A stretch of 47,647 nt of DNA, from the NCBI GenBank assembly GCA_021163225.1, contig JAGGXE010000063.1, positions 1 to 47,647 on the forward strand, read 5' to 3'. Under the pieces are notes generated by a model. That model ran no database searches. It was not told the DNA's origin and saw nothing but the letters and a program-made list of their open reading frames with translations. The position numbers and the translations under genes are program-made. How positions within the stretch are numbered: position 1 is the stretch's first letter; every line of letters starts with the position of its first letter. Below, piece by piece: positions 1 to 47,647 of the stretch. This stretch comes from Candidatus Micrarchaeota archaeon (GTDB taxonomy: Archaea > Micrarchaeota > Micrarchaeia > Anstonellales > JAGGXE01).

Positions 1-58
1 CCTTATACTCATCCAAAAGGATTTTAATTCCATTTTTATAATCAATATCGATCATCAT
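1..58 (-). CDS. 5' end of an unidentified CDS that runs out of the window (MMIDIDYKNGIKILLDEYK...)
   Basis: ATGATG at 58-53 on the minus strand is preceded by GGGAGG (71-76). The frame stays open to position 1. Only 19 codons are visible. Confidence 0.25.
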   Translation of the reverse strand, partial: MMIDIDYKNGIKILLDEYK

Positions 59-715
59 TTTACTTCACTACCTCCCTACAGTTATTTCCCCGCCCAATTT
101 TCCGATCAACTCCTCAAGGTTTTCCTTTGTCATTTTCACTCACCCTTTCTTTTTCAAATAACCTTTTTCAGATAAATAAGCTAAAACAATATTCCTTATC
201 ATCTCTGAATCCCTTTCTCCAATTTTTCCTTTAAGCTTTTTTCAATTATTTCCCATGCTCCTAGAATACTAACCAATACCTTTTCATTTTTTCGTCATCT
301 TCTTTATAAAATTTAGGTTACTCCAGTAACTCTCCAAAGCAATAAAACCGAAAAATTTCAAATATTTGTATGTTCTAAATATATACCACAGAAGACCTGT
401 ATGTCAAAAATGATAATAAATGATAAAGTCATAGTTACTGTTTTAGGCCAGTATTTGATTTAGATATAGAAAACGGTTGGGAAGATATTTGATAAGGGGA
501 GACTACTTACCATCAATTAAGTTCATAGGTCCTCTCTCACTGAATCGGTCGCACTATCCCGAAATTATTTTCCGTTGAAAGAGGGCAAGAAACGTTGTGA
601 TCACGGCGAAGACCGTCTATCTCACCGAACAACTGTCCGCTCTTCTGTAGATGAACGATGGGAATGTTTAATAATCCCAACATGCAATAAGGATGCATAA
701 GGGGTGGAAAACATC

Positions 716-1261
716 ATGAGACTGTTCGTAGCGGTAAATGTACCCGAAGACGTTAAGGAAAACATCGTGAAAATCATCCAGGAGTTACCGAAGGACCGTA
801 TCCGTCCTGTATCGAGAGGGAACCTTCATTATACGCTTGAATTCTTGGGCGAGGTGGATGAGGATAAAGTGAACAGAATCATCGATGCATTGGAAAAGGT
901 TACTCAAGAACCGTTTGACATTGTTGTAAAAGGCATCGGTGTATTTCCATCTCCGAACTATATCCGTGTTATATGGTTGGGTGTTGAAAGAAGCGAAGAT
1001 ATAACCTCGCTCGCGCACAAGGTCGAAAACGTCCTGAGACCGCTGGGTTTCAAACCTGACAGACCGTTCTCACCGCATCTCACGATAGCACGGGTGAAAT
1101 CAAAGGTTAACATTACGGACCTTTTGGAGAAGTACAGCGAAACCGTATTCGGCAGGTTCATCGTTGACTCGTTCTCTCTCATGCAGAGCACGTTAACGCG
1201 TAACGGACCGATATACCGAGAAGTCAGAAACTTCCCGTTGTTAAAAGATACCCGGTTGTAA
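716..1261 (+). CDS. thpR: RNA 2',3'-cyclic phosphodiesterase / 2'-5' RNA ligase family (2H phosphoesterase, ThpR/LigT)
   Basis: Two H-x-T-x motifs (HYTLEF and HLTIAR) with the typical spacing and size (about 180 aa). The ATG at 716 (MRLFVAV) lies 8 nt after GGGGTGG (701-707), so I prefer it to the GTG at 704 used by the ORF track. Confidence 0.85.
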   Translation: MRLFVAVNVPEDVKENIVKIIQELPKDRIRPVSRGNLHYTLEFLGEVDEDKVNRIIDALEKVTQEPFDIVVKGIGVFPSPNYIRVIWLGVERSEDITSLAHKVENVLRPLGFKPDRPFSPHLTIARVKSKVNITDLLEKYSETVFGRFIVDSFSLMQSTLTRNGPIYREVRNFPLLKDTRL

Positions 1262-1303
1262 AAAAAAGAGAAAAAATTTTGAAGCGCTGAAAAGAAAAAC
1301 AGA
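1262..1303 (-). terminator. Oligo-T tracts downstream of rps7 (archaeal-type terminator), shared with convergent thpR
   Basis: The minus strand reads ...TTTTTCTTTTCAGCGCTTCAAAATTTTTTCTCTTTTTTTT immediately after the rps7 stop. Archaeal RNAP terminates at T-runs. Confidence 0.4.
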
Positions 1304-1921
1304 TTATCTGGCGCTTCGAGCCATCCGTTCGATCTCGTCACGTTTCTTTATAGCATAGGATTTCTGCACGTCTCCGGCTGCTGTGTATATTATCTCATCC
1401 GCCAGAGCCTCTGCCAACGTTCTCTTTTTATCAAAGGATCCCATGATAGCCGCCAACGCAATGTTACGCAACGCCACATCAACCCTTCTCGAAGGAGAGA
1501 TGTCAACCGCTACCTGATATGATACACCGCCCATAGCCACTCTGGTAAAATCTTCCCGTGGCGCAGAATTCTCTATCGCACGAACGAGCAACTGGATCGG
1601 GTTCTGCTTTGTCCGTTTATGGACGATGTCGAAGGCCTCTTCAACAATTCTTATAACCCTTGCCTTCTTACCCTGCAACTTACCGTGCGTTCGTATAACC
1701 TTACCGCCCAGCTTCTCACCGGTTCCACCACGCATCAGTTTGTTAACCAACCGTTCAACGATGTTCACGTTAACCTTTTCGAACCGTTTTTTACCGTGTC
1801 TACCGTGGGAATGAGGTATGTATACGGGTGTCAGATTGATATACGGTTTGATGGAGAGATCAGTAACCTCAATGTTATCGAAATCATATTTACCGAACAG
1901 TTTAGGGTCGGACATCTGCAT
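1304..1921 (-). CDS. rps7: 30S ribosomal protein S7 (uS7)
   Basis: 205 aa. Archaeal/eukaryotic S5-type uS7 sequence (KLFGKYDFDNIEV...SYQVAVDISPSRRVDVALRNI...YAIKKRDEIERMA). Conserved position after rps12. Confidence 0.97.
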   Translation of the reverse strand: MQMSDPKLFGKYDFDNIEVTDLSIKPYINLTPVYIPHSHGRHGKKRFEKVNVNIVERLVNKLMRGGTGEKLGGKVIRTHGKLQGKKARVIRIVEEAFDIVHKRTKQNPIQLLVRAIENSAPREDFTRVAMGGVSYQVAVDISPSRRVDVALRNIALAAIMGSFDKKRTLAEALADEIIYTAAGDVQKSYAIKKRDEIERMARSAR

Positions 1922-1930
1922 TCACCCCGT

Positions 1931-2368
1931 TTATCTTCTAGGTTTCTCTTTCTTACCCTTCCTCAGCATCTGGAGGTCCACACCGTTTACCTTGATAACT
2001 TTGTACCTGACACCTGGTATGGAACCCATCTGTCCGCGCTGCGAACCGCCCAATCCTTCTATGATGACTTCATCGTGTTCATCGATATAATTTATTGCTT
2101 TATCACGCGGCACATGAGCGGTAACTACTTTACCGTTCTTGATCAGTTGGACTTTAACGCATTTGATCAAACCCGAGTGCGGTTGTTTCTGTTCTAACAC
2201 ACGTTTCTCCAACACTATACCCTTACCCTGAGGCGCACCTTCCAAAGCATCGTACTTCTTCCACAGTTTAAGCGCTTTACGTTTCCATCGTTTACTGAGA
2301 CTTCTGAACCTTTTCCTACGTCGCAACAGATCCAACCCTGCAAACTCTCCTTTACCCAAACGGATCAC
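1931..2368 (-). CDS. rps12: 30S ribosomal protein S12 (uS12)
   Basis: 145 aa. [27 protein letters not shown]...[14 protein letters not shown] is typical archaeal uS12. Synteny with rps7. Confidence 0.97.
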
Positions 2369-2459
2369 CTTCCGAAAAGACAGTTTTATTTAAACACAAG
2401 TGGAGATTATTTATACGACAGATTATTTAAAAACCTATCGCCGAACATTGTCCGTCTTC
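2369..2459 (-). promoter_or_regulatory. Possible internal promoter for rps12-rps7
   Basis: A 91-nt AT-rich gap. The minus strand carries several TATA-like boxes (TTTTTAAATAAT, GTATAAATAAT, GTTTAAATAAAA) upstream of the rps12 ATG. Confidence 0.3.
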
Positions 2460-2891
2460 TCACCCTTTGGACAGTATCTTCATATCGTATCCGAACCTTC
2501 TGATCAACACTTTACGCAGTGTTTTAATCTTCTCGCCGTTCCGACCTATCACAGCACCCCTGTCTTCTGAGCGCACCGTCACATAGGCCATTGGTATGTT
2601 AGGCCTATCGTGGAGGGTAATGTTAAGAATCTCTATTTTAGGAAACATATTCCTTATGAATTCTTCGATGGAATCCGCATCTTCGATAACGATAACCTTC
2701 TTGTTCCTGAACGCTGTTCTCACACGGTTTATGTTGGCGCCTTTTCTACCGATCGCCTTACCGAGTTCCCCTTTTCTAACTATAAAAACAACCTTGTTAT
2801 CTATAAACACGCAATCCTTAGCAAGAGCACCGGTCAAACTTTCAAAAAGAGACATGCTCCTCAGTTCGTCAGCGGTCAATTGCACGGCCAT
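2460..2891 (-). CDS. nusA: Archaeal NusA-like transcription termination factor (two KH domains)
   Basis: 143 aa. GxxG KH motifs (IGRKGANI, IGRNGEKI). Conserved position between rpl30e and rps12. Confidence 0.9.
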   Translation of the reverse strand: MAVQLTADELRSMSLFESLTGALAKDCVFIDNKVVFIVRKGELGKAIGRKGANINRVRTAFRNKKVIVIEDADSIEEFIRNMFPKIEILNITLHDRPNIPMAYVTVRSEDRGAVIGRNGEKIKTLRKVLIRRFGYDMKILSKG

Positions 2892-2909
2892 AGAACCACA
2901 TTGAAAGTT

Positions 2910-3206
2910 CTATTTGTAGATGTTAAGGATCTCGGAGTCGCCCGGGTCGAGTATCGTTAACGTACTGATATTGAACGGTTTACCGCATGCTTCGGCAAGT
3001 TCGTCGTTATCACCGTCGAACACAACCGTTTTCACACCCGACAACCTTGAGTAGTATTCTATATCATTCCTTATATCCTTCGGACAGTTTTTAGCGATGA
3101 TTATAAGTTTACAATCCCCGTGCATAGCATGTTTCAACGCCTTTCTGCTACCGAACTCTACTTTACCTGTATCGACAGCCATGCGAATTGCTTTTACGAT
3201 ATCCAT
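2910..3206 (-). CDS. rpl30e: 50S ribosomal protein L30e (eL30)
   Basis: 98 aa. L7Ae/L30e-fold sequence (GKVEFGSRKALKHAMHGDCKLIIIAKNCP). Canonical position after rpoA2. AAGGTGAAG SD upstream. Confidence 0.9.
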   Translation of the reverse strand: MDIVKAIRMAVDTGKVEFGSRKALKHAMHGDCKLIIIAKNCPKDIRNDIEYYSRLSGVKTVVFDGDNDELAEACGKPFNISTLTILDPGDSEILNIYK

Positions 3207-3287
3207 ACGACTTCACCTTTCAAATTCCGACGATTCGATACTTGCAACAACAATTCTGTTATTTAACATAACAGCTCATTTTAAACA

Positions 3288-4337
<1,050 letters not shown>

Positions 4338-6902
4338 TTAGACGGACGATGTCTCGGTATCATCCTTTCGCGGACCCATCTCGATATGCACCTTAGCACT
4401 CGCATACATCGGATCCTTACCATCGCCACCGTATATGAACTGAACAATGTTACCCGCTGCATCACGGACGGTAAGGTCGTTCTCAACGATCAGGTCTTGG
4501 AGACCATGGATCAACCGACGTTGCATATAACCTGACCTACCGGTTCGGATAGCCGTATTGACCAGAGATTCCCTACCTCCCATACATCCGAAGAAGTATT
4601 CGATCGGGTTCAACCCGTGTATAAAATTATTTCTGATGAACCCTCTCGCCTGGGCGCCTATGTTACCGCGTTTGAAGTGAGGTAGCGTACGTTTGTAATA
4701 CCCGCGCGTCAAACGTTTACCGCGGACGGACTGTTGACCTACAGCACCGGTCATCTGTATCACGTTGATCATACTACCCCTTGCACCGATCTTAGCGAAC
4801 ACCACTGCCGGATTCTCTTCACCTAGAGCCTTTGCAAGCACATCACCCAACTTATTCCTCGTTTCGGCGTTGATACGTAATATGTTATCCTCCAAAGTCT
4901 CGCGCAACGTCATACCGGGCGCGCGTTTAAGCGTTTTGTTTTGATACTGAAGTATCACTGCATCGATCTTTCTAATCCCTTCATCGATAATCTTGTTACA
5001 TTTCTCTCGAACCTCTTTAGGTAGATGGTACTCTTCCAGTGAGATGGTCAATCCCTGATAGGATAGAACGTCTAAGAATGCACGTGTCGACAAATCGATG
5101 AACGTCTTAGCAGCTTCGCTCCCGAGGGTATGGAAGATCGATTCGACAAGCACACTCGCGTACGTTTTGCTTTCCAAAGCACCTTTAACGAGCATCCCGT
5201 CAACAACTTCAACCTCGCCCTGCGGAGCAGGATAGAACTTCGTTCTCTCCTTGAACGATATCTCCTTAGGGATCAGTAGGGATGCCAGGAACTTTCCTGA
5301 ATACCCTTCCTTCCTGTCCGGCGGAGGCATCTTTGTAATACCTATCCTACCGAGGAGGTCTGCAAACTCGCTCCTAGTAAACACCGTCTCATCGAGTGTT
5401 GTGTAATAAGCGGCAGATATATGGTCCTCATTAGGTGCGATGATAGCATGTCCGTGACGCGGTGAGATGATCTGATCATGAACAGTCATCAACACATCCG
5501 CTTCCACACGCGCCTCAACGGTCTGTATAGCATGAAGGTTCATCTCATCGCCGTCAAAATCCGCGTTGTACGGTGGACAAACAGCAGGATTAAGTCTGAA
5601 CGTCTTACCAGGTAACACACGGACCCTGTGACACATCATCGATATCCTGTGTAACGACGGTTGTCTGTTGAACAGAACGATGTCACCGTCGATCAACTGA
5701 CGTTCTATCGTGTAACCTTCAGTCAACCGTTCAGCCAGTTCTTCCTTCAGATTTTCTTTCACCCTTATCCTACGACCTTCTGGAGTGATAATGTACAGGG
5801 CACGTGGATAACTGTCGGACAACACATACCGTTTACACTGTTCTTTGTTCCATGTGGTAACCGCTATCGGAACCGTTAACTCTTCAGCAACTTCGTAGGG
5901 TACGCCTACTTCGTCTATGCTTATGTTGGGGTCTGGCGAAACAACCGTTCGCGCAGAGAAATTCACGCGTTTACCGGACAGATTGTACCTGAACCTACCC
6001 TCTTTACCCTTCAACCTTTGGGACAACGTCTTAAGCGCGCGACCGCTCCTATGTCTTGCAGGGGGCACGTTACTCAACTCGTTATCAAAATACGTTGCCA
6101 CATGATACTGAAGAAGTTCCCATAGGTCTTCGATGATCAGTTCCGGTGCACCGGCATTGATGTTCGCTTCCAACCGGTGATTGATACGCATGATGTCCAC
6201 GAGTTTATGTGTAAGGTCGTCTTCACTACGTTCACCGGTCTCTAAAGTGATCGAAGGACGCATCGTAACAGGAGGAACGGGTAACACGGTCAATACCATC
6301 CATTCAGGTCGTGCATAGACCGGGTCAAACCCCAGAATTCTGAGGTCTTCGTTGGGTATCTCTTCCAACCATTCCCGAATCTCGCTCGGCAACATGACAC
6401 GTTTATCGTAGTAGAACGTGTAAGGTTTGAGCAAAGTGATGTTGGGAAGTTTGGCACCGCAATGCGGACAGGTATCCATTTTTTTAAGTTTAGGTTTGAT
6501 CATCGTTGTTTCGGTACCTTTCTTACCCTCCTCTTCAATATCCCGACGAAGTTTCTCAAGTTCCTTCTCGCTGACGAGTACGCGTTTGCATTTGGGACAT
6601 GTGGACCTGAGAACATAAAGTATCGTTTTAGCAAAAGAAGGGTGAACAACAGGTCTGACGAGCTCTATGTGACCGAAATGGCCCATACATTCTCCCATCC
6701 TGCCCCCGCATGTCCTACATTTTAACCCAGGATCGATCACACCCAACCTGAGGTCTACCAGTCCGCCTTCTATCGGATACCCGTCCTCGTTGTAAGTATC
6801 CGGAACAGTTATCTTAACAGCAGACATCTTCCTGATCATAGCAGGTGACAACAACGAAAATTTTATCGAATCTATAACCATCTCGGTTTCTCCAACAACC
6901 AT
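4338..6902 (-). CDS. rpoA1: DNA-directed RNA polymerase subunit A'
   Basis: Zn-ribbon CRTCGGRMGECMGHFGHIEL and catalytic NADFDGDEMN. I prefer the ATG at 6902 (MVVGETEMVIDSIKF), which follows GAGGGGGA. The ORF-track GTG at 6920 would overlap the rpoB1 stop. Confidence 0.98.
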   Translation of the reverse strand: MVVGETEMVIDSIKFSLLSPAMIRKMSAVKITVPDTYNEDGYPIEGGLVDLRLGVIDPGLKCRTCGGRMGECMGHFGHIELVRPVVHPSFAKTILYVLRSTCPKCKRVLVSEKELEKLRRDIEEEGKKGTETTMIKPKLKKMDTCPHCGAKLPNITLLKPYTFYYDKRVMLPSEIREWLEEIPNEDLRILGFDPVYARPEWMVLTVLPVPPVTMRPSITLETGERSEDDLTHKLVDIMRINHRLEANINAGAPELIIEDLWELLQYHVATYFDNELSNVPPARHRSGRALKTLSQRLKGKEGRFRYNLSGKRVNFSARTVVSPDPNISIDEVGVPYEVAEELTVPIAVTTWNKEQCKRYVLSDSYPRALYIITPEGRRIRVKENLKEELAERLTEGYTIERQLIDGDIVLFNRQPSLHRISMMCHRVRVLPGKTFRLNPAVCPPYNADFDGDEMNLHAIQTVEARVEADVLMTVHDQIISPRHGHAIIAPNEDHISAAYYTTLDETVFTRSEFADLLGRIGITKMPPPDRKEGYSGKFLASLLIPKEISFKERTKFYPAPQGEVEVVDGMLVKGALESKTYASVLVESIFHTLGSEAAKTFIDLSTRAFLDVLSYQGLTISLEEYHLPKEVREKCNKIIDEGIRKIDAVILQYQNKTLKRAPGMTLRETLEDNILRINAETRNKLGDVLAKALGEENPAVVFAKIGARGSMINVIQMTGAVGQQSVRGKRLTRGYYKRTLPHFKRGNIGAQARGFIRNNFIHGLNPIEYFFGCMGGRESLVNTAIRTGRSGYMQRRLIHGLQDLIVENDLTVRDAAGNIVQFIYGGDGKDPMYASAKVHIEMGPRKDDTETSSV

Positions 6903-6912
6903 ATTATCCCCC

Positions 6913-8727
6913 TCATTCACCTTTACTCTTCAACCTCAACCTGGGTAGTATTCCCAATGCCTGGATCTCATCCAACAGAAGTTTGAAAGCATAACTCACT
7001 TCAACTGCATGTACATCTGTGCTACCGCACAACGGACAATAAGCCCTTCTCTCAGCATAATCGTAGACCGCACGAGCACCGCATTTATTACACACGAGTA
7101 TATTCGTCTTATCGCTTTCTTCAAGGAGACGTTCCTTGATAAGCATCGATGCACCGAAACCGATCAAACAGTCACGTTCCATTTCACCGAACCGTAACCC
7201 ACCTTCACGTGCACGGCCTTCGGTAGGTTGATGAGTAAGCAACTGAACCGGCCCGCGGGATCGTGCGTGGATCTTGGTAGCAACGAGATGTCTGAGCCGT
7301 TGATAATAAACGATACCTACGAACACGTCCGCCTTCATCTTCTTACCGGTGATACCGTCGTACATCGTTTCCTTACCGTACCTGTGATAACCGTGTTTCT
7401 CGAGTATGTCTCCGTAATCCTCCTTGTCCTGCCCTTCAAACGCTGTGCCGTCCATGAACTGTGCAGCAAACGCGGCTGCCTTACCGCCAAGCATATCCAA
7501 AAGATGACCCGCGGTCATACGGGAAGGTATAGCATGCGGATTCAGTATGATGTCTGGCACGATACCTTCCTTGGTAAACGGCATATCCTCCTGAGGAAGG
7601 ATCAGACCGATCACACCTTTCTGACCGTGACGGGACGCGAATTTGTCACCGATCTCTGGAGGCATCACTGTTCTGACCCGCACCTTCACCATTCTGTCAC
7701 CGCCCAACGTATCAGTAACGATTACTGAATCGACTATGCCCTTCTCACCAGAGGGTAGAACAAGGGAGTTCTCACGCTTTTTCTCTTCGATAATACCGAA
7801 AACAGAAACCTCTTCCAAGAAACGGGGCGGCGAAACCTTACCCACCAGAACATCACCGCCTTTGACAGAGATCTCTGGTGATATGATGCCGTCATCATCC
7901 AGATACCTGTAAGCCTCCTCTTCACGGTATCCGGCTGTGTTAGGAGTAGGGATACAGAACTTGTCCTTCTGACCGCCGGGATACCTTCGTTCCTCGGTCG
8001 TGTAGGTCTTATAATAAACGGTTCTGGCGAGACCTCGGTCGATAGCATTACGGTTGATGATCAACGCATCTTCCATGTTGTATCCCGAGTAACTCAATAT
8101 CGCAACCACGAAGTTCTCGCCCGCAGCATGCTCTTTAAATCCCAGGGCTTTGTATGCGCGTGTCTGAACCAAAGGCTGTTGCGGGTAGAACATGATATGT
8201 GCCAATGAATCGGTCCTTAGATTGTAATTGGTAGCATATATGCCTAACGATTGTTTAGCCATCGAACAAGCCATGGTGTTACGAACAGACAGATTATGGT
8301 TCGGATAAGGAAGTACGTTCACCACTACACTGGCAATCGTGACCGGATCGAATTCCAGATGTGTATGCTCTTTGGTTAACTCGTCTTCGGATAAAGCTAT
8401 GTACGCTTCCTCTTCCTCTTCAGCGTCGAGGTATTCTATGATACCGTTGGCTATCAGGTCCTGCCATGTTATATCGCCCGCTTCAACCTTTTCCTTTATC
8501 TCGGGTGTGAGCCTGCTTTTACCGTCTTCAACGACTATGTAGGGACGACGTGCACGGCCCCGATCACTGTTTACATGGACGATACCCAACGTCTTATCAT
8601 AGTAGATATTTATCTCTGGAGAGATCTCGTTTCTCCTCCGTTTGGCACGGAGTTCGCGACACAACGCTTCCGGATCCTCATGAAACCCGATGAGTTTTCC
8701 GTTAAGATACACCGCAGCTTTACCCAC
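6913..8727 (-). CDS. rpoB1: DNA-directed RNA polymerase subunit B' (C-terminal half of Rpo2)
   Basis: 604 aa. SRHGQKGV, GLRFGEMERDCLIGFGA and a C-terminal Zn ribbon (CNKCG...CPLCG). GTG start 5 nt after GGTGAT. Confidence 0.98.
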   Translation of the reverse strand: MGKAAVYLNGKLIGFHEDPEALCRELRAKRRRNEISPEINIYYDKTLGIVHVNSDRGRARRPYIVVEDGKSRLTPEIKEKVEAGDITWQDLIANGIIEYLDAEEEEEAYIALSEDELTKEHTHLEFDPVTIASVVVNVLPYPNHNLSVRNTMACSMAKQSLGIYATNYNLRTDSLAHIMFYPQQPLVQTRAYKALGFKEHAAGENFVVAILSYSGYNMEDALIINRNAIDRGLARTVYYKTYTTEERRYPGGQKDKFCIPTPNTAGYREEEAYRYLDDDGIISPEISVKGGDVLVGKVSPPRFLEEVSVFGIIEEKKRENSLVLPSGEKGIVDSVIVTDTLGGDRMVKVRVRTVMPPEIGDKFASRHGQKGVIGLILPQEDMPFTKEGIVPDIILNPHAIPSRMTAGHLLDMLGGKAAAFAAQFMDGTAFEGQDKEDYGDILEKHGYHRYGKETMYDGITGKKMKADVFVGIVYYQRLRHLVATKIHARSRGPVQLLTHQPTEGRAREGGLRFGEMERDCLIGFGASMLIKERLLEESDKTNILVCNKCGARAVYDYAERRAYCPLCGSTDVHAVEVSYAFKLLLDEIQALGILPRLRLKSKGE

Positions 8728-8742
8728 GAACCATCACCTTCT

Positions 8743-10188
8743 TCAGAATTTAACACCTAACGAACGTAACGTCGTTTCAACGGACTCTTCCTCCTCACCG
8801 ACCGTAATGTTAGCGAGTAATGCCAGATTCTTTACAAGACCGCAACTCGGTCCTTCCGGACTTTCATTTGGACACAATTTACCCCAGTGTGTACCGTGGA
8901 GGTCGCGCGCCTTGAAATGGGGATGACGTTTGCTCAAAGGCGAGATCACCCTTCTCAGATGAGACATTGAAGATAGGAAACTCAACCTATCCAAAAGCTG
9001 TGACACGCCCGTTTGACCGGCAATCCAGTTACCCGTTGCCATGGCATACCTGATCCTGTCGGTAAACGCGTCAGGTCGCACAAGGTTCTGAACTACCAAC
9101 CGTCTCCCGCGGGCCTCCGCTCTGCTCGCCTGGTAAACCATGTCTTTAACAAGAAACTGGAACGCGTACCTGAACAACTCTTCCATCAATGTACCGCTCA
9201 ATTTGATCCGTTTGTTAGCATAATGATCTTTATCATCGGGCGGTAACACTCCGTGTTCAACGAATACGGTTTTCTCAGCCATCTCTATAAGGTACCATGC
9301 CTTACTTTTCCTGTGTTCGCTCGTAGTACCTATATGGGGAAGCAGATAGGTATCCAACAACATGTTCAAACGGTTTTCGCGATAGGTTTCAGGTTGACCG
9401 GGTGCAACACGTTTACCAAGATATTCCAAAGCTTCTGCAGTGTCCTTAGGTTCGCACATCTCAAGGTTAAAGAGGACCGTGTTTCTGATCAGGTAATGGT
9501 CCGAGAACGCATCTATGATCTCTTGATCACTGTTGAACCCGAGAGCCTTAAGAAGCACCATCAGGTTCACTTCTCTCGGTAATCCCGGAAAATCCACCAT
9601 CAACGATCCGTCACGTTTCAATTCGAAAGCGCATCGCGCCCTGAACCCGTTCCGTGTCGAAAACACTTTAGCAACAGTCGTCTTATCGGCAGATTCCTTG
9701 GTCACCATGATACGGTTAGGTGCCAGGTCCTCTATCCCGACAAGGACCTTCTCGCTACCGTTGATGATAAAGTAACCGCCGGGGTCGTAAGGATCTTCAC
9801 CGGCTTCGATCAGTTCGCTTTCGGTCATACTGTCCAGGTAACACAATTTCGATTTGACCATCACTGGTAATTCGCCTATGAACACTTCCGAGTACGTGCG
9901 ACGTTCTACACCGTTGAAAACCGGGATGATTTCCATGAATATGGGCGATGCGTAAGTCAGATTCCTTATTCTCGCTTCCATCGGCATAATTTTACGTCGT
10001 GAACCGTCCGCTTCTACGACCATCGGCCGCTCGATCCTTACATCTCCGAACTTAAGTTGAAACCCTTCAACGTTTGTGTTTACGATCCCCACTTCGTTAA
10101 CGATCCGTTGGATTCCCTTTTCCACAAATAGATTGTAAGAATCTAAATGTTGGGTCACTAAACCATGTTCTTTAAAATACAATTCCAT
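8743..10188 (-). CDS. rpoB2: DNA-directed RNA polymerase subunit B'' (N-terminal half of Rpo2)
   Basis: Rpo2 N-terminal lobe/protrusion/fork sequence (HLDSYN...GYFIINGSEKV...RRVISPLSKRHPHFKARDLHGTHWGKLCPNESPEG). The ATG at 10188 (MELYFKEHGL) lies 12 nt after GGTGAT. The ORF-track start at 10197 is a TTG only 3 nt from the SD. Confidence 0.97.
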   Translation of the reverse strand: MELYFKEHGLVTQHLDSYNLFVEKGIQRIVNEVGIVNTNVEGFQLKFGDVRIERPMVVEADGSRRKIMPMEARIRNLTYASPIFMEIIPVFNGVERRTYSEVFIGELPVMVKSKLCYLDSMTESELIEAGEDPYDPGGYFIINGSEKVLVGIEDLAPNRIMVTKESADKTTVAKVFSTRNGFRARCAFELKRDGSLMVDFPGLPREVNLMVLLKALGFNSDQEIIDAFSDHYLIRNTVLFNLEMCEPKDTAEALEYLGKRVAPGQPETYRENRLNMLLDTYLLPHIGTTSEHRKSKAWYLIEMAEKTVFVEHGVLPPDDKDHYANKRIKLSGTLMEELFRYAFQFLVKDMVYQASRAEARGRRLVVQNLVRPDAFTDRIRYAMATGNWIAGQTGVSQLLDRLSFLSSMSHLRRVISPLSKRHPHFKARDLHGTHWGKLCPNESPEGPSCGLVKNLALLANITVGEEEESVETTLRSLGVKF

Positions 10189-10258
10189 CAGGCCCAAGGT
10201 ATCACCTTTTTTTTAGGTTTTTAAAACTTAAATTTTCATATGAGAGATAATCCACAGA

Positions 10259-10579
10259 TTATTTTCTCACTACACGGTAAACTACGTGCCTACCGGTGGG
10301 ATCATTTCTCGTTATCTTTATAATATCGCCGGGCTTGGCTTTGATACCGAACAACGCCAGTGCCGGGTCGTTCTTCTTTATCTTCGGGAACAGATTCTTA
10401 TCACCGTACTTCTTAATAACCTTTTCAGCTTCTTCCTTACTCAACAATTCGTGAATCGGCACCAGAACATGGTGGAACTCCTTCACTGGTCCTTTCTTTT
10501 TAGAGGTTTTACTCTTCCCCTTATTATTCTTTGATTCCTTTTTAGAAGACTTCCTTTTATCGGGATCTTTATGGGTCAC
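10259..10579 (-). CDS. rpoH: DNA-directed RNA polymerase subunit H (Rpb5 C-domain homologue) with a Lys-rich N-terminal extension
   Basis: The C-terminal about 70 aa (HVLVPIHELLSKEEAEKVIKKYG...PKIKKNDPAL...GDIIKITRNDPTGRHVVYRVV) is typical RpoH. First gene of the RNAP cluster. GTG start after GGTGAT. No in-frame ATG lies before the conserved domain. Confidence 0.85.
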   Translation of the reverse strand: MTHKDPDKRKSSKKESKNNKGKSKTSKKKGPVKEFHHVLVPIHELLSKEEAEKVIKKYGDKNLFPKIKKNDPALALFGIKAKPGDIIKITRNDPTGRHVVYRVVRK

Positions 10580-10712
10580 GGCATATCACCTGGCAGATAA
10601 AACATTCTAACCTTAAAAACGCTGGTCTATAACTTTATATCTAGAAACATTTAAAAATTTTCTGTTGCAACAGTTATAATCTATCTTCTGCGTACGTTCG
10701 AGGTAACTGTGT

Positions 10713-10784
10713 GCCCCGGTGGTGTAGCGGTTAGCATTTCGGCCTGTCGAGCCGGCGACCCGGGTTCAAATCCCGGCCGGGGCG
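10713..10784 (+). tRNA. tRNA-Asp (anticodon GTC), no encoded CCA
   Basis: Hand-folded cloverleaf. Acceptor GCCCCGG/CCGGGGC. Anticodon stem TCGGC/GCCGG with loop CTGTCGA. T arm CCGGG-TTCAAAT-CCCGG. Discriminator G. Confidence 0.95.
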
Positions 10785-10888
10785 TCTTTAAATATCTTCT
10801 TACTTGAAACAGAGCCGTAAGAGAATTTTTCGATCGTTCGAAGTGCTGGATTATGTTTTTATATCTGAAGATTCTCAAATAAGAAAAC

Positions 10889-11911
10889 ATGTCCTCCCTA
10901 AATGATTACATGTACAATCTGCCAAAAGAATTAATAGCACAACAACCAAGCCATCTTAGAGAAGAATCACGATTGCTTGTCTACCACGTTAATGAAAGAG
11001 AGATCGAACACCGAACCTTCAGAGACATTACTGAATACTTGGAAAAAGGTGACATGGTCGTAGTGAACAACACCAAAGTCCTGAAGACAAGGCTCGTTGG
11101 AAGAAAAGCCACCGGTGGCAGAGCGGCCATAACTATCGTAGCACCTTTAGGAAACAGACGATACGATGTGTTCGTTCGTTGTAAAAACCCGAACATAGGC
11201 ACAGAACTGTTGTTCCAAGAGGGGCTGGTCGGAAGAATAGTTGAATCAGGTATTGAAGGCGAACGTTTTATTATCGAATTCAATTATTCCGATGAGAAGG
11301 TAAAAGAGATTATAGAAAAACATGGTGATTACACATTGCCAGGGTACATAAAGAACTACGATTACGATAGGAAACGGTACCAGACGGTGTTTGCCAAAAA
11401 AGAAGGTAGCATAGCCGCACCGACAGCAGGGTTACATTTCTCTAAGGAGTTGATCGCACGGTTAAAAGAAAAAGGTGTAGAGTTCGCAGAAGTGTGTTTA
11501 CATGTTGGGATAGGCACATTTCAACCGATAACAGAAAACGATTACACGAAACATAAGATGCATTCCGAAAGGGTTGTTGTTGATGAAGCGACCGCGCGCG
11601 CCGTGAACCGGCGGTGCGGTCGCTTGATTTTAGTAGGTACAACAACCCTCCGTGCACTCGAGACGGCTACCGACCAAAACGGTATCGTTCATCCGTACAA
11701 CGGGGAGACCGACCTATTCATATATCCGGGATACAGGTTCAAACTGAAGTTTGATGGTCTGATCACCAATTTTCATCTGCCCGGGTCAACGCTTATTCTG
11801 CTCGTGGCAGCCATCATCGGGGACGATTGGAAACGTGTTTACGAAGAAGCGATATCCAAAAGATACAGGTTCTATTCCTTCGGCGATGCGATGTTCATAA
11901 AGAAATATTAG
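10889..11911 (+). CDS. queA: S-adenosylmethionine:tRNA ribosyltransferase-isomerase (queuosine biosynthesis)
   Basis: 340 aa. Collinear with bacterial QueA over the whole length (LPKELIAQQP...SRLL, VVNNTKV, YQTVFAKKEGSIAAPTAGLHF, LHVGIGTFQP, HSE, VGTTTLRALE, FIYPGY, LITNFHLPGSTL, YRFYSFGDAMFI). TATA-like TTTATAT is centred about 28 nt upstream of the ATG. Confidence 0.93.
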   Translation: MSSLNDYMYNLPKELIAQQPSHLREESRLLVYHVNEREIEHRTFRDITEYLEKGDMVVVNNTKVLKTRLVGRKATGGRAAITIVAPLGNRRYDVFVRCKNPNIGTELLFQEGLVGRIVESGIEGERFIIEFNYSDEKVKEIIEKHGDYTLPGYIKNYDYDRKRYQTVFAKKEGSIAAPTAGLHFSKELIARLKEKGVEFAEVCLHVGIGTFQPITENDYTKHKMHSERVVVDEATARAVNRRCGRLILVGTTTLRALETATDQNGIVHPYNGETDLFIYPGYRFKLKFDGLITNFHLPGSTLILLVAAIIGDDWKRVYEEAISKRYRFYSFGDAMFIKKY

Positions 11912-12107
11912 GCGCTGTTTCAAACTGAATGTGAACAAAAATCGACCGCCGTGCCATTCCGAAATTATTCACCTCTCCTAAAAAAGAAAACGTGCTAAAT
12001 ACTGAACGCATGCATGGGAAAACTCAACAAAACCAAACAGGTAAGATAAATCTATAAAAGACAAAATAACCTCTATCTACCAACTCCACAGTCCCGCAGT
12101 ATTTAAA

Positions 12108-12133
12108 CTTGAAGTATCAACTTGAAGTATCAG
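12108..12133. repeat. Tandem 13-bp duplication (CTTGAAGTATCAA / CTTGAAGTATCAG) in an intergenic spacer
   Basis: Read directly from the sequence. Two adjacent copies with one mismatch. Confidence 0.9.
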
Positions 12134-12205
12134 GAGAAACTTAGTTAACATAAGAATTACTCAAAGTGTAAATTTTTAATGATGCAAATGATGTTTTGAC
12201 AGAGG

Positions 12206-12808
12206 TTAATTCTGTGATTCATCGTTTTTACCGCGGCCAAGGCTCAGTATGAAAGACCCCACACGCAAGACTAGTTCAAGCCCTATTATGAACACAAAGT
12301 ACTGAGAGATCGATGAAAACGCGTTAACCGTTTCTGCAGTTGTCGGCAAACGGTAGGAGATCAAAGACGGGTTAAGAAGCAGGCTCAACACCAGCGAGAA
12401 CGGTAACATCTTGGCAAGTTCCTGAGCAGCATCTTCGTTTATGTACGCAAGGATCCGGACTACCGATATGATCACTATCGAGAAAAAGAGAGAAGATGTG
12501 ATGTTGTACTGAGGCGAAAGCATGAAGAAACTCATCGCAAGAATAGCAAACATCAGAAATGTGTATATAGGGAACAGGACCATGTATTTGACCACGTACG
12601 CGATGAGAGCGCCGAACTTTTTCAACGTTGCGTATCTTCCGGTATACTTATCGAGGTCGACAGCAAACATATCCTTTTTAGCGACCTTTCGATACAGGTA
12701 CCAGATAAGCAACATCGCAACGGTCAGAACGATTATGTCAAAGGCAAGCGCACCGTAATCAGAACTTATGAGAGAATTCAACTGATCCGTAAATACCGAA
12801 TAATCCAT
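12206..12808 (-). CDS. Multi-pass membrane protein, function unknown
   Basis: About 200 aa with 5-6 hydrophobic helices (IIVLTVAMLLIWYLY, VLFPIYTFLMFAILAMSFFML, LFFSIVIISVVRILAY, etc.). The ATG at 12808 follows GGTGGAG, which overlaps the cca stop. The ORF-track GTG is at 12817. Confidence 0.6.
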   Translation of the reverse strand: MDYSVFTDQLNSLISSDYGALAFDIIVLTVAMLLIWYLYRKVAKKDMFAVDLDKYTGRYATLKKFGALIAYVVKYMVLFPIYTFLMFAILAMSFFMLSPQYNITSSLFFSIVIISVVRILAYINEDAAQELAKMLPFSLVLSLLLNPSLISYRLPTTAETVNAFSSISQYFVFIIGLELVLRVGSFILSLGRGKNDESQN

Positions 12809-12817
12809 ACACTCCAC

Positions 12818-14251
12818 CTACCATTTTATCGTACGTGTAAAATACTCTATGCTCGCACTGATGTAACGTTTAGATACCAGGGATCTCGCCGGCAGAAACC
12901 GGTATTTCTTCGCCACATCAGAGAAATGGGAGGGCAACTTGGCCGTACGGAAGAAATAGGATACTGCATCTTTGGCGTCAGTAAACATTCTCCGGTCTAT
13001 TGCGACTATCCTATCGTGTTCCACGTGAAGGTCGAGAGCGTTCTTGTGTTTGTCCATAAAATCGTAGGTCGGTTTTTCAAGAACCACTGACGGTCCTCTC
13101 ACCTTCTTAATCATCGGCAGGACATCGTTAACCAGTTCGAACATGATCAGACATCTATTCATATCTGTCCAATAGTAGTACCCGAACATGTCGAACTCGT
13201 TGTCCCTAAGGAAACGGTTCAACTGTCGTACGAGTTTTCTGAACTGCGGCCAGAGCGTGTCTTCAACGACGTCAGGAGCAGGAAATTCGATGACGAGCAA
13301 CCGGGTACCGCGTTGTTTGATCCGTCTGTAAAGGTTGGCGGGTGAAACCGGAGAACGTCTCTTGAAAAAGAAATTCAAACTCGGCCTTTTCAGGAACATA
13401 CGGGAAGCAAGGATGAATATGCTCATAGAGGTTGTCGACACAACAGCAGCGACGTTACGTTTCTTATCTGTGGGGTCGATAACTATCAACGGTGCATCGA
13501 ACACCTTGGTCAAATCAACAGGAGTTCTATTCTTATCACCGTAATAGTTTTCTATATCTATCACGGTCGGGATCTTCCAGGAAGACGCATGTTTAAGCGT
13601 GTCCAGGAACGAGCCGTACCTGATGATCAGGAGTTCGCACAGATACCCCGAAAACCCCTCCACTCTAACCTCTGCACCGTAGATGTCATGGGCCTTCATA
13701 AACTGTTTAAGCAGCCGGACATCATCCTTCTGTTTCTCGGTAAGATGGTTGTTCACATAAGCGGTGTGGAGAGGCGACCTATCAACCGCGGTGGCACGTT
13801 CCTCCGGAGAAGATATCCGGTAAGCAGGGACCACATCTATATCAAACCCTTTAAACTTTACCGAAAGATACGGATGTTCCGCATAGGCAAGATGGAACTC
13901 GGCATCCTTAAAAGCTTCTTTAGCAGAAGTCAACCCTACATCGACTAACCGTTCCCTGGAATACGACTTCGGAAACAGCATGAAGACGTCGAACTCGCGA
14001 CGACCTTTCAACTGCGTACCTTTAGCAACCGAACCGACCAGTACAACTTCAACGTCTGAAGGAGTGGCCTGTTTCAAACGTTCCATGACTTCGCTCAGCA
14101 CCTTCTGTTCCGATGCCAACTCCCGTTTGCTCGGTTTAATCCGCCTTATCACCTGATCCAATATACGCATAACATCCTCATCGGTAGACCGCCCGGTTAC
14201 CGGTTTACTCATCTCCTCTTTTATCCCTCGGACCTTCTTCTTACGGGTCAT
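12818..14251 (-). CDS. cca: CCA-adding enzyme (class I tRNA nucleotidyltransferase, archaeal type)
   Basis: GSVAKGTQLKGRREFDVFMLFP is the class I NTase G-S...D-x-D motif, followed by an archaeal CCA body/tail. The start is probably M26 (MTRKKK, 14251). The ORF-track start at 14326 overlaps deoA by 35 nt. All three tRNA genes in the window lack an encoded CCA. Confidence 0.9.
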   Translation of the reverse strand: MTRKKKVRGIKEEMSKPVTGRSTDEDVMRILDQVIRRIKPSKRELASEQKVLSEVMERLKQATPSDVEVVLVGSVAKGTQLKGRREFDVFMLFPKSYSRERLVDVGLTSAKEAFKDAEFHLAYAEHPYLSVKFKGFDIDVVPAYRISSPEERATAVDRSPLHTAYVNNHLTEKQKDDVRLLKQFMKAHDIYGAEVRVEGFSGYLCELLIIRYGSFLDTLKHASSWKIPTVIDIENYYGDKNRTPVDLTKVFDAPLIVIDPTDKKRNVAAVVSTTSMSIFILASRMFLKRPSLNFFFKRRSPVSPANLYRRIKQRGTRLLVIEFPAPDVVEDTLWPQFRKLVRQLNRFLRDNEFDMFGYYYWTDMNRCLIMFELVNDVLPMIKKVRGPSVVLEKPTYDFMDKHKNALDLHVEHDRIVAIDRRMFTDAKDAVSYFFRTAKLPSHFSDVAKKYRFLPARSLVSKRYISASIEYFTRTIKW

Positions 14252-14291
14252 AGGACATCCTCCCGAGATCATCACCCAAAAATAAGTTACT

Positions 14292-15827
14292 TCACTTGCG
14301 GATGGTCTGTATAACGATCTTCTCAAGTTCTATCGGATTGTACTCCTCCATGGTTTTGATTGCGAAATCGAGTTTTGCCTCGCTCTCAGCAACGATGTCG
14401 AACAGTTTATCGCCTTTCCGTACTTTATCACCGTGTTCGCAGTAGAGTATTATACCCGCACCTTTATCGAACGGTGAACCGGCAGCACGGGCTATCATAG
14501 ACAGTTTTCTGTTGTCAACGTGACTGATCCTCCCGGACTTTTCTGCCACCACCGAATACACCTTATCACCGATCGGCAGATCATCGATCTTAACGTTGGG
14601 GTCACCGCCCTGTGCTTCGATAATCTCCCTAAACTTCTTCATAGCTTTACCGCTTTCCAGGATATGCTCGGCCACTGCGCGGCCTCGCCCGGGTTCGACG
14701 GCGCCGGACAGCTCGAGCAACCTGCCGGCTAGTATCAACCCTTTCTCCCGCAGATCCATCGGTCCGGCGCCGTCGAGGATCTCCAACACGTCCTTGCATT
14801 CCAAAGCAGGACCGATCCCGACACCGATCGGATCGCTACCGTCGGTGATCAAACTTTCGATCTTCATGTTTATCCGTTTACCGATGGCTATGAAATCGTC
14901 AGCCAACGATTGCGCTTCAGTGACACTCTGAAGTTTAGCGCCCCTGCCCACAGGTATGTCTATGATCACATGGGTGGCACCAACACTCTTCTTCTTAGCC
15001 AATATACTTGCCAACAGTGCGCCGCGCGGGTCCAAGGACAAAGGTCTGCGGATATGTATAAGCTTATCATCTGCAGCGGCGATGTTCATACCACCTCCCC
15101 ATACGATACATCCTTTGGTCTTAAGTACAACGTCCCTAACCTCATCGATGGACAACGTAACAGGTGCCAGCACCTCCATCGTATCGGCTGTACCCGCAGC
15201 GGACGTGATCGAACGCGATGATGTCTTCGGTATATACATTCCGGCTGCCGCTATGATCGGCACGACCAACATCGTAGTTCTGTTGTTTGCCACACCGCCT
15301 ATACAATGTTTATCGAGGATGGGCCTCTTGTTAAGATTGAGTTGTTCACCCGATTCAACGATCGCATCGGTCAGATAAACAACCTCATCGTAGTTCAGAC
15401 CCCTAATATAGACCGCGGTTATAAAAGCAGCCATCTCAACAGGTGACAGGGAGTTCTCCATCAGTTCATCGATGATAAGTTTTATCTCATCGCGTTCCAA
15501 CGGCGAACCGTCCATCTTCCTTTTTATGTACTCTATGGATTTGGGACGCGGTGCTATCTGAACGGTTATTTTCGAACCGTCCCGTACACCCAGTTCGGTT
15601 GAGATCTCTTCAAACAGACCGATCTCACCCCGTTTAACAAGGTCTGTGGACAGGTCGACCATCGCTATAACATCTTTATCTTTGTAAGAAACCTTAACAC
15701 GTGAAGAAGGGTGTATATCGTTCTCGAGAGCATCGTCCTGGTTTAGCACGACTATCTTACTACCTGAAACTATGTCAAAACATTTTGCCTTCAGAGTTAT
15801 CGGATGGACTACAAACTTCACGGACAT
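14292..15827 (-). CDS. deoA: AMP phosphorylase (archaeal thymidine-phosphorylase-family enzyme)
   Basis: 511 aa. An N-terminal extension plus a nucleoside phosphorylase core (DKHCIGGVANNRTTMLVVPIIAAAG, SSRSITSAAGTADTME). Overlaps the stop of the R15P isomerase gene by 10 nt. Confidence 0.9.
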   Translation of the reverse strand: MSVKFVVHPITLKAKCFDIVSGSKIVVLNQDDALENDIHPSSRVKVSYKDKDVIAMVDLSTDLVKRGEIGLFEEISTELGVRDGSKITVQIAPRPKSIEYIKRKMDGSPLERDEIKLIIDELMENSLSPVEMAAFITAVYIRGLNYDEVVYLTDAIVESGEQLNLNKRPILDKHCIGGVANNRTTMLVVPIIAAAGMYIPKTSSRSITSAAGTADTMEVLAPVTLSIDEVRDVVLKTKGCIVWGGGMNIAAADDKLIHIRRPLSLDPRGALLASILAKKKSVGATHVIIDIPVGRGAKLQSVTEAQSLADDFIAIGKRINMKIESLITDGSDPIGVGIGPALECKDVLEILDGAGPMDLREKGLILAGRLLELSGAVEPGRGRAVAEHILESGKAMKKFREIIEAQGGDPNVKIDDLPIGDKVYSVVAEKSGRISHVDNRKLSMIARAAGSPFDKGAGIILYCEHGDKVRKGDKLFDIVAESEAKLDFAIKTMEEYNPIELEKIVIQTIRK

Positions 15828-16768
15828 GGTAACATCCTCTTATCAAACATTTTTATAACTTTCTCCGCAGTGCGCACGTATTCCCTCGGTTTTAACACGC
15901 CTTGCTCTGTGACAAACCCTGATATGTGTTTTGCAGGAGTTATGTCAAAAGCAGGGTTCAAAACCTTGAGACCTTTAGGGATATGGGCCAGCACCTCCCT
16001 AGGGTCACGGTATTCGATAGGTATGTCGGGACGTCTGTCCAACTTGTACAGTTCAACACACGAATAGAACGGTATCCCGCGACGGTAGGCCAGTTCGGCA
16101 ATCGTTTTTGTGCCTATCTTGTTAGCCAGTTGACCGTTTAACCCTACCGCATCACCGCCGACGAACACCTTATCTATTTCGTCTATGACCGTTCCGACAC
16201 CGCTGTCAACGATCAACGTGGTGGGTATCCCGTAAGATAAGAGGTCGCGGACGGTTCTATGCCCTTGATAGAGGGGACGCGTCTCGGTAGCCACCACTTC
16301 AAACCGTTTCCCAGAATTCCACGCTGTCTTCAAAGTCAACATCACGGACGTAGAGTGACAATGAACGAGGATTCTATCACCTGACTTTATAAGACGGCTG
16401 CCCGCGCGCGCTAACCGCGCGCGGGCGCCGTCCATCTGTTTGAGGATCGTTTTAAGTTTTCTGGCAAGATAACCGCGTAGCACGGATGAACTCAACCTCT
16501 TCTGTTCGGCAAGATTGTTGATGTCGTAAAGTATATCGTCCAGATAGTTGATCAGCATCGGTTCTGTCGGACGTAACCCTTTTAACATGTCCGCAACACT
16601 ACGCGCACGGGTCAACAGTTCATCAGGATCGCGTGAACGTCGTGCATACACGTTCATCTCGTAAACGAAAGCGATTATACCGTACTTAGCAACCCTGTGC
16701 GCACCCTGAATCCTAATGGCACGGATGTCTTCCGCCAACCGTTTCGCACGTTTGCTCAGGAATCTCAC
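15818..16768 (-). CDS. e2b2: Ribose-1,5-bisphosphate isomerase (eIF-2B alpha/beta/delta family)
   Basis: 316 aa. eIF-2B-like fold sequence (ILVHCHSTSV, VVATETRPLYQG, VFVGGDAVGLNGQLANKIGT, PFYSCVELYKLD). Coupled to AMP phosphorylase as in the archaeal AMP-salvage pathway. GTG start. Confidence 0.85.
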   Translation of the reverse strand: MRFLSKRAKRLAEDIRAIRIQGAHRVAKYGIIAFVYEMNVYARRSRDPDELLTRARSVADMLKGLRPTEPMLINYLDDILYDINNLAEQKRLSSSVLRGYLARKLKTILKQMDGARARLARAGSRLIKSGDRILVHCHSTSVMLTLKTAWNSGKRFEVVATETRPLYQGHRTVRDLLSYGIPTTLIVDSGVGTVIDEIDKVFVGGDAVGLNGQLANKIGTKTIAELAYRRGIPFYSCVELYKLDRRPDIPIEYRDPREVLAHIPKGLKVLNPAFDITPAKHISGFVTEQGVLKPREYVRTAEKVIKMFDKRMLPCP

Positions 16769-17044
16769 ATCTTCTCAATAAGAACGTAACAGATTTAAAC
16801 TTACCTTCTTTTCGCACGGGAGTGCAGACGGGATAGAGTATGGAGAGTTGGAAAAGAGAAAGAAAGGGAATGAACATAAGAAAAAGGATATATGAGAATA
16901 AGAAGATGAGGTTAGGTAGATAGTTTGGTATAAAACCTAATTCGTCACACAGAGTTAATCAGATTTATTCACAATTGCACAGAAGGTTTTGCTTATACCC
17001 ATATATTTATAAAGATTGCTCCAAAAATATAAGTGGTGATTTGC

Positions 17045-17572
17045 ATGCCGACAGTACAAGAAAAAAATCCTGAAGTTAAAGAAATGATTGAGAAGACACC
17101 TGAACTGAAAAAAGCAATGGAAATCTTGAACTCATTATCGCAAGAGGAAAGGAGTTATATTGCAGCGGTAATGAAGGCAAGGACTGACGCAGAGTATATA
17201 ATGAAGTTGCCTTCAAGTGTTAGAAGGGCTTGGCTAGAGGCTCTTCTTGATAAAATACCTCCAGAAGAGATTATTGAGACTATGCCACTGCCACCTGAAA
17301 CAAAATCGAAAATGATGCAGATGTTGGAGAAAAAACGTAGGGGAGGGATCCTTGAGAAGATTCCTAAGAAGCGTGATATACCTAAAGAATGGTCTGAATG
17401 GATTGAACAAAAACTTCCTAAGAAACCTACTAATATAATTAAACTTCCTAAAAAGTTTGAAGGAAAAGAAGGGTCTAAAATGCTTAAACTTCCCGGAGAA
17501 ATCAAGGTAGAAGAAGAGGAGCCCAAAATAATTCTTCTTTCTAAGAAGAAAGGAGAAAAAACTGAAAAATAA
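17045..17572 (+). CDS. K/E-rich hypothetical protein with KLPKK repeats
   Basis: 175-aa ORF in an AT-rich island. The ATG at 17045 lies 5 nt after GGTGA. The C-terminal half has three KLP(K/G) repeats. An oligo-T run follows the stop. I recognise no family. Confidence 0.5.
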   Translation: MPTVQEKNPEVKEMIEKTPELKKAMEILNSLSQEERSYIAAVMKARTDAEYIMKLPSSVRRAWLEALLDKIPPEEIIETMPLPPETKSKMMQMLEKKRRGGILEKIPKKRDIPKEWSEWIEQKLPKKPTNIIKLPKKFEGKEGSKMLKLPGEIKVEEEEPKIILLSKKKGEKTEK

Positions 17573-17925
17573 TTATCGTCTTTTTTCCTTTTTATAAATT
17601 ATCTATGAGTTGTGCGCCTTCATTTTTCATCTCAAAAATATCCATACTCAAAAATAATTTAGGTTATTAAGCGTGGAAGAAGTGTCTTAGTGAACAATTT
17701 TTATAATCTGTTTGAACTTTGAGTGAGGTGTTATTTATTATAGGATAAGAAGTAAGAAGCAGAAATAAGGTATAAAGAGAAGAAGATGGAAGTAAGAATG
17801 TCAAGATATGAAGGTGAAGGAAGTTAGGGAGATACGTAATAGAAACAATGGGAAAATAAAGGTGAGTGTGAAAATTTTATCGGAATATTTTTAAATGCTA
17901 TGATGCAAAATAAAACAAAAAATTA

Positions 17926-19041
17926 ATGAGGGGTTATTCTGTGGAAGAGGACAAGATTAGGGAACTCGTTAATCAACTTCCGGATGCGATGATCCTTTCA
18001 AAAGAGGACGAAGAACTACTCAAGTTTATAGAAGAGTCGAAACCGAAGATTTACGTGATAGGCAGCGGCGGCGGTGGATGCAACACGATCACACGGATGT
18101 TTGAGGTAGGTATAGAGGGTGTTAAGACGATAGCCGTGAACACGGATGTTCAGCATCTTCTCCGCACACGTGCCGATAGAAAGATACTGATAGGTAAACA
18201 GTTGACCAGGGGTATGGGTGCAGGCAGTAATCCTGAGATCGGGGAGAAGGCGGCAAAGGAATCGATAAACGAAGTGTTGGATGCGGTCAGAGACGCAAAC
18301 ATGGTGTTTCTCACCTGCGGTTTAGGCGGCGGTACCGGAACCGGTAGTCTTCCTGTGATCGCGGAAGCGGTTAAACAGATGGGTGCGTTAACCGTGGCAG
18401 TTGTAACGTTACCGTTCACTTCTGAAGGAAGGACACGTATGCAGAATGCGTTATCCGGACTGGAAAAACTTGAGAAGGTTGCGGACACAACGATCGTAAT
18501 CCCGAACGATAAACTGTTGACCATAGCTCCGGACCTTCCGCTGAACACCGCGTTCAAAGTGTCGGATGAAGTCCTTGTCGGCGCTGTCAAAGGGATAGCC
18601 GAACTCATCACCAAACCGGGTCTCGTTAACCTGGATTTCGCTGACCTGCGCACCATTCTCGAGGACGCAGGGTGCGCGGTGATAGGTGTCGGCGAAGCGT
18701 CGATAGACGCGAAGCCGAACGAACGTGCTATGATAGCGATCGAAACCGCGTTGAACTCGCCGTTGGTGGATGCGGACATTAACAACGCATCACGTGCTCT
18801 GGTAAACGTGATCGGCGGGGAAGACATGACATTGAAAGAGGCAGAACTGATGGTAAGCGAGGTATCCAAACGGATCAGTCCGAACTCGCACATCATATGG
18901 GGTGCGCGCGTGGAGAAGGAGATGCACAAGTCCGCGTTACGTGTGTTGGTGGTGATCGCGGGTGTCAAACCACCCAAATATTCGTTGGATGAGATCTCCG
19001 AATCAGGAATCGTAGACCTGGACCTGGACATAGTCGATTGA
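17926..19041 (+). CDS. ftsZ: Cell division protein FtsZ
   Basis: [13 protein letters not shown], the tubulin signature [16 protein letters not shown], and the T7 loop NLDFADL. A GTG at 17941 is an alternative start. Confidence 0.97.
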
Positions 19042-19051
19042 GGTGATACAC

Positions 19052-19225
19052 ATGATAGACAGAGTAGTCGGGTTCATAAAACAATCGAAGAGAATCTTTT
19101 ACATGTTTGACAAACCGTCCATGCAGGAGTACAAACAGATCCTGAAAGTCAGCGGGTTGGGTATGATAATCATAGGCATAATAGGTACGGTGATAAACTT
19201 CTTGTTCCAACTGCTCAATCTGTGA
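19052..19225 (+). CDS. secE: Preprotein translocase subunit SecE (Sec61-gamma)
   Basis: 57 aa with a single C-terminal TM helix ([21 protein letters not shown]). Conserved position directly upstream of spt5. The ATG at 19052 follows GAGGTGAT. Confidence 0.8.
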
Positions 19226-19236
19226 GGTGTTTATTC

Positions 19237-19695
19237 ATGTTGCTAGCCCTTCGTGTAACAACCGGTCAGGAGAGGATCATTGCAGACCTGATATACAAAA
19301 AAGCGAAGAAGGATAACCTTCCTGTTTACGCTGTTCTTGCGTTTGACAATCTGAAAGGGTACATCATCGTTGAAGCCGAGGATCACGAAACAGTCAGGAA
19401 AGCCAGTTACGGTTTACCGCACATCAGAGGGTTACTCAGTAAAGAGATCACGCTCAAAGAGCTTGACCCGATGATCGAAGCATCCAAACCGAAGGTCATG
19501 AGTATCCACAAAGGGGACATCATAGAAATCATAGGCGGACCGTTCAAAGGCGAACGTGCAAAGGTTATCAAGGTTGACAAAACCAAGGAAGAACTTACCG
19601 TTGAACTCACCGAAGCAGCAGTGCCTATACCTGTAACCATCAAGGCTAACACGGTAAAACTGATAGAGAAAGCAGAATCGGCCGAAGAAGAATAA
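19237..19695 (+). CDS. spt5: Transcription elongation factor Spt5 (archaeal NusG)
   Basis: NGN domain (ALRVTTGQE...YIIVEA) plus a KOW motif (GDIIEIIGGPFKGERAKVIKVD). The ATG at 19237 lies 7 nt after GAGGTG, which overlaps the secE stop. Confidence 0.92.
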   Translation: MLLALRVTTGQERIIADLIYKKAKKDNLPVYAVLAFDNLKGYIIVEAEDHETVRKASYGLPHIRGLLSKEITLKELDPMIEASKPKVMSIHKGDIIEIIGGPFKGERAKVIKVDKTKEELTVELTEAAVPIPVTIKANTVKLIEKAESAEEE

Positions 19696-19747
19696 TCCGT
19701 GCTTTTTCTTTGTTGTGCTTTTTTCTTGTTTTTCGAACCTATAACTT
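19696..19747 (+). terminator. Oligo-T terminator region after spt5
   Basis: TGCTTTTTCTTTGTTGTGCTTTTTTCTTGTTTTTCG lies directly after the stop. The spacer is shared with the convergent 1452-aa gene. Confidence 0.4.
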
Positions 19748-22700
19748 TTACTCGCCAGAGGATTCGATCGGACTTACTGGAGATGCAGGAGTGGTACCGC
19801 CGAGATGTATGCTGAAACTGCACTGTACACCGGTCCCCCATTCTGTCGTGTCTCCGAAGTGTTTCCGTTCTGAATACCATCCGCCGCGTGCATAGAAGTT
19901 TCCGCGCAGTCCGAAGATGTTGAGCGTGCCGCCAGCCCCGACGCCTACCAGGAACCAGTTCCGGTTGTTATCCTCATTGATATAGGTAGTGTACCTATCC
20001 TCAACGAACGCCCAAACATTAACCTTTTCATCACGGTATAACGTACTGGCGACTTGGGCTTCTGTTTCTCTGGATGTTCCCACGTTATAAGTATGACTGA
20101 TCATCAAACTTGGATAATAAAGTCCAAGGTTGTACCATCCCAAACTCAACCTCCACATATCAAGTTCGTTGTACATACCCCATCGTTCAAAAGCTATCCC
20201 TGCCTGGGACCAATGCGGAACAGTATCGAACCACAATGCTATTCCTTGATATGTCGGCGAATACCTGAACTGTGTCACCGCTCGGTTTATAAAGAAAGGA
20301 TGATGAACGTTTAACTGTGCAAGGATGAAAGGCATCTTTTCACCGTACCTGTCAGCCATGCCGAGACCCAGACCGCCCGCATCCACGTACAACCCTTTCG
20401 ACAACCTCATCGTACGCAACCATGACAGGTTCACGTAACCTCTTTTTTCAGCAGTCGTAGATGTAACGTAATCTTCGTAGTATGCCCCGACAACCATACC
20501 GTTATCCCTGTCCACCATGAAGGTAACGGCCGCTCTGTTTCTCTCGGAAGTTCCGGTAACACTACGGTAGACCTCTCCTGCCATCCTGCCCGCGCTAGCA
20601 TAACCTTTGATTGCCTGGTACCCTTCCGTTTTATGAAGGTATCCTGCTAAGTACAACGCACGGTCCATCCTCAAACTCCCGCCGGTCAACCATCTATCAA
20701 CTCCATCGTTAGTAAACATGTAGTATCTCATTCTACCGTTCTCCCATCGCACATCGCCGCCGCCACCGTACAAACCGTCAAACCCGGCCGCCTCCACTCT
20801 TACACCTTTATCATCAACAGTATAGTTGAACCCGGCACCCCATTGAGTGCTCAGACCTTCTTTCTCGCCTGCAGGGTATCCTTCTTTAATACCCTTCGTA
20901 TAATCTTCGCCATAAGCACCGTAAACAGACAGATTCCCCATACTACCTGCAACCTGGACAAAGTTGTGAGCAGGCACACGGTTATCAGACGGGTACTGAG
21001 AGATCCATCGTCCGCCCCATAACCTCAACCCGGGTGCTCCGTACCACATATTATACAAAGGAAGCTGGGTATCGAGAGCGAACCGTTCAAACCGCATACC
21101 GCCATAGGACTCTGGGTAATACCTCAACAAACCTATCCCCGCCTGATGCACGGTACCGAACAACAAACCCCGTCCGTAGAACGGATTATACTGAAGGTCC
21201 AACCGTCTCCTCCATCGGTCGTACCCGTAGTATATGGAATACTCCTGAGCACTCATGTTCAACCAATCGAACCATGAATAGAATGTATTATGAACGGTTG
21301 TAGTCATATCCTGGGTAACTGATGTTTGATAAAGATGGGTTTTCAACCATCCTCGCATCAAAGACCATTCCGGATTTCTGGCAAAAAGGTCGGCACCGGC
21401 GTAAGCATTCCTCAAAGTAGTCTGCTCTTCTTCAGTAGTTACAGACCTACCCCTCCATTCTATGTTCCCTTTGTACCAACCTGGTCCGTAATCGGCGACA
21501 AAGCCCAGATTACCGCTCCCTTCGATATCAAGGGTGCGACTGGTTACCTCCCCCTCCTCCTTCACTTCGGTTATTCCGACCTTTAACAAACTTGTAGATG
21601 TTTCGTTGGCGGACAGTGTCGGCTGTATACGAAGCTGTTTCTCTTTAGCCTTTCTTGCAGTATTGTTATAATTCAGTTCAACGGGTCCTGCTTCATCGAA
21701 CCGTAACACGTATCCGCCGTCCTCTTTCTCAACCTTCGGAAAGAACACGATTACTGTAGCATTTTTCGAATATATCGATTCGTTATCCGGTACCGGAACC
21801 TCCCCCGGAACAACCGTTGCAGGTTGCCCGTCGATCAACAGGTTACCTTCCTCATCAACGGTTATTGTGTGATAATAATGGGGTTGAGCAACTTCCTGTT
21901 CCTGTGGGTATTTGATGTAAACAGGCAACCTCTGTACACCCCCCTCAGTTAACTTGTAATCTGCGGGTGATTGCACCTGCGTGACACGTTGGCTCGGATA
22001 GGATACCGACGGCACAGCAGTGATCATGTACACGTATCTGCGTTTGAGGTCCAGAACCAGATAACCGTCGGATGTCGACCTTACATTCTCGCTACCGAAG
22101 TATACGAGTTGTTTGTTTTTGAGTTGCTGTATAAACTCCTGCACCTCTTTAACATTCTTATTCGCAAGCTGATAGGTTATATCGTAAGCGTCGCACAACG
22201 TCTCCAGGGGAGGTCTCGGGTCGATGGAGAAAAGGAGCGGTGCGGAAAGTCCGTAGAACGTCTTCATCATCTTCACAGACTCCGGTGTAAGACCTCCTGA
22301 TGCTAAGATGAACAGGTCGTCCATACCCACCAATCCGTAAACCTTCGTATATTGTCTCAGAAACTCCTCTGATATCTGCAACGCGTTACCCCATTGGCCG
22401 ATAAGATAGTTTACGTTCTCAGCCATTTTTGTAGTTTCGTTCTCTGCATCGCTAAAATCGCAGTTGTCAACCATACTATCTATCAGATTGTAGAAAACGG
22501 ATTTTTCATTCTCCGTCATTTCGCCCTTCCGTACGAAAGAACTTAGGGAATTATCCAGCGCATCATCGAACGATTCGCCCTGAGCCATCCTGTCCGCAAC
22601 ATCGGTAAGCACAGTTGACACAACCTCTATGAGCTTATGTTTACCGTAGACACCCTGATATTTGGTTGCCCAATCGTACCCTGATATCTGGTTTAAGAAG

Positions 22701-24106
22701 TGTTGGTACACTGTTTCGCCGTCCCGATAGTCCGTGCTCTCAGAACTGATAGCCACCGTGGAAAGGTCAACAACATCTTCATAGTTGGATATAGAAGTAT
22801 ATTCGTAACTTGAACCGTAAATGGTTAGACGTATCTCTTCCAAACTTCCGTGCGCATCGGCAATAAGAAAAGGTATGGTGTTAAACAGAAACTCTCTACG
22901 CACAGAAGGGTTAATAATCTCGGTAACGTTTAAAACCCATGGGGATATCACCCATTTATTCTCATCGGGTTCGGTCCTGGCGTTATCGTATTCTTCCATC
23001 CTTCGGTTCTTCAAGTATTCTGTATCTATGAGGATCATCCCATTGTCGCGGTAGGTATACCAGTTATTAAGTCCTCCCTCCTCGGTACCCAAAGGGGTTG
23101 CAGTGTTCAGCAGTTCGGACATCAGTAGAACAGCATTCCCGTGATGATACTTCTCCAACTCGGTTAACTGTTGAAACAGACCTATGTATCCCTTCTCTTC
23201 CTCAAACTTTTCGGAAGCCACACTTTTAAGGTCTTTGTAAGGTAAAAATGTCAGAAGAGCGAGGTAATCCGCTTCAACGAGTGCCCGCTGTTTCGGGGAC
23301 ATCCCTACATCCAGCAGCATTCCGTCGAGTAAACGGACCTGTCCGACGATGCGTCCGCGTTCATCCTCATTAAGTTGCGGGAATAGGGAGTCTACGGTCT
23401 CATCGATGTTGAAAACCATACTGCCCACGGGTTGCGGTGTTATCTCACCAAGTTTTGATCTCTCCTTGGACACCTGTCGACCCGCGGATTCAAAATATTT
23501 GAGTGCATTATCCAGTCCGTTATCCTGAATGAGCTTGAGAACCGCTAACGACCTGTTCTTATACTTTTTGTAAGGTTTAGTCCAATCCTCATCCAACTCG
23601 TTGTTATAAAAGACCGTTAAACCCTGTTTCTGCTCTTCGCTCAGTCGGACACCTTTGTCCTCAAGATACTCAATCCATCGGTCAACAGTCAACCGTCCTT
23701 TGTATCCCTTCTTCTTTTTCCATGCCTGAATATCTTGATTGGTGATAGAAACCTTTTTCTTCAACGATTCCGAACCCAAGGGTACCACCCGTTTGAAATA
23801 TGATACATAATAATTTTTATACCTTTGTCCACCTTCGTCTTGCCCTACTTCACGATACCCGCTCTGCTCTCTCACCCGACCGTTAACACCGGTAGCATTA
23901 GAACTTCCGAGAACGGGTACAGATGTAAGCAAAACGCTCGCAACCAAGATCTTAGAGATAGGTCTAACAACCCTGCACGAAGCACGTTTTAACCACGACT
24001 TATATTTTGTCTTGTACATCGACGCGTCCATCGAAACCATCCTCAAAACATGTTTGCAACAGTTGACCGATCGCAACAGCCGACCGATGAGTTTTGTGGT
24101 TATCAC
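19748..24106 (-). CDS. Giant exported protein (up to 1452 aa), function unknown; C-terminal about 580 aa rich in Gly/Tyr/Trp/Arg (beta-barrel-like)
   Basis: Uninterrupted 4.36-kb ORF with core-like composition. Signal/anchor-like segment KRASCRVVRPISKILVASVLLTSVPVLGSSNA. The probable true start is M26 or M30 (24031 or 24019). I recognise no domain. Confidence 0.85.
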   Translation of the reverse strand: MITTKLIGRLLRSVNCCKHVLRMVSMDASMYKTKYKSWLKRASCRVVRPISKILVASVLLTSVPVLGSSNATGVNGRVREQSGYREVGQDEGGQRYKNYYVSYFKRVVPLGSESLKKKVSITNQDIQAWKKKKGYKGRLTVDRWIEYLEDKGVRLSEEQKQGLTVFYNNELDEDWTKPYKKYKNRSLAVLKLIQDNGLDNALKYFESAGRQVSKERSKLGEITPQPVGSMVFNIDETVDSLFPQLNEDERGRIVGQVRLLDGMLLDVGMSPKQRALVEADYLALLTFLPYKDLKSVASEKFEEEKGYIGLFQQLTELEKYHHGNAVLLMSELLNTATPLGTEEGGLNNWYTYRDNGMILIDTEYLKNRRMEEYDNARTEPDENKWVISPWVLNVTEIINPSVRREFLFNTIPFLIADAHGSLEEIRLTIYGSSYEYTSISNYEDVVDLSTVAISSESTDYRDGETVYQHFLNQISGYDWATKYQGVYGKHKLIEVVSTVLTDVADRMAQGESFDDALDNSLSSFVRKGEMTENEKSVFYNLIDSMVDNCDFSDAENETTKMAENVNYLIGQWGNALQISEEFLRQYTKVYGLVGMDDLFILASGGLTPESVKMMKTFYGLSAPLLFSIDPRPPLETLCDAYDITYQLANKNVKEVQEFIQQLKNKQLVYFGSENVRSTSDGYLVLDLKRRYVYMITAVPSVSYPSQRVTQVQSPADYKLTEGGVQRLPVYIKYPQEQEVAQPHYYHTITVDEEGNLLIDGQPATVVPGEVPVPDNESIYSKNATVIVFFPKVEKEDGGYVLRFDEAGPVELNYNNTARKAKEKQLRIQPTLSANETSTSLLKVGITEVKEEGEVTSRTLDIEGSGNLGFVADYGPGWYKGNIEWRGRSVTTEEEQTTLRNAYAGADLFARNPEWSLMRGWLKTHLYQTSVTQDMTTTVHNTFYSWFDWLNMSAQEYSIYYGYDRWRRRLDLQYNPFYGRGLLFGTVHQAGIGLLRYYPESYGGMRFERFALDTQLPLYNMWYGAPGLRLWGGRWISQYPSDNRVPAHNFVQVAGSMGNLSVYGAYGEDYTKGIKEGYPAGEKEGLSTQWGAGFNYTVDDKGVRVEAAGFDGLYGGGGDVRWENGRMRYYMFTNDGVDRWLTGGSLRMDRALYLAGYLHKTEGYQAIKGYASAGRMAGEVYRSVTGTSERNRAAVTFMVDRDNGMVVGAYYEDYVTSTTAEKRGYVNLSWLRTMRLSKGLYVDAGGLGLGMADRYGEKMPFILAQLNVHHPFFINRAVTQFRYSPTYQGIALWFDTVPHWSQAGIAFERWGMYNELDMWRLSLGWYNLGLYYPSLMISHTYNVGTSRETEAQVASTLYRDEKVNVWAFVEDRYTTYINEDNNRNWFLVGVGAGGTLNIFGLRGNFYARGGWYSERKHFGDTTEWGTGVQCSFSIHLGGTTPASPVSPIESSGE

Positions 24107-24155
24107 ATAATTTATGTGTAATCAAATAAAAAGGTTACTGGTAATCGTGTGTATT

Positions 24156-24200
24156 GGATTCGATATCGGATTCGATGCTGAAATCAATGTCGGATTCGTA
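24156..24200. promoter_or_regulatory. Three direct copies of GGATTCG(A/T)(T/A) upstream of the giant gene
   Basis: GGATTCGAT at 24156 and 24168, GGATTCGTA at 24192 (spacing 12 and 24 nt). They lie between the DUF424 stop and an AT-rich TATA-like stretch (24107-24135) that precedes the 1452-aa ORF. Confidence 0.3.
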
Positions 24201-24210
24201 CGGTTATACA

Positions 24211-24555
24211 TCACAGTGTTGTGTGCGGCGTGGCGGGCGTGAACAGTTGTACGTGCGGTATACGGAAACGGGTCGGAATGACAACGCGCACGCCCGCCCG
24301 CCGCAACACCTCGATAGAATTTTCACCCACCGCGTTCACAGATAACAATGACCTCGATTCCAACAATCTCCTCAATCTGGACACCGCCTCGGACATGTCG
24401 ACAAGTTCGCCTGTGTAAAACGTTCTGTATGTATCGAGGTCGATAACGATTTCACCGTCACGCAAAACAGAACCTATCAGACCCTCATCACACATTGCCA
24501 ACACGATACCTTTCAAAGTTCTGTGTTCCTTAACATAAACCCGTGCAACGGACAT
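24211..24555 (-). CDS. DUF424-like small archaeal protein
   Basis: 114 aa. The pattern VYVKEHRT..G.VLAMCDEGLIG......GEIVIDL...FY.GELV......L......S.N.VGE.S matches my memory of the archaeal DUF424 family. Needs an HMM check. Confidence 0.7.
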   Translation of the reverse strand: MSVARVYVKEHRTLKGIVLAMCDEGLIGSVLRDGEIVIDLDTYRTFYTGELVDMSEAVSRLRRLLESRSLLSVNAVGENSIEVLRRAGVRVVIPTRFRIPHVQLFTPATPHTTL

Positions 24556-25166
24556 TCATCACACCTCGGTTTATTTCGTTTACAGTAGGTTTTACCCAGT
24601 TTAACTATGAGAGCATGAAACTCGTTGAACACGTACACCTTCTCATCATCGGCGAGTTGCGAGAACGCCTTCTCGAACCATTCCCTGTATTCTTCATAAG
24701 ATTTAAAACTGACACCGTGACGTTCGCACATCCTTCGCGTGTAGGCATCGATAACGAACACAGGTCTATGTAAAGCGTAGAGAAGGATCGAATCAGCGGT
24801 CTCTGGACCGACACCTTTTATATTCAACAGTTCTTCACGAAGAACTTCGGTAGGTTTGGACCTATCCAACTGGAGATACCATCGCGTAACCGTTTTCAAC
24901 CGTTCGGCTTTTTGGTTATAATAACCGGCCGACCGGATGAGACGCGCAACCGTACCCTTTCTTGCCCTGTACAACCTGATCGGGTCGAGGCAACCGTGCG
25001 TCTTAAGGTTGGTTATCGCCTTTTCAACATTGGCCCAATTCGTATTCTGTGTGAGAACCGCACCGACGATTATTTCAAACTCGGTGTCACCGGGCCACCA
25101 ATGCTGCGGTCCGAAACGGTCCAGTAACAGGCGAAACACGTCTGTAATCGAGATACGTCTGCGCAT
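24513..25166 (-). CDS. Endonuclease III-related HhH-GPD protein
   Basis: 217 aa from MRRRISITDVF. Helix-hairpin-helix LLNIKGVGPETADSILLYAL, DAYTRR, and a C-terminal C-x6-C-x2-C. The ORF-track N-terminal 118 aa (Phe-rich) is the antisense of the Lys-rich gene at 25219, so I excluded it. Confidence 0.85.
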   Translation of the reverse strand: MRRRISITDVFRLLLDRFGPQHWWPGDTEFEIIVGAVLTQNTNWANVEKAITNLKTHGCLDPIRLYRARKGTVARLIRSAGYYNQKAERLKTVTRWYLQLDRSKPTEVLREELLNIKGVGPETADSILLYALHRPVFVIDAYTRRMCERHGVSFKSYEEYREWFEKAFSQLADDEKVYVFNEFHALIVKLGKTYCKRNKPRCDECPLHGFMLRNTEL

Positions 25167-25218
25167 GTAAACACCTTTCTTAAAAAGTATTAAATACCTT
25201 TCAGTTGTATATAAAAAC
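25167..25218. promoter_or_regulatory. Divergent promoter spacer (EndoIII-like gene / Lys-rich gene)
   Basis: 52-nt AT-rich spacer. TTAAAAAGTATTAAATA is centred about 27 nt upstream of the ATG at 25219, which is compatible with a leaderless transcript. Confidence 0.35.
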
Positions 25219-25536
25219 ATGGCAAGCAGGTCCAGGAAAAAAACATCAAAAAAGAAGAATGCAAAGACCGTCAAAAAGACGAGAAAAAGCACGAAGAAAA
25301 GGAAGGTGAAAAAGAAAACGACCGGATCAACAAAGGTAAGGAGAAGTACGAATATTCCGACTGTAGTCGCAGAGGTTCCCATATCCGAGAAGGCTATCGA
25401 GATAGTACAACTCCAGAAGGAGTATGAGAAGATAGACAGGGATATAAAGATAGCTATGAAAAACGTAGAACTGGAGGAACCGAAATCGCCGTTATCGTTT
25501 TTCAGGAACCCCTTAGGCAAACCTAAAAAGAGATAG
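25219..25536 (+). CDS. Small Lys-rich basic protein (105 aa), function unknown
   Basis: The N-terminal 45 aa are about half K/R/S/T (SRSRKKTSKKKNAKTVKKTRKSTKKRKVKKK). The C-terminal 60 aa are not low-complexity. TATA at leaderless distance. A 6-bp hairpin GTAAGA-ACCGC-TCTTAC at 25539-25555 lies just after the stop. Confidence 0.5.
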   Translation: MASRSRKKTSKKKNAKTVKKTRKSTKKRKVKKKTTGSTKVRRSTNIPTVVAEVPISEKAIEIVQLQKEYEKIDRDIKIAMKNVELEEPKSPLSFFRNPLGKPKKR

Positions 25537-25642
25537 GGTGTAAGAACCGCTCTTACGTCAGGTTAAGGTTAGGGATGATCTACGCGATTTGATAGCAAAG
25601 ATTTTTAAAATAAAAGTGGGAGAATTTATCAAACTTTTTATC

Positions 25643-25715
<73 letters not shown>

Positions 25716-25733
25716 TCATTCAGTCACAACATC

Positions 25734-27398
25734 TCATTCCTTAGGCGTATGCTGTTCAACGAACTCTTTTGTGTACTTCTCAAGTATCCGTACCCATCTC
25801 GGTTTACGAACCCTGTACAACGACCGTCTGACTTCCTCCCTTTTATCTTCGGTTCCGCTGCTCTGGACTTTGCGTTTCTTTTTCCACGGTTTATCTATGA
25901 CATATACCCTACGGTAGGCCGCTTTGAACATCTTCCATACGAACGGCAACCATTCCTTATATTCTTCATCGGTGAAGGTTTCTACAAACTCGAACAACTG
26001 TTTTGGCCATAGATCAATGTTCTTCCAATCGATTTTCGGGACTTCTTCGCCCGCCTCCCTCCTATCTCCTGCAACGTCCGACACAACACTTCTAACCAAC
26101 CATTTAAGTTCGTAAAACTTCGTGACCAGGTCAAGAGCCGCCAGGTATCTCCTGTATTCTATCAGGTTTTTACCCAAACCATCCCTTATAAAATCCGAAT
26201 AATTTCTGGGCCAATGATAGGGGTCCATATGTCTCTGTTTCGGTGGTAGGATTTTGTAGAGTTCTACATACAGTTCGATACATCGTTTGAAATATCTTCT
26301 GACCATCAATGCAGCAAACTTTTCAGCATTACCGACGTCACCGACCTCTTTCGTAAGTTTTATCAACCACTTCCTCGCATCACGCAACCCTTCGCGAGTA
26401 CCGTCTTTGAAATACAGTCCTAACAACGGTTGCGAGAATCCCCATCCGTACTCCTGATATTCTAGAAGGATCTTCAATGCAGCAACCTTCATAGGCATAC
26501 CTAACAACGTGTAAGCAACCATCTCTTCCCCGGTCAGATAAGAGTATAACGGATGTTCGCCTTCTATGTATTCTTCTGGTGATTCGTGAAACGCATAGGA
26601 ATTCAGATAGACAAGTCCGTCGATAAGTTCATCCATGAGATAAGTCAGATATTCTTCCGGCGTCCGACCGGATTCTGTAAACTGTTTCCACCGTTTTTTC
26701 ATCCTTCTTAAAGACATCCCGGATTTGTCCGTGATCACAACCTCCCATCCGCGCGTGTCTTCACCTGCTACATTGATATCTATAGGCGGTGCTACAGGCG
26801 GATGTTTCACATTGAAAATCGGGTCGTAACCTACATCCTCTTCGTCGTATTCAGGCAGGATGGTAACGCGTTTAGTCAATCTGTTAACCTTGACACGGTC
26901 AGGGTCGTACAACAGGAAACTGAGCGTCTCGATGTACATAAACTTTCTGGCTACCTCACCCAACTTCTTCTTCAAATTCTCATCATCGCTATGCTCTTTC
27001 AACTCTTCGCGAAGACCGGTCAGCCTATCGATTACATCGTTACGGGTATCGAGAACCCTGTTGTACACAAGGTTGAATGTTAGAGAGACGAGTTTACGTC
27101 TCGACTCCCGCGTTGTCTTAGGGAGTATTTCTGCAAACCTGTCCTCCAGTTGCTCCGCTAACCGTAGCAAAACTTCATCGGGTGCGGGATAATCTTTCAG
27201 CCGCGTCATAAACGCGGAAACGGACCGGTTTATCTCAGCGAGACATCTGACCGCAAGTTCAGGGTTACCGACAATCTTCTGAATCGCAGTAACCCAAGGG
27301 TTATAATCTGTGAGAGGGATCATCAAAGGTCCTTTGCGCTGTTCAGACCCTGTCCTTCCTTTCTTTTCAGCCTTTTTCTTGCTGGCTACCGCGTCCAT
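25734..27398 (-). CDS. 554-aa soluble hypothetical protein (last gene of the four-gene operon)
   Basis: Long ORF with core-like composition. The ATG lies 5 nt after GAGGTGA, which overlaps the stop of the upstream gene (4-nt gap). No signal peptide, TM helix or motif that I recognise. Confidence 0.8.
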   Translation of the reverse strand: MDAVASKKKAEKKGRTGSEQRKGPLMIPLTDYNPWVTAIQKIVGNPELAVRCLAEINRSVSAFMTRLKDYPAPDEVLLRLAEQLEDRFAEILPKTTRESRRKLVSLTFNLVYNRVLDTRNDVIDRLTGLREELKEHSDDENLKKKLGEVARKFMYIETLSFLLYDPDRVKVNRLTKRVTILPEYDEEDVGYDPIFNVKHPPVAPPIDINVAGEDTRGWEVVITDKSGMSLRRMKKRWKQFTESGRTPEEYLTYLMDELIDGLVYLNSYAFHESPEEYIEGEHPLYSYLTGEEMVAYTLLGMPMKVAALKILLEYQEYGWGFSQPLLGLYFKDGTREGLRDARKWLIKLTKEVGDVGNAEKFAALMVRRYFKRCIELYVELYKILPPKQRHMDPYHWPRNYSDFIRDGLGKNLIEYRRYLAALDLVTKFYELKWLVRSVVSDVAGDRREAGEEVPKIDWKNIDLWPKQLFEFVETFTDEEYKEWLPFVWKMFKAAYRRVYVIDKPWKKKRKVQSSGTEDKREEVRRSLYRVRKPRWVRILEKYTKEFVEQHTPKE

Positions 27399-27402
27399 CT
27401 TT

Positions 27403-30288
27403 TCACCTCTTCATCTTTGTCGAATGATAGATAACTTCTCCGCTCACCACGCCTAAAGGTGTAACGTACATATCGTTAGGCAACCCGTAAGCCGAGAGTA
27501 TCTCAGGCCAACTCCTGCCCGGGACACTGATCTTTTCCAAAAGTTCTGGGTCGATCCTATCCATCGCTTCCAAAAGGCTCATACCTTCCGGATTGGTGAT
27601 GTACTGCATCTCAGACATCCTGAGGTTTTCAGGAATATTATCCAGGTCAAAACCCATCCTGCGAATCTCCGACCTTACGGCGTTGATCTCAGGCGACTGA
27701 ATATCGCGCCAGACAACCGACCTGTAGAACCCTATCTCTTTGTTACTGACCTGCGATTCTAACGCTTCCGGAGAAGCTATCTGAACGATTTTCGGATTAA
27801 ACTCTACACCTTTGACTACCTTACCGATATTCTCAGACCATCGGTTAAGGAACTGGTTTACGTCCGCATCTTCGGGCAAAGCCACAATAACTTCTGAAGT
27901 ACCTTTCACATAGAAACTCGAACCCTTCGGAAGTGAGAGTGCCAACGTCTTCCGATTGACTTCAATGACATCATCACCTATATCGTGACCTACGTTGTTG
28001 TAAGCAGTAAACTTCACCACGTCCTTCTCAAGAGGAGCGCTCGCTTTACCGCTGTGATGTCCGGCCGCTTCCATCAAAACACTTTTGACAACTTTACCCT
28101 CAGAAATTCGAGCGACCCTGTAACGTATCTCAATGTGGTACACCTTCTTACCTGCCTTCACTTCTTTCATTATAAAACGCCGGACATTGCCTGATTTTTT
28201 ACCGGTCATATCCACTTCCATGTTCTTAAGTTCTTCGAGCGGTTCAACGTTGAACAGTTTAGGTTTGAAGGTTTCATAATTGGGTGACTCTGCCTCTGCA
28301 AGCACGCCTACCACACCTTTACTCTCAAGTTCTCCTACATTGGACACAGTAATAGTGTAATCCGCACCTGTTATCTTGTCAACCGTTGATTCTGTCATAC
28401 ACCCTTTATTTATTGCAGGTTCATATAAAGTTCTTTCGGCACGTTTCATCAAACTGTTGGCTTCGTTGATCACCTTCTCAACCTCTGTCTTAGGTGCGTT
28501 GGTAACAAGGTATATCTCATCACCGCCTTTACCGCCAACAGAAACAACGTACCCTGCCTTTTTGAGTTGTGCAGCGACGTAGTTAACCATCTTCTTCTCT
28601 TGAGTGAGTGCTGCATCACCGACCTTTTCATCGAACGTGTTGTTTATCATACTCAACCTCCTCTTGTCAAACTGTACACATGTAACCTTGGTGTTTCTAT
28701 CAAATCCTTTGTTTTCAAACGCTTTAACCACGTCTTCGTTCAACTTCTCATTATCTTTGTACCATTTCACTTTTCCGGAAGAAGCCATGTATTCGATGTT
28801 TGTTTCTCGTATCTGGGAATATGTCCTGTACATCATCTTACCTTCACCGTAAACTCCTGCGGTAGTGGAAGCGATGAGAAGACCTTGGAAGAGCACCGGC
28901 AAAAATACCGATTGATCCTGAGCGGAGAGTTCACCGTACATCCTGGCATTCATCTCGGTACCTCCGATGTATACTGACCCCATCCCTGCGATACTCGTTG
29001 CACCGCCGATAAACTTAGTGCCTAAAGCAACCTTCCCTGCCAGTGTACCCGATTTGGATAACAGTTTAAACCCTGTCGCACCTGCACGACCCGCAAAGGA
29101 TGCAGAAAGCAGGAAAGAACCCAAAGCAACCTGTGTTTCCGCAGACGATAGGTCAAAAACCCCCATCTTACCCTGATGAGCCAGTTCTGCCGCAGACTCG
29201 GCCGCGAAATAAGCGTTACCGCTGTAAATGAGGATTGCACCGACAGGTCCGCCGACACCCGTAAGCATCAAACCTGCACCTACAACGATCGCACCGCCTG
29301 CCAACAGGTCGTCCATCCATAACTCGCCTTCCTTCTCCAGATGTATCCCGTTCGGTAACGCATAGAATCCGCGGGGTAACTTGCCCTCCTTCAACAGGTC
29401 GTAAACCGCACTGTAAATCGTGTTATCGGAAACATCCTGAGAAAACGTATACTGCTCAAGCGTCTTGGGAAACACTTCCCTTCCTCTAATCTTTGCACTT
29501 TTATCTACAACACGTTTGACACGTTCCCCTGTGTAAGGGTCGGCTACACGTACGGTTATCCCTTCTTCCTCTGTAGTCACACGAACGAGGAAAGGCACCG
29601 CGTCGATCAATACCCCGTCACCTGCCTTGCGAACACGGATCACAGGTAGAACGATCACTCCCTTTTCATCGAAATGCTCTTTGAACAGATACCTGTTACG
29701 CAGGTCTTTAATATCTTCGTCAGATAACCCAAGGTTATGCAACGCCTTCTCATATCTTTCAGACAGTATCAATGACGAATCGATCATGTTCAACTTCTTC
29801 ATGACAAGTTCTTTTGTAGTGACTCCGTTAATCACAGTGTTATACACGTCGTACCCTTTTGAGAGTTCTGTGGTTGTCTCTCTGTACATCTGATCGGCCG
29901 GTTGTGATTTGGTCTCAACAGCAGAATAATCCGATTCGGCGTGAGTGAACTCCTGTGTTTCATAACTCTGCTCAGGACTCGGAACCTCCGGTACCTCGAG
30001 AAGAACTGGGCGTATGGCATCTAACGTTTTATGGAAGGTGGTAACCAGTTCCCTGTCGCTCATGTTGTTAAGGTTGGACAGTGTTGTTTTGTCAAGGTTA
30101 CCGTACTCTGTAAGAAAAAAGATGATCCTGTTACGTAACTCGGTTCTCCGACGCGCCGCGCGCTCGTCTTCGACGAGCGCGCGTTCCCGTGCTTCTGCGA
30201 GATGTTCCAGTTCTTCAACATCGCTGGTTAGAAGAAGCGCCTTCATGAACACAGATTCCCTCTCCTTAGTTCTCTGGACAACCGCCAT
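27403..30288 (-). CDS. 961-aa membrane protein: N-terminal soluble region, Gly/Ala-rich hydrophobic core, C-terminal region with a GGDEF-like motif
   Basis: The ATG at 30288 (MAVVQRTK) follows GGAAGGTG. The ORF-track start is 30306. Hydrophobic glycine-zipper block at aa 334-487. INNTFDEKVGDAAL...GGKGGDEIYLV at aa 554-601 (numbering from the ORF-track start). Confidence 0.85.
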   Translation of the reverse strand: MAVVQRTKERESVFMKALLLTSDVEELEHLAEARERALVEDERAARRRTELRNRIIFFLTEYGNLDKTTLSNLNNMSDRELVTTFHKTLDAIRPVLLEVPEVPSPEQSYETQEFTHAESDYSAVETKSQPADQMYRETTTELSKGYDVYNTVINGVTTKELVMKKLNMIDSSLILSERYEKALHNLGLSDEDIKDLRNRYLFKEHFDEKGVIVLPVIRVRKAGDGVLIDAVPFLVRVTTEEEGITVRVADPYTGERVKRVVDKSAKIRGREVFPKTLEQYTFSQDVSDNTIYSAVYDLLKEGKLPRGFYALPNGIHLEKEGELWMDDLLAGGAIVVGAGLMLTGVGGPVGAILIYSGNAYFAAESAAELAHQGKMGVFDLSSAETQVALGSFLLSASFAGRAGATGFKLLSKSGTLAGKVALGTKFIGGATSIAGMGSVYIGGTEMNARMYGELSAQDQSVFLPVLFQGLLIASTTAGVYGEGKMMYRTYSQIRETNIEYMASSGKVKWYKDNEKLNEDVVKAFENKGFDRNTKVTCVQFDKRRLSMINNTFDEKVGDAALTQEKKMVNYVAAQLKKAGYVVSVGGKGGDEIYLVTNAPKTEVEKVINEANSLMKRAERTLYEPAINKGCMTESTVDKITGADYTITVSNVGELESKGVVGVLAEAESPNYETFKPKLFNVEPLEELKNMEVDMTGKKSGNVRRFIMKEVKAGKKVYHIEIRYRVARISEGKVVKSVLMEAAGHHSGKASAPLEKDVVKFTAYNNVGHDIGDDVIEVNRKTLALSLPKGSSFYVKGTSEVIVALPEDADVNQFLNRWSENIGKVVKGVEFNPKIVQIASPEALESQVSNKEIGFYRSVVWRDIQSPEINAVRSEIRRMGFDLDNIPENLRMSEMQYITNPEGMSLLEAMDRIDPELLEKISVPGRSWPEILSAYGLPNDMYVTPLGVVSGEVIYHSTKMKR

Positions 30289-30353
30289 CGTTAAAACACC
30301 TTCCAAAACAAAAGTGATGAAACGTTACAGTAACCGAAGGAACTGCGCAACAG

Positions 30354-32966
30354 TTACAGATAATCCTCGCAGATCAGTTCTGACAGGCATCTGATATAAC
30401 AGATTGCTTCGTTGTTCGTCTCGTTCGATTCTACAATCTTACCTGTAGCATCCGCAGTAACGTTGTATATGTAAGTACCGGGTATTTCGCATTTGTAATC
30501 AAAGGTGTCCACCTGATACCAATCCGGCGGGCGTTCTCCACCCGGCCACACAACATCCGTGTATAATGGGTTCAGCCTGCCTATGTTAAACTCTATCTTG
30601 TCACTGTCTATTATAACAGTAGTGACCGATTCGTTCGCTATCGCATCGCCGATGTTCGAGGTGTTGATATGCACGGTAACTGTCTCGCCGAGCGAAACGC
30701 TCACGTTCTCACACGACGGTACAAGGTCGGGTTGTCCGGATCCGGGGGCACACAGATTACAACTGTAGAAACATAACTTCTCATTATTACCTTCGTTCTC
30801 TTCAGAAACGTTATCGGTCGCATCGGCAGTAATCTTTAATATATATAACCCTTCCTCCGTCGGGGTGAAATTGTAAACAGATCCGTTCCATACCTGTAAC
30901 GGCGGGAACGCACCATCCAGTGTTCTGGTTGGAGTTGTGCAGCTGCCGCATGTAGAAGATGCGTTTGTACAATATATTTGGTTCGGCATCAAACTAGAGG
31001 TTAACCAGCCGCGTCCTTCTTCGCACACGAACAATGGATCACAACTCGGTAATGCCGGCAACGTGAAATTTTGGTCATCTACAAGGTTTGAAAAATTGTC
31101 TTTAAACAGCATAACGCGTAACGTGCTTTCGTTCTCAACGCACGTATCACCGTAATGCACAGGTATGTGCAAGAGATAAGAATGATTCACATAACATTCT
31201 CCAAGGTATCCTGGTTCTTCCCAGGGAGGTGTGGGACATTCCGGCCATATGTCGCGGTGCGGTACCGAACGCGCATGACATCTAACAGATATCGGCTTAC
31301 AATTGTTAAGTTCGTTGCTCTCAGTAACATTATTGTTCGCATCTGCGCATATTCGGAAGGTTGCATCCACCCATTCACTTTCATTAGCGTAGCATGTAAC
31401 GTTTATCACAACTCCTGAGTAAAATTCACCTGATGCAAGTGGAGGGACTTCCTGGTCATAGGGAAGCAGAGGCGTGACATCAACCCAAGCATCAGATGGT
31501 GACACACTTTCCAGAGTTATCCGCGTGATCGACCAGTTAGAGGCGTTTCCATTCCCTATGTTTCTCGTATAGTAATGTATCTGAGTCCAATTTCCACCAA
31601 CAGAAGGCGCAGATACATTAGTAATAATGTAATCCGGGAGGTTTTCCACATGAATGGATACATCTACAGTGCCGTTTTCACCATCGCTACAGACAACGCT
31701 TTCGTTCTGATAAGTGACATGTAGAGTAACAGTATCAACCTCACCAAACCCGCTTTTGCAAACATCTGTTGTTATGGTAACTCTGGTCCCCGCTGGAACA
31801 GGTATACGCACGGGTGATGTTGAATATGTAAACCCGTCGCAGTTTGCACCGTCACAGGATGCAGATACCACAGTAACATCCAGTGATGAGGGCGAGACGG
31901 TCACATCCGTTACAACCGCATCCGCACCACCGTTATTGATAACGGTCACATTAATATCATGAATACATCCAGACGTGTCAAAACTCGGATCAGCCACACT
32001 CACACCAGGAACCTGCACGTTGATATGCAGGTCACGAATCGTGATATGAAACTCTTCGGTAGCATGAATATTATGTGACAGATCTTTCTTGAAATACCAG
32101 TTTTCACATGAACTAGAATAGCCGCCTCTGGAAGGGTCATTACAGAACTCAACAACGAAATATCCATCCCCACAATTACCTACTCCCGAACCCATAGCTT
32201 CTCCTGCATACAACGCTCGAAGTTCTGAATACGATGCTTTGATCTTGTATGTTTTTCCATCATCAGAAGAATTAAAAGTAAAATCGTTATTCAACAGGTC
32301 CAGATAGGTATCAATGTTTTCAATTTCACTACCCGTATTCTCATCGATAAGACGAAGGTTGAAAGGAACATACAGAAACAGCCCCAACTTACCTTTTCCA
32401 GTAAACCCTTTGGTAGGGTCATCTGTCTGAGTGAAATACCGTGCCTGTACATCTGAGAAATCAGAAGAGAATCGACCCCCTACATTACATGAATCATGAT
32501 ATATAGACCAAAACCTTACCGGCCCCGGACACGTCCCATCAAAAAAAACATGCGTATCAGCATCGACTACTGCCCGAATTGTAGAACCACCACCGGAAAC
32601 TGCACAATTCTCGGGATCAGGTATATAGTAATAAGGAAAGTTCATAGATTCCATGTTCACGTTAACAGAATCCGGAGTATACTCAACATGAACGGTGCCC
32701 GGACACATCTCGATATTATGCTCTTCAAAACTGCCGTTTAAAACGATCGCATCTGTAGAAATCCGATATCGCAATGGCATTGTAAATTCGTCTGATTGAA
32801 TATATATATCATCACCCACAGCACAACAGGCAGGGTTATTATAATAATAAAGATATACCTCTGGAAGATAGACGCTTGTGCTAACTTCGTAGGAGTCTGA
32901 AGAATTAACAACCGTTACGGCTAGAAAGAAAAGAAAGAATAGATATTCAAACCTTTTCCCTTTCAT
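30354..32966 (-). CDS. 870-aa secreted Cys-rich protein with CARDB-like repeats (putative adhesin / surface protein)
   Basis: Signal peptide MKGKRFEYLFFLFFLAVTVVNSS. About 34 Cys and more than 20 N-x-S/T sequons. At least three modules end in the CARDB-type motif D-A-x-x-x-V-x-E-x-N-E-x-N-N (ADANNNVTESNELNN, ADATDNVSEENEGNN, ADATGKIVESNETNN). GAGGTGG SD 7 nt upstream overlaps the stop of the preceding gene. Confidence 0.9.
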   Translation of the reverse strand: MKGKRFEYLFFLFFLAVTVVNSSDSYEVSTSVYLPEVYLYYYNNPACCAVGDDIYIQSDEFTMPLRYRISTDAIVLNGSFEEHNIEMCPGTVHVEYTPDSVNVNMESMNFPYYYIPDPENCAVSGGGSTIRAVVDADTHVFFDGTCPGPVRFWSIYHDSCNVGGRFSSDFSDVQARYFTQTDDPTKGFTGKGKLGLFLYVPFNLRLIDENTGSEIENIDTYLDLLNNDFTFNSSDDGKTYKIKASYSELRALYAGEAMGSGVGNCGDGYFVVEFCNDPSRGGYSSSCENWYFKKDLSHNIHATEEFHITIRDLHINVQVPGVSVADPSFDTSGCIHDINVTVINNGGADAVVTDVTVSPSSLDVTVVSASCDGANCDGFTYSTSPVRIPVPAGTRVTITTDVCKSGFGEVDTVTLHVTYQNESVVCSDGENGTVDVSIHVENLPDYIITNVSAPSVGGNWTQIHYYTRNIGNGNASNWSITRITLESVSPSDAWVDVTPLLPYDQEVPPLASGEFYSGVVINVTCYANESEWVDATFRICADANNNVTESNELNNCKPISVRCHARSVPHRDIWPECPTPPWEEPGYLGECYVNHSYLLHIPVHYGDTCVENESTLRVMLFKDNFSNLVDDQNFTLPALPSCDPLFVCEEGRGWLTSSLMPNQIYCTNASSTCGSCTTPTRTLDGAFPPLQVWNGSVYNFTPTEEGLYILKITADATDNVSEENEGNNEKLCFYSCNLCAPGSGQPDLVPSCENVSVSLGETVTVHINTSNIGDAIANESVTTVIIDSDKIEFNIGRLNPLYTDVVWPGGERPPDWYQVDTFDYKCEIPGTYIYNVTADATGKIVESNETNNEAICYIRCLSELICEDYL

Positions 32967-32980
32967 TCAAAACCACCTCT

Positions 32981-35900
32981 TCAAGGTAATGGAGTTTCTT
33001 GGGACTTCTTCCTCCTAAAAACTCTACGTGGTGAAACAATGAACTCTAAACTCCAACTCTCTGTGTTGAAATCATAACCGAACCCTAACCCTGCCGTCCA
33101 GTTCGAAACACCCGGAATCGGCAGACCACCGAATATAATCTTTGCCTGTGAAACCTTCTTCGGATCCTTGAAATCATTAGAGTAGAGATGTATTCCAGTT
33201 TCAACTCCTTTCCTGGTTCTCCAGAACATACCCACTCCTCCGCGCACAGATATTTCCTTCTTATCCGGATCGTACCAAATCATCGGCATACCATATCCGC
33301 GGATATACTGCGAACCAACGCCTATTGTGCCACTGAACATAGGCGACCAATTCCCTTTCTCATCTCTGTAGAACTGTATCATCCACCCATCTATGCCAAA
33401 CCATCCAGTCACCTTCTTTACAGCACCTAACGTTACAGAATAGTTGGAACCCATCTTAACTTCCAGGCTTAACTCATCCTCTTTAGATTCTACAACAGGT
33501 ACTTGACGATAGAAGAACATCGCAGAATAGTTCCACCCTCCATGAGATACAACATCTGCACGTACAGAACCGTATGCCCCATGTAACTCATCTTTCATCG
33601 AATCTGCTATCTCTTTAAACTCTTCATCAGTAAGAATGACTACTTTGTTATAGGTAGTAGCACCTCCACCGATAGTAATGAGGAGGGCATTTATTCCTAT
33701 CCCTTCACCCCATTTCTTCAATGACTCCGACGTAGCCATAAGGTCGAAACTGAATTTGCCACCTATCGTTTTCCCAGGCACATATTGGCAAATCATCGAA
33801 GACAACTGGTAACCTATAGTATCTGATAACAAACCTCCCTCGCCGAACAATCGCTCAACCGCTTCGTCTAGAGATATCCTCCCGTCAATCAAGTCATTAA
33901 GTACATCTTGAACTTCACTCCAAGTATGGCCACCCGCGTTCCCACGTTCCCACGCATCTTTAAATGTAGTCCCCTCAAGGTCTACGTTACCTAAGGCGTT
34001 TACAGCGTCTCTAAAACCTTGCTTATCGCGTCTTGCATAGGCAATTGTAAGTTCTTTCATGGCTGCCTTTATATCGTCAGTAACTGTTGGAAGATAGGTA
34101 GCTGTATGAGCTTCGAAAACTTTAGAACTTCCTTCACCGATTGCGGGTTGCACTGGAGGAACAGGCACTTCCATCGTTTGGTATCTTTTGTTCAGGTTTA
34201 TCGTTGCGACCAACGTACGCTTACCGATTCTGCATCTGTCATACCCGTTGTTTGTAGGCGTAGCATACACTTTGTACGTTCCAGGACCGCCTTCGCGATA
34301 CCACTCAGAGAGGTTGAATTTTTGTGTGAAATTCTCATCATCTTCCCCTGTCCAAACACCTGCCACTTCAATAGTCTTTCCATCAGGACTTACAATTTCA
34401 TAGGTAAACCATGTGTTATACCCAGGTACAGTACCACTTTTTTTCTTTTCTTTACTTTTAAGTTCATAATCTACAGCAAACCCAAAGTTAATCTCTGCAT
34501 ATACGTTTTCCACAGGATTACCGTTCTTATCCACGTTTATGTTGTAATCACCTATGTCTACCAAGTCTTCAGTAGATGTGACTATCCCGCTTTTCTTTTC
34601 ATCGACGTACAGCAACATATCCAGTGTAACCCAAGGAACTGTACCCAAGAATTTGAACTCAGGAATATAAACGCACTTAGAACCTGTTTTTTCCAGAGTT
34701 TCTATTATTTTGTCAACCTTCTTCTTGTGCCCTTCGTAACCTTTTTCTTTCGGATCATGACCTTTCATCAAGAACTCACGATATTCATCACGTTTAATCA
34801 GTAAACTGAAATCTCTTCCAATAACACCGATACCCATCTCACCTATTTCGTTAATTCTCTCTTCACTCACTCCCGCCTCTTGCAATTTTCTTTTCACGTC
34901 TTTCCAACCACCCTTCTTCTCTTTAGCCTTCTTTTTAGCTTTCTGTCCGCCGACCGCACCGAGTATTCCAACAAGAATGTACGGATGGGTACAAACATTT
35001 TCTATCTGCTCTTTAACTTCTTTATCAGTCAGGCCTTCTTTAATCATCAAGCTGTTAACCAGCGGCACGTAGTTATATTTATAGTTGCCTTTTTCATCTT
35101 GAACAACTATACCCTCCTCAATTAATGTTTGTAAACGTTCCTCATCTTCTATTGAACAATCATTGTTCATAATAAGCTCCACTAATAGATTCACAGCTTC
35201 CTCATGATGTTCGTCATCTTTATTGTAGAGGTAAGATTCAAAATTGCCGAAGCTCCATTCTTTCTCATCCAACATATCATACAACCTATGTAAAAGAACC
35301 ATCTGCTGTCTGAACGCTTCGACATGAGTCTCAACATCGTAGTTTTTATTTGTCTTATGATGTTCCTCTGCTGCTTTTCTTGCTACATTATACATCTTTT
35401 CTACTGAACCCAACAACCACCAATGTTCTACATCGTGGTCTTTTTTTGCAATGTTATCCATCTTCGTCAAAACTTCAGGACCCAAAGAGAGTAAGGCAAC
35501 CATCTGCACCCTATAATTCTTGCTTTCTGTAAATTTAGATCTAAATTCTACCTCCCTATCTTTGTTAATGAACTCCACAGCCAACCTTGTCTTAATAACA
35601 TTTCCTTCTTCATCTGTTTCTTCGATGAAGACAGGTCTAAAGATATCGTGCCCAAAGAGAAGCTTTGAATCTTTAACAAGCGAATAGAATGCTTGGTCAC
35701 AGTAATATTTTAGATAAAAATCAACTGTCATACCTTGACGCATATCGGCAGCACTTATCCTATGCCCTCCGCTTATGGTTATATTTCCACCGGACAATGG
35801 GGTTAACGGAGATTCCAATTCATGGAGACCGAACTTTTCCCAATATAGTTGTAAACGGAGTGCTTGATACCATGCTTTAAAGGATTCTGTGCGTGGGGAT

Positions 35901-36175
35901 TCTAAACTGTAACGAAGATGGATATCAGTTTTGTGCAGGAACCCTTCACTGAATCCTAATAAAGACGGATTAAATGTAGCATTACCCATTATGAACTGTG
36001 TTATCCAGTAATCTGGATTATTTATCAAATCTTCGAGGTTATAGTACATTGTCTGTTCTGCCTGCTGTTGTTGTTCGGCCTGTTGTTGGACAGGTGTTGG
36101 AACTATCAGAGAAAGATTTCTCTTCTCCTCACCTTTGGTCTCAGCCTCGGCATATTTGAAACCGGTATCAACCAT
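32981..36175 (-). CDS. 1064-aa hypothetical protein (first gene of the four-gene operon), C-terminal beta-rich aromatic/Gly domain
   Basis: The ATG at 36175 (MVDTGFKY) lies 8 nt after GGAGGTG. The ORF-track start is 36214. It has a Q-rich linker (QQQAEQQQQAEQ), a helical middle, an Ig-like-looking segment (GTYKVYATP) and a Y/W/G-rich C-terminal about 170 aa. No N-terminal signal peptide is obvious. Confidence 0.85.
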   Translation of the reverse strand: MVDTGFKYAEAETKGEEKRNLSLIVPTPVQQQAEQQQQAEQTMYYNLEDLINNPDYWITQFIMGNATFNPSLLGFSEGFLHKTDIHLRYSLESPRTESFKAWYQALRLQLYWEKFGLHELESPLTPLSGGNITISGGHRISAADMRQGMTVDFYLKYYCDQAFYSLVKDSKLLFGHDIFRPVFIEETDEEGNVIKTRLAVEFINKDREVEFRSKFTESKNYRVQMVALLSLGPEVLTKMDNIAKKDHDVEHWWLLGSVEKMYNVARKAAEEHHKTNKNYDVETHVEAFRQQMVLLHRLYDMLDEKEWSFGNFESYLYNKDDEHHEEAVNLLVELIMNNDCSIEDEERLQTLIEEGIVVQDEKGNYKYNYVPLVNSLMIKEGLTDKEVKEQIENVCTHPYILVGILGAVGGQKAKKKAKEKKGGWKDVKRKLQEAGVSEERINEIGEMGIGVIGRDFSLLIKRDEYREFLMKGHDPKEKGYEGHKKKVDKIIETLEKTGSKCVYIPEFKFLGTVPWVTLDMLLYVDEKKSGIVTSTEDLVDIGDYNINVDKNGNPVENVYAEINFGFAVDYELKSKEKKKSGTVPGYNTWFTYEIVSPDGKTIEVAGVWTGEDDENFTQKFNLSEWYREGGPGTYKVYATPTNNGYDRCRIGKRTLVATINLNKRYQTMEVPVPPVQPAIGEGSSKVFEAHTATYLPTVTDDIKAAMKELTIAYARRDKQGFRDAVNALGNVDLEGTTFKDAWERGNAGGHTWSEVQDVLNDLIDGRISLDEAVERLFGEGGLLSDTIGYQLSSMICQYVPGKTIGGKFSFDLMATSESLKKWGEGIGINALLITIGGGATTYNKVVILTDEEFKEIADSMKDELHGAYGSVRADVVSHGGWNYSAMFFYRQVPVVESKEDELSLEVKMGSNYSVTLGAVKKVTGWFGIDGWMIQFYRDEKGNWSPMFSGTIGVGSQYIRGYGMPMIWYDPDKKEISVRGGVGMFWRTRKGVETGIHLYSNDFKDPKKVSQAKIIFGGLPIPGVSNWTAGLGFGYDFNTESWSLEFIVSPRRVFRRKKSQETPLP

Positions 36176-36296
36176 TTTGAGTACACCTCCTTTTTTTAAC
36201 AAACATTCCTCCACATTTCCTCAACAAACGTTTATATAAAAACATATTCATTTTAAAAAGATACCGTTTTAAACAAAATGGTCGATTAACCTATCC
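36176..36296. promoter_or_regulatory. Divergent promoter region (four-gene operon / gltX)
   Basis: AT-rich spacer with TTTATATAAAAA (about 36230-36241) and TTTTAAAAAG / GTTTTAAAC boxes. The latter lies about 25 nt upstream of the gltX ATG. Confidence 0.35.
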
Positions 36297-38057
36297 ATGA
36301 AGGGTGCGAACGAAAATAGGAAGGATATCGAGATAGAACGACTTATTTTAAAACATGCTTTGAAAAACGCTTACGATTACGGTGAGGCGAGGACAAAGGC
36401 CATCATCGGCAAGGTCGTTGCGGAAAACCCGGAACTTAAGAAGGATATGAAAACCCTGATGAAACTGATAGAGCAAACTGTCAACAGGGTAAACAGTATG
36501 AGCAGGGAAGAGATCGAATCCGCCATGGAACGGTTCGAATACGTAGAGAAGACAGAGAAACCTATGGAAGAAAGGATCCGCGAATCCGTACCGAACGCGA
36601 CGGAGGGTAAAGTGGTAACGAGGATACCACCGGAACCGAACGCAGCGGCTTTACACATCGGACACGCAAAAGCGATGTGGTTGGACAGGCTCGTAGCCGA
36701 CCTGTTCAGAGGCAGATGCATTCTTCGATGGGACGACACAAACCCCGAATCCGAGAGAAGCGAATACGTGTCGGCGATAAAGGAGGACCTGAAATCCCTA
36801 GGTATAACATGGGACGATGAGGTATATACATCAGATTACATAGAACTGATGTACAGGTTATGCGAGAAACTGATAAGGGACGGTCACGGATACGTTTGCA
36901 CATGTCCCCCAGACAGGATCCATGAGAACCGTAAGAAAGGTATAGAATGTTCATGCAGGTCAAGACCTGTTGAAGAAAACCTGCGACTGTGGAACGATAT
37001 GCTGGAAGGAAGGATAGGACCTGGCAAAGCAATAGTTCGGATGAAGGGTGACATGAAATCAAAGAATACGGCGATGCGGGACCCAACATTGTTCAGGATC
37101 ATCGACACGGAAAAAACGCCTCATTTCCGTCACGGCAGAAAATACCGGGTCTGGCCCACCTACGACTTTTCATCGGCGGTGATGGATTCGCCGGACACGT
37201 TGGGAATAACACATCCCATAAGGAGTAAGGAGTACGAGTTGAGGAACGAGCCGTATTTCAAACTGATGGAATTTTTAGGGTTATCCAGACCGACGTTGAT
37301 CACCATATCGCGTCTCGAGATACCCGGTTATCCGGTAAGCAAACGTCTGATAAAACCGTTGGTCGAAGAGGGCAAGGTCTGGGGATGGGACGACCCACGT
37401 CTGTTGACGGTCAAAGGTTTGTTGAGAAGGGGGATACAACCGGAAGCGATAAAGAGGTTTGTCTTAAGGTTCGGGATATCGACGGTTGAAAGCAGACCAG
37501 ACCTGAGCCTGTTGTTCGCAGAGAACCGTAAACTCGTCGACCCGGTGGCACCGCGGAGGTTCTTTGTAAACGAACCGGTCGTGCTCGTTGTTGAAGATGC
37601 AGAACCGCAGACAATATCGTTACCCAACCATCCTACAAACGGTTCGTTGGGTGTCCGTGAACTGACCGTCGGTAACAGGTTCTATATACCTGACGAACGG
37701 TTGGGTCCTGGTAGGACGGTCAGATTGAAAGGATTGTTCAATGTAAAGATAGTTGAGATGGACGAAGAGAAAAAGGAGGTTAAAGGAACCGTTGCGGGCA
37801 AAGAACCGGTCAAAGGAGTCGGGATTCTGCAATGGGTTTCCGTAGAAGATGCGCTACCGTGCAAGGTGTACATCCCGGGCAAACTGTTCGATGATAAAGG
37901 GCGGTTCGTAGAAGACAGTATGAAAGAGGATGAAGGTTACACGGAAAGCGCAACAGTGGATGCGTTAGACAGGGTAGTACAGTTTGAAAGGTACGGGTTT
38001 GTAAGGATAGACAAGGTTGAGAACGGTAGGGTCACCGCCGTATTCACCCATGAATGA
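36297..38057 (+). CDS. gltX: Glutamyl-tRNA synthetase, archaeal type
   Basis: 586 aa. HIGH motif (ALHIGHAKA), RWDDTNPE, WPTYDF, and the archaeal GluRS N-terminal helical extension. Confidence 0.95.
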   Translation: MKGANENRKDIEIERLILKHALKNAYDYGEARTKAIIGKVVAENPELKKDMKTLMKLIEQTVNRVNSMSREEIESAMERFEYVEKTEKPMEERIRESVPNATEGKVVTRIPPEPNAAALHIGHAKAMWLDRLVADLFRGRCILRWDDTNPESERSEYVSAIKEDLKSLGITWDDEVYTSDYIELMYRLCEKLIRDGHGYVCTCPPDRIHENRKKGIECSCRSRPVEENLRLWNDMLEGRIGPGKAIVRMKGDMKSKNTAMRDPTLFRIIDTEKTPHFRHGRKYRVWPTYDFSSAVMDSPDTLGITHPIRSKEYELRNEPYFKLMEFLGLSRPTLITISRLEIPGYPVSKRLIKPLVEEGKVWGWDDPRLLTVKGLLRRGIQPEAIKRFVLRFGISTVESRPDLSLLFAENRKLVDPVAPRRFFVNEPVVLVVEDAEPQTISLPNHPTNGSLGVRELTVGNRFYIPDERLGPGRTVRLKGLFNVKIVEMDEEKKEVKGTVAGKEPVKGVGILQWVSVEDALPCKVYIPGKLFDDKGRFVEDSMKEDEGYTESATVDALDRVVQFERYGFVRIDKVENGRVTAVFTHE

Positions 38058-38114
38058 TGCGCCGGAACGTGGAAGGGATTACATTTATAAATATGTTGCA
38101 ATAATTAAAATTTC

Positions 38115-40568
38115 ATGATGAAACGACAAAAGAAACGTATCTGCGATAAAAGGGAACAGAAAAGAACCGGACCGTTCTATGACAAGGTTGTCCACGATGA
38201 TATTAAAACAGTGCACATAGAAAAATCCATCGAACATCTGAAAGAGGTACTCAAACAAAGGGGACTGCTCAGAACAAGAATGGAACAGGAAAGTTTAGAG
38301 CATCTCATCAACGGTTTTAGGTCGGTTTTTAACGACACGGACTTCCTCCGCGCTGTTGAAGAGGTCACCTATTTCTTGGAGAAGAGAAAGGATATCAGGT
38401 CCAGCACCTTTATCAACCTGCTAAGGGTACTACGCAACGAAAGCGAAAGAAAATTCGAGAACGGGTTGGCGAGTCTTTCGTACATCCACGAACTTCCTGA
38501 AAAGGACGGATGGTTATCCGAGCTACTCGAAGCAGTGTTAAAGTTTCAGAGAAGGAACGGTCTCGGACTGTTCTACGCTTCATCGTTCCTTGCAGAACTG
38601 AAAAAGTTCGGTAACGAATTTGCGGCTGCGCAAACAGTTACGCAGATGTTGAAGACGTCAGACATGGAAGAGGTGGAGAAGGCCTACGACATCATATCCG
38701 CACTCGACTCCGATAGACATAAGTATATCGGAGACGTGCTCTCTGTATTCAGGGATATACCTTTCTCCATCGATAACCTGAAAAAACTCATAAGGGTATC
38801 CGAAACACTACCGGGCATCTATGATTGCATAAGTTTCATGGACCTTATGAGAATGGCCAAAGACAAGCAGAAGATGTTAGACCTGATCTACGACAAAGCA
38901 TACATTGGACCGAGTTTAAAGATGGTGTACTTTGATAATCCGGGTATTCCGCCGGAAGATATTCTGGAAAGGTTTATCGATTCTGGTAAAGAATTCCTGT
39001 TGATAAACAGCGTAACTCAGTTCGAAAAAGCCATCGAAGCGCATCCAGACGTATTGGACAGGGAAACGATAAAACGAATCAGACAGGCACTCGAGGTTGT
39101 GAGGGAGTCGCAGGTCGGGAGACTGATGTTGTTGTGCAAAAGACACGGAGAAGTGATCAAGAGATACAAACGGATACCGTTACCTTGGTTTCTCGTACTG
39201 AACAGATACGGGGTGATGAATGAAGACCTGACACTTTTGGACAACCTACTCAGCAAACGCAACCTGACCAACTACTCACTGATTAAGGAATACATGTTCA
39301 TAATGAAAGCGATACTGAAGACCAACAAACATCTGTTCTTCGATATCATGAGTATGAAAGGCAAAGATATAACCTTCCTGGAAAGGGTAGGTGTTCTATC
39401 GTTGTACGGTGTGAAGATAAACCGACAGACGTTGAAAAGTAGCCGGTTTGACGAATACATTGCCAAACATGTGTTAGAACTGTTCGTGAAGGTGTTCAGA
39501 TTGAACAACAGCGAACGGAGCAAATTCTACAAACAAAAGGAAAGATGGCTCGACAGGAACACCGTTGTAGCATTCCTATTACTGAACCACAGTTTTGACC
39601 AGGACCTACGGGTCTATTGGAGGAAGGTTGTAAAAGAGGTTGTGAACGGCAGGTTCGATGAATGGAAAGTGAAACATAAGAATTCGGCAGAAGTTAGAAA
39701 GGTGTTGGGAAAATACGGGTTCAAGGTTTGGAACGAGGGATGGAACGAAGAAACGGTATATTTGGAAGCTGAGAAAAGAAGGGCGGTCACGAACATGATG
39801 AAAGGTGTTGTCACGGTTCTCATACAGGAACAATCCGAACGCGTGCGGGAGTTCGTTAGAGCGTGTTTGGAAGGAGATTACAAAAAGATAACGAGAATGA
39901 TTGAACGGGGTAAATTGAAAAACCATCTCGACAGAATAGTCTATGAGGAACTGACCGAAGTTTGGAAGAGGATGCAGAGAAGGATTATACATATCCCCAC
40001 GCAGATCAGAATTGTCACACTTACCGACCCGTTAGAGATCATACATATCGGAGTCAAACCGGTTTTCACATGTCAGAACTGGAAGGTTCCGACGTCACTA
40101 TCACAGGGTATATTCTCGTACATTGCCGATAACAACAAACGTATCATAGCCGTCAAAAACTCCGCCGGCACGATACTTTTCAGAGTGGTGGTACGTCTTG
40201 AAACGTACAACAACGAATCACCCTTACTGATAATCGAACCTGTCTACGGAGAATCGAGGTTCCTCCATCTATCCAAATACCTGGCGGAATACATCATCAA
40301 GTTTGCTATGAAACTTAAACGCGCCTGGGGACGCAATGTTTACATCGCTACCGGGAGCATTCATCCACCGTCCGGGAGTAAATGGATAAACAGAGAACTT
40401 GAACTACTGGCCAAGAAATACGGACTCGAACATTCCAATGTAGAGGTTCTGAAGACGGTCGGGCTCGAAACATTGACCAACGCGGATTACTCGGACACGG
40501 TGTTAGAAAACGTACAGAGCAGGAAAAAGGAGATCGGGCTCTACGACGTCCTCCTTGTGAAGGTATAG
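38115..40568 (+). CDS. 817-aa soluble, mostly helical hypothetical protein
   Basis: Long ORF. TTTATAAATA is centred about 27 nt upstream of the ATG (leaderless-type promoter). No TM helix, signal peptide or family that I recognise. The 3' end overlaps the convergent gene by 28 nt. Confidence 0.8.
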   Translation: MMKRQKKRICDKREQKRTGPFYDKVVHDDIKTVHIEKSIEHLKEVLKQRGLLRTRMEQESLEHLINGFRSVFNDTDFLRAVEEVTYFLEKRKDIRSSTFINLLRVLRNESERKFENGLASLSYIHELPEKDGWLSELLEAVLKFQRRNGLGLFYASSFLAELKKFGNEFAAAQTVTQMLKTSDMEEVEKAYDIISALDSDRHKYIGDVLSVFRDIPFSIDNLKKLIRVSETLPGIYDCISFMDLMRMAKDKQKMLDLIYDKAYIGPSLKMVYFDNPGIPPEDILERFIDSGKEFLLINSVTQFEKAIEAHPDVLDRETIKRIRQALEVVRESQVGRLMLLCKRHGEVIKRYKRIPLPWFLVLNRYGVMNEDLTLLDNLLSKRNLTNYSLIKEYMFIMKAILKTNKHLFFDIMSMKGKDITFLERVGVLSLYGVKINRQTLKSSRFDEYIAKHVLELFVKVFRLNNSERSKFYKQKERWLDRNTVVAFLLLNHSFDQDLRVYWRKVVKEVVNGRFDEWKVKHKNSAEVRKVLGKYGFKVWNEGWNEETVYLEAEKRRAVTNMMKGVVTVLIQEQSERVREFVRACLEGDYKKITRMIERGKLKNHLDRIVYEELTEVWKRMQRRIIHIPTQIRIVTLTDPLEIIHIGVKPVFTCQNWKVPTSLSQGIFSYIADNNKRIIAVKNSAGTILFRVVVRLETYNNESPLLIIEPVYGESRFLHLSKYLAEYIIKFAMKLKRAWGRNVYIATGSIHPPSGSKWINRELELLAKKYGLEHSNVEVLKTVGLETLTNADYSDTVLENVQSRKKEIGLYDVLLVKV

Positions 40569-41842
40569 TATATCAGCGAACCCAGAACCAGTACAATGAC
40601 ACCGTAGGTCAGCACGGGCAGGTAATTAGGACGGTTACGCGAAGCCCTGAGAACGAGGACTCCTTCTTTTGACAGCCCGGTGCATATTATCTTATAACTG
40701 ATTATCCCGTAAACGGATCCGTCGATGGGGATACTCGCGTTGTCATAAAAGGTTGAGTACGGTTCAAGCAACACGATACGTCTTTTGCTCCACTTCGTAT
40801 CCAAAGGAAGTACTACTTGTATTGACAGTGGGACGACCGAACTCTGACCGTTCCTGACAGTGAGGTACAACGTGTTAGGACGAACCAAACTCAGGTTAAC
40901 CTCTGGACGGATATCGAAATTCTTAACCTCAAACACATCGACATGAAAACTCGTGTTGAACGATTCGTTCATAGGAGTATCTGTCTTGACGATTACCGTA
41001 TCTGCCAAACTGTCCGGCTCGGGCTGATGCGCTATCCGAATATGATAGGCGGACAGGTACAACACCTCGTTCGTGGTCGGGTCAACGGGTATCCACATAC
41101 CGCTCTCTTTATCGTACACTTCAACCCATGCATGCGGCATCCATCTATCCTCCGAATACACGTAACCGATAACCATTCTGTTTCTCAACCCTTCGGCGTT
41201 CAACAGAGCCATCAACAGCACTGCATAATCTCTACATGTGCCGTAACCGCGTTCGTAGACCTGCGATGCGTTGACCGGCGGGTCATGATTGCTGACATAG
41301 GTCATCCTCGAATACACAAAATTTGAATAGTTTACCAGAGTGGATATCAGACCGTTACCGCGGATGTCGTCTGCGATGCGATAGAGTTCCGAACCCGGTT
41401 TAGTGAAACAGGTGCCGTTCGAAACACACGGTTGCGAACCAAGGTAATACAGGGACGGGTCGCGGTAGATTTTGTACACCGAATAGTTTATCACCACATC
41501 GCTGACCAACCTGACCGTAACGTTCGTTGAGTTCTCCAGAGGGGTGATGTTAAACGTGTAGACCACGTTACCGAAATCGTCTAAAGATTCTTTATACGGA
41601 TAATTCGAGGTCGTGTTCAAAACATGTTGAGAGAGCGTGTTAGACAACGGGTACACGGTGAGTATGATCCGCGTGTCCGGCGGATATGTAGTGTTGGTGG
41701 AAACCGTCCAGGTTTGGGTAACCCTTGCGCGTACGAATCCTACCTCTGAAGGTTCTGAAGGCAGTAGTTCTCCGTAAGAAACAGTCATGATTAGAATCAG
41801 GATGACCGTTGTGAGGGTAAACTGTTTCGGTACCGAACCCAT
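40541..41842 (-). CDS. Exported, C-terminally anchored transglutaminase-like (papain-fold) protein
   Basis: Signal peptide (FTLTTVILILIMTVSYG). Cys-His-Asp core GYGTCRDYAVLLMALLNAEGL...HAWVEVY...VDPT. C-terminal TM helix LPVLTYGVIVLVLGSLIYY. Confidence 0.85.
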   Translation of the reverse strand: MGSVPKQFTLTTVILILIMTVSYGELLPSEPSEVGFVRARVTQTWTVSTNTTYPPDTRIILTVYPLSNTLSQHVLNTTSNYPYKESLDDFGNVVYTFNITPLENSTNVTVRLVSDVVINYSVYKIYRDPSLYYLGSQPCVSNGTCFTKPGSELYRIADDIRGNGLISTLVNYSNFVYSRMTYVSNHDPPVNASQVYERGYGTCRDYAVLLMALLNAEGLRNRMVIGYVYSEDRWMPHAWVEVYDKESGMWIPVDPTTNEVLYLSAYHIRIAHQPEPDSLADTVIVKTDTPMNESFNTSFHVDVFEVKNFDIRPEVNLSLVRPNTLYLTVRNGQSSVVPLSIQVVLPLDTKWSKRRIVLLEPYSTFYDNASIPIDGSVYGIISYKIICTGLSKEGVLVLRASRNRPNYLPVLTYGVIVLVLGSLIYYTFTRRTS

Positions 41843-41886
41843 CCATCATACCTCATCGCTCGCAGTCGAAAGAACAGAAAAACGGA

Positions 41887-41988
41887 TGCCGCGGGCCGGA
41901 TTTTCACGTTTCGCCATTCAACGGACGTTTTGAACCGGCGACACCTCGGTCTTCAGCCGAGTGCTCTCCCAGACTGAGCTACCGCGGC
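41887..41988 (-). tRNA. tRNA-Phe (anticodon GAA) with a 28-nt intron in the T-loop (position 59/60), no encoded CCA
   Basis: Hand-folded. Acceptor GCCGCGG/CCGCGGC. D arm GCTC-AGTCTGGGA-GAGC. Anticodon arm CTCGG-CTGAAGA-CCGAG. T stem GCCGG/CCGGC separated by 35 nt instead of 7. Removing 28 nt restores the T-loop TTCAAAT. Confidence 0.9.
41901..41928 (-). other. Non-canonical tRNA intron with an hBHBh' splicing motif
   Basis: The pre-tRNA reads GCCGG-TTCA-[AAA]-CGT...ACG-TGAA-[AAT]-CCGGC. The outer helix is the T stem, the central helix is the 4-bp TTCA/TGAA, there are two 3-nt bulges, and the inner helix is CGT/ACG. Cleavage after the second bulge nucleotide on each side gives mature TTCAAAT. 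Confidence 0.8.
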
Positions 41989-42464
41989 ACCAGTTTCTAT
42001 ATTTAACCCAACAACAGATATTAAAAAGTTTCTGTGCATCTTTTCGGAAAGTGCAATTCTGTAAATAACTCAGATTAACTCGATGTAGAAGAATTATGTT
42101 TTCTGCCGAACTATCTACGAACCCCATCTTATTATTCTCGTATCCCGTAGGACTGCATGAATAAAATCATAATTGTATTTTGTATTTCTTATCGGTATAG
42201 TATTGATTTTAGAGTAATCGTAATCTAAACTAAAGAATATCATACGTAAACATATGGCACATCTCTTCCACCACACTATTTGCGGATGCGGTCCATACCC
42301 TGTTTATGCGGTCGATTATCTTGTCACTCGCACAGGAGAGGTTAAGGAAATCTCTAGGCAGAAGATATACGAAGACCCGACTGATAGGATGTGCGTAGAT
42401 CGAATTTTCCGATAGATATTGAACGATCTCTGCAAAAATTCGTTTGGACCGGGAAAGAAAAGGT

Positions 42465-42659
42465 TCAACGTTTGAGATAGGTGCCGTCGGGCATAAGATA
42501 ATCCGAATGCGGGATACCCTTTTCCTCCAACTGGTACCGTCTACATCTGGTAAAATCTCCTTCGCAATACCTCCTCCGCCACTCCAGAGATATTTTACCC
42601 TCTGCTTCGAACCTTCTCAAAGGACACACATCGAACCATTTGCATCTCATCGCATTCAC
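42465..42659 (-). CDS. Small conserved 4-Cys protein (64 aa), function unknown
   Basis: The pattern CKWFDVCPLRRFEAEGKI...RRYCEGDFTRCRRYQLEEKGIPHSDYLMPDG matches, from memory, a small Cys-rich family common in methanogens and other archaea. Needs a database check. Confidence 0.65.
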   Translation of the reverse strand: MNAMRCKWFDVCPLRRFEAEGKISLEWRRRYCEGDFTRCRRYQLEEKGIPHSDYLMPDGTYLKR

Positions 42660-42728
42660 CTGTCTATCGTTCCAGTTCCATTGTAACCGACCAAAACTTT
42701 TAAAACATCAACCTCTTTCTTTTAAACC

Positions 42729-43451
42729 ATGAAACTGTTGAAATATTCAGTAGATTCGTACAAGAGCAACTTCAGACTCATCCTGCTGTTCTCGTTACCC
42801 TTTCTCGTAGCATTCATGATACCGATACTGATACCTCTGCCCACCTATCCGGCTGTCGGAGGGATATACCTTCGGACAGGCAGTTTACCGGCAATCACCA
42901 TGCTCGATGCTGGGATAATGATACTTGCCTATTTGGCAGCCCTTTACCTGGTATCCTTTGCTATTGTTAACATCAACATAGTCATAAAATCCCAGCGTAC
43001 AACTCTGAACATCAGAAAAGAGGTTTTAAAGAGTATCTCATCGACCGCGTTGAACGTATTCCTCCTCTACATACTGTTCACATTGTCACTTCTTCTCATT
43101 CAACTGATCACATACACGGTTCCGCACAGGGAACTGATCGCCTCTGTACTGAACATGTTGGTCTCGATACCTTTCTTCTACGCTCCCGCAGCAATGGTCA
43201 TAGACGAGTTACCCGTGGAACGTGCACTCAAGGAATCAGTATCGCAGGTTATCAAAAAACCCGAGTTCTTCGGTTTGTGGACGGTGTTGGGTCTGCTACT
43301 GGTTTCGTTGGCAGAGGTGTGCTGCGACACAATCTTCGGATCACCTATGAACGCGTACGTCTCAATATTCATCAATTCGGTAATAATACTGCCCTTCATG
43401 ATAGTCATGCAGACACAGATGTACCTTGCCAAATATCCTATACTGAGTTAA
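42729..43451 (+). CDS. Multi-pass membrane protein (about 6 TM), function unknown
   Basis: 240 aa with hydrophobic helices throughout (ILLFSLPFLVAFMIPILIPL, IMILAYLAALYLVSFAIV, VFLLYILFTLSLLLIQLI, etc.). Confidence 0.65.
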   Translation: MKLLKYSVDSYKSNFRLILLFSLPFLVAFMIPILIPLPTYPAVGGIYLRTGSLPAITMLDAGIMILAYLAALYLVSFAIVNINIVIKSQRTTLNIRKEVLKSISSTALNVFLLYILFTLSLLLIQLITYTVPHRELIASVLNMLVSIPFFYAPAAMVIDELPVERALKESVSQVIKKPEFFGLWTVLGLLLVSLAEVCCDTIFGSPMNAYVSIFINSVIILPFMIVMQTQMYLAKYPILS

Positions 43452-43463
43452 AGGTGCGTTTCA

Positions 43464-44276
43464 ATGAGACAACCGGCGGTCGCAGGAACGTTCTACCCGT
43501 TCGACAGGGAGGACCTTTTACGGATGATAGACAGGATGATAGATAGGGCGACCGTTAGACAGTATCCGACGTTCGGTTTCGTTTCACCGCATGCGGGTTA
43601 CATATACTCCGGGTGGACCGCTGCCTACGGATACAAATCAGCCGTAAACATCGAAGATGTGGAAACGGTTATCCTGATAGGCCCGAATCACACTGGGATG
43701 GGTTGGCCGGTTGCCGTTTCATCGGATACATGGGTCACACCGTTAGGAAAACTCGACCCGGACACAGCGTTTATCAAAGAGATTGTAGATGATACAATAA
43801 GGATTGATGAAACGGCGCACAGGTACGAACATTCAATAGAGGTGCAACTCCCGTTTCTCCAGAGGTTCAATCCGGACGTTCGGATCGTACCGATCGTTAT
43901 GATGGATCAAACGATGCCGATAGCATTGCATCTTGCGGAACGCATCGTGAACACGGTCGGCAAAGAGCACGACAGATACATGGTGATAGCGAGTTCGGAC
44001 CTGTCCCATTACGTGCCCGGCCCGGTCGAAAAAGAAAAGGATACAAAATTCTTGGAAAAGATCACATCTTTAGATATTGAAGGCATGTATCAAACACTCA
44101 GAAGGGAAAACGTTTCGGCATGCGGTTACGGTCCGATAGCGGTTCTGATGAAGTACGCGAAGGTGTACGGTTGCGGGAAAGGAATAGTTTTGCATCATTC
44201 AAACTCCGGTGATGTAACGGGCGATTATTCGAGTGTTGTCGGATACGCCTCAGTAACCATGCCTAAGGAGGGATAG
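43464..44276 (+). CDS. MEMO1-family protein (AmmeMemoRadiSam system protein B-like)
   Basis: N-terminal RQPAVAGTFYP, then SPHAGYIYSG, GPNHTG, SSDLSHY and a C-terminal GDxxxVVGYASV. All are typical of the Memo/UPF0103 family. Confidence 0.9.
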   Translation: MRQPAVAGTFYPFDREDLLRMIDRMIDRATVRQYPTFGFVSPHAGYIYSGWTAAYGYKSAVNIEDVETVILIGPNHTGMGWPVAVSSDTWVTPLGKLDPDTAFIKEIVDDTIRIDETAHRYEHSIEVQLPFLQRFNPDVRIVPIVMMDQTMPIALHLAERIVNTVGKEHDRYMVIASSDLSHYVPGPVEKEKDTKFLEKITSLDIEGMYQTLRRENVSACGYGPIAVLMKYAKVYGCGKGIVLHHSNSGDVTGDYSSVVGYASVTMPKEG

Positions 44277-44279
44277 AGG

Positions 44280-45317
44280 ATGGTCGGAAGAAGAGGTAGG
44301 AGAAGTCTGATAGAGAAGAGAAAATATGCCCATATCAAACTTGTTAGGACAAAGAACGTTGAGTTCGATGTTAAAAGGACCGGGTTCGAAGACATAGATT
44401 TTATCCATAACGCGTTACCGGAACTGAACCTCGAAGATGTCGACATGCACACCGAAATGTTCGGTAAACGTATGGAAGCACCGATCATCATCGAAGCGAT
44501 CACTGGCGGGTTTGACCGTGCAAAGGACATAAACAAAAGATTGGCAAAGGCGGCTCAAGAACATGGGATAGCCATGGGTCTCGGGTCGATGCGTGCAATG
44601 ATAGAAAAACCGGACCTCGGTTACACGTTCAAGGTGAGAGATGTTGCACCCGACATCCCGTTGATAGGCAACATAGGTATTGCACAGGCCATAACTATGG
44701 AGAGCGAGAGGGTCGACGATGCATTGAAAGAGGTCGATGCAGATGCGTTGGCTATCCATCTCAACCCTGCACAGGAGGTCATACAACCGGAAGGTGACAG
44801 AGAATTCAGGGGCGGTGAGGAAGCGATAGAACGTCTTGCAAAAGAACTCAGCGTACCCGTTATCGTGAAAGAGGTGGGTAGCGGGTTGAGCGATGATGTG
44901 GCTAAGAGGGTTAAACGGTTAGGTGTTAAGATGCTGGATACCGGAGGCGCAGGAGGTACGTCCTGGACCAAGATCGAATACTATAGAAACCGCGCCTCTG
45001 TACCTGGTTTTGAAGAATGGGGGATACCGACAGTGTTAAGCGTGCTGATGTGTTCACGGTACCTTCCCACGATCGCCAGCGGTGGGGTACGTTCAGGGAT
45101 AGATGTTGCAAAGGCCATCGCACTAGGTGCAAGGTATGCGGGTGCGGCGTTACCGTTCGTCCGTGCAAAGGACCCAGGTAAACTTGTCGAGATATGGAAA
45201 TCACAGCTCAGAACCGTCATGCTACTTACAGGTAGTGCAACGCTTAAACAACTCGATAAATCCAAGATAATGGTTTACGGAAGAACGGCTGAATTGTTAA
45301 GATACGCTATCATGTGA
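44280..45317 (+). CDS. fni: Isopentenyl-diphosphate delta-isomerase, type 2 (FMN-dependent)
   Basis: 345 aa TIM-barrel protein. FEDIDFIHNALPE, APIIIEAITGG, GLGSMR, IVKEVGSG, DTGGAGGTSW and ASGGVRSGIDVAKAIALGA match type-2 IDI. Confidence 0.93.
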   Translation: MVGRRGRRSLIEKRKYAHIKLVRTKNVEFDVKRTGFEDIDFIHNALPELNLEDVDMHTEMFGKRMEAPIIIEAITGGFDRAKDINKRLAKAAQEHGIAMGLGSMRAMIEKPDLGYTFKVRDVAPDIPLIGNIGIAQAITMESERVDDALKEVDADALAIHLNPAQEVIQPEGDREFRGGEEAIERLAKELSVPVIVKEVGSGLSDDVAKRVKRLGVKMLDTGGAGGTSWTKIEYYRNRASVPGFEEWGIPTVLSVLMCSRYLPTIASGGVRSGIDVAKAIALGARYAGAALPFVRAKDPGKLVEIWKSQLRTVMLLTGSATLKQLDKSKIMVYGRTAELLRYAIM

Positions 45318-45689
45318 AAACCAGTAGTACAAAGTACGTTTACTGACACCCAACCTCTCCGCTATCTGTGTTACTGGGACACCCTTCTTCCGGAGTTTAA
45401 GTGCCTGACGTATCACTTCTGTCGGATATTTGTAAGGGCGACCGCGGGGTACCTTTTTAACTACAACCCTGACATTCATACTCTTGAGCGACCTAACAAC
45501 GGATCGCGGTATAGTTCTCATGACCCCTTCCGTAACGTACAACGTACGCAGCGATGTGTTGTTCAGTAGGAATGCCAACAGATAGACACTCGGTTTAATC
45601 TTGAGAAAAACCTCTCTCTCGTGAGGATGTCTGCGTATCAGGTTCATGATCGTCTTTCTATCACCTTTCAGAATGAGCATGTCCAACAC
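45297..45689 (-). CDS. Small DNA-binding protein with a C-terminal resolvase/Hin-type helix-turn-helix
   Basis: 130 aa. C-terminal RGRPYKYPTEVIRQALKLRKKGVPVTQIAERLGVSKRTLYYW. The N-terminal domain resembles, from memory, the archaeal DUF1699 family. The gene overlaps the convergent fni 3' end by 21 nt. Confidence 0.7.
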   Translation of the reverse strand: MLDMLILKGDRKTIMNLIRRHPHEREVFLKIKPSVYLLAFLLNNTSLRTLYVTEGVMRTIPRSVVRSLKSMNVRVVVKKVPRGRPYKYPTEVIRQALKLRKKGVPVTQIAERLGVSKRTLYYWFSHDSVS

Positions 45690-45700
45690 CCTGCGCGTGC

Positions 45701-47020
45701 CTACGATTCTTTCAACCGTTTAATAAACTCTGAACCGCGTCCCTCGATCACACTGTGAACCACGTCCATACCGGACATTATATCGTCTACCGACACATCC
45801 AACAGTGATGCCAGTAAATCGATCTTCTCAGGATAACGTAATCCTAAGTAACCTGGACCGAACGAACCCGGCACACGCATCTTACTTTCATGGGCGACCT
45901 TCTCAGCAACGGTTTTACCGAGGTCTTGGAGATGTACCATCCTACCGTACTCGTCCAACATGATCAGTTGGTCGGCGGTGGGGTTGATGGCTAACGAAGG
46001 TATACCGCCGTTGTCCGATTCCCTTGCCGACCCTGTCTTAAGAATATAATGTTTGAGCAACGGCAGGGACAACGCACGAAGAGCGGTTCCTGTTGCAGAC
46101 GTCTTACGCATTCGGTTCCTGAGATTAATCTCGCGAACGATTGCCGGGTCGAGCCGGTATCTTCCAGGGTCCTCTCTGAACGGGTTGTCAGCAGGCATAT
46201 CGACAGGGTCCTCTCTAAGAAATCCTTCCTCGACCAAAACCGGTACTACATGCCCGAAAAGTTCATCATCGGTTACAACTACATCTTCTACGAATCCGTG
46301 CTCCCTAAGTATCCGGTTGTACATGGACAAACGTTCCGACGGATCAGGCAGGTCGACTTTGTTGTACGCAAAAGATGTAACAGCGGTTGCCAACGCTACA
46401 CGGACCGATGCGTCGGTGATCAAAGGTTTAGGTACTACTTTTCTCGTGGATATTATCCGAATGTTGTCACCGTACTGCGTCTTAGCACGGTTGACGGCGT
46501 CTTCACCCAACATGTTCAGTCGCACCGTTTCCCTTCTCACCCCCTGATCCGTACGCTGTTCAAAGGTGAGCAGAACATACGGTTGTCTTCTGCCTTTCAA
46601 CCATTTGTTGACGGTGTAATACGCATCCACTGCAGATAGAGGTAACCTGAGGAGTTGCGATACATAGTTCCCATCGACGGGAAGATGCTGTTTAAGTTCG
46701 TCATCGAAAATGCTGTTGAGTAGATAATGGGAAGCCAACGCAACACGTGTCCTCCTCAGGGTCATCTTCTTTAAGAACGCTTCGTATTTGAGGATACCGA
46801 ACTGTTTCTTGATATCCAGAAGGTCGTCGCGTTCCAGTTCCGATGCAAGTTTACGTAAAGAGATCATCGGCAGATAAGGTACGTCAAACCCGTAACGAAC
46901 CATCTTCTCTTTAAACTCGTTAAGTTGACGGATGTGAGCATCCAGGTTCTCTTTTGCAGAATCGATAGTTATGCCGTCCATGAATTCGTTGGCCTGTGCG
47001 ATCAACCTGTTAGAATACAT
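45701..47020 (-). CDS. 439-aa hypothetical protein
   Basis: Long ORF with core-like composition, 11 nt upstream of the HTH gene on the same strand. No motif that I recognise. Confidence 0.75.
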   Translation of the reverse strand: MYSNRLIAQANEFMDGITIDSAKENLDAHIRQLNEFKEKMVRYGFDVPYLPMISLRKLASELERDDLLDIKKQFGILKYEAFLKKMTLRRTRVALASHYLLNSIFDDELKQHLPVDGNYVSQLLRLPLSAVDAYYTVNKWLKGRRQPYVLLTFEQRTDQGVRRETVRLNMLGEDAVNRAKTQYGDNIRIISTRKVVPKPLITDASVRVALATAVTSFAYNKVDLPDPSERLSMYNRILREHGFVEDVVVTDDELFGHVVPVLVEEGFLREDPVDMPADNPFREDPGRYRLDPAIVREINLRNRMRKTSATGTALRALSLPLLKHYILKTGSARESDNGGIPSLAINPTADQLIMLDEYGRMVHLQDLGKTVAEKVAHESKMRVPGSFGPGYLGLRYPEKIDLLASLLDVSVDDIMSGMDVVHSVIEGRGSEFIKRLKES

Positions 47021-47103
47021 AATGATAGATAATGTCAGAACTTGTTTATAACACTTTTCATATACTGCTGAGAAAGAAGTTTTAAAAATAGAACATACTA
47101 TAT

Positions 47104-47647
47104 ATGTCTTGTAGAACTATGAAATCGCAAGAAATTCCATCACTCAGCAAACTAAAAAAGATAAAACTTGACGATTTGGATGATGAGATAAAAGAGAGAC
47201 TGTACTCTTATTGTGAGACATTGGATGACAGGTTATATCCTGAATCTACAAAAATGATTAAAGGCAAGTATAAAACGCTTTATGTTTTCGGCAAGATGGT
47301 TAAGAGAATGGAACCTAAGAGCGAACATAGGAAAAAAGGAGAACTGCTTATATTCATGGCTGTTGAAAGGACTACTAAGCAAAAGACTAAGGATGAAGAA
47401 AAGAAAACTGAGATAAGAGAGACAAAAAAAGAGAAAAGGGGAGGAGCCAAGACCGAATTCTTAAAATACAAGGAGGAAGGAGAGACCAAGATAGATAGGA
47501 TAGTAAGGGAAGAGATAGAGATCTATAGATTAAGAAAGAGGATAAAGAGTTTGAAGAAAAGATTTAATAGAGATGAGATTAAACTCATAAACAAACTTGT
47601 TTCTGAATTGTCTGAAAAATTAGATTTTAACATCTCTCAGGAACTAA
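47104..47647 (+). CDS. Partial K/E-rich hypothetical protein (at least 181 aa, continues past the window end)
   Basis: I checked codon by codon and found no stop from the ATG at 47104 to 47647, with an in-frame TAG at 47089. This ORF is absent from the supplied track, presumably because it has no stop in the window. TTTTAAAAATA at 47080-47090, so the ATG at 47119 (MKSQEIP) may be the real start. Confidence 0.55.
   Translation, partial: MSCRTMKSQEIPSLSKLKKIKLDDLDDEIKERLYSYCETLDDRLYPESTKMIKGKYKTLYVFGKMVKRMEPKSEHRKKGELLIFMAVERTTKQKTKDEEKKTEIRETKKEKRGGAKTEFLKYKEEGETKIDRIVREEIEIYRLRKRIKSLKKRFNRDEIKLINKLVSELSEKLDFNISQEL

Follow-up and report, generated by a model that had tools for sequence, protein, structure and literature searches.

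The locus described here raises the question of whether an archaeon encodes an integral beta-barrel membrane protein. Such proteins are considered a defining feature of the outer membranes of bacteria and of the organelle membranes derived from them. We know of no archaeal integral beta-barrel with a known biogenesis route and, to our knowledge, Archaea lack the Omp85/BamA (BAM) insertase. A sequence-only reading of the window (the whole 47,647-nucleotide stretch of DNA that was analysed) had singled out one very long protein, whose C-terminal region was compared with bacterial outer-membrane protein (OMP) barrels; it had proposed either a porin-like membrane barrel or, instead, a soluble beta-solenoid or beta-sandwich. 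In the following, we summarize the evidence on the gene, on the architecture of its product and its family, and on the nature of the C-terminal region.

The gene is genuine, evolves under purifying selection and is one of very few members of an orphan family. In comparison with its syntenic orthologue in a second MAG (locus L001, 96% identity), around which the gene order is identical, dN/dS is 0.27 over 4.3 kb. Contigs of four independent metagenomes differ from the C-terminal part of the gene (19700-21600) by substitutions only, with no indels, and metagenome depth on the gene reaches ~70x, in a hydrothermal sample (run X6). Distant homologues with the same architecture are present in two other samples. 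The protein is without family assignment and has almost no homologues, as would be expected of a non-functional sequence, that is, an ORF arisen by chance, a pseudogene or an artefact of assembly. Nevertheless, the maintenance of a 4.3-kb open frame in a second MAG, the dN/dS value, the conserved synteny, the intact copies in several metagenomes and the distant homologues effectively refute this explanation, to which we assign a negligible probability. The host of the gene, which comes from hydrothermal or marine sediments, is a divergent DPANN archaeon resembling Micrarchaeota. The window contains the archaeal markers split RpoB, RpoA'/A'', Spt5 and SecE, which support the original assignment of the protein to Archaea, and the RpoA' protein is 57-63% identical to that of cultivated Micrarchaeota.

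The protein had initially been described as 1452 aa long, which corresponds to the mechanical ORF that starts at a GTG codon (Table 1). However, a 1-nt indel relative to the orthologous locus breaks the frame between this GTG and the ATG at 24031, and a GAGG is found 9 nt 5' of the ATG. We therefore place the protein start at this ATG, which yields 1427 aa, the same length as in the NCBI product call. The neighbours of the gene are housekeeping genes (FtsZ, SecE, Spt5), and an expression search found no RNA run containing it.

Table 1. Features of the gene and its product, in positions of the window. The 5' leader and the three elements within it are sequence readings only.
Feature	Position	Strand	Description
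Mechanical ORF	19748..24106	-	1452 aa from GTG to stop; first-stage reading
Most likely CDS	19751..24031	-	1427 aa; ATG 24031-24029, stop 19748-19750
5' leader with promoter-like elements	24032..24132	-	
TATA-like element	24132-24124	-	TTTTTATTT
17-nt direct repeat in 5' leader	24056-24088	-	
SD-like GAGG	24044-24041	-	
Predicted signal peptide	23894..24031	-	Lys/Arg-rich n-region, then h-region ISKILVASVLLTSVPVL; lone hydrophobic window
N-terminal part	21530..23893	-	~790 aa; acidic, pI 4.9; helical periodicity; best-conserved family motifs
Best-conserved block	22037..22264	-	aa 590-665 of 1427; in all three subfamilies; invariant columns of alignment A1
Gly/Tyr/Trp-rich, Lys-poor beta-type C-region	19799..21529	-	aa 835-1411 of 1427 (860-1436 of 1452)
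Conserved motif of the C-region	21131..21211	-	R.R.DL..NP....(L/I)(L/F)(F/G)........G.G; common to P0004 and P0005; invariant columns R941 R943 D945 L946 N949 P950 G965 G967
Last three predicted amphipathic strands	19802..19957	-	WFLVGVGAGGTL / NIFGLRGNFYARGGWY / GVQCSFSIHL
Hypervariable loop before last strand	19832..19894	-	aa 1380-1400
Pro/Ser/Thr-rich C-terminal tail	19751..19798	-	16 aa after last strand, GTTPASPVSPIESSGE

The protein has a mature mass of ~157 kDa, a pI of 5.25, 3 Cys and 12 N-glycosylation sequons (0.87 per 100 aa). A lone hydrophobic segment, ISKILVASVLLTSVPVLG, is located near the N-terminus and accounts for the only 19-aa window with a Kyte-Doolittle value above 1.4; no TM helix is present elsewhere. 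This segment follows a basic n-region, and the alignment with the homologue P0004 revealed a signal-peptide motif common to both proteins, ..LTS(S)VPV(L/M)GS... These features support export via a predicted Sec-type signal peptide, in agreement with the signal- or anchor-like N-terminus noted earlier, and cleavage would be possible between VLG and SS or between SNA and TG. No PGF-CTERM, lipobox or other recognisable anchor was found in the mature protein. The N-terminal half shows helical (100 degree) hydrophobic periodicity, with z values of 2.1-2.6 in the window protein and 3.8-4.1 in P0004, whereas the corresponding sign is negative in the C-terminal half of both proteins, as expected of beta structure for this ~580-aa half. 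The product is an exported envelope protein of two-part architecture, the halves of which differ sharply in composition. The best-conserved block, which follows the pattern K.FYG...P ... FG..N...T.DGY.VL....R, also contains the best HMMER stretches.

At 50% identity, the family falls into three clusters in a set of 1.84 billion representatives that stand for ~15 billion proteins, and no other Micrarchaeota genome contains a member. P0004 shares 22-23% identity with the window protein over ~1000 aligned residues and has the same layout; the gene neighbourhoods of the two loci have nothing in common. Word-index homologue searches with the whole protein and with alignments A1 and A2 recovered nothing beyond the query or the near-identical orthologue. 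Scans of genome, metagenome and viral contigs with the family alignments gave no confirmed relative among the matches listed, and the peptide patterns were unspecific.

The C-terminal region was originally delimited at 19799-21529, which matches aa 860-1436 of the 1452-aa ORF exactly, and all six peptides quoted from it are present (at aa 1001, 1027, 1111, 1223, 1318 and 1383 of that ORF). We compared its composition with the N-terminal part of the protein and with the other 26 ORFs of the window (12,199 residues). The region contains 13.0% Gly (6.7% in the N-terminal part and 6.7% in the other ORFs), 8.3% Tyr (6.1% and 4.0%) and 4.0% Trp (1.0% and 0.9%), but only 2.3% Lys (6.6% and 7.0%). Gly, Tyr, Trp and Arg together make up 32.8% of its residues, compared with 18.4% in the N-terminal part (Fisher p = 1e-9) and 17.9% in the other ORFs (p = 7e-17). 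The joint fraction of Gly, Tyr and Trp is 0.23-0.28 in each 300-aa window of the region, whereas the other ORFs reach at most 0.22. Of the four residues in which the sequence-only reading had considered the region rich, Gly, Tyr and Trp are enriched, but Arg is not (7.5% against a window background of 6.3%, p = 0.26); the real Arg-related signal is a high Arg/Lys ratio.

The resemblance to OMP barrels is borne out at the level of composition. The Gly, Tyr and Trp contents are within the limits set by eight E. coli OMP barrels, which are similarly Cys-poor, and the composition score of 0.058 compares with 0.024-0.094 in seven of these eight. Although this log-odds score separates most OMPs from most soluble controls, composition alone does not establish a membrane barrel, because the soluble RhsA beta-cocoon of E. 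coli (0.045) scores in the same range as OMP barrels and one 200-aa window of an unrelated 720-aa protein of locus L002 scores equally high. The RhsA result thus supports a non-membrane domain. It also brings in a more specific option, namely that the region forms a closed, soluble beta-shell resembling the "cocoon" of Rhs and Tc toxins, or a different kind of secreted effector module directed at a host. Among the soluble controls, only the RhsA core shares the signature (Arg-rich, Lys-poor, Tyr/Trp/Gly-rich), it likewise lacks a dyad excess, and DPANN archaea depend on host contact. A cocoon is nonetheless very unlikely. Neither an RHS/YD repeat (PF05593) match in Pfam at E <= 10 nor internal repeats of the Kelch, propeller or YD type were found in the region (best self-alignment 60, shuffle maximum 59), no toxin domain follows, since the protein ends 16 aa past the last strand, and the gene lies among FtsZ, SecE and Spt5 rather than in a polymorphic-toxin locus.

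The alternation of hydrophobic and polar stretches, which had been reported for the window protein, does not exceed shuffled sequences there but clearly does so in its homologue. Against composition-preserving shuffles, the period-2 power of the C-region gave z values of -0.5 (Wimley-White) and +1.8 (Kyte-Doolittle), with controls ranging from -1.0 to 5.4 for OMPs and from -2.0 to 1.8 for soluble proteins. This result favours a non-membrane domain and speaks against a barrel. On the same two scales, P0004 reaches 1.9 and 4.0 overall and 2.7 and 5.5 in its last 312 aa. In addition, the composition-free pair-correlation score of its C-terminal part (0.067) is OMP-like and exceeds all 14 soluble controls. 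The window protein has 14 strands with a clean hydrophobic face, which at 2.4 per 100 aa is inside the OMP range of 1.6-4.7, as a barrel would have it; however, this count equals the shuffle expectation (mean 15.1) and therefore does not discriminate.

Similar differences between the two proteins were observed at the C-terminus. P0004 ends in ...GVQGTFGW, which resembles the OMP beta-signal, in which the final amphipathic strand closes with an aromatic residue. In its final stretch, ...NIWIGVQGTFGW, hydrophobic residues occupy positions -1, -3, -7, -9, -11 and -13, with Gly at -5 and a terminal Trp. No such signal is found at the end of the window protein, which reads ...GVQCSFSIHL followed by GGTTPASPVSPIESSGE. 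This hydrophilic 16-aa tail has neither a hydrophobic anchor nor a terminal aromatic residue, is conserved in the orthologue and is absent in P0004. As judged by direct sequence reading, the last three predicted strands of the window protein have one clean hydrophobic face each and align to the terminal hairpins of P0004; low-confidence AlphaFold2 (AF2) secondary structure likewise contains long terminal strands. Judged by eye, ~24 hairpin strands make up the last 350 aa in each of the two proteins, at ~15 aa per strand compared with ~21 aa in E. coli OMPs, and the loops appear short on both sides. The loop preceding the last strand is hypervariable. The orthologue differs from the window protein at 61 amino acids, 9 of which are in this loop (clustering P = 3e-7); its pN/pS is 1.33, compared with 0.18 elsewhere in the C-region, and its variant block is also present in metagenome contigs. 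The clustering and the elevated pN/pS argue for surface exposure.

Some of these features support the alternative that the C-region is a true integral transmembrane beta-barrel, located in an outer lipid envelope of this DPANN lineage or inserted into the membrane of a host cell as a pore or anchor. Such a barrel would have ~24 or more strands, the first ~225 aa of the region would form a plug or extra strands, and the N-terminal half would serve as a periplasm-side tether or passenger. The OMP-like composition, the statistics and Trp-ended strand of P0004, the same pattern in the last strands of the window protein, a hypervariable long loop at the place expected of an extracellular loop, and the lack of internal repeats and of any other anchor are consistent with this model. 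The tail of the window protein and its shuffle-level dyad periodicity and hydrophobic-face counts are not.

Sequence and profile searches yielded no significant match in Pfam, NCBIfam, PHROGs or PDB. No OMP family was retrieved from Pfam at E <= 10 with the C-region, its halves or P0004, nor from NCBIfam or the PDB searches, which argues against a barrel. The sequence-only reading had taken confident homology to a soluble S-layer or adhesin domain to be evidence against a membrane protein; the searches of these family and structure libraries found no such homology. AF2 models based on three-sequence alignments were unusable, with pLDDT values of 26.9 (C-region of the window protein, 638 aa) and 29.5 (last 358 aa of P0004), and provided neither a barrel nor a soluble fold, so that they lend support to neither reading. 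A comparison of the C-region by hhalign with single E. coli sequences (8 OMP barrels and 10 soluble proteins) was uninformative, because OMP-OMP scores were no higher than OMP-soluble scores. No Omp85/POTRA gene was found within the 47.6-kb window.

Several known systems share parts of this architecture. BAM-dependent outer-membrane barrels of the LptD, FimD/PapC and FhuA size class also combine a Sec signal with the absence of TM helices and have strands with one hydrophobic face, and P0004 further resembles them in its terminal strand and period-2 statistics. The family differs from them in lacking any sequence or profile match and in its host, which belongs to a domain without Omp85/BamA, and the window protein also differs in its C-terminal tail and dyad periodicity. 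Deinococcus SlpA/OmpM-type tethers consist of an N-terminal helical stalk and a very large C-terminal barrel, and they sit in a genuine bacterial outer membrane. The window protein appears analogous in module order (signal peptide, long helical N-terminal part, large C-terminal beta region), but contains no SLH domain and shows no detectable homology. Type V autotransporters such as Ag43 similarly have a "passenger" at the N-terminus and a beta domain at the C-terminus, and the Ag43 barrel is comparably Arg-rich and Lys-poor. In the window protein, however, the size of the beta region is 2-fold that of a 12-strand autotransporter barrel, the "passenger" is helical in periodicity rather than a beta-helix, and Pfam gave no PF03797 match at E <= 10.

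Among archaeal S-layer proteins, SLP_Mh of Micrarchaeum (PF05123) and the SlaA protein of Sulfolobales (~1,424 aa) are similar in size, acidic pI, signal peptide and few Cys, and SlaA, like the window protein, has no TM anchor. The protein could accordingly be the main lattice-forming or a major S-layer-associated protein, with a role like that of SlaA or SLP_Mh and an unrelated sequence. Its mature mass of 157 kDa, pI, signal peptide, 3 Cys and 12 sequons fit general S-layer criteria (10.1101/2021.04.28.441871). We consider this role unlikely, as neither PF05123, TIGR01567 nor any other S-layer model in Pfam and NCBIfam matched, about half of the protein shows helical periodicity, and the sequon density is low. 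Furthermore, the family is limited to three sequence clusters, whereas an S-layer gene is reported to be near-universal in the Micrarchaeota phylum (10.1101/2021.04.28.441871).

The envelope also bears on the choice between a membrane barrel and a non-membrane domain. The presence of a second membrane in cells of the ARMAN/Micrarchaeota type is disputed. Historically, these cells have been described with two envelope layers (PMC4243693), which would accommodate a barrel, but both Ca. Micrarchaeum harzensis (10.1101/2021.04.28.441871) and ARM-1 (PMC11329633) have an S-layer over a single membrane. The envelope of cultivated Micrarchaeota may not apply to this host, because the RpoA' proteins are only 57-63% identical. 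A non-integral beta domain is somewhat favoured, since cultivated Micrarchaeota have an S-layer rather than an outer membrane and Archaea, as far as we know, have no Omp85/BAM machinery. We thus favour a non-membrane envelope domain for the C-terminal beta region, with a probability of roughly 0.45, and consider it somewhat more likely that it is not an integral lipid-embedded barrel than that it is. Against this preferred reading, an all-beta domain of such length (350-580 aa) that lacks repeats, has long strands and tight turns, and shows one hydrophobic face per strand is seen more typically in membrane barrels than in soluble proteins; the latter, at this size, usually consist of repeats or domain arrays, neither of which was detected in the C-region. 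The OMP-like C-terminal part of P0004, with its aromatic-ended strand, and the absence of a TM helix, PGF-CTERM or lipobox from the mature protein also stand against it.

For a non-membrane envelope domain, we propose that after Sec export and cleavage of the signal peptide, the C-terminal half would fold into a large antiparallel beta-meander, which may act as an attachment or assembly module that holds the protein at the cell surface. The S-layer or pseudoperiplasm could serve as the docking site of this domain, on the surface or inside; alternatively, its aromatic residues could contact lipid or glycan headgroups. One or more of its loops would be exposed to diversifying selection. The specific function would then be carried by the helical N-terminal half.

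In either case, this is an archaeal family of exported proteins that evolves under purifying selection and has an OMP-like composition, and one of its members, P0004, is OMP-like also in strand periodicity and C-terminal signature. It therefore offers a concrete, expressible protein for testing the existence of archaeal barrels. That it represents the first archaeal Omp85-independent integral transmembrane beta-barrel, with ~24 or more strands on an exported 157-kDa protein, is possible, though doubtful; if true, it would imply that a hydrothermal lineage resembling Micrarchaeota has an outer envelope of lipid, or that a symbiont makes a pore or anchor in the membrane of its host. If the domain is soluble, the protein would be more ordinary, one more lineage-specific surface protein of DPANN archaea, but would still mark a hypervariable surface loop that is probably exposed to hosts or viruses.

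The Gly/Tyr/Trp-rich C-terminal region (C-region) was found in a long minus-strand ORF, exactly where the sequence-only reading had placed it, and all six peptides quoted in that reading were recovered from this ORF. The gene product is shorter than was assumed: the first 25 codons are non-coding, since in the orthologous locus a 1-nt indel, located after the GTG but ahead of the ATG at 24031, disrupts the frame, an SD-like GAGG lies 9 nt upstream of this ATG, and the same start is used in the NCBI call. Residue numbers below refer to the resulting 1427-aa protein unless stated. Its N-terminus is signal/anchor-like as proposed, with ISKILVASVLLTSVPVLG, which follows a Lys/Arg-rich stretch, being the only strongly hydrophobic 19-residue window of the protein. 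The T-rich (plus strand) repeat between Spt5 and the target gene probably marks a shared terminator region.

Coordinates of the target gene, its surroundings and features of loci encoding distant homologues
Feature	Sequence	Position	Strand	Remarks
GTG-to-stop ORF	window	19748-24106	minus	1452 aa; contains the C-region
C-region	window	19799-21529	minus	residues 860-1436 of the 1452-aa ORF
Corrected start ATG	window	24031	minus	
SD-like GAGG	window	24044-24041	minus	
TATA-like TTTTTATTT	window	24132-24124	minus	upstream of the target gene
5' leader	window	24032-24106	minus	25 codons of the 1452-aa ORF
17-nt direct repeat	window	24056-24088		within the 5' leader
16-nt tandem repeat (GTGCTTTTTCCTTGTT x2)	window	19699-19730		in the 52-nt convergent gap Spt5/target gene
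Segment spanned by metagenome contigs	window	19700-21600		C-terminal part of the gene
Hypervariable patch	window	19832-19894	minus	pS 0.19 vs 0.08
179-aa ORF	window	17033-17572	plus	18% Lys; recurring LPKK/IPKK-like motifs; between eIF-2B-like gene and FtsZ; overlapped by a long antisense ORF
967-aa protein	window	27403-30306	minus	GGDEF/Palm-like stretches at aa 524-626 and 762-830
Large-protein cluster	window	30354-32966	minus	
Large-protein cluster	window	32981-36214	minus	
Large-protein cluster	window	25734-27398	minus	
Large-protein cluster	window	38115-40568	plus	
411-aa protein beside P0004	L002	8578-9813		signal peptide; weak CarboxypepD_reg match; C-terminal TM segment; Lys/Ser/Thr-rich tail
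763-aa protein beside P0004	L002	14175-16466		lipobox-like LSLGC
Fold-back (inverted) assembly artefact	L004	6221-6614		end of JGI contig
Continuation of P0005	L004	6221-6583	minus	43% identical to P0004

A 96%-identical orthologue is present in a second MAG (GCA_053938465.1, contig JBMXPS010000003.1) with identical synteny, in which an HhH-GPD glycosylase, DUF424 and the target gene are followed by convergent Spt5, SecE and FtsZ. The dN/dS ratio between the two is 0.27, both overall and in the C-region. Contigs of four metagenome runs, one at ~70x depth, span the C-terminal part of the gene and differ by substitutions only; according to their labels, the runs containing the gene are metagenomes of hydrothermal-vent, marine or marine-sediment origin. 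The archaeal host was confirmed by split RpoB, RpoA'/A'', Spt5, FtsZ and further archaeal markers encoded in the window. RpoA' is closest to Candidatus Micrarchaeota MAGs (57-63% identity, compared with ≤55% for Thermococcus and others), which identifies the host as a divergent Micrarchaeota-like DPANN archaeon.

Gly, Tyr and Trp make up 13.0, 8.3 and 4.0% of the C-region, compared with 6.7, 6.1 and 1.0% of the upstream remainder of the protein (N-part) and 6.7, 4.0 and 0.9% of the other 26 window ORFs (12,199 residues); the corresponding values for Lys are 2.3, 6.6 and 7.0%. Together with Arg, the three residues reach 32.8% (N-part, 18.4%, Fisher p = 1e-9; other ORFs, 17.9%, p = 7e-17), and the G+Y+W fraction of every 300-aa window of the C-region exceeds the maximum in any other window ORF. 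The claimed richness thus holds for Gly, Tyr, Trp and the four-residue sum, but not for Arg alone (p = 0.26 against background). This composition is real and non-random. Helical periodicity is positive in the N-part (z = 2.1-2.6) and negative in the C-region, which gives the protein a helix-type N-terminal and a beta-type C-terminal half. The protein has no internal repeats.

No part of the protein was matched beyond noise in Pfam (to E = 10), NCBIfam, PHROGs or the PDB. An exhaustive HMMER search with residues 253-1452 of the longer ORF against 1.84 billion cluster representatives returned three proteins only: the orthologue and the distant homologues P0004 (1361 aa, E = 1.2e-9) and P0005 (973 aa, E = 4.4e-6). 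Over an alignment of ~1000 residues, P0004 is 22-23% identical to the window protein. It shows the same layout, with a signal peptide that carries the shared ..LTSSVPVMGS.. motif, a helically periodic N-part and a C-part rich in Gly, Tyr, Trp and Arg. Conserved family motifs include K.FYG...P and FG..N...T.DGY.VL, as well as R.DL..NP...LLFG....G.G within the C-region. P0005 is shortened by an assembly artefact on its contig, L004, where the real continuation was identified. The P0004 contig, L002, is archaeal (eIF-5A, S24e, S27e and Kae1). The immediate neighbours of P0004 are other signal-peptide proteins, none of them shared with the window; these secreted or anchored proteins suggest that envelope genes are clustered there.

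The membrane-barrel idea was examined using E. coli K-12 controls, namely eight outer-membrane beta-barrel proteins (OMPs) and soluble beta-rich and periplasmic proteins. The OMP-like composition proposed earlier is reproduced in that Gly, Tyr and Trp lie inside the OMP range, and the leave-one-out composition log-odds of the C-region are 0.058 bits/residue (0.024-0.094 in seven of the eight barrels). However, this test is not specific, because the soluble RhsA cocoon (0.045) and a 200-aa window of an unrelated L002 protein (up to 0.098) score similarly. The density of hydrophobic-face strands, 2.4 per 100 aa, lies inside the OMP range (1.6-4.7) but matches the shuffle expectation. Hydrophobic/polar alternation is weaker than claimed, with period-2 z-scores against shuffles of -0.5 (Wimley-White) and +1.8 (Kyte-Doolittle); the controls span -1.0 to 5.4 (eight barrels) and -2.0 to 1.8 (nine soluble beta-rich or periplasmic proteins). 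The composition-free pair correlation is -0.006 for the window protein, in the overlap zone, and 0.067 for the last 358 aa of P0004, above all 14 soluble controls. P0004 is also strongly dyad-periodic (z up to 5.5), and its C-terminus, ...RGVNIWIGVQGTFGW, forms an amphipathic strand with an aromatic last residue, resembling the bacterial beta-signal. In the window protein, a 16-aa Pro/Ser/Thr tail comes after the equivalent strand, GVQCSFSIHL. Read by eye, the last 350 residues of both proteins contain ~24 hairpin strands, most with one clean hydrophobic face, joined by short Gly/Asn/Asp turns. Two AlphaFold2 runs gave unusably low pLDDT values of 26.9 and 29.5; their low-confidence secondary structure consists mostly of beta-hairpins, with some helices where the C-region begins.

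Of the 61 amino-acid positions that differ from the orthologue, nine lie in residues 1380-1400, which form the long loop preceding the last strand (P = 3e-7). In this loop pN/pS is 1.33, compared with 0.18 elsewhere in the C-region. The variant block recurs in independent metagenome contigs. This pattern fits a loop exposed to hosts or viruses, which would be extracellular in an OMP-type topology and equally compatible with any surface protein. Synonymous and non-synonymous divergence are both raised in this patch, a pattern that recombination between the two haplotypes could also explain, in place of diversifying selection alone.

The GGDEF/Palm-like matches of the 967-aa protein are weak (E about 1e-4 to 1e-5, under curated cut-offs), and PADLOC gave no match; a nucleotide-cyclase-like palm protein would be unusual for a DPANN archaeon. 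In the large-protein cluster, the 870-aa protein combines a signal-like N-terminus with three CARDB domains, indicating another surface protein, and the 1077-, 554- and 817-aa proteins have no family match. The Lys-rich 179-aa ORF was likewise assigned to no family.

Omp85, the barrel insertase, is not known from archaea. Two membranes were formerly ascribed to ARMAN/Micrarchaeota (PMC4243693). In Ca. Micrarchaeum harzensis and ARM-1, both cultivated, a proteinaceous S-layer covers a single membrane, and their PF05123-type S-layer gene reportedly occurs in almost all Micrarchaeota genomes (10.1101/2021.04.28.441871; PMC11329633). The window protein is unrelated to this S-layer protein.

Taken together, the window protein is a genuine orphan protein of the envelope that is exported and has a two-part architecture; its C-terminal half is beta-type and OMP-like in composition. 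Given the missing insertase, the S-layers of cultivated relatives and the weak dyad statistics of the window protein, we favor, with a probability of roughly 0.45, a non-membrane beta domain for envelope association. A genuine transmembrane barrel is a less likely reading, which is supported by the non-repetitive long-strand meander, the OMP-like statistics and terminal aromatic residue of P0004, and the absence of another anchor in the window protein. The remaining probability is shared among a true S-layer protein, a shell of the Rhs type and other possibilities. The protein would lend itself well to alignment-free structure prediction and to a refolding/conductance experiment.

Follow-up and report, generated by a model that had tools for sequence, protein, structure and literature searches.

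The window analysed here, a 47,647-nt stretch of archaeal DNA, contains a 10.4-kb block of four minus-strand open reading frames (ORFs), g1 to g4, that encode proteins of 1064, 870, 961 and 554 amino acids (aa). Split RpoA and RpoB and archaeal housekeeping genes are also present, and the nearest relatives of the GluRS encoded in the window are found in Ca. Micrarchaeota MAGs (63%, 49% and 48% identity). The host had originally been predicted to be a reduced-genome archaeon, and this is borne out; by its GluRS relatives it is a tiny, symbiotic-type DPANN archaeon of the Micrarchaeota. The genes and the features that delimit them are:

25643-25715, plus strand: tRNA-Val(GAC), identified by ARAGORN and Rfam, convergent with g4; boundary of the block, outside it
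25734..27398, minus strand: g4, 554 aa
27403..30288, minus strand: g3, 961 aa (ORF 27403-30306, ATG at 30288)
30354..32966, minus strand: g2, 870 aa
32981..36175, minus strand: g1, 1064 aa (ORF 32981-36214, ATG at 36175)
36176..36296, minus strand: divergent g1/gltX intergenic spacer, 121 nt, read directly from the sequence

The predicted four-gene layout, with its gene sizes, SD sequences and gaps of 14, 65 and 4 nt, was confirmed from the ORF listing and by reading the junctions, as were the boundaries, tRNA-Val (ARAGORN and Rfam) and gltX, an archaeal gene that matches TIGR00463 at E 9e-145. All four genes have a GGTG-type SD at -9 to -15; elsewhere in the window SDs mostly precede operon-internal genes. 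The SD of g1, GGAGGTG at ~36183-36189, is 7 nt ahead of the ATG. The 14-nt gap after the g1 stop codon carries AGAGGTGG, the 65-nt gap after the g2 stop codon carries GGAAGGTG, and the g3 stop codon lies within AGGTGA, 4 nt ahead of the g4 ATG. The g1/gltX spacer, which has a TATA-like TTTATATAAA at 36231-36240, presumably serves as the promoter region. The four genes most likely form a single transcription unit of 10.4 kb, in which case g1 to g4 would be co-transcribed and translationally coupled. Scans for bacterial promoters and terminators returned counts at shuffle level, and the Rfam scan of the window identified tRNAs only.

Relative to near-strain copies, pN/pS is 0.26 for g1, 0.31 for g2, 0.22 for g3 and 0.05 for g4. 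As these values are low, and as distant homologues exist for g3 and g4, sequence comparison confirms all four as real genes under purifying selection, not chance ORFs. The block has no matches to ATPase, protease, integrase or capsid families in Pfam, NCBIfam, PHROGs or PADLOC, in agreement with the first reading of the sequence, and no paralogy was found among the orphans of the window (g1 to g4, a 1452-aa ORF and an 817-aa ORF).

The g1 protein has neither a signal peptide nor a TM segment and is therefore most likely cytoplasmic. Its N-terminal half is helical-looking and its C-terminus (~aa 880-1045) is Gly- and aromatic-rich with a beta-rich appearance. The suggestion that this C-terminus forms a beta-barrel is unsupported, with TonB_dep_Rec_b-barrel scoring 15.3 bits versus a cut-off of 27 and no signal peptide. 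The GC content of g1, 0.40-0.43, is the lowest in the block, and pN/pS reaches 1.36 in codons 701-800, versus 0.26 overall. Family profiles and the PDB provided no match to g1, and scans of JGI metagenomes and IMG/VR, like tblastn of plasmids, did not bring up any relative. The sole relative found is a same-species copy, 95% identical, and g1 is, as far as the databases searched extend, a species-level orphan.

The second gene, g2, encodes a hydrophobic N-terminal leader and a protein with 34 Cys and 26 N-x-S/T sequons that matches Pfam CARDB (PF07705) at E 6e-18 (65.4 bits versus a cut-off of 22.7). The match covers three stretches, including:

31296-31637, minus strand: CARDB stretch of g2, aa 444-557 (Pfam)
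30405-30734, minus strand: CARDB stretch of g2, aa 745-854 (Pfam)

Its description as a leader-bearing, Cys- and sequon-rich CARDB protein is thus confirmed, and these features support its being a secreted CARDB-type surface protein. The Cys-rich N-terminal region of 330 aa has no family match. Secreted, strain-specific surface proteins with CARDB-like modules have been described from the micrarchaeon Mia14 (PMC5498576). The same-species copy of g2 in L001 has 86% identity with indels (tblastn), versus 98-100% for the flanking genes, and the dS of g2 is 0.245, threefold that of the flanks (0.07-0.10). Judged by amino-acid identity to the near strain, g1 (95%), g2 (86%) and the start of g3 (68%) evolve faster than the flanks (98-100%).

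In the g3 protein, a variable N-terminus (aa 1-125) precedes a conserved domain (aa 125-325), and a hydrophobic core and two GGDEF-like domains follow; there is also a conserved C-terminal segment, NGFDLDNIPEKLR. The features recognised are:

28849..29316, minus strand: hydrophobic 'glycine-zipper' core, aa 325-480 (Kyte-Doolittle and three-homologue alignment)
28189..28776, minus strand: GGDEF-like domain 1, aa 505-700 (profile, hhalign and alignment)
28516-28527, minus strand: GGDE of domain 1, G588-G589-D590-E591, invariant in the alignment
27574..28146, minus strand: GGDEF-like domain 2, degenerate, aa 715-905 (hhalign and phmmer)

A hydrophobic core and a GGDEF-like motif had been predicted; both are present, but the 'motif' most likely corresponds to two whole GGDEF-like domains. 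The core has a high content of Gly, Ala, Ser and Thr and 2-4 predicted helices, and its conservation extends to all three homologues; Kyte-Doolittle maxima of 1.76-1.92 are reached in Gly-rich segments at aa 328-352 and 461-479. The core would be the region through which g3 is inserted in the membrane; as it is only weakly hydrophobic, both the insertion and an even number of membrane passes are assumed. The best match of the g3-family profile in the PDB has an E of 0.34, and a full-length single-sequence AF2 model (pLDDT 34.7) was unusable.

In domain 1, residues D541, N549, G557-D558 and G588-G589-D590-E591 are invariant across homologues with 27-33% identity, the signatures being GGDEI, GGDEI and GGDEA, and the D-to-N and N-to-GD spacing is that of E. 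coli DgcZ. From what is known of PleD, we take these residues to include the Asp that binds metal and the Asn and Asp that contact guanine. Matches to domain 1 fall below curated cut-offs, both for Pfam PF00990 (E 2.5e-4, 21.3 bits versus 23.8) and for TIGR00254 (E 1.4e-5, 24.9 bits versus 37.4), and the homologues P0005 and P0007 alone have no match to Pfam GGDEF. GGDEF homology is detectable by profile-profile comparison. With a small, 6-sequence GGDEF alignment compiled for the present analysis as the reference, hhalign aligned domain 1 in register with a P of 0.0034 (controls, 0.08-0.27) and domain 2 with 93.6% probability (E 2e-7 over 90 columns). The combination of GGDEF signature, metal Asp and guanine Asn/Asp is present in domain 1 and missing from domain 2. 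Domain 2 keeps YNN-GH-x-x-GD, but the first metal-binding Asp is not conserved, and the GGDEF position is occupied by GTSEV, SPTEY or KPNEY, so that the Glu alone is retained. With phmmer, domain 2 matches DgcR (6zxb/6zxc) at E 0.02-0.06. Similarity between domains 1 and 2, as from an internal duplication, was not detectable.

The structure check proposed for g3 gave GGDEF matches, with weak E-values and on a mediocre model. The AF2 model of aa 497-961, based on a 3-sequence MSA, has a pLDDT of 58, with 155 residues at 70 or above, and has the order beta-alpha-alpha-beta-beta-alpha around the GGDE. Foldseek matched it to many GGDEF chains with probabilities of 0.97-1.00, TM of 0.42-0.50 and rmsd of ~5.4 A, at E of only 1e-3 to 3e-2 and with no distinction as to which of the two domains was matched. 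Taken with the sequence comparisons, g3 most likely carries two divergent copies of a GGDEF-like domain, and the presence of two whole domains points to nucleotide signalling, not to pore formation or adhesion. There is no EAL, HD-GYP or PilZ partner in the 47-kb window.

When 1.84 billion proteins were searched exhaustively with g3 by HMMER, two distant homologues, P0005 (33% identity, E 4e-86) and P0007 (28%, E 5e-54), and a single fragment were identified. With g1, g3 and g4 as queries, word-indexed searches of 5.8 billion proteins had returned self or near-strain matches only, a null result that the HMMER search overturned for g3. Scans of IMG/VR gave no match to g1, g3 or g4, and tblastn of plasmids also returned none. 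Each of the two distant g3 homologues is followed directly by a g4 homologue (BLASTP E 9e-26 and 1e-13), and the g3-g4 pair is present at different chromosomal sites in three diverged lineages, represented by L017, by L018/L019/L020/L023 and by the window. The window lineage is placed in the Micrarchaeota by GluRS, the other two by archaeal neighbour genes only. Their divergence is evident from the 61% identity of TYW1 between L017 and L015/L023 and of AMP phosphorylase between L015 and the window. In L017 and L023, divergent housekeeping genes (NUDIX/TYW1, THUMP methyltransferase) are located upstream of the pair, and comparison of L018 with L023 shows rearranged flanks around the pair. In the L018 lineage the assemblies are interrupted immediately upstream of the g3 homologue, and the gene cut by the break has a beta-rich, aromatic- and Gly-rich tail. 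The C-terminus of g1 was considered as a third conserved component and rejected, hhalign giving at most 0.4% against this cut L018 gene, a 387-aa secreted protein of L017 and a 379-aa protein of L023.

Where the flank is assembled, neither g1 nor g2 is upstream of g3-g4 in the other lineages, and gltX-based synteny with the nearest Micrarchaeota (L003-L005) revealed no g1 to g4 and no conserved order. As g4 is directly downstream of g3 in each lineage and g1 and g2 are absent, g3-g4 is the conserved unit. All four genes occur together within the window's species only. The predicted co-conservation thus holds for g3 and g4 in three lineages and fails for g1 and g2 beyond the species, a result that goes partly against the original prediction.

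As predicted, g4 appears soluble. It is a basic, 554-aa protein with no signal peptide, TM segment or family match, and so is most likely cytoplasmic. Conserved motifs are NPWV, FNLxYN, ETxxFxLYxP, IxPEY...GYDP...KxPP and a C-terminal PRWxR..KY. Neither g4 nor the g4-family profile matches the PDB, the g4 alignment has no match in JGI metagenomes, and, as there is no recognisable fold, the role of g4 is a guess. Mosaic identity places recombination or rearrangement breakpoints at ~26588 and ~25881, with a tract that has 95-99% nucleotide identity to an otherwise distant genome. An assembly chimera is an unlikely source of this mosaic, since a 508-aa form is present on five contigs and since, independently, the arrangement in L024 has g3 joined to the short g4 and YjbQ. 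One MAG has an extra, C-terminally truncated g4 with no adjacent g3, and also holds a full g3-g4 pair. Stray weak PADLOC matches were seen in the homologues, to PglZ (E 0.03) and Cas11b (E 0.009).

The reading that we favour, to which we give a probability of roughly 0.45, is that a variable surface cassette, g1-g2, has been joined to a lineage-specific nucleotide-signalling membrane pair, g3-g4. The block would then have two evolutionarily separate parts in one likely transcription unit. The g1-g2 part would be a rapidly evolving cassette specific to the species and looks like ordinary strain-variable DPANN surface equipment; g2, the clear member of the cassette, is a secreted, disulfide-rich, glycosylatable CARDB protein. 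The g3-g4 part would be a conserved two-gene module confined to a narrow group of related archaea. In the proposed mechanism, g3 is anchored in the membrane by its Gly/Ala-rich helical core and its tandem GGDEF-like (nucleotidyl-cyclase palm) domains would be on the cytoplasmic side. Domain 1, with its metal Asp, guanine Asn/Asp and GGDE, is a candidate catalytic site for conversion of GTP to c-di-GMP or a related di-nucleotide. Domain 2, having lost those residues, may be a pseudo-dimer partner or a nucleotide-binding regulatory site, and g4, cytoplasmic and basic, may be a partner, regulator or effector of g3. The enzymatic activity and product of g3 and its physical interaction with g4 are all putative, and the signalling pair may be functionally linked to the surface cassette. 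A bolder version, which we consider quite unlikely, is that g3-g4 is an undescribed, Micrarchaeota-restricted second-messenger module, with a guanine-containing di-nucleotide as messenger and g4 as an obligate partner, that controls expression or deployment of the hypervariable g1 and g2 during host attachment. In this version g3 would be embedded in the membrane, its two GGDEF-like domains pairing within the molecule, one as catalyst and one as regulator, and an archaeal lineage would have GGDEF-type signalling of its own, connected with contact between the DPANN cell and its host.

The original prediction was that all four proteins form one dedicated envelope or host-contact apparatus, for adhesion, pore formation or signalling. 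The tight packing and common orientation of the genes, each with an SD, behind one promoter-like region are consistent with this, as are the secreted g2, the hydrophobic g3 and the strain variability of the locus, as expected of host-interaction genes; the beta-rich, aromatic/Gly-rich tail of the gene cut upstream of the L018 g3 homologue could also be accommodated. However, L017 and L023 have divergent housekeeping genes, not g1 or g2, upstream of g3-g4, the only relatives found, in the database searches for g1 and in L001 for g2, are same-species copies, and g1 has no similarity to the neighbours of the other pairs. With only g3-g4 co-occurring beyond the species, and with g1 and g4 lacking both a signal peptide and a TM segment, a single four-component apparatus is not supported and is unlikely. 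In line with the original prediction, the block did not match an S-layer, pilus or virus module of a known kind; Pfam and NCBIfam gave no match to S-layer, pilin, archaellum, PilB or PilC families. That the block is the remnant of a virus or plasmid integrated at tRNA-Val might be argued from its position at the tRNA 3' end, the orphan genes, the GC content of g1 below that of its surroundings, the g4 tract shared with a distant genome and the flanks rearranged between L018 and L023. It is nevertheless highly improbable, given that the block lacks integrase, capsid, replication and partition genes, that the searches gave no PHROG match, no IMG/VR relative, plasmid match or significant viral (BFVD) structure match and no att-like tRNA repeat within window positions 19000-42000, and that in the other lineages the g3-g4 pairs sit among housekeeping genes, away from tRNAs.

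Two further explanations concern g3-g4 alone. The GGDEF-like domains could be structural relics with no nucleotide chemistry, and the pair a lineage-specific membrane scaffold. Every sequence match is sub-threshold, archaea generally lack c-di-GMP machinery, GGDEF domains having been reported as nearly absent from them or as possible contamination (PMC5847659, PMC8646023), and an inactive, WspR-like GGDEF in Ca. Micrarchaeum acidiphilum provides a precedent (PMC5847659). The relic explanation is unlikely, as GGDE, D541, N549 and G557-D558 are invariant at 27-33% identity, an indication that domain 1 still binds a ligand or metal. Alternatively, g3-g4 could be a cyclic-nucleotide antivirus defence module, in which a palm cyclase signals to an effector, analogous to Cas10, mCpol, CBASS or Pycsar. 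Tandem palm-type domains of which one is degenerate are reminiscent of Cas10, low-probability Foldseek matches include Csm1 chains, the g4 homologue of L017 has its weak Cas11b match, and the family is rare and patchy with recombination at the locus. We regard defence as very unlikely, since g1 to g4 of the window have no PADLOC match, there are no nuclease, CARF, SAVED, TIR or HD domains and no cas genes nearby, the conserved Asn/Asp pair fits GGDEF guanine contacts and not the GGDD of Cas10, and a membrane-anchored cyclase is atypical of such systems.

The appropriate unit of analysis is the g3-g4 pair and not a four-gene 'apparatus'. Signalling by c-di-GMP and GGDEF proteins is regarded as essentially bacterial. 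The g3 family is chromosomally anchored, diverging vertically and under purifying selection, has the same partner gene throughout and has kept the GGDE and the Asp, Asn and Asp residues. It therefore offers a concrete, testable case of native archaeal GGDEF chemistry in organisms that rely on cell-cell contact.

Several known systems resemble parts of the block. Like the Mia14 surface proteins, g2 is secreted, strain-variable, large relative to genome size, contains CARDB and comes from a micrarchaeon; unlike them, it has a Cys-rich 330-aa familyless N-terminal region, has no PKD, Kelch or YVTN modules and is embedded in a compact run of genes that includes g1, g3 and g4 (PMC5498576). Like Cas10 (Csm1/Cmr2), g3 is large, contains two domains of the palm/cyclase type, of which one is degenerate, and has a helical partner protein, but the intact motif comes first, reversing the order, and is GGDE rather than GGDD, there is a hydrophobic membrane core, and there is no HD domain, Zn finger, cas neighbour or PADLOC match. 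Domain 2 is comparable to degenerate GGDEF receptors (E. coli CdgI, PelD, PopA and the WspR-like protein of Ca. Micrarchaeum, PMC5847659), in which the GH..GD helix is kept and the GGDEF lost, except that in g3 an apparently intact copy precedes the degenerate one in the same protein and there is no REC. Compared with bacterial membrane DGCs (E. coli DgcJ and DgcZ, C. crescentus PleD and DgcB, T. maritima TM1788), g3 differs in its sub-threshold scores, its two tandem copies with the second degenerate, its archaeal host, its length of ~1000 aa and its novel adjacent partner gene, g4, and has no recognisable PAS, GAF, REC or CHASE sensor; both an RxxD I-site and a Lys at the FK position are missing. 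It nevertheless shares with these enzymes the D-x7-N-x8-GD ... GG(D/E)E core in register, in the mediocre AF2 model, the same order of secondary-structure elements, and a predicted membrane anchor N-terminal of the catalytic-type domain.

Four consecutive minus-strand genes, designated g1 to g4, occupy the region between a tRNA-Val gene and gltX, and the ORF listing, the reading of their junctions and pN/pS values agree on the organization originally predicted, with Shine-Dalgarno sequences (SDs) and short gaps.

36231-36240, TATA-like TTTATATAAA, read from the sequence, within the 121-nt divergent spacer between g1 and gltX
32981-36175, minus strand, g1, 1064 aa counted from the SD-preceded ATG (the longest ORF extends to 36214)
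30354-32966, minus strand, g2, 870 aa
27403-30288, minus strand, g3, 961 aa (the longest ORF extends to 30306)
25734-27398, minus strand, g4, 554 aa
25643-25715, tRNA-Val(GAC), convergent with g4

The gltX gene, divergent from g1, is identified by a TIGR00463 match (E 9e-145). As read from the sequence, GGAGGTG precedes the g1 ATG by 7 nt, the 14-nt g1-g2 gap contains AGAGGTGG, the 65-nt g2-g3 gap contains GGAAGGTG and, at the 4-nt g3-g4 gap, AGGTGA encloses the g3 stop codon. Each of the four has its SD at -9 to -15; in the rest of the window, SDs mostly precede operon-internal genes. We infer that g1 to g4 are translationally coupled. Relative to near-strain copies, pN/pS is 0.26, 0.31, 0.22 and 0.05 for g1 to g4, respectively, and the four ORFs are therefore real genes. 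An 817-aa basic orphan ORF adjoining gltX (38115-40568, plus strand) has no family match; in the near-strain MAG its conservation is 97.6%, with dN/dS 0.14. A 1452-aa orphan ORF (19748-24106, minus strand), which carries a hydrophobic segment near its N-terminus (aa 50-71), has no match in Pfam, NCBIfam or PHROG and no similarity to g1 to g4.

The window encodes split RpoA and RpoB, Spt5, FtsZ, a CCA-adding enzyme, AMP phosphorylase and ribose-1,5-bisphosphate isomerase, establishing an archaeal host, and the nearest relatives of its GluRS are from Candidatus Micrarchaeota MAGs (63%, 49% and 48% identity). The description of the host as a reduced-genome archaeon was a fair one. The AMP phosphorylase and ribose-1,5-bisphosphate isomerase genes, which encode an archaeal nucleotide-salvage pathway, are adjacent (14292-16768). 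A bacterial-type QueA (S-adenosylmethionine:tRNA ribosyltransferase-isomerase; 10712-11911; PF02547, E 3e-115) is encoded immediately downstream of tRNA-Asp(GUC), a queuosine-substrate tRNA in bacteria. QueA is unusual in archaea and may have been acquired horizontally.

Word-indexed searches of 5.8 billion proteins returned nothing beyond self or near-strain copies for g1, g3 and g4. An exhaustive HMMER search with g3 against 1.84 billion representatives gave three matches only, the homologues P0005 (1068 aa, 33% identity, E 4e-86) and P0007 (991 aa, 28% identity, E 5e-54) and a fragment. A 483-aa gene begins 25 nt after the g3 homologue on contig L017, and a 512-aa gene begins 60 nt after it on contigs L018, L019, L020 and L023. 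Both products are homologous to g4 (E 9e-26 and 1e-13), and the motifs NPWV, FNLxYN, PEY..GYDP..KxPP and a C-terminal PRWxR..KY are common to the family. The genes upstream of the pair are divergent, encoding NUDIX and TYW1 proteins in L017 and a THUMP methyltransferase in L023, and neither g1 nor g2 is found there. As a g4 homologue directly follows the g3 homologue each time, without g1 or g2 in L017 and L023, the conserved unit is, judged from sequence, the g3-g4 pair. Of the proposed four-gene system, only this half is conserved, in three lineages that are well separated, with 61% identity both for TYW1 (L017 versus L015/L023) and for AMP phosphorylase (contig L015 versus the window) and GC contents of 37%, 43% and 45%. 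The sole relative of g1 found is a same-species copy (95% identity) on the near-strain MAG contig L001, with none in JGI metagenomes, IMG/VR or plasmids; a same-species copy of g2 lies beside it (86% identity, in a comparison limited to L001). Secreted or β-rich proteins are also encoded near the other g3-g4 pairs: a 387-aa protein that has a signal peptide and ends FDFQIAW (L017 7951-9114), the product of a cut gene ending GIGRYGYDYWITGGVRISKVGIS (L018 3-98) and a Por_Secre_tail protein (L018 5250-6218), all with no detectable kinship to g1 or g2.

With L001 as reference, the flanking genes are 98-100% identical (dS 0.07-0.10, dN/dS 0.14 or less) and g1 is 95% identical; g2 has indels and a dS of 0.245, with pS up to 0.32 in its 3′ half, and over its first 59 codons g3 shows 68% identity and a pN/pS of about 1. 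Independent assemblies break within g2, at the g3 start or just upstream of g3 homologues (the end of L001, the start of contig L002 and the starts of L018, L019 and L020). The breaks upstream of the g3-g4 pair suggest population-level heterogeneity and, together with the divergence of g1, g2 and the g3 start, fit allelic exchange or heterogeneity between strains, which surface genes would be expected to show. Compared with the lone 508-aa copy in the distantly related MAG GCA_054010795.1 (L015), g4 is a mosaic, with 50-76% nucleotide identity over nt 1-810 and 92-99% thereafter (pS 0.76 versus 0.09). The recombination breakpoint is sharp, and the tract spans 25881-26588 of the window (g4 3′ half), L015 10811-11812 and 4019-5019 of L024, a JGI contig from the window's species in which high identity runs on into YjbQ, the next gene downstream. 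At window position 25881, a second junction separates the full 554-aa g4 by tRNA-Val from a truncated 507/508-aa form by YjbQ; as the window g4 retains the C-terminal PRW motif common to distant homologues, the 554-aa protein is the complete form. The MAG holding the lone copy also carries a full g3-g4 pair (L023). The flanks of the pair are also rearranged (L018 1-210 and 6270-6417; L023 3211-3412): a 149-bp segment that is located just upstream of the g3-homologue promoter in L023 lies, at 93% identity, downstream of the block of g3 homologue, g4 homologue and Por_Secre_tail gene in L018, contigs otherwise 98% identical across the pair.

By its sequence features g2 is a secreted surface protein, as originally described: it has an N-terminal hydrophobic leader, 34 Cys, 26 sequons, CARDB matches (E 6e-18) in three stretches, of which those at aa 444-557 and 745-854 were located, and a 330-aa N-terminal region without a family match. 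It is an ordinary DPANN surface protein. The β-barrel-like C-terminus attributed to g1 is not upheld, the sole match being a sub-threshold TonB barrel (15.3 bits) in a protein that has neither signal peptide nor TM segment and matches no family or PDB entry; g1 cannot be assigned a function. A TM segment is likewise missing from g4, which matches no family and no PDB entry.

The predicted hydrophobic Gly-rich core of g3 is present (aa 328-352 and 461-479), and its GGDEF-like motif proves to be two distinct regions with weak GGDEF matches, at aa 518-620 in domain 1 and at aa 755-824 in domain 2, none reaching a curated threshold and neither domain detecting the other. In A2, an alignment of three g3 homologues, D541-K542-R543, N549, G557-D558 and G588-G589-D590-E591 of domain 1 are invariant, and Y-N-N-x-G-H-x-x-G-D is conserved in domain 2. 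In profile-profile comparisons with a self-built GGDEF alignment (five E. coli proteins and one Fibrobacterota ORF), domain 2 matched with 93.6% probability (E 2e-7) and domain 1 in register with P 0.0034, versus P 0.08-0.27 for three control segments. AF2 gave pLDDT 35 for full-length g3 and 58 for aa 497-961 with a 3-sequence MSA (155 residues at 70 or above), with long helices flanking a strand-GGDE-strand hairpin. With this weak model, Foldseek against the PDB listed many GGDEF domains (probability 0.97-1.00, TM 0.42-0.50, rmsd about 5.4 Å, E only 1e-3 to 3e-2), including those of T. maritima, DgcB, DosC, DgcR and a V. cholerae DGC, and also tandem-ferredoxin-fold proteins and Cas10 at low quality.

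That the GGDEF-like domains are inert relics is unlikely, given that catalytic-type residues are invariant among homologues only about 30% identical. The four-gene surface apparatus originally proposed retains g2 as its secreted surface protein, but co-conservation does not extend beyond g3-g4 and g1 and g4 have no export signals, making a single four-part assembly distinctly improbable. There is little reason to regard g3-g4 as a defence module, as the pair has no PADLOC match and no effector domain, and still less to regard the block as an element integrated at the adjoining tRNA-Val, as no integrase, att repeat or virus or plasmid relative was found.

We infer that g3 would be membrane-anchored, with a presumably cytoplasmic half in which two GGDEF-like domains pair intramolecularly, domain 1 providing a candidate catalytic, GTP-binding site and domain 2 a degenerate partner or regulatory site. 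An obligate cytoplasmic partner, g4, would contact g3, which might, on dimerising, make c-di-GMP or else yield a linear or alternative di-nucleotide. The pair, in this species, has come to follow a variable surface cassette (g1-g2); a regulatory connection between pair and cassette is conceivable, though unsupported.

Among 1.84 billion proteins, the g3 family amounts to three clusters at 50% identity. The g3-g4 family is very rare, seen so far only in a small set of related archaea, assigned to Micrarchaeota through the GluRS of the window. The novelty rests in g3-g4, with its Gly-zipper membrane core, tandem divergent GGDEF-like domains and fixed partner. The D-to-N and N-to-GD spacings of domain 1 (8 and 9) are those of the E. 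coli diguanylate cyclase DgcZ, and its invariant residues presumably correspond to PleD D327, N335, D344 and GGEEF; domain 2 has GTSEV, SPTEY or KPNEY at the latter position, the first Asp not being conserved. GGDEF domains are reported to be nearly absent from archaea (PMC5847659, PMC8646023), with BLAST-level matches in DPANN and Asgard MAGs (PMC8646023) and a WspR-like example in Ca. Micrarchaeum that is degenerate (PMC5847659), as is g3 domain 2. Strain-specific secreted proteins of the micrarchaeon Mia14 have already been described to bear CARDB-like modules (PMC5498576), as does g2 in the window.
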